A stretch of 64,000 nucleotides of DNA from Marsupella aquatica. Lineage: Eukaryota; Plantae; Marchantiophyta. The stretch covers positions 3,348,480-3,412,479 of the forward strand of contig OZ316898.1 of NCBI GenBank assembly GCA_973895155.1. The letters are read 5' to 3'. Within the stretch, counting starts at the first letter, position 1. Each line of letters starts with the position of its first letter. The notes under the pieces are model-generated. The model made no database searches. It saw nothing but the letters and a program-made list of their open reading frames with translations, and was not told the origin of the DNA. Positions 1 to 64,000 of the stretch are shown piece after piece. Made by a program: the position numbers and the translations under genes.

Positions 1-1124
1 TGCAGAATGTTGTGAAGATTCAATATAAAAAAGGAAGATTCTCTCTCCATTGGCCAATTTTTCTATCTAACTAAGAGGGTTAGTCGCCAGATCTAACAAT
101 TCTCCTTTAAATCTAGGGAATTGAGTAGAGTTACACATAAAAGCACCGGGTGGAAAGATGGGTGGACACTGTGCTTCAGCCCTAGAAACTCATAACAGTA
201 AATTCTAGACATGGATAACCTTACCAAAATCCCCCTATAGATACTTCTGCAAACTTCCTGATGCCAATCCTGCCTGATACATCCAATTTGAAACCATTTT
301 AATTCAAGTACCATCCTCTTTCTAATTAGACCTGAACCCTGCCTGATACATTCAGTTCAAAGCCTCTCTAATTTGAGTACAGTTCTCCTTAAATTCAGTA
401 GAACCGTCTTCATTTGGTGAATTTGAATTTGATATCTCAAACCTCTCTAATTAAAGCAAAAAGAGGTAGCTGGTGGCAAGCACATTTGAGAAGCAAAGAG
501 ATATAAATCTCTACTCTAATTGATTGAAAGGCTTGTAGCCTGGTTTGCACTAGCTTGTCCGACAAATGAGGGGTCTGGACCCCGACATCCGACATGTGTC
601 ACACCTGGTTGTCCTGGCCCGACCCCGGCCTGTCCCGACTGGCCAGGGAATGTAGGCGAATATGCAACTTACATTTGACCCCTTTTGGAGCCAACAAATG
701 ACAAGTTGTTGTGCCGGACAACACGACAACGTGTCCTTCACTTCAAACGGGGGCTTGTAGAGCAGATTATTGGCTCTCTGGTTTGACAGAGAAGTCAGCA
801 AGCAAGCATTAATCAGATCTGGCAAACCAGAGCTGAAAGGGCCACTACAAGTCCCCTTCAATCAAAAACAACCCATCACCCTAAACTTCAAGCTGGAATG
901 TAATCTGTTTCTGGAAATTAAGAGGTGTCAGTCCAGTCATTCTTGTAAAATCCCACTCTGTCCTCTCTTGGTCCTTCTATCCTTGTGCTTGATCAATGGC
1001 CTCTGATCTACTCCTACTGATAGTTGATGATCTTCAAAGCTCCCCCTTCTGTTCACTCTAGCTTGGTCATGGTCATCCGGCATGCACTCTTTCACTCAGA
1101 AGTTTATCTTATAGATCCGCTACT

Positions 1125-1461
1125 TGTTGAGAAAACCTGGCGTCACACACATGAGAGAAACCAGCTAGGCTCATCAACACGAGAGCTACGTGGTTCACCT
1201 TGGCCAAAGGTACATTCATGGAATGCAAGTCAGAGCTTTATTAAGCTTTGGTTACCATAGTCACACGAAGCCTCCTTGTACAAGCCCTAAGCCTACTAGT
1301 TACTCTAGGCTTGCTCCTCCAACAATAAGCATGTGTCTCAATGAGGAGCACTTCCTTGCCCCCCTATATGCTAGGCACACTAGTCGTGTCTAACCTCCAT
1401 TAAGACCATAATCATGATTAGTCTAAGTGCAATTAACCCAAGACTATAGTTAACCCTAACA
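1125..1461. mobile_element. Older solo LTR (TGTTGAG...CTAACA), related to the 344-bp solo-LTR family
   Basis: TG...CA termini with TGTT/AACA end repeats; flanks CTACT / GTACT (4/5 TSD); shares GAGAG(C/A)TACGTGGTTCACCT and AGAGCTTTA with the copies at 5424, 41549 and 42752. Confidence 0.7.
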
Positions 1462-1521
1462 GTACTCAGTACTCAGATTATTCAACCCTAACTAAAGCAC
1501 TCAGGGGAGGGCAAAAGTGAG

Positions 1522-1674
1522 AGGGATTTGCTCGATGGGACCCCTGAAATTTGTTACTTGATAGGACCCCTGAAATTTTGGGGACATTGATTCAAGGTAA
1601 ATCAACGGTCTGGATCACTCAGGGCTCCTTTCGAGTAATACATTTCATTTTAGGGTCCCATGAAGCAAATCCCT
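1522..1674. mobile_element. MITE with ~22-bp terminal inverted repeats
   Basis: AGGGATTTGCTCGATGGGACCC at left vs GGGTCCCATGAAGCAAATCCCT at right; internal ATCAACGGTCTGGATCACT is the near reverse complement of a motif in the MITE at 33877. Confidence 0.7.
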
Positions 1675-1929
1675 TGCAAAAACGAGTTTCACAATGTATT
1701 TGTTGCCCGGGGAGTTGATGGGGACCTAAAACTAACTAACTCTGTATCATGCACCTAATCCATCATGAGTCAGGGGCAGGGGCCAGTTTTCCAGCCCGTT
1801 TTCCAGTCATGCAAAACTCTATTATGTCAAACCTATCACACAAAAATAATTCCTCCTATCATACAAAACACTTCCCCAAACCCGGTTTGACCTTGCCTGT
1901 CAAACTGGCGAAAAAACTCTGTCAAAACC

Positions 1930-2460
1930 TCCCAACCTCAAACCCGACCCAAAACCAAACTCCCGACCCCGAACTCCTGACCTTCAACCCTGGACCCCGC
2001 TCCCAACCCCCAATCCTGAACCCCGCCCAGGCGCCCACAGTCCTCCGGCAGCCAACCTCCGAACCCTGCCCGCAGTCCCGGCCCCGGCCCCGGCCCCCAA
2101 ACCCGGCTCCCACCCCCGACCCCCGAACTCTCTCCCGAACTCGGCTTTCCCCGGCTCCCCGAACTTGACTCTCCCCTTATCGACTCCCCTCCCGAACTCA
2201 TCCTTGGAAGGAGGGAGTTTCCTCCTGAGCCCCTCTCGGGAGTTCTCGGTACTCCCAAACCCCAAACTCTGCCTCTCCCGAACCCCAACTCTGAATCCCG
2301 ACTCCGCCCCTCCCAAACCCCTCCCGACCGGCTCCAACCCAGCCCGGCCCGAACCGCAAACTGGGGGGCCGGCTGGGGGAGTCCGGGGGAGCCTGGGACC
2401 GGGCCGGGAGGGGTTCGAGGGAGCCCAGGACTGGGTCGGGATGGAGTTCGGGAAAGGCCA
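1930..2460. repeat. GC-rich, C-skewed low-complexity tract (CCCGAA/CCCGAC/CCCGG motifs)
   Basis: Recurrent short C-rich motifs; overlapping Pro/Gly-rich ORFs in several frames with no recognisable domain. Confidence 0.55.
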
Positions 2461-2537
2461 GGGAATAACTCAGAATATGCGTCAAATGGGTCATTTTGGG
2501 ACTTTCATTTGATGGTTTTACGTGCCCGACAAAGCGT

Positions 2538-2638
2538 CAAGTTGCCTCTCAAGTTAAACCTGGAACCTGGTCCCTAAAGGAGCCAAGTTGCCTCTCAAGT
2601 TAAACCTGGAACCTGGTCCCCAAAGGAGCCAAGTTGCC
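2538..2638 (+). repeat. 46-bp tandem repeat, ~2.2 copies
   Basis: CAAGTTGCCTCTCAAGTTAAACCTGGAACCTGGTCCC(T/C)AAAGGAGC at 2538 and 2584, partial copy at 2630. Confidence 0.9.
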
Positions 2639-4461
2639 ATAACCAGCATATTAATCTTTGGAGCATTCTGCAATTTTTGTCTGGTAAGACTCTGAACAAT
2701 TTAATCATATTTTAACGAAATCTATAAATGACAGCGAACGGTAGAATATAGCCGACAGTCGACCCGAGCTCGAATCTCGCTACGTCATGTCTCCGAGAAA
2801 GAGGCCTCGCCACTACGGAGGGGTTGAGGCCTAATGGGGACATGTGGGACAGGCGAGTATTAATAATAGTTTATTTTCCATCCGCTACTCAGCAGCAGCC
2901 GAGCGAACAGAATTCGAGGGCGAGCGAGCGAACGAACCGGGTTCCGTGCAGCCGGGTGCGGGGCAGAGCAGGGGGCAGGAGCAACGCAGGGCGGCGTTAC
3001 TCTCCTGTACTGACTGTACTGTACTGCGACTGCAGTGGCGTCATCGGATATTCGAATGTCCGAGGACAGAGGCGAGGACGGAATCTCTCTAGGGATAATA
3101 CCTTGTGAGATGCGGGATTGGTGGAGGGCGTGTGTTTAGGGTACTCACGGCCGGGATTGCGATCGGGCCCAGGGGCGTACGGGAGGGCTACACACGTACG
3201 GTGGAAAAATGGTATCCACTTCTGGGATTTCTTAATTACGCACGTGCTATTTCATGATTGGACTCTAACTCTTCGAAGTACTGTCCCTGGTGCTGAATTT
3301 ATTCATTTATTGGTTATTGGTCAGCTTGGTCGGCTCCGTGTGGTGGTACCGGACCTCCGGGGAGAGTGCAGGCGGACAGTCCGACGGAGGATTCGAACCC
3401 TTGACCTACTAAGACAGCGAGCCCTCGATGAGTGCACAGTTTATATAAGTGTAAACTGGCCTGGTTTATTCGGGGGTGGGTCCCTGTTTTTCACCGACCA
3501 TTTCGCAAGTTTTGTGCATTTTTTTACGTGCATGGAAAAGAGAAGAAAAACAATTGCAGGGGACTCACTAAAAGACAGATTCATACGTGCAAACCCTCTG
3601 TAAGTATATATATATATATATATTCTTACCCATAGGATGCTTAAAACTTATAAGAAACTCTAATAGACAAGTATTTACAAATTTCCTGTAGTGTATTATT
3701 ATGTTACAATCTTAGAGTTCTGACAGGGTTCTTTAGTATATAATAGTGCCATGTTAAAAGGGCATTATAAAACCATAACCCTTAAATCTTCCTTTTGTAA
3801 TAACTCGAGTCTAGTTTTAATTTGCCAGGGCTTTGGACTTGAAGAATGGGTGCTCAATTTGAATAGAGAGAGCCCTGGCTGGGCACTGTGTTCAAGTTTC
3901 AAAGAGGATATTTGATTTTTGAAGGTCATGACACAGTGCTTGAGAACTAGACATTATGCTTTAAAATTGAATGCTTCAAATTCTGGCTATGGTGGTTGTC
4001 TGTACCTTTTGTTGGCTCGAGTTAAGCATGTCCAAATTGAAGGCCATTGATTGAGCACAGAAGCTACATTGAAGCCCAAATTGAAGTTGTGTTTAATTAG
4101 TTCATGGACTTATCAACTTAGGGTTCGTTTGAATTAGGGCCATCAAAACTTGGTTTGTTCCTATTTCCTAAATATCCAACTAATCCAAGCTCATCTACTG
4201 AAAATACGGCAATCTCCAATGCTAAATGCCAGGCTCCATTTTGCAAAGTGCAATGTCAGATTCTCTATCACAATCGATAGAAGACCATTACTTTGCATTA
4301 CACACCGATAATCATTTTCCTTGTACATTCTGCTCACGAGAATTGTAACTCCAAAGTGGTCAGCCCTCACTTCCACATTTCCAACCCATCTATATACACA
4401 CAACTCTCTAAATTATTCTAACTCCATATACAATATTCTACATACAAAGCCAATACCAGAG

Positions 4462-4654
4462 TTGCACTTCTGTGGGTTTGCCGATTCAATTAGGGCTAGT
4501 TTCCCAGTAAAAGTGCTTTACATAATAGGTCTCCAACAATCACTTCAAATAGTTTGCAACTCTGGATTTGAAGTGATTGTTGGAGACCTATTATGTAAAG
4601 CACTTTTACTGGGAAACTAGCCCTAATTGAATCGGCAAACCCACAGAAGTGCAA
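4462..4654. repeat. Perfect 89-bp inverted repeat with 15-nt loop
   Basis: 4462-4550 is the reverse complement of 4566-4654. Confidence 0.9.
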
Positions 4655-5423
4655 TGCTTCCCAGCCAGCAAAACCATTTCCTAACCAAGTAGCTTGTTTT
4701 AATCACTTCTTGAGCCTTGCTCAATTCCATGAGTGAACTAAGTCCTTCTTGTCTAAATAAGATCATAAATTCCAAATTGGATTCATAGATCTTTGTAAAT
4801 CTATAATTATACACTGAAGGTACCAGGCTGGTGGAACGTCTATGACAGGGGATGAAGAGGGATCAAGAAAACTTTATTCAAGTCTTCTGCTTCTCAATGA
4901 ATTTCCAGATTAGGGCCAGATCTATCACTCTTTGCCCAAGAGCTTTGTGAGTCTACAATTATAATTCCCCTGCCAAAAATTATAAATTGCATCACCTAGA
5001 GACTAGATCCCAGCCATAATCACTCTTCAAATAACTTCATCATATGCTGACTCCAAGCCATGAACGTCATTTGATTCGAAAGTGCTGAAGAAGCTTGATA
5101 AAGTGAAACCTGTGAATCTCACATCAGATGGCAAACCTCTCCTTTCATTATCATGACTATCTCATAAAATTGACCTTAATTGTTCTAAACCACAAGACAA
5201 ATGACATGAATTGTACAGATCCCAAGATCCGGAGGCTACTGCTGACCAAATTGCAAATAGATAATTGCTTTTCTTCTACTAATAATTGTCTATATTGTAT
5301 GAGGGAGACATGGAAGGATAGTATCTGGATTAATATCCTACTAAGGATGAGTAGATTTGTTACCGCTAAATGAAACTTAGACTAAATCCTATCTATTCCA
5401 TGGCATGCCTTCCTACTAGATGG

Positions 5424-5768
5424 TGTTGAGCATCGAAGACAATCGCAACGGCACGCCCATGAACCATCCAACGCACAAGAGTCGATAGAGAGAGATACGT
5501 GGTTCACCTCCATATGAGACTACGTCCACGGGAACACACAAGAGCTTTACTGCACTCTAGGCTGACCGGCCATACCAAGCATCCACAGCACAAGCTCTCT
5601 CTATCTCTCAACTAGCTCCGTAAGAATGAGCCTGAGTTCCACCTCTCCAAGAAAACACCGCTTGGTTATAGAGTGTGCACAGCATGACTAATCTAACCAA
5701 GTCTGCAACTAAGGTTAGCCTTAACTACGGTACAGTCGTAACTTTAGACCTAAGAGTAAATCCTAACA
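5424..5768. mobile_element. Solo LTR with 5-bp TSD GATGG
   Basis: TGTTGAGCAT...CCTAACA flanked on both sides by GATGG; first ~220 bp highly similar to 41549-41892. Confidence 0.9.
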
Positions 5769-8700
5769 GATGGCTGCCTCCGTTGTCACTACTCTGACCA
5801 TGAGATTTTTTGAAAGCAGAAGTTTCTCAAAATCTAGTCCTGAAAAATTTCTTGGATAGCCATCGCCATCCTGATTGTATCCCTGAAAATGGCTCCCAAA
5901 ATGGACTTCAAACGCTTGAGATATGGTTTACCGAGTTCAAAGTTCTACGTCGACCACCGTCACCCGAATTTCGTCCGTCCGGCCACAGCTGCCCCCCAAG
6001 AAATTATAGGAGAGACCCCTGGCCATGGCCTCATGCCCGGATTTGGCCAGGGTCACTCACCTAGCTGTTGTACAGACGTCCTTATGGTGCCAAACCTAAA
6101 AAAATCACTCAAAACTCTTTGGTTTGTATCTCATTTGGCCTAACTCTGTTAGGGGCGTGTCTTACCTTGATGGATTCAGCTTGATGAGTTCTTTCCACCA
6201 AGCGTATAAACTCTTGATTCTGAGATGGTAAAAAATATGACCTGAATATGACCTGATAATAAAAATTTTGACCTGATTAAAATATTAAACCTGAGTATTG
6301 TGCGTTGCACATCTCCCAGATTTGTCTTATTATGTTTTCTTGTAATTCAATTTATCTTTTAACTTTGAAGGGATGCATCCCTTGTAGTTATTGGAGTTTA
6401 TTTTAATTTTTGTACCCAGTTAGCCGTCAATGTCCTTAAATGAGATGATTATTGCTAAGGGAATTATTAATCATATCATGAATGTTGAATATTTTGGTAA
6501 AAGCGGCCCCGCTGAGATTTAATCTTGGATTGTAACACTACTCTGGTACCAACTCACAGTGCTACCAATAGACTACACGTCTATTTGGCATTCTAAGGAG
6601 GAAATAAGGTATAAACAGCTCTTATGAAAACCTATAGTAGCTCACCAGCCCTATATTGGAAGGGATCAAATACTAGGAGAGTTTTCTAACATTAAAATAT
6701 ATCCTGGCAAGGTCTACTTTGCGGAGGTTAGAGAATATTTTGAAGGACTCAAAAATCAATTAGTTTTTAAGTTTCGTTATTCTGTTGTTTAAGATGTTAT
6801 TAGGTGTGTTTGTGCGTATAATAAATTAAAATTATGCCGGTGAGACAAGAGAAAGATAGAAAAGGACGGGAATGGAAACTTTATTGGGTCTCCTGCCTTT
6901 GGGATAGGGTCCTCCCCGTTAGGAGCCTTTTCTTTTTTGGCAGTGTGATATAAATGGAATGGCCCCTCCAACCAGTCATGGAAAGCCAAAACCCAGAAAC
7001 TAGATGAGTGACTCTAACCACATTGGAAAGGACAAGGAAAGCTAAATTGGCTTTTGCCCCCACCTTGAATTGTTGTAACTGACATTGCAAATGGCCTCTG
7101 AGAATGTCGTTGAGGCCACACCCAATCGGTGGCGAGAATGTACATGAAAAGGCTGATAGCCCCCCTAACCTAGATATGACCAACCCATAGTCTGACATTT
7201 TTATTCATTTTTTATTCTAAAAGAGGGTAAGTGGATGGTGTTAAAAGTTGGATAAAAGTGAAGATTCTTAGCATACCTCTTGGGAATGTTGGATGGATCT
7301 ACACTCAGGGTTGATTTCCTTTCTGTTTATGGTTTTGTTTTTCTGCCAAAAGGTGAGGCACACGGTTGATTTCCTGCCCTCCTCGTCCATGGCTTTTCCC
7401 TTTTACACCATAATCTAAAATAAGCCTTTGAAGAATTAGGAAGCCAGGTTCGACTCTTTGAATCTTTGACGTCATTAGTTACAATCTAGAACAAGAAGGT
7501 AGCTACGATAGCCTCTCCACGAATTTACGAGAAAGCAAGCCAAACCTGGATTAATCGGATACAAATTTTTGTTGTTAAAAAAACTTTCATGGGGAAATAT
7601 ACACCTCCAATGGAAAAAATGGGAATATCTCACAAAACACTCACTCAGTTGTTGCACTGTAAAACTACAACACTCCTTCATATGAGGGTGCCACATGGAG
7701 CCCAATGATTGCCACACCAGCATAGTGACTAGAGGTAGTGGGAAGGCTATTGGTCTGAGAACTTGGTACTATAAGACCCACAGTCCAAGGTATATGTTAT
7801 ATTCCAAATGTATGAATTTCTGGACTTGAAAGTTAAATATTTAGCTTGAAAGCCAACAAGAATGCCCTGCACCCCTACTATGCAATGGACTGGGTACCCC
7901 CTAGTGTGGACTGGAGTGTGGACCTGGCTGGGGGTGTATGCAAGGGAAAAGTATACTCCCTACTACAGTATTTGTATGCCCCTGACTTGATCCTTGTAAA
8001 AACCATAATCTTATTGGCTCAAACATTCTGACAGCACATCTGTACTCCTCAATCCCTGCCCATAGAACCCAAAACATATGCTCATGATGGGCTCACAAGA
8101 TGAAAGATCTGAGTAAAGTAATACCTATTAATGTGGAAACCCATGCAAGTCAGCAACTTACAATGACATGCTCATAGAAAATGATGGATGGCCCACGTTT
8201 GAACTCTCAACTTCTCAGTAGTAGGCAAGCTGTTCAATGCTCATATAAGCAACAAGATGGTGACCAGGACCTGATCAAGCCATCTGGGGTACCTGGAGGT
8301 AGTGTAGTAAGTTAAATGACCGAAGGAAACATCACCTGAAAATAATGTGCCCTGAAAGCAAAGAGCTTTCAACATCACCATGACTCCAAAGTTCCATCCT
8401 GATCCAGTAGTTGTTGACTCCTAGCCCATTCCTTGAGCCTCACCCTTTGTACCAAGCTCTATAGAAAGATTAATCCAACCTATGGGAAAGGGAAGGGGCT
8501 AGGTGTCTCGTTCCTATCTCCTCTAGCTATGAGCCCCATCCCTTGGTGTATAGTAAAGCCCTCTTATGAGCATTGGCCTGAATAAAGTTCTAAGACAGGC
8601 CCACTCAAGTGAGGTGCTTTTGGGGGGACATTTTCATCAAGCTTTAGGGTGTTTGGAGCCAGTCTCAGATTTTTCTTATTTCTAGAATGTGTGGAAGTTG

Positions 8701-9479
8701 AAAACCTGAAGTTGCATTGATACCGGTGGAAAGCAAGATAGAGGGGTACCAAAGGAGGCAATAAGGACCAAGGACTACCCCTTCAGGCCAAGGATGTTAA
8801 GGACTCTTGTGTGGCCAGGATTGCACCATCTCCCACCTACTAACTTGGACTCTTGTACATCATGATTCTTTAGCACTAAGCGTCACTTAAGGTTGGGGTT
8901 TATGAGCGTAAGCCGTAACTTTTGTCCTGAAGTGGATAGGACACCTCGACCTACGCATCCTTTAGACTGTGTTTTGAAATTTAAACAAGGTCATTAAATG
9001 GAAAGGCGAGCGAAGGATGCGGTGGCGCCGTGTGGGTTGCTTTCATGTCCTTCACACATCATTTCAGTCTCCGTATCTCCCGGCTTCTCATGTGGTCCTT
9101 TGTGCGTGTTGGTGAAGCTAAGTTGTTTTGCCTCCTTTTGGCTACAGTTCATGTCTCTACGCACGCGCCCTCACATTGAGCTTGATGTGTACACTTTGAG
9201 TTCCGGTCGACATTCCCTGTGCCATTTGACAATTTTGTATCAACTGAGGCTCAAAGAGATTGGAGGCAAGGCGAGGCAAGTCGAGGCGAGGCGATCGTGC
9301 TGTGGTAGAAGTTGGCCGCTCATATCAAGCTGACTGATTTGAGTCTGTCAAAGTGAGTGCGCCTATTCAAATTTCTCAAGCTTCCATTCAATTCATAGTT
9401 TCCTGTAGCTTGAACTACTCTAGCTCTTTTATTTTGTTGGACTGACATTGCATTTGTATGTGTCCTCGGGACAGTTACG

Positions 9480-12007
9480 ATGGGTGGTGTTGCTCCCTTG
9501 AAACTCAATGGAGTTACGAAAACTCTTCAAATTGCCATAGAACCTGTAGAGGCGCCGCCGCAGGAAGCAAACTTAGCTGTAGTTGGTGGGGGTGGCACGG
9601 AAGCCGCTCTGGTAGAACTGCATACTGCGAGAGCTACCTCAACTCGCAAGATAGCCGAGAAGAGTGTGCATGATTGGAACCCTGCAGAATTCCAACGAGA
9701 CCCAGCTTATTTTGCCAAGGAATGTGGACTCCCTAATGTCGGTGAAAATCCCTCTAAGATAAATGACGTAAGTGATGATGCCTTGTCTGCTTGTTTTGGA
9801 GAGAAAACACGGAATGGTTAGAGGTTAAATAGCTCAGTGATGATCCCCATTGCAGACTTGTTGCATTTGTCTCAAGTTGTGGATGGGTATGATAAACCAG
9901 TGAATGGTATTCTGGTTCATTCCTTTGTGAAAGGTGCTTACGCTGAGTATGTTCTCCATCAGAAAGTAAATTGGGCCGCATATGCATCATCCAAGCTAAA
10001 GGGACAGATTATCCAATGGGAAAGAGAGAAAAAGGTAGGCCTGATGGGCCTCCTTGTGTTAGGAAGCCTCGTTTCTTCAAACGTACTGTGGTGATAGAGT
10101 GTGAGCCACAGACTCAGAAGGAATCTGAAATTGTGAAGCCAAAATCCACGGAAGCAGATGTCTCTAACTTTTGGGATAATGCAGCAGCGGGTGCAGCCGT
10201 TGACAATATTGGGGAGGTTGGATTAGTCAATGCGGTATGTACAGCCATCATACCACACAAAATGTGTGATATCCCAAAGGTTCCCACTATGCCGAAGGGG
10301 CCCATTCAATTCCTCAAACTGAGCCTACTGGACTCATGCTATCGATGCTTGACTCAGCATTGTTGTCGACAAGGAGCCAGAAACGAGAGGCTATGTTGGA
10401 TGCTGCAAAGATTGCAGCGAGTTTGAAGCTGCTAGAGGCAGCTGAACAAGATCATCCAACAACCACGGCAAAGCTAAAGAACCAGTTGAAGTCTATGGAG
10501 TTGGATCTGGTTCAATTGCGCGAGGGGGCAGAGTCTGCAGACAAAGAAGTTGACGACAAAGAAGTTGAGATGGAGGCAAACAGGGAAGACGAGGTTTTAG
10601 GCGTTGCAAATGAGGTATATTCACACCTGATTTGCATTGAATCGTAGTTTTTTGGTAGTGCATTGGACATTTAATCATGCGGGAACATTGTAACAAGTCC
10701 CTTATCTAGTATTGAGCATTGGATCCAGTCTTACTATAGCTCATTGTTTACCATGATTGCAAGGTACAGATTACATACAAGCGGCAGAAGCGGATACAGA
10801 CGGAAAGACAGAAAATTCTGGAGTCAAAGTTGTGCCAAGATACCATTGACCAGGATATGGTGAAGGTGAATGACCTCAATGCGGCCAACCTGAAACGGTT
10901 TCAATCATTGTCAACGATGGTGGTCTGATTGAAAAAACTGGCAGCAGCAATGGAGGTAGACCTGAAGCAACTTGACTTGACAGAGGCCGCGCAAAAGTCT
11001 GAGTACTCAACTCTGGAGAGGACACTGCGTTATCCGTGTCCACTCTTGAGGCCCACCTTTGTTCCAACATTGACTCGTGTAGTGGCAAGCCAAATTTCAG
11101 TATCTAGTTGTCCAGTTTGTTGCAATGGGTATCATTGTTACAATTGGATGCCAGCATTGTGCGGGCACACCTATCATCCGAGCTGTTTGTTTTCTTTGAT
11201 TGGTGGTTCGGACGGTGCTCCTAAGTGTTTGGCTTGTCGGGTCGTGTTCTCTGATGATTGGCTACAAACATGGGGCTTACCCACGCATGGGGAACAGAGG
11301 CGAGTAACTTACATAGACCACATGAAAGCAATCTACTACGGGAAGCAGAGCATTGATCTTCTCAAAAGCCCGCTCAAAAGAAGAAAGCTTGTAGAGCAAA
11401 TCCAATGTGTGCAAGAAAGGGTATGTACATTTGGACGAGTGATGCATGATAAATTCATGCACGGAACTTAAATATGTATGCGCTTAGTTTATTGTTTGTC
11501 TGCTATTTTCTACACTAATTTCATGGTATCGATCTAAGTTAGACTAGATGTACAGATTTTCCAATAAATTTTGCTGATTCTCAAGTTTCGTTGTTTGCGT
11601 GCATTCAGGCAAACGTCCATGCTGAAGGTGAAATGGTTGTAAGTGCTTTGGAGGCGGCTCCAATGATACTCAAACTGGGAGACAAATTAGGGGAACATGG
11701 TAACAAAGAAGCCTCCAAAGGGAGGCTTCTGACACCCAATATTGAGGGAGGGGAATCGGGGAAAAGAACAAGGGTTGTGGAATCATCGAGGAAGGTGCTA
11801 AGTACACCTTTGAGGAGTCCAGAGCTACACACAATGCCCTTTAGCCCAGAGTCCCTTTCTCAGGTTTCCCTCATAGATGTGTTAGAGCTCGTTGACCAGG
11901 ATGTCATTGTCTGTGGACATCCCAACCCACAATGTGTCCATTCGGAAATTGTTCTTAAATCCTCTGCACCAAGAGCCAGGTCCAGAAAGAGATTGCGGCT
12001 TCCTTGA
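9480..12007 (+). pseudogene. Disrupted multi-exon, probably TE-associated gene with coiled-coil region and RING-H2 finger
   Basis: Consecutive ORF pieces 9480-9821, 9837-10094, 9971-10426, 10336-10647, 10929-11471, 11591-12007; C-x2-C...CGHTYHPSC...C-x2-C (C3H2C3) in 10929-11471; stops and frame changes between pieces. Confidence 0.55.
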
Positions 12008-12292
12008 ACATGGCGTTGCAAGCTAACAATGGCCCATTTTGATTGGTGTGAATTTCTTTATCCATGATGCAACACTCCTTGCAGCAAGAAATGTGTCATA
12101 TTATAAGTAGTTGGTGTTTAATAATAACTTCTGTTTGTTGTTGTTTTGTGTTGCAGTCAACTCGTGGCCGGCGCAATACACTTTTCTAAATGGCTGATCG
12201 AGGTGGAAAGGTAACACATGGACCGTCCACTTTTTTGGATACATTGATTGTGGACTGCTAGACTTTTTTGGATACATTGATTTTTGGTTGAA

Positions 12293-12790
12293 TGCTAGAC
12301 TCCAAGGGCGTCATTCTTCAACAAGGACTGACAATTCTTGTAGAAGGACTTCAGTCATTGGGGAAGTACTCATAGTCCTCTGCCAAGGAGTCATGGTCCT
12401 TTCAAAGGACCCATCTCAAGGAGCGTCCAAGGACTCCCCTCCTTCCCGAGGACTTCTACTTTGGCTCTAGTCCTACTCCAAGGACTTAAAGTCCTTATCA
12501 AGCAACTTGCCATCCTTATTGAAGGACTCCCAGTCCTTGTCAAAGGACTCCCAGTCCTTGTCAAAGGACTCTCAGTCCTCATATACAGTCCTTATACAAG
12601 GACTTTCAGTCCAACTCGAAGGACTTCCAGTCCGCTTCCAATCACTTTTGGTCATTCTCCAATGATTTGCAATCCTACTCTAGGGACTTACAGTGCTCTT
12701 CTTCAAGGGCTCCTGTCCTCCAAGGACTCTGAGTCTTGCTCCAAGTCCTTCTCCAAGAACTGGTCGACTCCAGTCGGACCTTTGCAACGA
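12293..12790. repeat. Degenerate array of AAGGACT-N3-AGTCCTT mini-palindromic units (~21-bp period)
   Basis: e.g. GAAGGACTCCCAGTCCTTGTCAAAGGACTCCCAGTCCTTGTCAAAGGACTCTCAGTCCT near 12521-12580. Confidence 0.8.
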
Positions 12791-12957
12791 GTCAAGATCC
12801 TAAATCAGCCCGTGCTTTCTGCCATTCTGCCTTTAGATATGTCACATGTTCAGTAGTTTGCCATTCTGCCACGCAGTGTGTATCATTATTTTGCCATACT
12901 ACTACTCGTTATGATCTGTATCCATTTTCCTACGATCCTTGTGTTGTTTCTTCCCAA

Positions 12958-13410
12958 ATGGACAAGGAAGGCTCTTTTTGCATTCTCAACAAAGTCAAGA
13001 TTGAGAATATGTGGGGACTATGTGCTGGACAGTATGTGTACAAAGGTTGTGGTGTGTTGCTGAAGGATGGTCGGCCTTGTACATTGGGAAAGCACAAACG
13101 CCGACTGATGAGGTAGAATCTGGAGTCTCCACTTGGTCCTCATTCTCGCAGTCGAGTGGAGCATGCGTGTTGTGAAGATGGGAACGTACATGTATTGTTT
13201 GCTATCCAGGTTGATGATCATGTGATCCAGGTTAATGAAGCTAATGGGTTGGAGTTGATGGGAATATCAGGACAGTCCTTCAAGGAGTCCTACAACGGCA
13301 ATGAGCAGAAGAAAAAAGAAATTTGCGAACAGGTAATGAGTCACGCATGGACCATCACCTATGTGAAGGATGACTCTAGAGAAAAGCACCAAGTTGTAAG
13401 ATTTGAATAG
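12958..13410 (+). pseudogene. RPA1 C-terminal OB-fold-like (ssDNA-binding) ORF with an internal stop
   Basis: YVYKGC...C...HVLFAIQVDD...NEANGLELMGISGQSF resembles the Rep_fac-A_C pattern (Y.AC...C...L...V.D...E.MG.S); TAG at ~13114 interrupts the frame. Confidence 0.4.
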
Positions 13411-13619
13411 TGCCCATCGGAAGCGGTTGCTGGAATAGAGGACTTGAAGCCAAAGCCAATGTGGATGAAACTATATGAGGATTTTTCAGCTGATATAGTG
13501 GACACTTTGAAGTCATTTTGCATCTCAAAGACTTAGAAATTCACGTTAAATAGTAGAAGGCAAGCAGATCTTGTACAGACATGATCTGCTTGTAAAGCGG
13601 ATGTAGATGGTGTCATTTT

Positions 13620-14263
13620 CCTTGGAATGGGAGTATTTTTATAATTTTTGGTTCCCCCGCGAAAAGCCCCACGGGGAGGGCAAACAGACAGACCAGAAGG
13701 CCAGACCAAGCGAATAAAACAAAGCCGAACACACAGCGCACAGGCTCACACCACCAGCGCAAATCCCACAGCCCCCCGTCCACCAAACAGTGGGAAAGGG
13801 AAAATCAATCACCAACACAAGCCCAAGCCCAACCTAAGAGGGCATCCTACAGCCAGATCAACCCGGAAGCCGCGGTCCCCCTCAAGCAAAAGAATTGACA
13901 GCAATGCCGCCACTTCCAAGCCATACCCTACGCAGGTCATCCATCCATGCCTTGGCCCGAATCAGGCGGGTGCACTTCCTGCCCGGAGGGCAGCGCCGAC
14001 TAACAGCAAAAGCGTTCTCCGCTGCCTCATTCAGAACAAGTCCCAAGTCAAACACCCGTCTCCCCCCCACCTGAAACATGTGAGTGTTCCTTCCCATCCA
14101 GAGTCGCCACAGAATTTGGTGCAAGACAAAGATCCGGGCCACTTGCACAGGCTCCTTCCCGCAGGCCGCCTCTAAAAGAGCCATCAGACCTCGTCCCATT
14201 GGCAAGTCCAGAATCCGCAAGGAATCCTGACATAGTCTCCAACAACGGACAGCATGTGAAATC
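13620..14263 (-). mobile_element. 5'-truncated L1-type LINE (ORF2 3' end) with 18-bp TSD
   Basis: Minus-strand LWRLWMGRNTHMF matches the W-x-[IL]W-x2-RN-x3-F motif of plant L1 ORF2 C-termini; flanked by TGTAGATGGT(G/A)TCATTTT at 13602-13619 and 14264-14281. Confidence 0.8.
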
Positions 14264-15984
14264 TGTAGATGGTATCATTTTGTAGTTTTGAAATCTCTAA
14301 TTAGACTTGAAATGCGTTCAGCATCTTCAATTCTATATTTAATTTGACATTGTGCATGATCAAGGAAGATCTTGAACCTTTGAATACAATTGGCAAATTC
14401 TTGGCACATTTTGAGCCCGTGGTGTTATCTTGGTATTGGGAGGTCCATAGGGTGTTCCAAGGTTGCTAAATGTTCCTATCTTGCTTGCTAGCCATTCATT
14501 CTTTCTAGAGGAGATTAGGAAAGTTGACTCTGCAAAATTCCCTATAGAGCATGATCTTGTGGTCAAATTGATTGTGAGTGGAGAGAATTGAGAGGCAGGG
14601 GGTCACAAATTATGCCTAGCTTCAAGTTGTGCCTTCACTACCAGTATGATCTAAAAACATATCCATGGAGAGTACTTTGTTCACGTTTGGAACACTGTAG
14701 CATAATTTAATGGACAACGATTTCCAACTTAGATCTCATTGAAGGAGTAAAAAAATTCAAAATGAAGGCTGCAACAATACGAGGATTGTTCCTCTTGTGA
14801 CTCCCAGGAAAATGTGTATTCTTGAGACTTAGAACAAGATCTTGTAAACCCTGTCGTAAACATCAAACATGTGTGAATGGTGAATCAACTGAGAAGTTGA
14901 ACTGAATGAAACTTCTTGTACATGAAGGTATCCTGAGTTCAGTATATATGGTTCACACCGGCCATACTAGGGTTATTCAGGGCCATTTCACCATTACATC
15001 TCAATGTCGAACGAGTGTGGGTGTGTTAGCAACTCAGATTATCCCAAATTTAAGAAGCAACCATCAAACTAATCACTTGCGTACAAAACCCAAGGCAAGA
15101 TATTGACCAATGGCTTACAGGCAGTCAGGAAACTAAGTCAGCTTCGTGGACAGAAAAGCTTAGTTTCCAATCAGATAAATGATGTAAGTGTCAGCTACTT
15201 GGACTTAACACTACACCAAGTATCTTGACCTAGAGGATACAAGCTAAGCTGCTAAGGAAGGTGATCAAAAGTAGTCTGGCCTTGCAAGTCAACTATGCAA
15301 AACAAGGACGCTAGCTCCTTTAATCAAATTTCAGCGTTGCTCAGCGGAGGGCTGTTACAGATTCTGGATTAAATATTGTTAGATGGACCATCATTGAGGA
15401 CACCAGACAACATAGTCCACATTTTTCTGAATGAGCACTGAGATCAATTCAAAACAGGACTCGGTGTTTTTCACGACTTTACTTTCTTGCATCATAATTG
15501 TACAAAAGGGTATGGTTCACCCTCAGAGTTTGAATGCCTCTCAACCTCCAGCTAGCCCATAGGCGGTGTTGCTCCCTGGACAAAAGAACTACTGGAGCAA
15601 TGCAATGATTCTAAATATATGACAAATTCATGAGCATTTGATGTTCCCAACAACAAGCCTTCATCTCTTGCAGACCAGCCCATGCTTCAAATGTGGACTC
15701 CCGCTGGAAGACCATCAAAACCCTACAAGAAAAAATGCAAGGTAAGAATATGAAATAAAAAGTAATTGTAGTCAGCTCAAATTTTCTGGATATGATTCCC
15801 ATTTATTGAAAACTTGAATTGAACACTCTTCCTTCATGATAAGATTACAGGCCTCACGTTAAGCACTTCGGTATGTTGGCATGGAAACATACACAATGAC
15901 CATGGTACTCTATACAAGATTTAAGAAGGTGATTGTTATCACCATAACTTAGAATGTCACAGTAAGGCAGGCCACCTTCACACA

Positions 15985-16480
15985 GGAAGGAGTCAAGTCC
16001 TTCACACGGAAATGAGTCAAGTCCTTCAATCAGATATAGGAGTCAAGTCCTTCACTCACAAAAGGAGTCAAGTCTTCAATAAAAAAGGAGTTTGAAAGTC
16101 CTTCACACAGAAAGAAGATCAGACCTTCACTCAAAAAAAAGTAAAGTCCTTCACTCAGAAAGGACTCAAGTCCATCATTAAAAAAAGGACCAAAGTCCTT
16201 CAGAAAGGAGTCAAGTCCTCCACTCAAAAAAGGAGTTAAGTCCTTCACTCAGAAAGGACTCAAGTCCATAACACATGACAAAAAGGAGTCAAGTCCTTCT
16301 CGGGAATTGAGTCCTTTAGTTAAAAAAGGAGTTTAGTCCTTTTCAGAGCGTGAGTCCTTCAGCCAAAAAGGAGTTGAGTCATGTTTAGGACGCGGGTCCT
16401 TACTTACAAGGACTTCACAATATACCAAGTCCTAAATATACTCTGGATGAAGATCAGGAAGTCCTCCACACAAAAGGAGT
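15985..16480. repeat. Degenerate array of AAGGAGTCAAGTCCTTCAC-like units
   Basis: About 20 variants of (A)AAGGA(G/C)TCAAGTCCTTCA; the Leu/Ser/Phe/Gly-repetitive ORF 16030-16248 reflects the array. Confidence 0.8.
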
Positions 16481-16699
16481 TTGCCCAATCACTCCTGGCT
16501 CTAAGTACAGGCCAATTTTAAGCAATAGGTATAGCACTGTATGAGCATACATACAGCGCAAAAGCAAAGACAAGTATAATAAAGGTGACTTGTGGACGCC
16601 ATACCTGAACTGTTGCCAGGCGCCTTACTCATGCTTCGAAGTAAATTCCCTTCCAATCCCTGCCTGCACAATTTAAGTTCTAACCGAGACTTGTGAGGT

Positions 16700-19600
16700 C
16701 AAGGAAGTAGTGATTGCTGCTAGTGTATCTAAGTCTAAGTTGTACATCCGGCTACCACCCTTGCGACCCCCCTTCCCACCTCACACGGATTCAGAGCAAA
16801 TCTAATATGAACTATAGACTTTGCATGGGTATAGCTTGCGGGTGCAATGTCATTGAACACAAATTTGGTTTATGACTTTGGAATTGGTTGAAACCACCTT
16901 CCTTTCAATGCTAAGTCACTTGTATCAAACTCCACCTCATACCCATCTGTAAATCCCTCTTTAATTGTGTGCAGCACCTCCTCACATTGAAGGATGTAGA
17001 AATCAGCAGCCCACTTATTGGGTTGCTCAGCTTCCACAGCGTAAAAATCACCAAGTTGCACCAGTTGTGCCAACCAGCCATCCTCGCATTCAAATGCTCC
17101 TTCCTCTACTCCAAAGCTGTCTATGTCAGCAGTCACATCAGTTGGCAATATCCCTCTCACCATCTCGAGTTTGAAATGACCTACCCATTCTACATTCTCA
17201 CATTTTGCTGGTTCATCATCTACACAATGAGCATAGAAGCAGGAGAGCTCCCTTACTTGCAAAAGAGTTGACAAACGATTACTAAAACCATCAAAGCAAT
17301 GTAAGTATCTACTTCCCTTGATTGGATCACAATCCCATTTCTTTTTGCGATTCACATCATGTGCGCCAATTTCCCAAAACATGCATCTCACCAATTGAAC
17401 ATCACCGTATTCCTTCTCTTGGCCAAGAGCAAATTTGTCTTTGCAAAATGCAACTACATCAGCTGCATTCTCCAACCGAGCTCCATGAATCCCTTTCAGT
17501 TGCTCCTTCTCAATTCCGCTCTTAATGTGACCACCAAGAGCATCCTAAAATCAGAACACAAATTACAATATATTTATCAGAGAGTGAATTCAGAATGTAC
17601 AACATAGTAGACCAGAGCATTATACTAGTATGCAGAGCACTATACTAGTGTTTAGGGTTGCTTAAGTCAGAAACTAGAGGTAGTGTTAAGAAACTCACAG
17701 CAACACCATTCCCATGTCCTGAAGCATGGAAGAACCACTTCATTCTAGCACAGTGTCGTTTGTAGTATCTTAAGACGTAATAGAAAGGCCTGCAAGCCTT
17801 AAACTGTGAAGCTGCTCCATCTGACCAAACCCAATGCTGATTGAATGTGATTTTTTCACCCTTCATCCATGCTGCATGTGAATCCATACAGTGTTGCACA
17901 AACAGGGTGTCGTGGGTATTGTCGTCACTAATATAAAAATGATAATCAGCTATGATGTCTCGATTCCCAGTGTCATCCTATGCCATTCCTACAGACCTAC
18001 CCACAACAGCCTTGATAGAATGGACATCCTTGCGATGTCTATAGGTCACAAGAATCAACAACGTGATCTGCTTATTATCCCAATGTTGAGTTTGAATCTC
18101 ATTCTGAACCTTGAAAGTATAATTCTCAGAAAAGTCTATGGAAGAGACTATAGTTCCCCTTGGAAATAGGTAATCTCATCAGTTATCAGTTGCTTTCATC
18201 AGTGTACCTGATATCAACTGCCACCTCATCTCAGAGAGGCTGCCAAGTTGCGATGCAAAAAAGGAAAAAATGAAGAAAAAAAAATTCTTAAATTTTTCTT
18301 CAAAATTTGAAGGAAAACTTTTTTTTTCGCCATGAGGCATCCGTACCGTATGGACACCTATCTCAGCAAGCCCAGCCGAGATGGGAAAAAAATTTCCGAA
18401 GTTTGTTTTTTCAATTTTTTTTTTGGGGAAAATTTTTGGGTTTTTTTTTCCGTTTTTTTCGGTCCGTACGCCACTGAGATAGCTGGCCTCGCCGAGATGG
18501 GGCGTACGGACCAAAAAAAAATGGAAAAAAAAAAACCAAAAATTTTCCCAGCTGAGAAATTTTTTTTCAGCTAAGATGTTGAAAAGTTTTCAGGCATAGT
18601 TTGGACTGATTACCTTGCCAATGGGCTCTGATATTATGAACAAGAAATGTCTTCATTGTATCCAATACCTGCAACTTGAAATCTGGAAGAGTAGTTCTCT
18701 TATGCACCAACCTCAAGCGCTTCACCTTTTGCTGTGCGCTTTCAGCAGTTCCTTTTCTTCTTCTCTCTTGTTTTGTGCAGTCTCATATAGTTCAACATAC
18801 TGAAAGGTTTCCCAATCAATAGAAAGGTTCTCTGTGACATCTAGCTCCATTTCACACCACACCAACTTATGAACTCAATCCACATATTTCACAACTACCA
18901 AAAATACAACTCTTTTGATGCCGTTCCTGCCCCTCAAGCTTGGGACAAACTGCTCCCTCCGTCCATTCTCGTACAGATGTAATGGAGCACTTAGAAGCTA
19001 TGCAGGAACTACCCTCTGTAGGAGCATTTTCAGATCTACATATACAACATTCACAAGTACAATCCCTTTGGTGGCGGCACCTCCTAAATTTGTTGAGTGC
19101 CTCTTTCAGCAGGTCTATCTCAACATGTTGTTTGCAACAGCAAACCATTCAATCTTTCATAGTGCGAATGTAATACGGCTTTAGTTGTTGGAAAGATTTG
19201 AGACCTATAGAGACTCCATTTCCCTCCGATGTGCACCAATCACGGAATTTCATGAAGAACTCAACCTGCAAAATACCCGATAGGTTGTACTTAGGCCAAA
19301 TCATATTATGAAAGCCATTGACAAGACAACGTTCTACTTATCAGCTCCATCCTTGCACTTAGATACTAGGATTTTAAGACAATTAATTGGCATTGAAATA
19401 ACTAGTTGTACCTCTGTATCCTCAAGCCAATGCTTGGAATGGTTCTCGTACTTGTTCACGGCTAGTCGCAATTTGGCCACATCCTTCTTGCAGGGAGAAA
19501 TTTGAGTGTGGGCTTCCCAAAATCCTTTGACAATCTGCCACACTTCAGCAAAAATCCGGTCACTCCTGACCTTTCTTTCATCCATGATAGGATATCTCTT

Positions 19601-20640
19601 ACATGCATCTTGATCTACTAGCTGTTTTCTCATAGCCCCTGCTCTATGGATGTTTTGCCGTTTAATACCCAATGCTATGGCTAATGAAGTCTGGTATCTT
19701 TTCCCGACTATTGACTCTCCTACCAATGCATTCAACAATGCTCGCTTTGTAGCTAGATGATCTTTTTGCCTACCTGATTTCACTATATGTAGGGATTTTA
19801 TAAGATCAACCACAGCAGAAGCTACAGATGCATCAAGCTTTGCACAACCAAGCGCTGCAGGCTGGTAATCTCTCAACGAACTGTGCAACCATAATCTCTC
19901 CAGGACAAGCTTTCTAGCAGCCATATTATAATCCTTCATTCGAACCATTAAATCCCTAACTACACAAGAGATTAAACTATTGATACACCTTCGCTTCCTA
20001 TTAGGAGATGGATCACCTGGATCACCTTCATCATTAGATATGTTGGACATTCTTGTTGTCCGTGAGCAATACGGATGCGTCTCCCTGTATCGAGCTCTTT
20101 TCCTTGCTGCATCTCGTGTCCTGAATGCTGCAGCGCTATTGAAACGATTCACCGGAAACTCTGGCTCGCCAGGCTCGCTAGAAGACTGTACTCGTCTATT
20201 CAATGTATGAAGACAAGCTTCGCTTCTACCTATGCTCACTTTCAAAACAGACAATGAATCATTCTCTGCCTTCAACTAATTCCTTTTGTAAGTTTAAGCG
20301 CATGGTATCAGAGAGCTGAGCCACCTCTAAACGCGTCTGCACAGTTGTTTCTTGTGCCTCGTTTGTAGCAGCAGTTGTCAGTTCTTCACATTGTTGCTTC
20401 ACGAGAAGAAGCAATTGTTGACCTTCTTGCTCTGCCTCGGCAAGGATTACTTGACGTGCTCCTCCGCATCAAAAAGCATATCCATAGCGTCAAGCTCATT
20501 GCTTGTGCTACTGCATTGAGTTGTTGCATCCTTCTGCTTCCTCACAGTCCTGTCGTAATATTTCTGGCGCCTTCGATAGTTTTGTTCCTCTCTCTTTTGT
20601 TTTTGTAATTCATCTTCTACTTCACACAGGATTGCCATCT
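16700..20640 (-). pseudogene. Spliced DDD DNA transposase pseudogene (Sola-like, probably Sola2 type)
   Basis: Motifs in order: Cys-rich region (18867-19148), IDFSENYTFKVQNEIQTQHW (~18140-18080), WVWSDGAASQFK, FHASGHGNGVA|DALGGHIK across GT-AG intron 17698-17545, RELSCFYAHC; frameshifts/stops present. Superfamily name is from motif recall. Confidence 0.7.
18424..18550. repeat. ~50-bp-stem hairpin inside a transposase intron (possible MITE remnant)
   Basis: TGGGGAAAATTTTTGGGTTTT...GGTCCGTACGCC / GGCGTACGGACC...AAAACCAAAAATTTTCCCA. Confidence 0.7.
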
Positions 20641-21551
20641 ATCATGGGTTACCAGAAGTTGCTATGGCGGTGGCACAGCTCAAAAGATTCATCAAATGTC
20701 TCCCTTTGCCTCTCATGGATAAACAAAACTATCGACAAAGGCTTTGTTCCTCCAAGCTTTCGATAGAAAATGGGATTTGAAAATAGTGACAGTAGGCTTG
20801 CTTGAATCCCTCGGGGCTTAGAGTACAGAGCACTGCGCATTTCAAAAAACTCTTTTATGGCCAGCATAAAACTCTTTTATGGCCAGGACGTAAGAATTAT
20901 TGGCTACCCAAATGCAGCCCCATAAAATCCTGCGTCTCAAAAGTTCCAACTCACAAGACTTTGCTTACAGCAATAGTTTGACACTCCCTATTGTTCTAAC
21001 CCAGCGGGCTCACCACCATCAAGGACTACAGCCCATAAGGCCCTCCAGGCCATGAGTTACCCTTCCCAGTAAACACACATCAAAATCTGACAATATACCA
21101 TGTGCACTCAGTGATTGAAAAATAATATGAGGTTTATATGGTACGGAGAGATGTACTACACCCTATGTCATACTTTGATGTGCAAATATCACTCCCCATG
21201 AGTTACCCCTGCAACACATGTGATAATCTGTGGTGTACATTCATTGATCTAAAGGGTTCTTGGTACGGATGGATGTTCTGCAGAGTATACGTATATCAAA
21301 ATAAATAAATTATTCTGATGTGAAGTTACCGGGACCCTTGAGTTTAGTACCATGCACTAAATATTCTCCAATAATCATGGAGACGTATTTGGAATGTAGG
21401 GGAATACGCTCGTAGCGACACAATCATCAAATCATGCTTTGCAATCTTCAAGGAGAAAAAGTGGTATTGTGGAAGGCCAAATCAGCAACCTATGGCGGCC
21501 ATTAAAGGTCAGACTCTTTCTCGTCTTTTCGCACATCGACTGCAGTAGCGA

Positions 21552-21554
<3 letters not shown>

Positions 21555-21584
<30 letters not shown>
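21555..21584. repeat. (GA)n microsatellite
   Basis: Uninterrupted GA run. Confidence 0.9.
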
Positions 21585-21585
<1 letters not shown>

Positions 21586-23021
21586 GAGGCATTTCGTGAA
21601 TCACCGTGTATCACGGAGAGACGCTGTCGAGAGAAGAGCAGGATTCATCCAGGGACGGTGCATTAGAAGAAGGCTCTGCTCGTTTGTTCGTTGGTATGGG
21701 TCTCTCTGTCTAAGATAAGCTGTTGTCTCCCCTCTGTATCAGTGCAGCATCTCAATCATCATCAGCATCATCCTGCCTGTGACGAAGTTGATGATGCTGT
21801 GAGTGACGGTAGAAGCTCCTGTGTCATTCTGTGGTGCTCTTTCCCCAGATTTGTGTGTTGGTGGGTGGTGGCTTGTAAATCAGGATCCTCTTACCGAGGA
21901 ATCGATTCAGAAGGAAGGCAGGAAGGGAGAGGGAAGTGGATCTGAATTGTACTGTAGAGGGCAGACTCGAGAGGCAGACTCGAGCATTGACACCATCACT
22001 AGCAAGAGGAGGAAGGAGAAGCAGTAGCAGAGTGGTGGTGGCATATTGAATCGGTGGGCTCTGGTATAAAATAAGCAGACGTCGCGACACTCCAGTGACA
22101 GCAGAGCAGGCCCGGCATCAGGTGGTAAGTTCCCAAAAGGGCGTGTGAGTAGGGGAGCAAGAGGAGGAGGAAGAGGAGGACCGACGCCCAGTACTACAGT
22201 GGTGCTGCACTGTAGGTAGTGAGCTGAGGTGAAGGTGAGGGCTCCTACAAGGGAGGAGGGGCTATAGGTGTTTGGAACGAGGATAGGAAAAGGTGAGTGG
22301 AAGGAAAGAATTGTGTGGGAGGTGCTGATCTTCGACTTGGGGGTACACGAGGGTGTGATAGTCAGTCAGGAGGACCTAGGAGAACGAGGTGAGCCAGACA
22401 GGAAACCAGGGAGTGAGGGAGTGAGAGTTTTTGTATCTGGTTGTGGCTGAGTGCCCTTTTGCTTGCATATAAGGAGTAAAGTACAGTACCGAGGTTGTAT
22501 AATTGTTTGGCTGGCTGTCTGTCACAAGTGCAAGGTAAAATCCTGTGAGCGGAGGGAGTGTGACTTGCCTGCGCGCTCTCGTTGGGAATCGAGTGAGAAG
22601 TAATATTCGGGGCATCACTTGCGGTGGTGGAGGGAGAATCCTTGCGAGGGAGGTACTTGGTTAGGGTTCAGAGAGAGAATTAAATAGCTGGAAAGGAAAG
22701 GCAATCCTAGGCCGTGTTCAGTAGTAGGGCGGATGAGCCGAGCCGAGCCGAGCAGACACGATAGGCGATTAGTCTAGAGAGACGAGCTTATGTGTAGAGA
22801 GAAGATCATTCATTCATTCATTCAACCTATGTCTGCAGAGAGCAATTTCGGGATGTTCATGGTCGGGGAATAGTGACACCATCCTTAAGTGTCCTCACGG
22901 GATTGGGTGTGCAGCACAGCAACACATGTGTTTGCAATCCAAATCATACTTTTGTCGAGGAAATCGTTCTTTTTCCTTCCTACTCGCACCCGCTGGGCTA
23001 GGAGACTAGTAGCTGACGGCC

Positions 23022-23072
23022 GGTGAGGTGAGGTGTGGTGAGGTGAGGTGTGGTGAGGTGAGGTGAGGTGAG
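23022..23072. repeat. (GGTGA)n pentanucleotide repeat upstream of the PEPC start
   Basis: GGTGAGGTGAGGTGTGGTGAGGTGAGGTGTGGTGAGGTGAGGTGAGGTGAG. Confidence 0.85.
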
Positions 23073-23311
23073 CGGAGGAGGGCAGAAAGACAGGACAGGA
23101 CAGAATTGGTGTCGAAGTTTCTTAGGGTAAAAAGGCTGTCACTGGCAGTGCAATCGGATTGATTAAACGAGAATAGAGAGGCAAACGGCGGGCCCCATAG
23201 GAGAGGAAAAACTGACATAAGACTCCCCCGTTCATACGCAGGACGAGGTCAGTCAGTCAGGAAGGTGGGGCAGGAGGGGTTGGAAAAAGAAGGGAAGGCT
23301 GTGTGTAGTCT

Positions 23312-26300
23312 ATGATGACGTCGAGGAGTTTGAGTCTCGGAAACGAGTTAAGAAGCGCAATGGCAAATCTTGCACCAACTCATTCGCCGTCCTTGAGGAA
23401 GATGGCTTCCATAGATGCGCAGATGCGGCTGCTCGTGCCACGAAAGGTGTCTGAGGATGATAAGCTCATTGAATACGATGCTCTTTTACTCGACCGTTTC
23501 CTGGACATTCTGCAGGAGCTGCACGGCGAGGAAATCAAAGAGACGGTATCAATTTTTCCTGTTTTCTTTCCCACGCAGGCCTGGCAGATGAGTAATGGTA
23601 TTTGTGTAGGTTGTGAGTTGAGGGACGGAGTCAGTTGGCATCGCATCTTGTGTCTTCCCTGCGCAACCAACCAACCGATCAACCCTCTGAATACGATGAA
23701 GAATTCAGCCTTTGGAGACCGTCCAGAATTCCAAATGCACCCAACTTGATGGAATTGTCATGGTTGTAGTGTATAAACAATTCCTGCATTCGACCCCGAG
23801 CCGACCTGGTTCGATCAATTCGAGGTGGGCAGATGGGTGGCTGATCCCTCTCTTTGTCTGAAGCATCCCCTGCGGAGGTTTCAGATGAGAGCAAATCTAG
23901 GACTTGTTGGTGGATTCCCCCTTGCTGATCTGCGTGTTGTTTGGAAATGTATTGTGGTTTTGTACTTGGAGTACATCGTGAGCCGCTCAAACGATTTATT
24001 CTCATATCAATTGATGTTGGCAAAGTTTCATTATCTTTCCTCTCTGCTAATCTCTCTATGGAGGCCACTCGTAGTCTTGTCCCTGACATAAGGTTTCGAT
24101 GGTTTTTTGACGATTCAGGTTCAGAAATGCTACGAGTTGGCTGGACAGTACGGAATGACCGATGGGGAGGGTGACTTAGAAAGACTAGCTGAGCTGAAGG
24201 AGGTTCTCAACAGCCTCGATCCTGGTGACTCCATCGTTGTGGCCAGCTCCTTCTCTCATATGCTCAACTTGGGAAACCTTGCGGAAGAAGTGCAAATTGC
24301 TTACCGTAGAAGAGCCAAGCAAAAGAGGGGTGACCTTGCCGACGAGAATAGTGCTCTGACCGAGTCTGATATTGAAGAGACATTCGGCAGGCTTGTTAAT
24401 CAGTTGGGGAAGTCCCCCATCGAGATTTTTGAAGCCTTGAAGAATCAAACTGTGGACTTGGTTTTGACCGCTCATCCCACGCAGTCCGTTCGACGATCTT
24501 TGCTGCAGAAGTTTTCTAGGTAGGTGTCATCTTGTCAACCCACCAGCTCTGTCATGCATGAAATGGTTTTGAGGCTTTCGATTCAGCCAAATACTGTAGC
24601 CGCAGATGGACCCTCCATCTCGCTGATTCTCAATTTTAGTGTGATCGGGGGGAGATAGGTGCCAAGCAAGGCTATTTTACGAGCCCATCGCCCTGTCCTT
24701 CGTAGTTTTGATGGAGGTGACCTAACCATTAGCGTAGTAGTTGGCTTTAGGTCCTCAGTGTTATCGTCAGTGATCGCGCAGGGACTTGACGATGAACCTC
24801 CACTTCTCAATTGTGCAGGATTCGGAACTGCCTTTCGCAGCTTTATCAAAAGGATATCACTAATGATGAGAAACAAGAACTCGATGAGGCCCTTCAGCGC
24901 GAGGTAACTTATAGAACGGAGAGATGACAGTTTGAATCTGGCGTTTACGAGTACAGTTTGCATGGGGGCTATGTTAATTTTGTCCATGCGTTCAGAAATC
25001 CTTGTTTAGGTCATGAGCTGAAACAGCTAGTTTGTCTTCAGTTGCAGACTTTTCTAGAGTGGGCACCCTTTACTGGCAACAGTGTTATTATGCATCGTCT
25101 CTTGACGGGTGATTTTACGAGTTTGCTTTTCGCTTTGTCTACCAAGCAGATTCAAGCTGCATTCAGAACCGATGAGATTCGTCGGACTGCTCCCACACCC
25201 CAGGATGAGATGCGAGCAGGGATGAGTTACTTCCATGAGACCATTTGGAATGGCCTGCCTAAGTTCCTGCGCCGCGTCGACACGGCGCTGAAGTCTATTG
25301 GTGTCGATGAGAGGCTTCCGTACAATGTTCCCCTCATCCAGTTCTCGTCCTGGATGGGTGGTGATCGAGACGGTGAGTTTTCTAGAGGTCTTAATGACGA
25401 CATGAGTAATTTTCACATCACCAGTGTGAAAATTTGGTACCAATCTGTTGGATTCAAGAATAATGTCTATTCTCAAGTCTTTTCTCGGTTTGTGGACATT
25501 GGTCGTCTAATCAGTAACTCAATCGGGCCTTGTGATTTGTCGTCCAGGTAATCCGAGAGTTACTCCCGAGGTCACCAGAGACGTTTGCCTTCTCGCAAGG
25601 CTGATGGCAGGCAATTTGTATTTTGCCCAGATTGAGGACCTTATGTTCGAGGTATTTGCAGTGCTTTCTTTCGCAGTGTTTTTGGAGTTCAGCCTGTAAT
25701 TCGTTTGGCTTTCGGCAATTTGGATATGATAACCTTTCCTGGAGGAAAATCTGTACTCAAGGCTATAATCATGCGAGCTGTACACAGGAGGAAATGATGA
25801 CCCTAACTAACACAGATACTTGAATGGTGTAGCTGTCCATGTGGCGCTGTAACGACGAGCTTCGGGCTAGAGCCGTTATATTAGAGGCCTTCAACAAGAA
25901 GGATACAAAACATTACATTGGTACGTGTTCTTCATTCTTTACTACTGCGTTTAAATATGTGAAAGTGGCCCAGCTTTTGGGTGTGGTTTCGGACCTACGG
26001 ATGAAGCTCTTTCATGTCCAGTTTGTTAGTGCTTCCTTCCAACTGCTGACAATGTTTTCCAAAGCTGGTCTCTGCTGTAGTGAACACTCAGTGGCTCTGT
26101 GGCCCAGAAATCATGTGATAGGAAAATTCCTGAAGTGAGTACTGGTGGAATTTCTGTCCTGATAAATGACAATACTCTTCTGCTGCAGAATTCTGGAAGC
26201 AGATTCCATCATCTGAGCCATTCCGCGTGGTACTGGGCGATGTCCGTGATAGGTTATTACAGACTAGGGAGAGGATGAGGCAGTTGCTTTCTTCTGGGAA

Positions 26301-28928
26301 GTCGGATATTCCAGATGATGAAACTTTCACGTCTGTGGACCAGGTAAGTTACTATGCCGCTGTCACATGATGCTCTCCCTATGCTTATGCACACGTTAGC
26401 ACTCACCACTGAATTGTTAGCCGTGGGTGAAGTGGTGGATGTCTGCTCTGAGTTGTTGCTTCTCGCTCCCTTGCGTCCCATCTCTGGCCTGAGTGATCTA
26501 TCTTTCTGATCAACTTCTGAGTTCTCTTGCCGCCATTACGCTCCCAAGTGATGATTCAAGCTGTCGATGTTTAGATAGCAACACGATTGGGTAAAGAGTT
26601 GAGTGGGCTGTGCATGCTTGCGCTAGTAATTTTTTGTGTTGTACAATTTTGGCTGTGAGCAGATTTTGGAGCCCCTAGAATTAATGTATAGATCTCTGTG
26701 CGAAACGGGAGATCAACCAATTGCTGATGGCAGTCTACTGGACTTCATGCGGCAAGTTTCATGCTTTGGGCTGTCTCTCGTGAAATTAGACATTAGGCAG
26801 GAGTCGGAGCGCCACACAGACGTAATTGATGCCATCACCAACCATCTGGGGATCGGCTCATACAAGGAATGGGACGAAGACGAGAGACAGCGTTGGCTGT
26901 TACAAGAGCTTCGTGGACGACGCCCATTGTTTGGCTCTGATTTGCCAACTACAGACGAGATCAGGGATGTGCTGGACACGCTTCGAGTGGTCGCTGAACT
27001 TCCTGGAGATTCATTTGGAGCGTACGTCATTTCCATGGCGACATCACCGTCTGATGTCTTGGCGGTTGAACTTCTGCAGCGTGAATGCAGGGTGCCAAAG
27101 CCGCTCCGAGTGGTGCCCTTGTTTGAGAAACTCGATGATCTCAAAGCAGCTCCAGCAGCACTGAGACGTCTTTTTTCGATTGATTGGTACTTGAATAGGA
27201 TCAATGGGAAGCAGGAGGTTATGATTGGGTATTCAGACTCCGGAAAGGACGCAGGAAGGCTCTCTGCTGCATGGGAAATGTTCAAATGCCAAGAGGATCT
27301 GGTGAAAGTTGCCAAAGAGTTTGGCATCAAGTTAACTATGTTTCATGGACGAGGAGGAACAGTTGGTAGGGGTGGAGGCCCCACACATTTGGCCATTCTG
27401 TCTCAACCTCCGGATACGATCCATGGGTCCCTCCGTGTCACAGTTCAAGGAGAGGTCATTGAGCAATCGTTTGGAGAAGAGCATTTGTGCTTTAGAACAC
27501 TGCAACGTTTCACTGCTGCTACATTGGAGCATGGGATGCATCCTCCTCGCGCTCCTCAGCCCAAGTGGCGGGAGCTCATGGACGAAATGGCTAAAGTTGC
27601 AACCGAGGAGTATCGCAATATTGTATTCAAGCATCCTAAATTTGTCGAGTATTTCCGTGCGGTAATTCTCTAGCCCACGTCGCTCAAAACGTGTCCCTTT
27701 GAAACGGTCTTGCTGTCTCTTGCACTCCCATCGTTGGCCTGGTTGAATTTTTGGATTGGCTTCTCACTTCGGCGTCAGCATTGAAGTCTCTGGCAGCCGG
27801 ATTGTTTAAAAAACATTCTCCTTACTTGCCTACTAAGCAACCTTTATCGGTCACCGAACAGGATTTTCTGATCTTTGTTTGGGCACTGCCATATTTTTTT
27901 AGAATTATTTTGTGAATAGAGGGGCTTCCACCTGTGTTAGCAGACAACTTTCCACACCGGAAAAATACATAATGTCTAGTCAACAGCAAGCTGAACATTT
28001 GTGTTCTGTTGGTGGGCTCAAGATAACATAGCATTCATCCTCACAGACTGAACTGCCTCTGAAATTTGCATGAAATAACAATCTAGTGGGTTTTCATATG
28101 CAGGCTACTCCCGAGACGGAGTATGGGCGTATGAACATTGGTAGTCGCCCAGCAAAGAGGAAACCGAGTGGAGGAATTGAGAGTCTTCGAGCTATCCCTT
28201 GGATCTTTGCATGGACCCAGACACGTTTCCATCTTCCAGTGTGGCTGGGATTCGGTGGCGCTTTCAAACATGTCCTTGCAAAAAGTAACTCGAACGTGGT
28301 ATTGCTGCGAGAAATGTACAACGAGTGGCCATTTTTCCGAGTTACCATTGATTTGATTGAGATGGTTTTTGCCAAGGGCGACCCACGTATTGCTGCTTTA
28401 TATGATGAGCTTCTTGTATCCGACGAGCTGAAACCTTTGGGAGAACATCTCAGAGCTATGTATGCTGAGACTAGAGAGCTTCTGTTGAAGGTACTGGGTC
28501 CACATCTTATCTCTAATTATTACCTTGGCTTGCTAGGAGCAGGATTTGACTTGCCTCATGGCTCATCCACCGAGTTTCTAACACCTGGTAAACGCTTTTT
28601 GCAGATTGCCGGCCACGCGGACGTTCTTGCCGGTAATCCTACTCTGAAGCAAAGGCTTAGACTCAGAGAACCATATATCACTCCTCTGAACCTTATACAG
28701 GCTTTCACTCTATGCAAGATCCGAGATCAGAACTTCCATATCACTGAGCAGCCAACCACGCCGAGAGCTGGGGACTCTTCTTCACAGCCAACAACTCCAA
28801 GAGCTGGGGGGAAGCATTCGGCTGAGCTGGTCTCGTTGAACAGGACAACTGAGTACCCACCCGGCCTAGAAGACACACTCATCATTACCATGAAGGGAAT
28901 TGCAGCTGGAATGCAAAATACGGGTTAA
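23312..28928 (+). CDS. PPC: Plant-type phosphoenolpyruvate carboxylase, 10 exons (23312-23545, 24119-24519, 24819-24903, 25150-25372, 25548-25651, 25833-25920, 26189-26343, 26663-27661, 28104-28490, 28605-28928)
   Basis: N-terminal phospho-motif [70 protein letters not shown]-terminal GMQNTG; GT-AG introns with the characteristic 999-bp and 387-bp exons; exact start Met uncertain. Confidence 0.97.
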
Positions 28929-31900
28929 ACGTAAGACCTGATTCCCCAGCGTATTGTTGTCCACTTCTTTTCTTATGGTATATAGGAGTTTGATTACTCT
29001 TCTCCTTGAGGTTGTTAGAGTATACTGTCTTTTGGCTCGTGCCTGATAGTGTCCAAATGTCATGACGATGTACTAATCAGAGCCCTTTGTGATGCAGTAA
29101 ATGATGCTTTTTTAACTACTTTCAAGGCTCCGACACCTTTCTCAATGGAAATTGAGGTACAGAAGTTGGAGGAGGAAAAACCATCGGAGACCTGGTCGTG
29201 GTACGAAACCAGCAGATGACTGGAAGGTGGCCAGCGAATGGGCAAAAAGGGTTTGCATGTCATTCAACTCCCAATCAAAGGATTTTCCAGGGCTGAATCC
29301 TGGAGAGCGAACAACGGCTGAGGATGCCATTAGCGCAGCTGAGTTTTGTAGATGGTGACTGATATTTGCATCAGCCAACAGTACATGCACCAATGTAGTG
29401 CTTCTTACTTAGGTGTTAGTCCCATCGACTTATTGTCTATACACAATGATTTTTTTTACAAAATTCCGCCTCACATACTGTACGCTGTGCTCCCTCAGCT
29501 TATAGAACGTTGAGACTTAGCGTGGCCTCGCCTCCTGCAGTAAAGTGCGTCATTGCCCTTCGAATGTAATCGTCTATGTAATAGTACCATTGAATAAAAC
29601 TCGATTTTGTCGATCTCCGGAAATCTTTGCTTGTGCTTCAGCGTGTTTTCAGTTTTTTGAGCCGGGATACAATTATGGACTGTCCACGCACTGCGCATCA
29701 TTCAGCTCTGTCTTGTGTGTCTCATATCATTGGTGTGGTGTGATTCTTGAGCTCTATGCCTCTATGTGCTCAGCTTGCTTGAAGCTTACTCTCTCTTGCT
29801 ATGTGTGTTACTTCAACATCACGTGGGCCTTCTTGGCTGATGCCTTGTGTGTATGTGGGCTCAGTTATTTCGTAGGCTAAGTTTTTGTTGACGGCTCAGG
29901 ATGTCTGTGACGTTCTCTGAAGGTTCATTTTCCCTCCCTTTCTCACCGTGAGCGAACTGTGCATCTGACCTCTGAAGCCAGGGAGATTTATTGATGAAGG
30001 GTATCCAAAACAGATTTATTAGTTGAACTGCATTAATCTTCGCCTGGACTCGGTGTTCATGGGAGATGTCAATTGGGAGATGAGATCGAAATTTTCACCA
30101 GGCGCCCTTCTTCATGGGAGTTATAGTTAATTTCCCGGACCCTTCCCGGTTCTTTATTATCTCCGCACAGGAAAGGTTTCACGAGGGTTTTCCTCTTTAA
30201 CACAATCATCACTCTTCGATCTCACTTTCTCAATGGAAGCTGTCCAATCCATAGTTAATCCATTTCCTGGTTTTTAAGTACCAAATCGTACTTCAGCAGT
30301 ATAGGTCCGAAGTCTGAGCAATCATGGTACTACTGTACTGGATCATATCATTGACGGCCCATTACAATCCCGAAACAGAGAGCATATGTTTAGATTCCAC
30401 TGAACGGTGGACGATTTCAATTGGCGAGCACAACGAACAAGGGATTATTGCAGCACTGTCACATTTACGACTTGAATTCGAAATGTCTGACTTACTTCTG
30501 CTTATCTGCTTGATTCGGTGAGGTCAGGACGAACCATAGGTGTGACTGTACGGGAAAGTAAGAATTGGCCATCAATTATGCCGTACATTGTGTACAGAAA
30601 CGTACATTTTCGTAGTACCTTTGGTACCTTGCTTGGCACGGAACGAGAAAGGACGGTACTATTGTACAATTGAATGTCAGAACGCTTTCAGTCACTGGGC
30701 GAATTTATTTCCCACATGTATTGGTGGCAGTTCAATTGTCCATTGATTTCACAGCAGTGCAAGCTGAGAGCAATCGTGGCCTCGTGGGACTAAAGTACAT
30801 TTTCTCTGCTTTCGTGATTAGTTTGTCATTCGCTTTGAAAGGCACGCCTTTTGTTAGCTCCTAGTCAATGCTGATGTGCTGGGCTGCAAGAATAGGAAAG
30901 CAATGTTCCTTATGTTGATTAAGACGTCAAACGATGGATCTGTACCATTATTCACCCGAGAGCTGCGTAGAGCGCACCTCGCTACTTTGCCCACTCGCTG
31001 GCCACTTTCCAGTTAGTAGGCAAAAATTCGCCAAATGTACAACCTGCTGCCAACGGCCCTTGCTTTGTTGATCATGAGATGGAGTTTCGACTGTGCAAGT
31101 CCGACTTTCCACCTTCTACAATGCACCTTTACCCTTGATACTATAATTCAGCAAGTGGAGTGGAAATTTCTCTCTTGCTTTTCAGAGAAAAGTATGGAGA
31201 ATGTTTACTCGTGTTTTATCGGCTAGAAAGGTCCAGTGGTCTTTATGGACAGAGCACAAGACAGTGAACTAACAGGCTCGGCTCGCTCACTCGTGCCCTT
31301 TGAATAAAACCTCTGGAGTCTGGAAATATTTACTAAAACTAATAAAGTATGGGATTGTCATGGGATCGTCCAGAGTACCTCCTACGCATAATTCAACAGG
31401 TAATTACGTCCCAACGCATAATTACGTCCCAAAACTGAACTTTCTCGAGTAATTCGAGTACTAAGCCGGCAAGGTCTTGGTCACAATGGGCATTCTAAAC
31501 GGGGAGCGGGCGATAGTAGAGATAATCGACTCCAAGTCTTTTGAGATTATAGCCAGGGTGGTAATGGATATGACTTGCAACCTATGCATAAGTCCTCCAA
31601 GCACAAAGATCATGAATTAAAATTTAACTGGCGGGAACATTTTGGAGCAGACCACGAAAGTCTGAGTCAGCTGTTCTGTAATTCTGTCACTCTTGCAGTA
31701 TACGGTTGGAATCTTGGCCTCTGGGGAGTCTGGAGCAAAGAGTCGGGTGGGATGGAGGGTTAACTACTGATTGCACGAGTCCCGACAGGGAGGTCCTGCC
31801 GTACAATATGTAACAAGATTGGATTGAATCAGACCAGAAATGAAAAGGATGGACAGTGCAAGGGCTTTGCTTGCTTGTGAGCTATGATTGATGGGGTTTG

Positions 31901-32586
31901 CACCTACATGACAGTGCAAGGTCACTGAGTTTGCAACCAGTGGTACTGACAATGCAAGAAGATCGGCTTCCGAGATTGCAAACAAACTGAATTGCGAACA
32001 GAGATGTTTCTGGCCATTCAATTCCTGACATTCTGAGAGTCGGTGTGTGTGTTTCACGTGATCTGCGAATGGCAATCATGCCTCCATTGTTGACGAGGTA
32101 AGGGTGAAGGACGGTCTCTGGAGGCAAAATGATTTATGGCATGCAGCATCGGCATCAATACTCGGATCATTTATAGTTAAGTCAATGAATTGTTCGTCAC
32201 TAGAATTCAGAACTAATACATGATCGAAGTGTGACGGAAATGTATCCGCAGATGGATTTGAAATTCACGTCTACACAGATTGAAATAATAGCAACAGTCA
32301 CAACAGGAACTGTCTCTCATCTTCTCTCCAATCTTGCTCACAGTGGTTATAGCAGCAATTCTGATCTAAGGATGTTCCTTCGTTTGACCGTTTCAATACT
32401 CAAGCCCAGTGAAGTACTGGTTGTTGGAACTTTTCCATGGCAGATTCAACAAACAGGACCATGTGAGTGCTGCTTCCAATGCCCTTCGTTTGACTGTTTC
32501 AATTCTCAAGCCTACTGACGAACTGGTGGTTGAAACTCATCTGTTGCAGATTTAACGAACACACAAGGACAATATCAGTCGCTGAT

Positions 32587-33717
32587 TTAAGTGCTCTCCA
32601 ACGCCTGCGATCACAAATGTAGAGTTAGGTAGAACATCAAGAGATACCTGCGTAGAGACAATGAATAGCTGACCGCATAAATAACATACAGAGAAACCTG
32701 TGGGTCTACTTGACTTGAGCAAATGGTATTCCCAGGAAGCAATTTGCCAATTCTAACCACGTCTCGACGTACTAGCCGGAGGGTTCTAAACATTTTCCAG
32801 GTAGAAGGATTTGAGCTGTTAGACGGAGTAAGGGGAAATGGCATTGCTACATCCTTGAAATTGAAAGTTTACCTGGGAGATAGCCTCCATCTCGGAGATT
32901 AGTTTATCAAGTTCGGTCTTGCTATACTCAGCAACAGCGATTTGAGCCTTCTCTTCGACGCTTTCTCTCCTGAAATACGGGACGCTTTCCACCTTCACAG
33001 CCGGCGTGGTTACTGCCAGCTCCAGTCTCAAGAGCGGCCGATTTACTGACGCCAGTAATGCGCCACTCACGACATACTGCCACATAGCCCAACCAAGAAA
33101 TCGATCAGGATCAAACAAGCCTGTCTGCTTACACACTTCCTCGATGGCCTTTGCTCGTGATGCACTATCTGTCTGTGATGCCCTTGCTCGAGAATCTGCA
33201 GAATTCACGAGTCATTTTTTTACTCCTTTTCATTCCTTCCTTCATTAATTCATCCATTCCAGTCATGCTGCCGTTCCGTTATTCATTCAATCACTACAAG
33301 AATTTACCAGAGAGCTCAGAACCCCAATCTCTTTAGTCAACATTCGACGAAAGCGCTAGTACTCTCACTTTGTTGAGGCCACCCACAGGTTGGACTGAAT
33401 ATGCTAACCACAATCATCTTGCAAAATTGATTGATTCAGTCCATCAGAACATGTACAAATTTCGTTTACAGTTCAAACCCTAATCTCTGTGCTCGAATTT
33501 CCATGAAATTAATGAGACTCGCGCTCTGTTCAAACCTTGCAAAGAGGAATTCCAGGCAAACACATTGTTTCCATGTCACCTCTTCCGATCACACATTCTC
33601 CATCTCTGTTCGTAAGTAAACCAACCCGAGCAATGAAAGCAATCGTACCTTGAGTTTCCAGTCGAAGTCGAGCAACTGCTGCGCATGTGTTACCACTTCT
33701 GCTTCGTCAGTAGCCAT
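32587..33717 (-). CDS. COMM-domain-only protein (COMMD8/COMMD6-like), 3 exons (33717-33649, 33076-32873, ~32604-32587)
   Basis: MATDEAEVVTHAQQLLDFDWKLK|YVVSGALLASVNRPLLRLELAV...AEYSKTELDKLISEMEAISQ|ALEST*; DFDW, P-L-x-L-x-L and E...L..L...E are COMM-domain hallmarks; GT-AG boundaries in phase 0; last exon acceptor uncertain. Confidence 0.75.
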
Positions 33718-33876
33718 TCCCGAATTCTGCTCAGCTCAGCTCAGCTCAGTTCAGCTCAAAATCAGATCAGCTCGGCTCAGTGTAGTCGATACTCTGCTCC
33801 CAATAAATTGCTGGAACACAGAATTGCACTTGTCCATGCTGGCTCAGTAATGCCTTTCCACTTTCCTCTATTCATC

Positions 33877-34042
33877 GAGAGAGATACTTGATGGACCCCT
33901 AAAATGCGAAGTGTTACTTGATGGACTCATTAGTGATCCAGACCCTTGATAGACCTCAAATCAATGGACCCAAAAGCTCATGAGGTCTCAAGAGGTCTAT
34001 CAATTAAGACATTTCAATTCAGGGGTCAAGTATATCTCTCTG
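33877..34042. mobile_element. MITE with 8-bp TSD TATTCATC
   Basis: Ends GAGAGAGATACTTGA..CCCCT / AGGGGTCAAGTATATCTCTC; TATTCATC at 33869-33876 and 34043-34050; related to the MITE at 1522 in opposite orientation. Confidence 0.75.
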
Positions 34043-34059
34043 TATTCATCTATTTGTTT

Positions 34060-34275
34060 TGGACAATATGCATACTATAGGGTTGCTGGGTTTTGTTGTG
34101 GGGATAGATGGCAATATGCATACTATAGGGTTCCATATTACAATATCTCTAGAGTATTTGGGTTATGTTATGGGGATAGATGACAATATGCATAGTATAG
34201 GGTTGCTGGGTTATGTTGTGGGGATAGATGACAATATGCATCCTATAGGGTTGCTAGGTTCTGTTGTGGGGATAG
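34060..34275 (+). repeat. ~48-bp minisatellite, ~4 degenerate copies
   Basis: Repeated GACAATATGCAT(A/C)(C/G)TATAGGGTTGCT(G/A)GGTT(T/A/C)TGTTGTGGGGATAG. Confidence 0.85.
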
Positions 34276-36707
34276 CTGTTGGTGGTGTATTTTGAATAGG
34301 ATAATGTGACATTACAGGGAATTATGAGATACAATGTCCCCAAAAACTACCCACTTCCCCCAAACACAAGGCCTGGGCGCTATATTAGAATAATGAGCCC
34401 AGGGGCGCTGTGTTCGAGTTTGAAGTCAATGTTTCCATTTTTTGGACTTGTGGCGCTGTGTTTGAAATGTGGCGTTGTGTTCAAATTTAAGGTAATGTGC
34501 TTGAATTTTGGCATTGTGAGATGCATGTAAAGTGTAAGTAGGAATGATATGCATAAAAGTTATGTGTATTAGAGAGGAGTGTGTTCAAGTTTTGGTTTTT
34601 TGACTTCCCAACAATATTTGCTCATTCAAAGGATGTGTAGCGAAATAATTGAACCACTGAAATTATACAAGGGGAGAAATCAAATTTGCAATAGAAAACA
34701 AAACCTGACAAACCATACATACCAAGTGTACTATTGTCACTTAGTAAAACATATTCGTCCACTTTTCACAGTTGTTCGGTTTACTATGGCCAATTTGCTC
34801 ATTTCTATAACTATTTAATCTTTCTTCATGCAGTATGGAATGTTTGTGAGACTGCTTTGTTTCTATTCGAGTGATTGATCTTGAAGGCAATGGAAAATTG
34901 AAAATAGAGAAGTGAGTAGTCAGACCTAATTATGCACGTAGGCACTATAGGTTTCTTTGACGAGACGTCATGGCATCAGTCAGAGGTTGATGTGAAAGTC
35001 TGTCAAAAGTTCACACAGTTGAAGAATATATCGATTCTTCCGGATTGCTGCTTAACATTTTGGAAACAGCGCACACTTCTCCGAAAATGAAGGATTTTGA
35101 AATTAGCTTACATTTCTCAAAGGACGATGGATTTCGTAAGTTGAAAGATCGGATGTGTTGGACGATTTTAAAGTAACGGATAGTAGTTGCAACCTGGTTA
35201 CCTTTCTCCTATAGTCACTTGAATGTGCACATTTTTGAACACAAAGTCAATTTCGAACACAGCGGCCGGGCGTTGTGTTCAGGGGAAGACAATGGTGCTG
35301 GAGACACCAGCTCTCAGTATACTGGGGGACTGGGTTCCAGGCACCGGAGCTAGTGCAATCAAATGCTTGGACGATCGAGTGCAGGCTGGTGTTTTCGGTG
35401 GGAGGGAGCGGCTTGGATCAAGTCAATAAGGGGTATAACATGCAATTTTGGACCAGCAACTGGAGAGAGGCAACCCATGAGTACAGAATAGAGGTCAGAG
35501 TGTCCAGGAGGGAGTCATATATATAGAGGTGGCGGGTGGGGAAGGGTATGTCATAAAGACAGAAATGGTGGAACAAAGTAATTAAACTTCCTTGGGACTG
35601 TAGTGCTTTAGGGCCCTTTAGGGAATACAATACATGAAATCCTGAACGATCCACATAATTTCCCCGGTGCTATACATGACCGTCTAGATCTAAGACTGCA
35701 AGATCCCTGCCGTTCAGTGGTGGACCTTACCACCCAGCGCCCTCACCAATCCCAACACTCACGCCTAAGTGCCCTTGGTGCCCGAACACCTCCACGGAAT
35801 ACCTCGAGCAAGCAACCTAGTGCCCTTTGCATCGCCAACAGCCCCTCCCATACGAAACCGCACTTGCTCTCTAACACGACCGCTACTCAATGGTCCTCCC
35901 TATCTGCACAAGCAACCAAGCACCTCGGTAAGTAACCCTTCATGATCTAGAACTCGCCAAGTCTAGCATCCTAACTCAAGCTCAATAGACGTTGGTAAAT
36001 AGGTCAGCGATAGGTCCTCCCGATGCCATAAGCCGGAACCAGAGCCCATGCCCACTGTCCATCCAGGACAGCTCCTTCCTTGGGCGCGGCCTGGGTTCCC
36101 CCTCGTACCTATCCATCACCAACTGACCGCCCTGACCTCAGGGCATGCTCATGGCCCAAATAGCGTAGCTTGTCCCAAACTTGTCCCAACACGCCGGGAC
36201 CAGAATGGCCCCGACTCTAGCAACTGCTCCCGGTTCGCCCCACTAATGGTCTAGGGGCCGAGCACCGTTGGAACTCAGCCTCCACACCTACTTGGCCTTG
36301 CCTCCCCAACGCAAGCTCCCTTGGGAGACTGAGCGCGGCTTGGCTGCTGTTCGGCAGGATTTGGCAAGCGGGCGAGCTAAAACCCACAAACCATGAGAAC
36401 CCATGGCACCCTCCAAGAGCTTTTCAACGCACCTAAGAACCCGTTGGGAAGATATCGCCATTTCCGTTTGGCGGTTTCCCTTAGTGTCGCGACCACCGTG
36501 GCTCACGACTTCGGCTCGCCCTTAGCCCCCAGGGAGACACCACTCCCCTCATATATGCTTCTGGAGACCTGCCACCCCCGGACCAGCTTTGGTCCCTAAA
36601 CATTTGGCCCCCAACCCGGATCCCATTGCGCATAATGGGCGCGCCACCAACTGGCAACGCCCATAACTTTCTCGTTAGGCATCCGCAAGCGGAGTGCCTT
36701 AGCCCGT

Positions 36708-39700
36708 TGTCATGCCGAAAGATTTCAGCTCAAGAATGGCTTTTATAGGGGATGATGGGCGAGGCCTCCCGGTTGGGTTGCGTGCATGCTGACTCGAAGG
36801 GGCTGCTTGGTTGGATGGATTGAGGTTTGGTGATTGGGTGACTCGTCGTCACCAGGTTTGGTGTTTGGGTGAGTCACCAGGCTTGGAGTTTGGATGAGCC
36901 TCGCTGATGGCAGCTGGCTCAGGCTGGATGGTTGGGTTTCCGATGCTACTTAAGACTTGAGCCTCGGCTCATTGACGTTGGCGGTTGTCTATTGAGATCT
37001 GTTGAGTTGCATTCTGTGAGTTCTGCTTCGTTCTACAGAACTCGACTGTTGTGCGACGGTTTTGGAGTTCTGGGCAAGTGTTGGATCCAGGTGTGGAGTT
37101 TTCGATCCAGATAGGGATTTCTCAAGTTTGGAGTCTCGTCGATCCAGGCAAGGATTTCTCAAGTTTGGAGCCTCGTTGGTCCAGGCCCGAGTTCCGTGTG
37201 AGCTATTTTAGACTAGTGGAGTAGCTAGTCAAGTTTTGGTTTTGTGAGCTAAGGAGAATAGTTTTTCCGTCAGATTTTGAGTAGTTAGTCACTCGAGGAG
37301 TTGTACTTGACAAGTTAGAGGTAGCGGCCCACCGTAGGGCCAACTACCAGACTCTTGCGGGCAAGCTTACTCGAGGGCACCTATTGTAACCTTTGTGAGA
37401 AAAGTAAAAAATATAAAGGAGTGAGAGTTCGCTCCAAAAAGTGCTTGTTGCCTGTCCCAATCGCAGCCAGAAACGCGCAGTTTTCCCGAGGAGCCCCTAA
37501 CTTTAAGTCCTCACGACATTGGCGACCATACTGGGGAGTCCTTGGGGCGATTGGATGAGACGGGTGACTATGACGAAGTCGATCGGATCTCGAGCACTTG
37601 GGGGGTTGACTATCAACAATCTTAGGAACCACGTGCAATCCAAAATAGGTATTTCTCATATAAATTAGCTAAATTTTTAAAAAGCGTAGGAAGCAAAAGA
37701 AGGTATTATAAACCTATATTTATAGAATATTCTCTAATATATACCTTTTATAAAGTAAAATAGGTCATTAGTATTGAAAATAGAGAATATTTTTAGAATA
37801 TTCCCATTATAAAATAGGTATGTTTATATTAGGCTAGGATCGCACGTGGTACCCCAAAATATACACTAAGTTAACCCCCCGAGCTTGAGCATCGTCATGT
37901 CAATGATGAGAACCATAAGGAAGGAAGAGCTTGAGGCGGAAAGGGCGAGCAGGGAAGCGAATAGAACTACTCGGTGTCTCCAAGAGGTTCTGAAGGAGAA
38001 TGGGCAGTTCGATGGGAGAAATGTGACAAGCTACCTTAAGTCTTACTTGACAGAAGCAGTTGTCTACAAGTTGGACGAAGGGACGGCGGTGAAAGAGTTC
38101 ATGGTGCTGGTTGAGAAGGAGTTGAGTTCGACGGTGCGGACCATCATTGAGTCAGCTGAGGGCTGGGATGACTTCGACCAGAAGATGAAAGAGGAGTTCC
38201 AAGCGAAGGATGTTGATCGGGTCACGCAAGCTACCTTCTTGGATTGGGTGAATGACAGGAACAAGAAGTTGAAGGGGCCGCAAGAGCTCCTAAGGGAGTT
38301 CAAGAGAAGGGTGTCTCAATTACCAAAGCAGGATGTGGGAATCATAGAGTTGCAGCGCTCGACGCTCTTCTTGAGGGCAGCCGATGAGGACCTTTGAGAG
38401 GAGCTTGAGAACGTGATGGAGCTGCTGAAACCTTCGAGAGTTACCTTGTCTAATGACTGGAACCAAGTTGAGAAAGTGGTGTCAAAAGTGAGCAATCGAC
38501 ACCGGCAGCAAGAGTAGACAAAGAGGCTACCACTCTCGACCTAAGGCCGTCGGAACCAATATTGAGGAAAGGGAAGCGAGAACCAGCAAAGGATGAGATC
38601 AAACCATCGGTGGATGATCTCGCAGAAATGATGCAGAACCTGAAGATCTTGGTGGCACATGCGGTCGAGAATCCGAAACCGAGGGTTGCGAGTGCTCCCG
38701 AGAGGAAGCGAGAGATGTAGAGTTGGCCATGCATGTGGTGCGACAACAAAGAGCATGACAAACGGGAGTGCCTGGACCTGAGGGAAGCTGCGTATAAAGG
38801 GCTGATCAAGTTCATCGGTGAAGTTGGTCAGAAAAAGATATTGTTTGCCGATACTGAAGAGCCGATTCCATTCAACTCCAACAAGGGAGGCATGAAGGCT
38901 TTGGCTGAGAAGCGAGCTGGGAAGCGAGTCAAAGAGGCGTCCTCTTTACACCTGGAAGCGAATGTTTACAATGTGGAGTTGGATGGCCCCGTGACGGAAA
39001 CGGACAAGTTTTACAAGCGCTTGGCGGATCTGGTGCGAGAGAGATCCGGATGGAGTGACCCGGTGCTGATCAATGCGATAATGGTTGAGGTTGGGGCTAG
39101 TTGGGATGCCTCGGTTGAGTCAAAAAGGAAGAAAACCGACGAGGATGACACTCCGTCTCAATCAGGGGAACGAGAGAGGCGGGATACTCGAGACAAGGAA
39201 AGAAGAGTTAGGTTCGAAGAAGAGAAAATGAGCGAGAAAGAGCCGGAGAAAGGGAAACCAATCAGGAAGGACCCGGGCTGGGTGCTTGGCAGGGATGTGG
39301 ACCAGGCCATGTACCCAAAGGTTGTAGCTGAGAAGTTCTGGAGCCAACAGGCTCAAGGGTTTACCAGCCGAGTTCTTTGGCAGTATGAGGCGGGAGATCT
39401 AGGAAGCAATCATGGAGAGATCCAAGAGGAAACGGATTTACAAAGAGGGCCCTCACACCTTGATGGGGGAGGCTGGCGAGACGGAAATTGGGAGTTTCCA
39501 AACTTACACTGCTAGGGCGTCCATGGGTTTAGGTAGTAAGCTTGCTGGCCCCGAAGAGTCAGACTTGGGGAAACCGAAGAGGGTCAAGTCCCTTGAAGAG
39601 GAGCTCATGGACTTGGACGATGAGTTCTTCGATGCGGAAGAGGAGCTCATGGGAACTGGAAGCGAAGCTGAGTCTATGGCAAATAGGGACCCGACTGAAG

Positions 39701-40820
39701 GGGAAGAACGAGAAAGCATTACCGCGCAATCGAGGACCATTCATGTCATGGGCTCAATGAAAGGAAACGGTTATGCTTACCGAGATGGATACTGGGCTCG
39801 AGCAAGTCCGGAGAGCGAGTGCTAGTTGGAAGGAATGGAAGGCAAGGTGCGGGCGCTCATTGACACTAGCTCGAAGATCAACTTGATGGATCCAAAGGTG
39901 TTTCAAAAGGGGAATTGGCCGGTGGATAATGAGTTGCTTTGGAGTGTGAACTCGGTGAGTTCAATGAAGGACTATCTTTGGGGCGGATGTCCAAATGTGA
40001 TGGTGAAGTTCGGGAATGTCAAGCAGGCTTGTAACATTTTTGTTCATGAGCACTTGTCATTTCCGGTGATACTGGGCATGCCGTTCACTCGGCCGTTCAT
40101 CACTGAATGGAGGATGGAGACAAAGGTTCTGGATGATACTACCTTCATGGTGAAGGTTTGGGGCAAAGATGATAAGGAGGTGGTTCAGTTTCCAGCGGTT
40201 CTACCTGGAAATGAGAGGAACCGAAAGCGGCTGCGAGATCCAACAGCGGCAGAAGTTGGCATTGCTATGGGGGAGAACCAAGATGCTAAGATGGATCTAA
40301 GTGCAAAGTTCAAAGGGGAGCCAATTGCGGACCGAAAGATGGGGAGTCTAGTGTTCACGGAAGAGTGTTACTTAGGAGAGCTACTGGACATTGGGAAGTA
40401 TCTGAGTGACTTTGGGAAGCGGCTGAAGCAGGATGGTAAAGGGCTCGAAGACATTCGAGTGAATTCTAATAAGTTCGTTCTTAGAGAGGGCTACCTTTGG
40501 CGGAAACCTAAGGGCCCCATGCTAGTACCGAGGAGAGTTGTCGATTCTAAGGATGAGCAAAAGCGGATTTTTGAGGAAGTCTATGATGCTGAGGTCAAAG
40601 GTGGTTTAAAAGGAATAAGGGCGAAGGTCTGTGAGCAGATCCGAAAGGAGTATTGGTGGCCAGATTTGTATTGGGATGTTCAAGAGTATGCTGACAATCG
40701 AGGGATCTATCACAACTTGAAGAGGCAGATTCAAGAGCTTGATCTGATTGACTATCGAGTCGTTGACATACGGGAGAGAGTGAAGGTTTGCAAGGTGCGA
40801 ACTAGAGATGAAATGGACTC
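36708..40820 (+). mobile_element. Truncated, internally deleted Ty3/Gypsy LTR retrotransposon (5' LTR 36708-37518, PBS ~37520, gag-PR)
   Basis: TGTCATG...CACGACA LTR followed by TGGCGACC PBS; gag-like ORFs 37885-39515 with CMWCDNKEHDKREC knuckle; protease ALIDTSS in 39826-41067; YWWPDLYWDV pre-integrase-like segment; no RT/RNase H or 3' LTR seen. Confidence 0.75.
37600..37880. mobile_element. AT-rich MITE inserted between PBS and gag
   Basis: Outer TIR GGGGGGTTGACT / AGTTAACCCCCC and inner IR GGAACCACGTGCAATCC / GGATCGCACGTGGTACC around an AT-rich core. Confidence 0.65.
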
Positions 40821-41548
40821 AAGTTCTGGGCCGACTCAGTGCTCATGCCTAGGCCCTCAGGTCTCATCGCCGCTCGGGGCCCCCGACCGGCCTAACCCGG
40901 ATCGGGCCACAACTTGCGCCCCAAGCGTTCGTTGCCAATGGCGTCAACTCCATTGGCCTTGGGCCCAAGAGGAGCTCACACCCAAGCCCTCAGAACTCAA
41001 GGTCCATGTCGTGCGCATACATATCGCTACACAACATACATCGCTTGTCACATACATCCAGACATAGTCACACTGCCACATCACAAATACAAGAGAATGA
41101 AATACAAGTGGAACTCATGTCCACACATGTCCAAAACCCACAATAATCTCCATACAATCGGCACAACGATCTCGGTCAACAATACCCCATCGATCCCGCA
41201 CCGATCCGATCACACACGTATGTCAAGCCAACGCACCTTGCACTACTCAAGGAATCCACGTTACACAAGCGGAGCTCACAGCCACCATAGCCACACTCAA
41301 GCTCCTCTCTCTCCAAGGCTCAACATTGAAAGATGACCTTTCAATGCCTCACAAGTGAGAAGTACCCTCTCACACAAACCTGATAGAACCTTATCGGCTC
41401 CAATAGCACTCATACCAAACGTACATACTCTAATAGCACGATATACTACCACACTACTTAGAATGGTGTGACATCCATCCGGAGGTCCGGACGGCCATCC
41501 TTGAGCCCGGCCCATTTCCCCTTGACCCGACCAGCCATCGGCTAGTCC

Positions 41549-41892
41549 TGTTGAGCATAGATGACATTCGTAACAGCAAGTCCATGAACCATCCAACGCA
41601 CAATAGTCCACACAGAGAGATACGTGGTTCACCTCCACATGAGGCTACGTCCACGGGAACACACAAGAGCTTTACTGCACTCTAGGCCGACCGGCTATAC
41701 CAAGCATCCACAGCACAAGCTCTCCTTATCTCTCAACTAGCTCCATAACAATGAGCCTAAGTTCCACCAGGGTCTGGCATCAGCCTTGGCTATATACACA
41801 ACAACACTACCGCTAACATTAGCTAAGTCCTAACCCGAGTTAGCCTAGCTGTAGTTAGCTCATGAGTCACAAGACTAGAGCAATATCTAACA
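41549..41892. mobile_element. Solo LTR (344 bp) with TSD AGTCC
   Basis: TGTTGAGCAT...TATCTAACA flanked by AGTCC on both sides. Confidence 0.92.
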
Positions 41893-42751
41893 AGTCCAAG
41901 ACCTTAGTGTGTGCCCCCAGCTTGGCTCCTTGCCTTGTTAGTGCCACGTCTCATTGCCCACAAGTCTCCCTATGCTAAGTCCTCCCCGGATAGCCTATCC
42001 GGGCCTGGACCATAAGGGAGCTCGGCGTCGGAGTCAGCGATGCAGGAGCTAAGTGTTAAGGTAGTCGAGTTCCACGACTCGTTCCATCGCCAGAGTTTTG
42101 CAATCTCCCAAATCACATTGGAAAGCCTTGCATTGGAGTCTCGCGATCTTGCAATGTACTCTTTGGACTTCCCGCCATCTTAATTCTCAATGGGAAGAGC
42201 AATAAAATTATTGCCGATCTTCTGCCAAACACAGATTGCAACACTCCCTTCACTCGGCAAACCACTTTATTGGAAAACTAAACTCATGCATGGTTTGCAA
42301 AATTGAATGGCGGACCCAATAATATTATCGCCAGTACGTTCAAGAACTAATAGTTCCCTAAACCCCTAGACAGACTCCAACCAGTCTTGAGAGGGCAATA
42401 ATATTATCGGCTCTTTTTGGGAGACCTCTTACTAACTCCTCCCTTGTCCCTGATCTTCTCTCAGACGAGCAATGCTTAGGCCAATCAATTTAAACCACAC
42501 CTGCCCCTATAAAGGGCTACGGGTAACCCATAGCTCTCATTCTAAGGAGTACAAGTTCAGAAATGGATTTTGAGCTCCACAAAAGGTGCTGACTGCAAAA
42601 CCTTTTTTTGTCAAGTACTCCACAAAACATGCTAGTGTTCCACCTTTTATGGTGAGTAGTGAGACATGGAATGAGGCTTTTATAGTGGCAGGTGGGGTTT
42701 AACGGCTTTGCCTTGCAAATGGCTCTTATTAGCCCTCTACAAATTCTCTTA

Positions 42752-43095
42752 TGTTAGATATTGCTCTAGTCTTGTGACTCATGAGCTAACCACAGTTAGT
42801 CTAACTCGGGTTAGGACTTAGCTAATGTTAGCAGTAGTGTTGTTGTGCATATAGCCAAGGCTGATGTCAGACCCTGGTGGAACTTAGGCTCATTGTTACG
42901 GAGCTAGTTGAGAGATAGGGAGAGCTTGCGCTGTGGATGCTTGGTATGGCCGGTCGGCCTAGAGTGCAGTAAAGCTCTTGTGTGTTCCCGTGGACGTAGC
43001 CTCATGTGGAGGTGAACCACATATCTTTTTGTGTCGACTCTTGTATGTTGGATGGTTCATGGGCTTGCCGTTGCGAATGTCGTCTATGCTCAACA
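42752..43095. mobile_element. Solo LTR (344 bp), inverted relative to the 41549 copy, with TSD TCTTA
   Basis: TGTTAGATA...ATGCTCAACA flanked by TCTTA on both sides; near reverse complement of 41549-41892. Confidence 0.92.
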
Positions 43096-46000
43096 TCTTA
43101 CACTGATTGTCGTGATTTCTAAGGGGAATGTGAATTTGCATCAAATGCCTCTCTGCGTCCAATCCATGGGCCCATGTCTAATGAAAAAAAGAAACCAATT
43201 AATGGGAGCTATTAGTCATTATATAGTTTTTAGCGATAACCATGGTTAGTTTAGTGATAACCCTGGTCAAGTTAAGGTTAACCCAGGCATGGTTAAGGCA
43301 TCGTCAACTGCGTGGTTTTGATGGAATTCCCCAAAAGGTATCCAGGAATTACTACACAACACACTGGGAAATTTAATTCCCGGCGGCAACATGGGGGTTC
43401 CATTTCAAATTAGCGCTAGGAGAAGGTCCTATTTTCAAAAGTGGGAATGTGTGCAATTCTATCACTTTGCGCCTTCTCCTACTTCTTTGTTAAGATGATA
43501 GGAGAACCTCAACAAATGGGAGTATGTCCCACATGGGAAAGGGGTAGATCTGCCTTAATTAGTGTATTCAGGCTCAGGCACTGCCCTTAAAGGGCCACTG
43601 TCCATGACAAAACCTGGATCCACCAGGTTAGAACTTTTTTCTTGAAAGTGTGGAGCAAAGTGTTGGAAATCTGAGACTTGCGCTGTCTCAGGATTCTCCC
43701 ACCATCATGCCAACTGCCTCAACCATTTAGTAGAGCCGTCGCCACACTGTAATTAATTTGCTTACGGTTAGTCATTTAGTATTAGTCCAGTTACCTAATT
43801 ACTGTTGGCCATTAGTCGCTTGGGACAAAACCCACTTAGGATACTCTACCTCCGCTGCCGCTCATCGCCTCTGTTCGTCACTTCTGGTGGATCTTAATCC
43901 ATGGCTCTTACTCTTTCTGGCTCTCAACGGTCTGACGTTAATACTGTATATAATCCACCTCGCTTCCGAGGACTAATCAAGCATTCTCAGAAATTCCTTC
44001 ACAAAGTCTTTAGGGAGGTTTCACCATTTTTAGAACTTTTTTCCTGAAAGTGTGGAGCAAAGTCTCACCCTAGAGGAGAGAAATGTGAAAAAGTGATAAC
44101 TATTGGACACTTCTCCTTTTATATGGACATGGACAGTGGTGGTTACTCGATCATCGACAATGCCAGTATAGAAGCTTTTATACAATGCTTCTATACTGTG
44201 CCATTGTAGATGATCGAATAACCAACTTCAAAGGCAAGGGGTGCTGTTCATGCATAACTTCCTTAATCATGGCCATGGCCGTAACAATCTCGCAGTAACT
44301 GGAGAGAGGCAACAAACAAGTCCAGAACAGAGTAGTGTCCATTGTCGTAACAATCTGTCACCAATAGGAGAGAGGCATGCAACTCACAGCTTCCGAACAG
44401 GGTAGTGTCCAAGAAGGAAAAAACGCATAGTTGGGTTCAACGCTATTATGGATGGAACGGAAAGGATCGTGCACTTCAGATCTAGACACACATATATGGT
44501 ACCAGGAAAAACTTTACAGTCCTTGCCGTTCCATCCGAGGGCTATTCAGGGATCTTCGTTACCACGTACTGATTAATTATTGAGCGGATGTCCGTGCCTA
44601 CCAAATTAAACGCCTCCATAAAAGTCGTAACAGATTCCCTTCCAAAGGGATACATGCATAACTCGTCCTCTCTAGTTATCGCACAAATACGCTTTCATCT
44701 TTGATTCACAAGAAGGTCTTGCAGCTTCTTGTCTTATGTTTGCAAATAAAGTCAGGTCCAACGTAAGGTTTCCTGAATACGCAAACGGAGATGCGTTCCA
44801 CTGAATCTCCCGACAAATTCAGAATCTAGACTGCATCAATTTACACAGCCAGGTGCTCTTTCAGTGGAATATTTTGATGAATCCGATATGACGTCCGATG
44901 AATATTCTTCATGTGATGGAAGCTCTGAGCTTCGTAAAGAACGTACGTGGATTGAAGCGCTCAGACACAAGTTCTTTTTTTTCCTTGAAAACCGAAAGCA
45001 GGCCCATCCGAAAGCAGGCCCATCCAAGAGAGGATAGACGTTCTTGACAACGTTGACTATCTCAACTTTAAACACATCACAAGCGCTTGTCTTTGAGCAA
45101 GTGGGATTTTACAGCAAAACGCCAACTATGGGTTCAGCCATTCACTCTCGTAAGATCAGACATGATCCCGAATTCCAATGCACGTTCAGTAAAAAGACGG
45201 CGAGTCACCGATAATATATGAAGTATATCTTTAGCAACACCAAATTAAAGGGAGACATGAGGAAACCGTACCCCTGGTGTAGGCAAACTCAATACCGTCG
45301 GAGATGCTTAGGCAACTGGTGAACCGAGGGAGAGAAAGAGTACCTGGTTTGAAAATACTTTCAATAAGACTAAAGAACACTCCGAACACTAAACGAAACG
45401 AACCCTCAGGTCCATTTGGTCACAAACCACAATATATTACTTTGAGTCCAGGGTTTCACTCGATCATTCAGTATAAAACAATGATGAAGGTTCAAGTGGC
45501 AATGCATGATTTGGCATCCCAAAAATGTAATTCAGATTACATTAGAGAAAGAGAGCATGTTTTCAATCAATCTTCACCTATGTATGTTCTATGCATATTT
45601 CGTACCTGGGTGAAAGAATTGTGAACGAATATCAGTTCACATGCACGAGACCTTACGTTTGGGGTTACTCTATTTGCGAAAGCATCAACAGGAAACTGAA
45701 AGACCTTGTGAAGCAAAGACAAAGAGAAGAGAGAAGAGAAGTCGTGCCAGAAGAGAGAAACAAATTAAGCATGCATCGCTGCATTAACGAGGGTCAAAAC
45801 CTGTGAATATTTTGGTGGGGGCGAATATCTGCTCGGATATGCTTAGGAATGACGAACAATTACCTTGGTGCAAACGGAGGTGCTGCCCTGGATGTCATTT
45901 AATTGGTGGCATGTGTCAATACAAGGCAAACGAAATAACTATATAACGGCACGGAGCTGAAAAATTTCCCATTCAGTTCCAGTGTTGTGTGATCCGATTG

Positions 46001-46109
46001 CGCCTAAGCATTTGATCGGTTCGATCGCTCGCTGCTTCCGCATTGTGACACACTGCTCTGACTAGGCAGTAGCGTTTCGGTTTTCCAACAGCGAGCGCCT
46101 AAGTCTAAC

Positions 46110-46457
46110 ATGGCCGTTTCGGGTTTTATCCTCTGGGCCTATGCCTCTGCGCTTCTTCTCTGTTTTGTGGGAAGTGCCAACTGCACAGCGACTTACACCT
46201 CTGTCGGTTACTATAGTGACAACAACGATGCTATTTTTATCAATGCCAACCTTGATGACAATGACCTGAAAGGTGTGTGCACTCTTTCAGCAGCGCCGTG
46301 GCCTGGGCAACAAGGCACACTGTCGATGGACTGTGGTTCTTCCGGCTACTCTGTATCTCTTTACTATACTCAGGCTGATATTAACGGTTTTATAGGAACA
46401 ATCGTGACTGCAGTTGTTCGTCCCGTAATAAGCCTATACAAAACCCTTTCAAGCTGA
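46110..46457 (+). CDS. Small putative secreted protein of unknown function (115 aa)
   Basis: Hydrophobic N-terminal signal-like peptide ending ...GSANC; ATG in AACATGG context; TATA-like CTATATAA at ~45939; AATAAA shortly after the stop; no recognised domain. Confidence 0.55.
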   Translation: MAVSGFILWAYASALLLCFVGSANCTATYTSVGYYSDNNDAIFINANLDDNDLKGVCTLSAAPWPGQQGTLSMDCGSSGYSVSLYYTQADINGFIGTIVTAVVRPVISLYKTLSS

Positions 46458-46732
46458 TTTTGAGAGTTCAAATAAAAGGGAGGAGAAGATGTGGCAATGG
46501 GAGCGCAGGCTATGACTTGTGTGGCATGTTGCTAATCTAAACTTTGTCTCCATCAAGTTACTGCGAATGTCACATTGACTCGAACTCAAGTTACGTATAA
46601 TTCGAAGTTGGTTATTATGACATCAAATTGGCTGCTTAATATCCTGGAGAGGAACAAAACTATGGTGGCATTGGCAACAGAGTGTCGAAGGGTTGGAACC
46701 TGGGATGCGCTTTGCCTACTTCCTATTTTTTG

Positions 46733-49700
46733 TTACGCAGATGGGGGAGCTACCTCTGACAAAAGTCGGGCAATTGATGATCCCAATCTCCGCACCTCCC
46801 AATCGCTGGGTTCACTTGTAGGCTTCTCATGTCTCATCTTACCTGCACCACTGAATCCTGCCGACCCAGGACTATACTTTGCTATGCTGGGACTTGTTGT
46901 TCCACACAAGCTCTCTTCATCGCTTGATACATCATCCTCAAAAGTTGCTTGAGTATTTCCGTTCTTTTGCGCTTGGCACGTCGCTCCAGGCGTATCCCCA
47001 TCCCTTTTGCTGGATAGGCTGGGACTTTCTGCACTGTTCTCTACCGCCCCGTTGCTCTGTTCTGGGTGTAACCCTCCCACACCATCTGGCTGACAATGGC
47101 CTTCAGAAGAACACACAGAAGTACTCCTCGTCTGTAGAAGCAGATGGATCCATGGTCAATGGTAGAACTTCGACACTGAGACAGACAGTTCACATTGCTC
47201 CGTCTGACTAATGGTAATCCGAGTATACCCTCACAAGAACTAGTAAAAGCACAGAAGGCACAGAGGACGTTGTGCTGGACACAAACATCGTGACCATATG
47301 TCATGCGAGGCGTGGCCATACTATCTTCTTTTGATAAACGTCACCCATCATGCAGTGTCCCACACCTCAACAAGCAGATCTGCCTGTGTTCCATATGACA
47401 TTGCAGATGGCTTACCGATGTATCAATTCGCCTCAAGATAAGGAGGTCAATATTTGGGTGTTGGTACTTTGGATCCATCTGTTTCAATTAACCAGGGCAG
47501 TTGACGATGAGTTTCTTTGACGGTGACCTCGTGTAAAGCAACTTGTAAAATGGGCCCTTGCACATGCAAGACATCAAAAACATCTCTAAAGCAAGCTCAA
47601 ACGATAGGTTGAAGCAATAGAATTCATGCTGAATATTGTAACATTTTTCCAGATAGTAACAAATGTGGAGATATCCCGACAACCTGATAAGTTCAAATTG
47701 CATACATGGACACATCTTAGCAACTCGAGATCAGACTGCCAATAGTGAATAATTGGGTGTACCAACACTGTCCGAAATAGAGGACTACTCGAGAGACTTC
47801 CTTAAATTGGTTGGGTTCAAACCTTAGAATGGGACACCTTTTTCACATGGAAGTGTTTCTGACACAGCTCATGAAGCTGTTCACGAACTCCACTTGACCT
47901 AAATTCATAACCTAGCTGCAATACACAAACACTCATGTCGTCAATAGCGGCAGATTGATATCTTTTATTGCATTCAAGGTATCCACCTAGGCAGATCAAC
48001 TGTCAAAACAGCTCAAAGTAAGATGACCCTGGATTAAGAGTTAAACAGATCTCTGCAACAGATGAAATTATTGCCAGCCAGTTTGGATGACGAGGAACTA
48101 TTCCACAGGAGCATTAATGTTCGAGATGGGAAAAGAGCATCTCGAACGAAGATGACATAATATGATGTGTCCGGAACAAACCAGAACAGTAGTTTTTGGC
48201 CCCGCTAATGCAAGTATGGTCGCCATCAAAGGCTCCAAAAGATGCTCCACGTAAACCTGACAAACAGGCTCAATCAAAGCTTTGGATGAAGTTGTGCATA
48301 GATAGAAATTTCATGCCCCTTCAAGAAAGTCAGTACATCTCTGGGATGAGATTCAATCAATATTGGGAAAACAGGTGAGACAAGCACAGGGACTCATTAT
48401 TTCTGTAATAAAATGTCCCAGGGAGAAAACAGAGTGAAACATGAGCTACTGCGATATACAGGGGAACTGACTGAAGAAACTGTGTGTTTCTACCTATGTC
48501 AACGTTGTGGTACATCTAGACATTCCTTCTCCAAAATTATAAAATATGAGTACAATTTTTCTATCAGAACAGTCTGAAAGAGAACTCACCACGTCTGTGC
48601 CTATAATGTAATCAAAGGGTGGTTCAACTGCAGCTATGTGGTCGTCATTCCCCCAGTCCAGCTCAGCAATCTCCACATTACCGATCGATCCTGAAACGAA
48701 TAGCCTTGATATGAGCTTTCTACTTCTTAAATAGTTGCACACGGTCAAGTTACAGATTAACTTCATTTCGAACAGAGCTCAAGTTAGACCAAGGTGTAGG
48801 GAAAACTGCAGAGTTTGGCTTCTGTTGTCCCCATGCCAGTGGCAATGAGCGGGAATGACATGCAAAGATACTGAGCAGTGGATATCAACTTAACTTGCAG
48901 CTTTACCTAATTTAACAGTGTAACCACTGAACCCTCTTCGAAAGACGTACACTTTGCCATCCCTGAGATTCAGAAAACACTCCCTGCTTCAAAGGAAAGG
49001 TGATCAACTCAAAACTACATTAATAATGTTAAGGCTATGGACAAAGGGATTTGAAGTTAAGAGTAGGTAGTACCTAAATAAGAGTTCTCTGAAGCTGTAT
49101 ACTTTGCCCTGGACAGGTTGCGTTCAACGTTCCTTAGCAGGATTGGTAAAACTGCAACCTGGTCCGTGACCACCACGTTACATCCAAGAAGCGCCATACC
49201 TGTCATTATGTCAGGTTAGTCATTGTAACAATGGTTGACTAGATACGTGGCAACAATATACAAAGATTGAGTTGTGAATCAGTCAGGAGATGGAGCAGAA
49301 AAGACTGGATAAATTGCGAGACCAGAAGAGGCCTCGCAGGATTGATAAACTAAATCATCCTCGTGCGAAGCTACAGCAGAATAGGAGCACAATATCCGCG
49401 AACACTAGAAAATTGAAGGGGCAGTCTACGGTTCGAGGAAAACGATCTCAAAATTGTTGAAGTAACCCAGTAACTTGTAGACAGCTATTTTGGAAAGCCA
49501 AGGATCACTCCTCGATCTGAACAATGAGCTGCAGTCGTTCCAGCGAATGCAATAACGAAGACTGTTACAAATGCAGCTATAAACAGGCCTGCTATAACAT
49601 GACACTGGAGATGGTGAGCGCAGTTCCTAATATCCGCTCTTACGAGCATTTTCAGAAAGGCCAGCACGTACGATCTTAGGCCCCACCATAGAAGTACTGC

Positions 49701-50819
49701 TGTCTCGATTACACAAAAATAAATAAAACAAGAAATAATCAACTCTTCCAGACTGGCCATTTATACTCCGATGCAGTTTTGCTAACCATCTGGTTGATTA
49801 ATGAATGTTGAAAATTCAGCCATTCAATATAACAAATTCCGGGCTGACGGCAATCAGTATCTATCACATGTCATGACTTGTCCACTCATTCAATCTTGGA
49901 GGAAATGCACTTTGGCAAGGACGTAAAAATCAACATACTCACCAATGCCGGCGAGCCCACATCCAGCACCAAGTTCAATTACTCGTTTCCCGCTCATCTT
50001 CGCTCGGCTGAACTCTCCCTTTCTACTGCTCCGTTCCTGTTCAATAAGCGAAACATAAGCACGATGCTACAAAGCAAAACTGCTCAAATTATGTAGAGAG
50101 TCTAGATACTCATTTTTCAAGTGATGACGGGATAGTGCAACTCGAAAGGTTCCACATAAAGGATCACTTGTCCCAACTGCAGCTAAATTCTGAAGCTAGT
50201 GCGACAGTCACGATTGAATGACTTTCCTGACCAATGCTATGGACAACATAGCCAGCAAAAACCTTAAATTGCAACTCGTTCCAAACTTTAAAAGCATTGC
50301 GGTGGGAGCCATCACATACCATGAATTTTGCAAAAACCAGGGAAGAATCCCACACGATTGTCCCTAGATGTTTTGAATTCGGATCCTGGGACGATAGTTG
50401 CATGCCTTTCGTTAACAATTTTAGGAGAAAAGAGGTTGAAAAATAAACAATTCGGCTTCAAACAAAGACAGCTGGGGACTCTATCTAGAAATGAAAGTAG
50501 GGACCTGAGATAAGAACAGATTGTGGCCGAGCACGTCAATTTCGAAAGACGACATGTGTGGAGTATTGAATCTGCACAGAGACACAAAACCAAATAGCAG
50601 ACTCTCTTCGTCAGGCTTCACGCCAACAGGACGCATTACATCTTCCACCTCCCTATTCAAGAGAAAAAATCTACAGAAACCTGTTATTTACTCAGAAATT
50701 CCCTTTCACATATCTGTCAGTGACCAGCGACTGGACTCACAATCGCCCACCCAGCTCAAACAATGAGAAAATAGGAACCAATACAGTGAACAGGCAGCGC
50801 ATCCTCACCTGTCCTCCAT
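46733..50819 (-). CDS. METTL21-like / Methyltransf_16 SAM-dependent protein-lysine methyltransferase, ~10 exons
   Basis: Spliced peptides MEDR|FNTPHMSSFEIDVLGHNLFLSQ|DPNSKHLGTIVWDSSLVFAKFM|...GKRVIELGAGCGLAGI|...ELDWGNDDHIAAVEPPFDYIIGTDV|VYVEHLLEPL...|LGYEFRS...|MDPKYQHP...|...SDWEVRRLGSSIARLL. Confidence 0.9.
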
Positions 50820-51232
50820 TGTCTTTACAATCTTATCAACTCGAATTGTCCAGCTGCAGCAGCCAACGAGACTTCGATAAACTTACAAATCCTCCGACAA
50901 TTGAATTGCGGCTGGCACAAATCAAACCTCAGTTGCAAAACCCAAAACCCTCAACTGCAGCAACACGAGCCTGCAAGATCACATCAGAACCAAAGCCGGC
51001 GTTTTGTTGCAGCAGGATTCGGACTGAGCTGCAGTAATCCTTTCCTCGCCCAAGAGCAGCACAGATCCGATTCACTAAGAATGGAGGGTTTTCAATTCTC
51101 CCCTTCACTTGTTTTCTTGTTTCGCCAGCATGCAAGGCAACCTCGAATGTGGGAAGACGACCAATCGGAGGTCATCTCTGGAGGCTCCAATTTTGAGACT
51201 GAAATCACCGCTTTGGCAGCTTTATACACTAC

Positions 51233-51673
51233 GGTGAACGGAGGAGTGCCGTGCCAGAAGCTCCCTTGGTGCTTTTTTACTGAGGGCACTTTGGGGCAAG
51301 GTTCCATGGAGGGTTGGTCTGTGGGTACAGATACTCCCACTCCCTCTAGATAGAGGGTGCACTGGTCCAGAGTTTATTTAGTGGAAAAAATTTGCAAAAT
51401 TCCACTAGTGGCACAAGTTTACTACTATTGGCTAATTTACCACTTTGGCAGATTCACACATTAGGGTGAACGGAGGAGTGGCCGCTTGTTATGTCAGAAG
51501 CGACCTTGGTGCTTGTTACTGAGGGCACTTTGGGGCATGGTTCCATGGAGGGTACGTCTGTGGGTGCAGATACTCCCCCTCCCTCTAGACCGGGGGTGCT
51601 GTGGTCCAGTATTTCTTTAGTGATCAATATTTGCCAAATTCCACCTCATTGACAACTTTTCACCACTATTGGC
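51233..51673 (+). repeat. Degenerate tandem duplication, ~232-bp period
   Basis: GGTGAACGGAGGAGTG...TACTGAGGGCACTTTGGGGCA.GGTTCCATGGAGGGT...CAGATACTCCC.CTCCCTCTAGA...CTATTGGC at 51233 and 51465. Confidence 0.85.
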
Positions 51674-52506
51674 AAAAATTGGCCAGGCCTTTTATCTTGG
51701 ATTAGCAAGTTTCCTACCTAGCCACAGTCCCCAATAGCCAGAATCTGACCCTTATCCTTGAATCTAGAAAGATCTAACTATAATGAATTAATCTGTGGAA
51801 ATTAGTTAAGAAATATTATTAGCATCTTTTCCTTACCCTCATGTAGGTCTGTGGCTCTCCCAAGGATTTAAAACATTTGTGAGACAACTGCACCAGCAAC
51901 TGCCATTAGCACATAGTTAGGCTTTCAAGAAACTAGCCCCAGTATCCCTTGTTGATGTAAAGAGAGGTGAAGCTAACAAGGGATATGTAAAGAATAGTTT
52001 ACTAAAAACTTATGCTACCAAGGGCTTTGCTAGTTTGCATCAAGCTTTATAGTATAAACTAGCCTGAGTGCCCAAGCTTGCTCATAAATAGATGGTGAGT
52101 TAATACCATCACGGCTGTTTCCAGTTCACCCCAACCATAGCCACGCTGTAGAAGCACCATCTAGAGGCATCACTCTAGATCCTAAAACCATATCCTTGCT
52201 TGATCCTAGCTTGGTCCTAGTTTATTGGATAGTTGTAACAGATTTCTGGCTTGTGCCGGCCCTGCCATGCTAAATAGTCATTGTCTGCTTGTCGTGACAT
52301 ATAGTATCGTAGCCATAGTGTATCGAAAACATACAAGTCACCAGCAATGCATATGTGCAAGCTGCTAGCAACCAACATCCTGAGAAAAAAGTCCAATCAC
52401 ATTCACAAGTGCCAAGAAAAAGCAACTAAGATGGTATGTACGTAGTGGAGGTGTAAACCTCTGTATCCCCCCCCAGACCACAGTCAAAAGGAGGGCTGAA
52501 GAAAAT

Positions 52507-55500
52507 TCAGGTAGCACGTGGAGCACAGGAAGGGCAAAACCATAACCCTTCTGGCACCTGGGTAAGTTCAGGCCGGAGGCAGAAAAGATGGTACCCTCCA
52601 TTGCAATTGTCACACAGCAACATCTGGTCAGCATCATCAATTCGCAAACACACTTTGCAAGGGTAGTCCATAGGTGGAATCCAAGTAGAAGTCACAATGG
52701 TGGGATCCAGGTTAGGCAGATGACAAGGGGCGCAATTCTTGGCATTGTCAGCAATTGTGCGCCCATCTGCCCCTTGTAACTCTAGCACTCCAGATGGTCG
52801 AATAGCTTTGACCCTGAGAATAGTGCGACTGGTAGAGGTGTCCAGGGTGTCGTTAGCTTGCCGCTGCAAGTACACAAAATCTCCCACTTCAAACTTCCTG
52901 ACCTTGGGCTGAAAAGTGCCCCCTCGTGTGTGTGCATAACGCAGTGTGTCCCTGTGCTGTGCAATGGCCAAATTCTCCATGGCCATGGGCATAACCCTCC
53001 TGAATAGGGCAGCCCTCTCAGAGATCACATCAGACCAAGTCACAGCTGAATCCAAGTCCACCACCTGAAGCATGTGAGAAGCAATAGCAGAAGGTGGAAC
53101 TGGGTGACGACCAAACAACAAGAAGTAGGGAGAAAAGTTAGACAGTGATGCATGTCTGGACATCCTATACCCCATGGCAATGTAGGGTAAGGCCAGGTCC
53201 CAATCCTCCTTGTTTTTGGTGAGGCAGATCTTCCGAAGGCCCTTCTTGCATGTCTGAACCATGCTCTCTGCCAAGCCATCTGCCTGTGGGTGATCTCGTG
53301 ATGTCCGGCGATGATCAATGAGAGCCTGATCAAGCAGCTCCTGGAACTCTCCTCTAAACTCTGAGCCCTGGTCAGTGAGACATTCTGCACAAGCTCCAAA
53401 GCGGCTGAGAACTTGTTGCAAGAATGCCTGGCTGGTGCTACGGGAGGTCTTATCCGGCAATGCCACAAGTTCTATCCACTTGGAGAAATGCTCTATCATG
53501 ATCATGATGTAGAGATTACCCCGAGATGTGAGGGGTAATTCTCCAGCCAAATCACATGACCAACGATAAAACATGCCCTGAATAGGGAGTGGATGAAGTG
53601 TGGGTTGCCGAGATGTGAAAGAAGTCCTTACCCTATCACACTGCTCACACCGGGCAATAACATCTCGAACCTGGCCATGCATGCCTCTCCAATGATAATG
53701 GGGGACCAAGAGGCTATAAGTCCTCTTAACACCAAAATGACCAAGCTCAGAATGTACCTTACGGATAAGGCCAACCCTCTCATGAATGGGTGGAACCACC
53801 ACTTCCCAGTCTGGCAAGCAGCGCACAAGATGATCTCCCTTCCACAAGTAGCGCTTGGACCTTTGCTGAATTTGGTCTCTCTGGGCAGCAGTAACATGGG
53901 TGGGGTACTCCCCATCCTGCAGAAATCTCAGAGTGTCGCTGTCCTCCCATATGTCCACCACAGGTTGGTCAACAATGTAGCATGGCAGCAAAGCAAGATA
54001 GGTAGATGCATGAAATGTAGGCAGGATGGAAACCTGGTCAAAATCCTGCCGTGCATCTAAGGGATCATCAGAGGCAATCAAAGGGCTGCGGGACATAGTG
54101 TCAGCATTTTGATGTGTCACACCAGGCCTATGAATTACCTCAAAATCATACTCCTGGAGTATGAGTGCCCAACGAGCAAGCTTGCCAATAAGCTTGTCGT
54201 TGGTCATCAACCACTTCAAGGGCTGGTGGTCGGTGTAGAGAACAAACCTGGTCCCATAGAGGTAGGGCCTGTAATGTATGACAGCCCACACAATAGCAAG
54301 GCATTCACCCTCATAAGAAGAATAATGACTCTCTGCCTGATTGTTGCTCCTGGATGCATAGGCAATGACGTACTCTTTACCTTCCTCATCATGCTGGCCC
54401 ATAATGGCACCAATCCCAAGGGCACTCCAATCTGTGTGTAGCACAAAGACCTTGTTGAAATCAGGTCTTCTCAACACCGGGTATTCTGAGAGCTTCTCCT
54501 TCAAAGTGGCAAATGCTGCCTCAGCATCTGTACTCCATGTCCAAGTCACATTCTTTTTCAACAAAGCATACAATGGGTGTGCAATGGTACTGAAATCTTT
54601 GATGTAGATCCGGTAGTAATTGCACAACCCAATAAAACTCCTCAAAGTGTGAACATCGGTAGGAGTGGGCATTTCCAAGATGGATACCACCTTGGCCCAG
54701 TGAGCCATGGTTCCATTTGGAAGAATGCGATGCCCAAGATATACTACTGATCTGACAGCAAATTCACACTTCTTGGGGTGTATCTTTAGGTTCACCTTCT
54801 TAAGCCTCATGAATAGCTCCTCAAGGTCAAGTAGATGCTAGTCAAATCCTTTGCTGTGGACCAACACATCATCAATGTAGCATTTCAGAAACTCAGCACC
54901 TTGCAGAACCTGGTCCATGACTCTTTGAAAGAATATGGGCGCATTCTTCAAGCCAAATGGCATCACCAACCACTCCCATAGTTGGTTACTACCATGGAAA
55001 GCTGTTTTCTTGCGATCCTTTGCAAGCAGCAAAATCTGGTTGAAGCCTTGCCTTAGATCCACAAGAGTGAAGATGTCTGAGTCTCCAATGCTGTCAAATA
55101 GCTCCTCTGGCCGCGGCATGGGGTACCTGTCCTAGGGTGTGACCAGGTTCAATGGCCTGTAGTCCCCACACATGCGCTTCTCTGTCCACAATCCACTGTA
55201 ATCCTTCTTTGTTGGCATCACTATAGCTGCCGCAAAATCTGATGTAGATGGCTGAATAAGACCAGCTTCATAAAGCTCTTGGCACCTCTCATCCACCAGC
55301 TGCCACTCATGCTTACTCAAACGGTGTCTTCGCCTAAAGATAGGTGTTTCATCAGCCAACTCAATGGAGAACTGCATAGTCTTGCACTTACCCAAGTCCT
55401 TCATAGAGAAAGCAAACACATTCTCATGCTTGAGGAGCAAATTCAGCAGCTGGTCCTTCTGTCTTTTACTCAGGTGGTTGCCCATGATAAATGTGTAGTT

Positions 55501-58019
55501 GGGAACACTAGGAATAGGATTTGATGTACTCGTGCTTGAAGAGCCAGAAGTGCCAGCCTCTCCACTGTCCGAGCTGCTAGCATGCTGCTGATAAGGTGAT
55601 GAGGCCTCTCCAAGGCCTGCTGTATCTGTTGCTCTGGTCTGATCCACACCATGAAACTTAGAAATAATGTCAGCCACATTACAAGGGACCTCCTCCCCCC
55701 CAACACTTGGACTGAAGCGGTGAGTGTTGAATAGAGGTAAGTGCACGTGGTCTGGATGCCATGTAGCAGCACTGTGGAGGGGTAGGGCTGGAGCTCCTAA
55801 TGCTGGAGGAATGTACATCTGAAAAAGGATGCAAGTGACCAGAAGCCAAGTGAGAGCATTGAGATCCATTACTCTGCCAAGTAAAGCATTCCTGGCCAGC
55901 CTGGTGATTTTGGTGTGACCTGTAGTACCGGGTTGGAAGCCCATAGCCCGTTCTCTCTCCTCAGGACTAGGTTCATCCCATGTACCGGTAGAATGTCGAT
56001 AAACCAGCCCAGGACCATCACCCTGAAAAGCATGTGCACCTGGAAAGGACACAAATGTAGGCCAAGCAGCACGGGGTTGTCCAATGGTATTAGCTGGATA
56101 CCAAGGTGCTGGCTCTTGCCGTGTAACTGGTTGGCAAGAAGTGTTAGGATCCAAAATCTGGTCCACTGTAAGGTTAGTGTCCGTGGATGTGTGTTGAAGA
56201 GCCATCTCCAGCAAGAAGGTGGTGCAAGGTTAGTCCAAAAGTTACGAAGACGATGTGCATAAGAACCATAGTGCACTGCATCAATGAGAAGGGGTGGTCC
56301 CAAGTAGTGTTGGACCACACTGAAATCCTCTTTGACCTGTGGACGTTGGTCAAACTGAGATGGAGTATTCTCAATGATATAACCAATAGCAGGATAAAGG
56401 GATTGAGCCCAGGTGAGAATCTGAACCAATGTTGTGAAAAGGCCAGAACGAGAATCATGCAGTCCAGCACCGTGACCAGCAGCTGAAAACCCTTGGCATT
56501 CCCAACCAACTATGATCAAATCAAGGGAGTCAAGAAGGGTTAAGTGCCGGTGCTGGACAAGCTGGATATCTGGAGGAAAGAAAGAAAATGCAGACTTCCA
56601 TGCACTGTGTGGAAATTGCTGAGGAAATCGCTCTGAAAATTCCAGCAGACGGGATTCAGCCACTTGCCTTGCACTTGGATCAATATCCACATAGATGTAC
56701 TGCTTCACCACCATGCCAGACTTTAGGAGAGCTTCCAGGCCTGTAGAAATGCCACCAAAAAGCTCAAGCAATGTAAGGCCATCTGAAGGAGGAGTCCAGG
56801 TAACTGGTGCGCTCAAGATTGGGGCTATTGGTTGTCCATTATGCTGCCCAAGGTCCTCAAATTTGTGCAATGCAGCCACCAAAGGTCCATGGGCTGCTTG
56901 GAGCCGTTGTACCACCTCTGGTTGATGATCCACGTTGCTGGAAAGTGCTGCTACACGTGCAGCAGCATGTGCAGTAGCCACCTCATCCTCATCCTCCTCA
57001 ATCCAATCCTGCAATGGGTGGTTGACATAGGTAGCTGTGTGCACTGCTTTCAACACACAGTGGTGAGCCATAGGGGTATGGGCACCATGCAAATCAAGTG
57101 GAATGTATCCCAAGTGTGAGCCATCCGTATGCCAATCAACTCTGTAGTATGCATGCTCATGCCAGTTGTCAATGGTAAAACCTGGTGGGAACAAAGCCTC
57201 CTGGCCAATGAGCACATCATACGTAGTGGCATTGGTAACCAAACATCTGACTGGGAAATGCAGTTCCTGATCTGTACCTCCATTAAAAGTGAGAGTGAGT
57301 AAAGTAGAACTCTCACCCAACACGTCCTCCATAGTGCCACTAGCAGTCCGAATGTGCCACCTGGATTGCTGTAAGTGATCAGTCAGCAGTCCCATCTTCT
57401 TGGCAAACTGAATGCCCAATATCACTGGTTGAGCGCCTGTGTCTAGCATGACCACCTGAGGAGTGTGACCCTCCAACTTGACCGCTGAATTCCTGTTGTC
57501 AACAATGGCAATGGTGGTGGAAACTAAAGTCCTGTCACTAGGCACCACTTTTGGCAAATGATGAGGTACCTTGTGAAGGGAGTTAGTGTCCACGGTCTGC
57601 CCACTCAATAGCATAGCCAGGAAAGATGGAGCAGCATGACCAGAATCCAGTGTAGCTCTGGTCACACAATCTGCAGCAATACTATCATCTCTACCACTGG
57701 AAATTGGTACTGGGATAGCCAAACCAGTGGAAGCATGTAATGGAGAAGAAGAAGGTCCAATATGTACATGAGATTGGACCTCCAAAACCGGTGTCACAAG
57801 GGCTGATGAAGAATGCAGTGAGCCCTCTAGCGCTCTGATGACAGCTCTAGCATCCAGCTGTAAATCATGGCAACTGAAAAGTGGAGTTGTAAGAATCCTT
57901 TGTGCCATACCGGAGGTGACATGCTCAAGCAGCTCAGGAGAAACAACTCCCTGTGAAATGTCAGCAACACCTGGTGGTGGAATGGATGTAGCTGCAGCTC
58001 CCTCCCCCCTCGCCAACAA
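52507..58019 (-). pseudogene. pol: pol of the DNMT-Gypsy element (aspartic protease, C5-DNMT, RT, RNase H, integrase, PHD)
   Basis: MLDTGA protease; ELFGG / GWECQGFS / IENT / HRLRNFW DNMT motifs; RMCGDYRPLN, MPFGLKNAP, YIDD RT; LHTDWS...ECLA...YTDH RNase H; HSELGH...CEQC, SCDLAG, LTDQG, QADGLAE integrase; C4HC3 PHD; stops at 55132 and 54838, frameshift near 56214. Confidence 0.92.
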
Positions 58020-59866
58020 GGTGCGCTCTTCAGCATGATAGCCCGAGCTCCCCGGGCTCTAGTCATAGGACCAGCAGCAAGACCATCAGCCTGTACAATG
58101 CGGCGTGTGGGAGCAATACGGGAGGCAGCACTGGCCTGCTGGTAAGCAAAATAAGAAGGGCAGAATGAATCTGAAAATTCTGCTGTAAGGCCAGGCTGTG
58201 GAGTAGAGGACAGCACACACTCACCCATATGAGCATCAAATGGCAAGCCATAGAAAGAGCGGGGTAGAGGTGCTGAACTGTCGGTGGTGCCTGGGCCAAG
58301 GATGGGTTGCACGTGACCAGCCGGTTGAGAAGGACCAGCAGAGGTAGGTGACTTGCCTTTGATGCTGGCAAGTTGGGCACGTAGGGACTCAACCTCATGA
58401 GTCAGAGACTGGAGTTGAGTTTCCTGTGCGTTGTGAGCCTCCTTCTGAGCTGGTGGCTTTTGTTGCTGCTTGGGCAATTTGTTGGCACTGGTTGCTTTGC
58501 CACTGGAAGGAGGAGCAATTGATGCAGTAGGAGCCCTTCTAGCTAGTGGGGGAGTGGAAGCAGGAGCAGGAGGAGGGGCCTGCTGTCGTAGCTGCTTCCT
58601 CTCTGGAAATTTGGCAAAACAAATTGCCTCCAAGTGGCCCACTTTCCCGCAAAACTCACAAGACAGGTCCTCAGCAACAATATCACATTCATTAGCCTTG
58701 TGATTAGGATTGCCACAGTAGTTGCAAGATGGCAGCATGAAAGCAGCATGTGCTGGTTTGGGCTTGGAAGCATACTGTGGCACACGGGAAGGGGTGGCCA
58801 TTGTAGGGGCAGTAGCCTGGTACCTAGATTGTGGTGGACGCGCAATACTGGCCTCATAATGTGCATGGGCCAATTCAAGTTTCTCAGCAGTGTCATAGAC
58901 ATTGAGCAAGGTGTAGCTGTCTCCAAACTCTGAGAATACTTGCTGCAACACCTGCGAATTGAGAGCTGGTGTGCCCTCCAATGCGCGAAGATAGCGATGA
59001 GCAGCTTCCAGGTCAGTGATGCTCTGGGTGTCCTCCTTCAGCTTGAGAAGCCGGCGATACATCATCTTCAAGGTTTCATTGCGCTGCCTCACAAAGGTGG
59101 CCAACTGCATGATTTTGTCAGCACTCTTGATTGGGAATTCCAATTCAAGAACCTGGAAAAACTCAGCCACTGGATCAGCAAAGGCAGGGGAATCAATGGT
59201 GGGAGAAATGCCTGATGTAGCCTGTGCCAAGATAGTGGGAGTAACTGGCGCAATGGTAGGAACTGGAGTAGGAGGGGAAGTGGCAGGAGCAGCAGCATGG
59301 GCTGCAATGGCATTCTGTAATGCCAATTGTGAGGCAGCCACAATTGCACTGGCATAGGCAGGGTTAGGCAATTGTGTGACAACAAGCAGCCGTTGAGAGT
59401 GCTGCTCATACACATCCAAAGCCTCGTGGTGCACATACCTGGCTAGCTGCTTAAATGCAAAAGCATTTGTGAAATTGCTGCCGTACTTCAACTCCAATTC
59501 GTAAACGATAGTGTAGAAAGTGGATTTGAACTCATGTAAAGAAACAGTGCCTGGCCGCCCGCTGAAGCGTTCAATGCGGCCAGATGAGTGGCTGGCGTCC
59601 ATGCTGTATGTTGGTGAAGCAGGAACAACCACGGATGCAGAAGGGGTAAATGGTAAAGATGTAATAGCAGGCTTCGGGGTAGGGGTGAAGCGACCGCCCA
59701 ATGTAGCAGCAGGATGGCGTGATGTGGGTGTTGCTGCTGTCTGCTGACGTCATCGAAATTGCCGAGACTCCAATGAAATTGGCACCAATGGTCGTGGATC
59801 ACTCCGCAAGTGGTACCTGGGTATCAGTGGCGATGAGCTGCTACCTCCCGGCTCGTCGGCTGACAT
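57827..59866 (-). pseudogene. gag: gag of the DNMT-Gypsy element (two CCHC zinc knuckles)
   Basis: ATG at 59866 (MSADEPGG...RYHLRS) is in frame with ORF 57827-59701 after a TGA at 59752-59750; CNYCGNPNHKANEC and CEFCGKVGHLEAIC. Confidence 0.85.
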
Positions 59867-60369
59867 GCTGCATGCTCACCCGGGGTGCCAATGGGAAAGA
59901 AATGGACAAGAAAAAGGAATGGCAGCCCCAAGGCTAGGAAATAAAACCCACAAAGGAGACAAACGGTACAAGGCAGCAATGTGTCAAATGTGTAAACACA
60001 CAGAAAAACCGTCACAAAGAAAAATTGTCGGCAAAGGAAAACCTCTTAAAAACTCGGGAAAGGCCTAATGTTGGCGGCAATAAAGAAATCCGGGAAAAGA
60101 AACTAGAAGTGGCCCCCCCCTTAAGTGTATACATCGGGCCCCTATGTGGACCCAAAAACTGGCAGGAAAAGGGAAACCAAAGAGGCGCGCGTCAGCGGGA
60201 AAAGAAAACCGGGCCAAGTGGGACACAGGATCTGAAGTGTATACACATCAGCCCGATGTGGACCCGAGAGATGGAAACAGGTCGATCGTCGCGCGGCGAA
60301 AAAGCGAGACAAGCCGAAAAAGGCGAAAAGAAAACGGGAAGAGTGAGGCGAAGAAAAAGAAATGAGCCC

Positions 60370-60875
60370 TGTGCATAGGGCTTCGCACCCCCCTCCGTAT
60401 GAGCTCCTGAAGCCTCCTTGGGGCTTCGTGCCCTGGCAGGCCTAAGTACTCCCGTGTGAGGGAGTTCGAATTGAACTCCCCTCCCCTCCTTTAATGCAGC
60501 TTAGGGCCTTGTGCCCTCTCCTGGCACTCTCGCTCCCCCTCCTGGCCTCCTTTTATTGCAGCATAGGGCCTCGTGCCCACTCCTTGCGCTCCTGCTCCCC
60601 TCCTCCTGGCTTTAATTCTCCATAGGGCTTCGTGCCCTCCTTGCGCTTCTGCTCCCCTCCTCCTGGCTTTAATTCTCCATAGGGCTTCGTGCCCTCCTTG
60701 CGCTTCCCCCTCCCCTCCGTGGCTGGTACTCGGCTCCCCCCCTCCCTCCTCTTTAATGCGGGACCTGGCAGCATGACTCCCGAGAGAGAGGGAGTCGTAT
60801 GTACTCCCGAGAAGGGAGTCGACTTAACTCCCCTCTCCTCCTTAATTATACAGCATAGGGCCGTGTGCCCCCTCC
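60370..60875. repeat. Tandem ~58-bp repeats within the putative LTR/leader of the DNMT-Gypsy element
   Basis: Recurrent CATAGGGC(T/C)TCGTGCCC...CTCCCCTCCTCCTGGC...TTAAT units; two near-identical copies at ~60562-60700. Confidence 0.8.
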
Positions 60876-62038
60876 CTCTCGACTGTCGCTTTGTATTCGG
60901 CGTAACAAGAAAAGTGGCGTGCGACCCTATGAAGGGCGCCGAGCAGCCGAGGAGCAAGGACGGGGGAAAGAGAGGAACCAGGCGGCGGTCGACCGGAAGA
61001 AAGAAAATGGGAGGAAAAGGGGCAAACGCATTAATTCAAAGCGAGGGCGCAGCAGCCGGAAGCAATCCGTGGCAGCAGATAGGCAGTGACAGTAGCGGGA
61101 TTAGCAGGTCAAAGAAGATTGTGGCCGGAAACGAAAAACCCAGGCCTCCCAAGGGAGTGTTATGTGTATACACTTAAGTATACACATAACACCACAATAA
61201 ACCCATAACTTTTAACTCGTCACTCCGATGTCCGTCGAAGAAATTGCAATGGCTTCACCAGAAATTGTCGAAATCGTCACGAGCAATCTTCTTCCCTTCA
61301 CCACTATCTCGGCAGTTCTTCTTGAATAAAAGGCGTGATAGAAACAAACGTACTGAAATCGAATCGAAAACCGGCGAGATGCCAAGATCGGCTGGGAGCA
61401 TCTAACGAATCACTGTGTGAATTCCGTGTACGGAACCGACGAGCAGCCTCTGAAAAACTCTGTCTCACAGCGACTCAAGAAGAACTGAAGAACGGCAAAG
61501 AAAAACATGCCCTAAGTAGGACCGGGTCCAGGCGTCACACTAACAAACCCCTTTTGCTTCAAGAACAGCCCAGACTCGCTACAAGAACGTGACACTAACT
61601 CAAGTAGTACACTAGCCCTAACCATACCTAGCGGGCATGCGAGGGACATGCCGATGTGCACAAGCGGCACTGTCACTCGGCATGACATGCTTGTTTCAGG
61701 GCAGTTTCAGTTTATGTTGTGGGTGCCCAAATGCATCTCCATGCTAGCCAAATTGCATCCACTTCTGAGAATGCACCACATGTTGCAACTGTCATGCTCT
61801 GGAAATCCCCCCCTACACACCTGCTTGCTGGTTGTCAACTACAAGGCAAACTACAAGGCACAAAAGGGCTAGCCCAACTGTGAAGCAAGGGCAATTCACT
61901 ATCATTTTCTGAAAACAATTGTATTTGTGGTGGGTTGTTAGACTCTTAGGGTTGAGTACCTATGAATCCCCATAATTATTCAAAACTTAGAAGTCACACG
62001 CACAGTATGTGTTTTCTATAAATCTAAGAGACCATTGC

Positions 62039-62165
62039 ACTGACCCACCAAATCAGTTTCGGAAACCAAAATTCACTGATTCCCATCATATGTCTTTACT
62101 AGAAGTCTAAGCAAATATTTTACTGACCCACCAAATCAGTTTGGGGAACCACAATTCACTGATCC
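62039..62165 (+). repeat. ~44-bp direct repeat, 83 bp apart
   Basis: ACTGACCCACCAAATCAGTTT(C/G)GG(A/G)AACCA(A/C)AATTCACTGAT at 62039 and 62122. Confidence 0.8.
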
Positions 62166-62344
62166 CTAGGCTGGGCCATTCCTGCATGGGGACCAGTTCT
62201 CGCTATCATGAAAATGAGAATAAAATATATAATAATTACTATCCATTCGCATTGTGTGCAGTACTAACAAAGGTGAAGAGTGAATGATGGGGTCCCCCAA
62301 AGCTCCACACTATGACATTCCATCAAATGAGAACAAATGTGCTT

Positions 62345-62550
62345 TAGGTACTTATTTTGAGGTCTAAGGTTATGATTATAAACTTAGTTAGGTCTGACCT
62401 TAGTTGCAGACTAGGTTAAGTTAACTAGGATATATAGTATATTCAAATTGTGTTACTTGGATATGAGTAACTCAGGCTTATTGTCATGGAATCAATTGAG
62501 AGATAGAGAGACCTTGTGTTGCAAAGATTCAATATGGTCTACAGACATAA
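62345..62550. mobile_element. Decayed fragment of the solo-LTR family (closest to the 5424 copy, reverse orientation)
   Basis: GGTCTAAGGTTATGA...ACCTTAGTTGCAGACT.GGTTA...AACTCAGGCT.ATT...TTGAGAGATAGAGAGA matches the reverse complement of ~5590-5752. Confidence 0.6.
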
Positions 62551-64000
62551 TGTGCACTAAACTGTAGTGTATGAAAGTGGCCATCACCTTTGCTTCAGAT
62601 GGAGAGACCATGAAGGGGGCCACGAGGGGTCTCCATAACCGCACATCAAAATATGACATATATTGTGTTTCATATCCCTCCAAGAAAAACTAGTTATTTG
62701 CTTTAAATCAATGAGTAACACCAGCCTTAAGTCTAGGGGGGTCACTTCCATGGAAGTGGCATATCATGTGCGACGAAATATAGGACCATTTAAATGGTTT
62801 TGACGGAAAATTTATTAAGTCTTCTATGGAAATATATGGTTGTTTAATTGTAAAATGTATACATGTTATCACATGATTGGTGCCGTACAACTTTCTAGAA
62901 AGTGACTTAGGGGGGTCATAAATGACCCAAACCGTCGCACGTGATGTATGACCCTTCATATAATGACCCCCCCCCGAGCTTTAAGTGCCAATTTTAGCCC
63001 AATACCACCTCCCCCAAAAATGTTCACCACTTTTGGCTAATATAGGCTAGATGTTTTTAGCACCATTAGCCACTCTTCCACCAAATCATGAACCCTATTA
63101 GCCAGAATCTAATGGTCCTCCTTAAATCTAGGGATATCTGACCGTCATGATGCAATTCAGTAAAATCATGATGCAATTGAGTAAAATCTGATGGATTCAG
63201 TAAAATCTGATGGAGAACATTCCTAGAATCTCCTCCCTTAGAGAAACAAACATTGGTCACACTGGATTAAAAAAAAACAAATAAAAAACCAATTGGCTAG
63301 GGGATTGGCCTTGAACTTCTTCCCCATTTCGGAACTTCTTCCCCATTTCGGTTCAAGACAAAACAAAAGATAAAAATAAAAAACCTTAAATAGGCACCTT
63401 GTACTAGTACATTTTGATGTGTGTGATTAGGCAGGGGCCCATAAGGAGGGCAATCAGGAGTGACAGCACCATCTTGTAAAGCCCCTAGCATCTTTTAAAG
63501 GACACTGAGGAGCGACATTGGAGCATTTATTTTCCTTCCTCTTACGTGAATGAAAACACCGAGGAGAACCCTAATTGTAGCGGGCAAGGGTGCTTGGAGT
63601 AATGGAATCACAGGGACAGAGGATTGCGCGTGTAGGAATTGCGCGACATGAAGAGTTTCAACAAAGATTATTTGGGATTGAAGACACAGAATTGTAATTA
63701 GACTCGGAATTGTAGTGCACGCCGGAGATGCGCGAGTCTTCAAGACGTGATCCGTAACTTATCGAGGAGATATTGGAATTCTAGAGACAATTCGGCGATT
63801 TTCGTTTGGAGGAACTTTTGTTGGCTTCAGCTTTGAGTCATAGTTGAGATTTTTCAATTTCGTGCGCGGAGGAAGAGAATCTGCTTGTTAAGAGACTCTC
63901 GCTCGTCGAGAAATCACCAAGAATCGGCAGAGCGGAGCGAGAGGCGTTTGACTAACGTGGAACGCTCCTGAAAATTTGAAGGGGAAGGGGCCTTTAAAGC

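What the first reader, a model, noticed from the sequence alone, without database searches (positions are those of the whole stretch)
55850..56780. Ty3/Gypsy retrotransposon with a full C5-cytosine DNA methyltransferase embedded in pol, in a land-plant genome
Seen: between the protease (MLDTGA, ~57440) and RT (RMCGDYRPLN...YIDD) lies a domain with the canonical C5-MTase motif order. Motif I is LLELFGGIS, II VDID, III DI, IV GWECQGFSAAG (catalytic Cys kept) followed by D.RS.LF, VI IENT and VIII HRLRNFW. After one frameshift come a TRD, motif IX PEERERAMGFQ and motif X LLGRVM. Established: DNMT-carrying retrotransposons have been described in dinoflagellates and in Gypsy elements of the charophyte alga Klebsormidium; I know of no characterised example in land plants. 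Inference: this is an embryophyte member or independent analogue of that system. The element could methylate its own cDNA or integration site, for self-silencing, host mimicry or protection, without relying on host MET1/CMT/DRM.
Basis: partly seen in the sequence, partly recalled or inferred. Interest (0 to 1): 0.93.

Follow-up and report, generated by a model that had tools for sequence, protein, structure and literature searches.

The report
Dead Gypsy retrotransposon carrying DNMT3-like methyltransferase
This is a broken copy of a jumping gene whose polyprotein includes its own DNMT3-type DNA-methylating enzyme. That kind of element was described in 2018 in a freshwater alga; here it turns up, abundant and conserved, in a liverwort-type land-plant genome, although this particular copy can no longer make the enzyme.

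Summary
On the minus strand, 59,866-52,507 is one Ty3/Gypsy-type polyprotein: gag, protease, C5-methyltransferase, RT, RNase H, integrase, PHD finger.

The N-half passes Pfam PF00145's cut-off. An intact relative about 75% identical folds with high confidence, and its best PDB matches are DNMT3A/B/C. Across diverged copies the domain shows dN/dS of 0.04-0.13.

This copy is dead. It has three premature stops and two frame breaks, one of them in the middle of the methyltransferase, and no terminal repeats could be found. Other copies in four public runs lack the three lesions within the stretch I laid reads on, so the family is abundant and was recently active.

The closest named relative is in the liverwort Calypogeia fissa, and more distant ones are in Closterium. 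Three relatives have the unusual A-coding-B-A-B repeats reported for the Klebsormidium Gypsy-DNMT3.

I file it as a new member of a known kind. Its occurrence in a land plant was not found in the papers I could search. This scan has already flagged the same family elsewhere in this genome. What the enzyme does for the element remains inference.

The parts
52507..59866 (-). Whole coding span of the element. It was once a single gag-PR-MTase-RT-RH-INT-PHD reading frame and is now in five pieces.
   Evidence: ORFs; Pfam. The relative L004 reads the same span as one frame with a single stop. DNA homology to L003-L006 runs from 59,815 to 52,459.
58031..59866 (-). gag, with a CCHC zinc knuckle at about 58,729-58,682. 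The start codon is at 59,866.
   Evidence: PF00098; 62-66% identity to gag of L003-L005; start found by alignment with L004.
59750..59752 (-). Premature stop in the N-terminal part of gag.
   Evidence: Translation. L004 has a sense codon here.
58028..58031 (-). Frame break between gag and protease, with about 7 residues missing relative to L004.
   Evidence: Frame-by-frame alignment to L004. Contigs of other copies diverge at 58,033 (table 7).
57192..57482 (-). Aspartic protease (MLDTGA at 57,449-57,432).
   Evidence: PF13975 at 28.7 bits and PF13650.
56214..56771 (-). Methyltransferase N-half, motifs I to VIII (FGG, VDID, GWECQ with the catalytic Cys, ENT, RLR).
   Evidence: PF00145 at 27.5 bits against a cut-off of 22; DNMT3A best in PDB; 74-76% identity to L003-L005; landmarks.
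56214..56215 (-). One-base frame change inside the methyltransferase, between motif VIII and the target-recognition region.
   Evidence: Reading of both frames. Contigs of other copies in X1, X2 and X5 have one more base here (table 4).
55837..56211 (-). Methyltransferase C-half: target-recognition region, motif IX (EERERAMGF) and motif X (LLGRVM).
   Evidence: Colinear with intact relatives; 79-84% identity. The same stretch of L005 aligns to DNMT3A motifs IX-X.
54538..55500 (-). Reverse transcriptase (GDYRPLN ... YIDD).
   Evidence: PF00078 at E 1.4e-16; 83-84% identity to relatives, dN/dS 0.03-0.05.
55132..55134 (-). Premature stop in RT.
   Evidence: It is a sense codon in L005 and in all other copies seen in the runs (table 3, place 55134).
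54838..54840 (-). Second premature stop in RT.
   Evidence: It is a sense codon in L005 and in the other copies in the runs (place 54840).
54148..54537 (-). RNase H.
   Evidence: PF17917 at E 1.2e-37 and PF17919.
53287..53790 (-). Integrase (H2C2 zinc finger plus the rve core).
   Evidence: PF17921 and PF00665.
52525..52659 (-). PHD finger at the integrase C-terminus, where chromoviruses carry a chromodomain.
   Evidence: PF00628 at E 1.3e-11. Best PDB matches are WSTF, CHD4, KDM5, BAZ2A/B, ATXR5, AIRE and UHRF1 PHD fingers.

Best explanation
The region is the methyltransferase domain of a dead copy of a 'Gypsy-DNMT3' retrotransposon. This is a Ty3/Gypsy-type element whose single polyprotein (gag, protease, DNMT3-like catalytic domain, RT, RNase H, integrase, PHD finger) carries its own C5 cytosine methyltransferase.

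Shown:
- The domain is a non-permuted DNMT3-type catalytic domain without the PWWP and ADD modules of host DNMT3.
- It is an integral, vertically inherited part of the element family.
- It has evolved under purifying selection, about as strong as on the protease.
- The family is abundant in the genomes that hold this sequence.
- The family occurs in a liverwort and in Closterium.
- This copy is inactivated by three stops and two frame breaks, one of them within the enzyme. At least three of these lesions are private to this copy.

Inferred for intact copies: the enzyme is translated as part of Gag-Pol. In this clade there is no stop at all before RT; in two other clades it lies upstream of a leaky-type TAG. 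It would therefore travel with the particle or pre-integration complex and methylate DNA de novo. The most likely substrate is the element's own new cDNA or insertion, with the integrase PHD finger (of the class that reads unmodified histone H3 tails) choosing the chromatin. The benefit to the element would be a quick, self-imposed quiet state or mimicry of host marking.
For: - Domain identity: PF00145 above the cut-off. A family profile scores DNMT3A 6e-23, DNMT3B 7e-19, tobacco DRM 4e-14 and M.HhaI 1.5e-9.
- Fold: the model of the intact relative L005:5101-6123 has pLDDT 94.8 and pTM 0.93. The listed Foldseek PDB matches (31 rows, down to rank 50) are all DNMT3A/B/C, at E 8e-18 to 1e-14, target TM 0.8, about 325 aligned columns.
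- Catalytic residues: the catalytic Cys is invariant and the E-N of motif VI nearly invariant across 36 aligned sequences (33 diverse relatives, L005 and the window's two halves); the R-x-R of motif VIII is in the alignment consensus.
- Part of the element: same position and same frame in L004, which is one frame from gag to PHD with a single stop, and in L005, L003, L006 and L002.
- Selection: dN/dS is 0.04-0.13 for the methyltransferase, 0.11-0.12 for the protease, 0.03-0.05 for RT and 0.2-0.34 for the linkers.
- Abundance and private lesions: 3,459 contigs were laid in X1, 1,186 of them at 99% or better. The other copies lack the two RT stops and the 56,214 frame change.
- Taxa: Calypogeia fissa at 76% and Closterium at 33-35%. 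The window groups with Calypogeia with 100% support.
- Link to the described family: A-coding-B-A-B repeats in L003, L005 and L006, as stated for KnitGypsy-Dnmt3 in PMC5890265. That paper also reports a weak motix X-equivalent (weak motif X) and Ka/Ks below 0.2.
- Long-term methylation of the element: CpG observed/expected is 0.28, against 0.59 for the rest of the window.
Against: - I had no Klebsormidium sequence, so membership of that exact lineage rests on shared architecture and repeats, not on a tree.
- Motif IV reads E-C-Q instead of the usual P-C-Q in most of the family, and motif X is weak.
- De Mendoza et al. detected no activity for the Klebsormidium domain in yeast, and called that result inconclusive. 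DNA methylation by this family is therefore unproven.
- dS is saturated in most comparisons, so the dN/dS values are rough.
- No terminal repeats or target-site duplication could be found for this copy, so its ends are undefined.
- No RNA run holding the sequence was found.
Confidence: 0.85

Rival explanations
1. Independent analogue: liverwort Gypsy elements captured a host DNMT3 on their own, separately from the Klebsormidium elements.
For: De Mendoza et al. show that DNMT3 capture has happened more than once, in two Symbiodinium DIRS lineages and in Klebsormidium Gypsy. In my tree the PR-MTase-RT sequences form several deep lineages joined by weak deep branches. No Klebsormidium sequence was available.
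Against: The same insertion point between protease and RT is found in Closterium and in liverwort-type copies. Relatives also share a C-terminal PHD finger and the rare A-coding-B-A-B repeats reported for KnitGypsy-Dnmt3. All the methyltransferase domains, including the chlorophyte ones, find each other far ahead of DNMT3A.
Confidence: 0.12
2. The domain is no longer a DNA methyltransferase. It is kept as a DNA- or chromatin-binding module, or it acts on RNA or on the RNA-DNA hybrid during reverse transcription.
For: Glu replaces the canonical Pro before the catalytic Cys in most members, and motif X is degenerate. The Klebsormidium domain gave no methylation in yeast.
Against: The catalytic Cys is invariant and the E-N of motif VI nearly invariant; the R-x-R of motif VIII and the E-R-E of motif IX are in the alignment consensus. 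The fold matches the whole DNMT3 catalytic domain. The yeast test was also negative for human DNMT3B, so the authors called it inconclusive.
Confidence: 0.2
3. Artefact: a host DNMT3 pseudogene next to an unrelated Gypsy insertion, algal contamination, or a misassembly.
For: This copy has no detectable terminal repeats, and its frames are broken on both sides of the domain.
Against: Relatives read straight through protease, methyltransferase and RT in one frame. Contigs from four runs of three organisms cover the whole stretch without a break at the domain borders. A plant-type, intron-containing PEPC gene lies 25 kb away on the same contig. Base composition is even along the window.
Confidence: 0.02

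Closest known systems
KnitGypsy-Dnmt3 of Klebsormidium nitens (de Mendoza et al. 2018, Nat Commun 9:1341, PMC5890265)
   Same: Both are Gypsy-type pol with an intronless, non-permuted DNMT3-like catalytic domain inside the polyprotein. Both have a weak motif X and purifying selection (Ka/Ks below 0.2). Relatives of this copy have the DIRS-like A-coding-B-A-B repeats that the paper reports.
   Different: The host is a liverwort-type land plant rather than a charophyte alga. The position of the domain in the Klebsormidium element, and whether that element has a PHD finger, are not given in the text I could read. No direct sequence comparison was possible. This copy is dead and lacks the repeats.
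Host DNMT3A/DNMT3B (animals) and plant DNMT3/DRM
   Same: Same fold and same motif order as DNMT3A/B/C, including the DNMT3-type strings LF.GI.TG, AHR.R.FW.NL and RLAR..LLGR.
   Different: No PWWP or ADD domain. About 55 residues longer than the DNMT3A catalytic domain. Motif IV reads E-C-Q rather than P-C. It is not circularly permuted as DRM is. It is embedded in a retrotransposon polyprotein.
SymbioDIRS-Dnmt3 of Symbiodinium (same paper)
   Same: A DNMT3-type domain inside Pol and split direct repeats. Two of those domains methylate CG de novo in yeast, which shows that such a domain can be active.
   Different: Those are tyrosine-recombinase DIRS elements of dinoflagellates, with an unrelated RT lineage.
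PHD-bearing Gypsy elements of green algae, such as Gypsy-7a_cRei of Chlamydomonas (PMC9940879)
   Same: Gypsy pol with a PHD finger and LTRs made of subparts.
   Different: No methyltransferase is described there. The PHD finger lies before the integrase in that element and after it here.
Chlorophyte RT-RH-MTase-INT-PHD polyproteins (Haematococcus, Monoraphidium, Chromochloris, Tetradesmus, Hariotina)
   Same: Same methyltransferase family (about 40-47% identity), same Gypsy-type pol and same C-terminal PHD finger.
   Different: The methyltransferase lies between RNase H and integrase rather than between protease and RT. They form one group in the methyltransferase tree.

Membership tests
C5 cytosine DNA methyltransferase (PF00145), DNMT3 type | Significant match to the family model | tested here: met
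   The window N-half scores 27.5 bits and L005 scores 31.2 bits, against a cut-off of 22. The family profile scores 84.6 bits (E 6e-23) against DNMT3A.
C5 cytosine DNA methyltransferase (PF00145), DNMT3 type | Motifs I, IV (catalytic Cys), VI (ENV), VIII (RxR), IX and X in the unpermuted order, with a target-recognition region between VIII and IX | tested here: met
   All are located in order. The Cys is invariant in 36 sequences. Deviations: E-C-Q in place of P-C-Q, and a weak motif X. In the window the series is split by a frame change after motif VIII.
C5 cytosine DNA methyltransferase (PF00145), DNMT3 type | Fold of the DNMT3 catalytic domain | tested here: met
   Tested on the intact relative L005 (about 75% identical), not on the broken window copy. 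pLDDT is 94.8. DNMT3B/A/C are the top matches at E about 1e-17 and TM 0.70/0.82.
C5 cytosine DNA methyltransferase (PF00145), DNMT3 type | N-terminal PWWP and ADD reader domains of host DNMT3 | tested here: not met
   No such Pfam domains in any piece. The domain is flanked by protease and RT.
C5 cytosine DNA methyltransferase (PF00145), DNMT3 type | Methylates cytosine in DNA | not testable with these tools
   Needs an enzyme assay. The published test of the Klebsormidium domain was inconclusive.
Gypsy-DNMT3 retrotransposons (KnitGypsy-Dnmt3) | DNMT3-like domain inside the Pol reading frame of a Gypsy-type element, without introns | tested here: met
Gypsy-DNMT3 retrotransposons (KnitGypsy-Dnmt3) | DIRS-like split direct repeats (A-coding-B-A-B) | tested here: inconclusive
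   Present in the relatives L003, L005 and L006 at 90-100% identity. Not found in the window copy.
Gypsy-DNMT3 retrotransposons (KnitGypsy-Dnmt3) | Purifying selection on the methyltransferase between copies (Ka/Ks below 0.2) | tested here: met
   0.04-0.13 against L003, L004, L005 and L006. dS is saturated.
Gypsy-DNMT3 retrotransposons (KnitGypsy-Dnmt3) | Groups with the Klebsormidium elements in RT and methyltransferase trees | not tested
   No Klebsormidium sequence came back from any search. The named relatives are Calypogeia and Closterium.
Ty3/Gypsy LTR retrotransposon | Domain order gag(CCHC)-PR-RT-RH-INT with Gypsy-type RNase H and an H2C2 integrase | tested here: met
   PF00098, PF13975, PF00078, PF17917/PF17919, PF17921 and PF00665, in that order.
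Ty3/Gypsy LTR retrotransposon | Two long terminal repeats, target-site duplication, primer-binding site and polypurine tract | tested here: not met
   No repeat pair flanks this copy. Relatives have split repeats rather than plain LTRs. I did not search for a primer-binding site or polypurine tract.

The most novel reading that the evidence does not exclude
The DNMT3-carrying, PHD-tailed Gypsy elements are one ancient clade that runs from chlorophyte algae to liverworts. Within it the methyltransferase has moved once inside pol, from between protease and RT to between RNase H and integrase (or the reverse). The clade is still transposing in liverworts. The enzyme and the integrase PHD finger, which is of the unmodified-H3-tail reader type, work together as a self-marking module that writes 5mC on new insertions independently of host MET1, CMT and DRM.
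Probability: 0.25. Interest if true: 0.75.

Novelty: new member of a known kind. Interest (0 to 1): 0.45.

Why it matters
Retrotransposons that carry the very enzyme hosts use to silence them are a rare and poorly understood twist in the host-transposon conflict. So far the published cases I could find are dinoflagellates, one charophyte alga and a few other algae.

Finding the family abundant, recently amplified and under selection in a liverwort-type genome puts it in land plants, which have tractable models and methylome tools. The question 'what does a transposon gain from its own DNMT3?' therefore becomes testable.

This particular copy adds little by itself, because it is broken. Its value is as a marker of the family, and it shows decay by stops that arose at CG or CHG cytosines.

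Tried and rejected
- Terminal repeats of this copy: the repeat finder, blastn at word sizes 14, 11, 9 and 7, and Smith-Waterman of both flanks found none. The only hit is a 212-nt stretch at 65% identity (51,616-51,827 against 62,981-63,189). That is far too diverged for a copy whose segments match other copies at 99% or better, so I rejected it as a terminal repeat.
- C-half alone against Pfam and PDB: nothing. It was placed by alignment to intact relatives instead.
The single stops of L004 and L005 lie inside the target-recognition region and inside RT and are ordinary nonsense changes. An in-frame TAG in a leaky-type context does exist in two other lineages, L007 and L008.
- Naming the host: organism names of the runs are coded. 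No repeats are shared with the Calypogeia locus outside the element. Rfam found no marker RNA. The PEPC exon is plant-type only.
- Named relatives among long polyproteins of this clade: the search with P0187 returned only unnamed metagenome or assembly proteins.
- Klebsormidium sequences: none were retrieved, and the 2018 paper's supplements hold no sequences.
- Other copies in the window: none.
- I did not repair the frame or join the two halves with real letters. The tree row for the window used X at the break.
Full report
WHAT IS THERE

The finding lies on the minus strand inside a run of long open reading frames. Pfam identifies them, in order, as follows:
- gag with a CCHC knuckle
- an aspartic protease
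- PF00145 C5 DNA methylase (27.5 bits against a curated cut-off of 22)
- reverse transcriptase
- Gypsy-type RNase H
- H2C2 and rve integrase
- a C-terminal PHD finger

Motif I is at 56,771-56,745, GWECQ at 56,507-56,484, ENT at 56,378-56,364 and HRLRNFW at 56,255-56,235. After a frame change at 56,214/56,215 come motif IX at 55,962-55,936 and motif X at 55,884-55,867.

WHAT KIND OF METHYLTRANSFERASE

The window's N-half finds DNMT3A as its best solved relative. I did not repair the frame. Instead I searched the pieces apart and looked for natural intact relatives.

A HMMER scan of 1.84 billion representative proteins with the N-half gave 1,775 hits at E<1e-3 and 115 at E<1e-30. Many of these are polyproteins of 1,600-3,400 residues. 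A locus from a public assembly, L005, reads gag, protease, a complete methyltransferase and the start of RT in one frame. Its 341-residue domain is 74-80% identical to the window's two halves (73% and 77% by alignment A1) and colinear with them across the break.

Results for that domain:
- It passes PF00145 (31.2 bits).
- It matches DNMT3A in two stretches, one of which covers motifs IX-X.
- With a 36-sequence alignment it folds at pLDDT 94.8 and pTM 0.93.
- All Foldseek PDB matches listed (31 rows, down to rank 50) are DNMT3B, 3A or 3C catalytic domains, at E 8e-18 to 1e-14, TM 0.70 by query and 0.82 by target, over about 325 columns.
- A profile of the family scores DNMT3A 6e-23, DNMT3B 7e-19, tobacco DRM 4e-14 and M.HhaI 1.5e-9. 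No DNMT1-type chain is listed at E up to 1e-3.

The catalytic Cys is invariant in the alignment and the E-N of motif VI nearly so; the R-x-R of motif VIII and the E-R-E of motif IX appear in its consensus. Two features are unusual. Motif IV reads E-C-Q rather than P-C-Q in most members, and motif X is weak. The 2018 paper also notes the weak motif X for the Klebsormidium elements. There is no PWWP or ADD domain.

THE DOMAIN BELONGS TO THE ELEMENT

The same order, with the methyltransferase between protease and RT, is found in:
- L003, from the liverwort Calypogeia fissa (NCBI GCA_965154635.1)
- L004, L005, L006 and the more distant L002
- Closterium proteins

L004 reads from the gag start to the PHD finger as one frame of about 2,490 codons, with a single stop inside the target-recognition region. 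The family's normal state is therefore a single gag-pol frame that includes the enzyme.

Codon comparisons of the window with L003-L006 give these dN/dS values:
- methyltransferase: 0.04-0.13
- protease: 0.11-0.12
- RT: 0.03-0.05
- linkers: 0.2-0.34

dS is saturated, so the ratios are rough, but the ranking by dN is clear.

Laying Logan contigs of four runs (three coded organisms) on 54,700-58,100 placed thousands of short contigs. X1 alone gave 3,459, of which 1,186 were at 99% or better, and they covered every bin including the methyltransferase. This rules out a one-off insertion, contamination or a chimera. It also shows that the family is abundant and amplified recently.

THIS COPY IS DEAD

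It has five lesions:
- a stop in gag at 59,750-59,752
- a frame break with a small deletion at about 58,030
- the one-base frame change in the methyltransferase at 56,214/56,215
- a stop in RT at 55,132-55,134
- a stop in RT at 54,838-54,840

Other copies in the runs do not share the two RT stops or the 56,214 frame change. Their contigs also diverge at 58,033. These lesions are therefore private to this copy.

The three stops sit where relatives have sense codons. Each differs from the relative's codon only at a cytosine in a CG or CHG site. The element's CpG observed/expected ratio is 0.28, against 0.59 for the rest of the window and 0.68 for the nearby PEPC gene. Both observations fit long-standing methylation of the family.

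I could find no terminal repeats for this copy, so its ends are undefined.

RELATION TO WHAT IS KNOWN

De Mendoza et al. 2018 (PMC5890265) described DNMT3-like domains inside Pol of a Gypsy element of Klebsormidium nitens. Those domains are intronless, have Ka/Ks below 0.2, and sit in elements with 'the structure of repeats ... of a DIRS retrotransposon'. Three relatives of the window copy show exactly that arrangement, A-coding-B-A-B:
- L003: A is 450 nt at 99.3% identity and B is 164 nt at 100%.
- L005: A is 447 nt at 99.8% and B is 285 nt at 100%.
- L006: the repeats are at 90-92%.

I take this, together with the shared weak motif X and the selection, as good but indirect evidence that the liverwort-type elements belong to the same kind. 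I had no Klebsormidium sequence for a direct test.

The 2018 survey included only Physcomitrella, Selaginella and angiosperms among land plants. A 2026 preprint speaks of 'streptophytes (Gypsy-DNMT3)' without further detail. Full-text searches found no paper describing such elements in bryophytes. This scan has already noted the same family at several other places in this genome, and I treated those notes as leads only.

HOST

No tool names the organism. Four things bear on it:
- The closest named relative of the element is in Calypogeia fissa, an embryophyte of the Marchantiophyta. In the methyltransferase tree the window groups with it at 100% support.
- DNA identity to that locus is only 72-78%, and no other repeats are shared. 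The window is therefore not shown to be that species.
- A plant-type PEPC gene with introns lies at 24.9-28.9 kb.
- Earlier notes of this scan call the genome liverwort-type. I did not verify this.

HOW IT PROBABLY WORKS

Shown: the enzyme is made as part of the polyprotein, upstream of RT.

Inferred: after protease cleavage, or while still fused, it travels with the particle or pre-integration complex and methylates DNA de novo. The nearest experimental support is that two Symbiodinium DIRS-borne DNMT3 domains methylate CG in yeast, while the Klebsormidium domain gave an inconclusive negative.

The integrase PHD finger is most similar to the WSTF, CHD4, KDM5, BAZ2, ATXR5, AIRE, BHC80 and UHRF1 fingers. 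From my own knowledge, these read the unmodified H3 tail. That would steer insertion, and perhaps the enzyme, to chromatin lacking H3K4 methylation, much as the ADD domain does for host DNMT3. This is a hypothesis, not a result.

WIDER PICTURE, SEEN IN PASSING

Among the 278 retrieved proteins that match the methyltransferase profile (of 281 held at that point), two architectures occur. About 47 have the enzyme before RT, as here. About 164 have it between RNase H and integrase. The rest show the methyltransferase alone.

The second type carries names from chlorophyte algae: Haematococcus, Monoraphidium, Chromochloris, Tetradesmus (from transcripts) and Hariotina. In the methyltransferase tree it falls into one group with 84% support, apart from one row.

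In two other lineages of the first type, L007 and L008, an in-frame TAG separates the methyltransferase from RT. The contexts are TAG-CAG-TTA and TAG-CAA-TCA. The window's clade has no such stop.

VERDICT

I file it as a new member of a known kind, of moderate interest. The family deserves study in bryophytes. This locus is a decayed example.

Noticed in passing
window 52,525-52,659 (-): The integrase ends in a PHD finger instead of a chromodomain. Its best solved relatives (WSTF, CHD4, KDM5 PHD1, BAZ2A/B, ATXR5, AIRE, BHC80, UHRF1) are, to my knowledge, readers of the unmodified H3 tail. The PHD finger is kept in both architectures of the family.
   Followed up: partly
proteins P0006, P0009, P0023, P0039, P0043, P0255, P0261, P0112, P0207, P0222; locus L001: The same methyltransferase family sits at a second position in pol (RT-RH-MTase-INT-PHD) in chlorophyte algae: Haematococcus, Monoraphidium, Chromochloris, Tetradesmus and Hariotina. 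These sequences form one group in the methyltransferase tree. I found no paper describing these elements.
   Followed up: partly
L007:4459-4470 and L008:6000-6011: Two other lineages with the PR-MTase-RT order have an in-frame TAG between methyltransferase and RT, followed by CAG-TTA or CAA-TCA. This is the context known for leaky stops in tobamoviruses. The window, L004 and L005 have no stop there.
   Followed up: partly
L003:5283-5732, 15031-15805; L005:1-447, 8518-9658; L006:1138-1454, 10509-11111: Relatives carry split direct repeats in the order A-coding-B-A-B rather than plain LTRs, although they encode a DDE integrase. How such ends are regenerated is unexplained.
   Followed up: partly
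window 52,507-59,866: The element is strongly CpG-depleted (observed/expected 0.28, against 0.59 for the rest of the window). Each of its three premature stops differs from the relatives' sense codon only at a CG or CHG cytosine, as deamination of methylated cytosine would produce.
   Followed up: partly
window 24,958-28,928 (+): A plant-type phosphoenolpyruvate carboxylase gene in several exons. The largest exon scores 640 bits against the best-matching solved plant-type PEPC chain (8ojq, 'Phosphoenolpyruvate carboxylase 1') and 350 bits against the bacterial-type chain 1fiy.
   Followed up: partly
window 39,826-41,064 (+): A 413-residue ORF with a weak integrase H2C2 match. It is probably the remnant of a different retrotransposon and is not similar to the element studied here.
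   Followed up: no
window 60,443-60,875; 51,207-51,673; 62,006-62,166: Short tandem-like repeats (80-86% identity) lie on both sides of the element. None is shared between the two sides. The 60.4-60.9 kb block lies in what would be the 5' untranslated region.
   Followed up: no
window 51,616-51,827 and 62,981-63,189: A 212-nt similarity at 65% identity, unique within the window, lies on either side of the element. It is too diverged to be its terminal repeat, and its origin is unexplained.
   Followed up: partly
runs X7-X10: Air-metagenome runs hold a small share (about 0.1) of the element's words. This could come from airborne spores or fragments of the host or of relatives.
   Followed up: no
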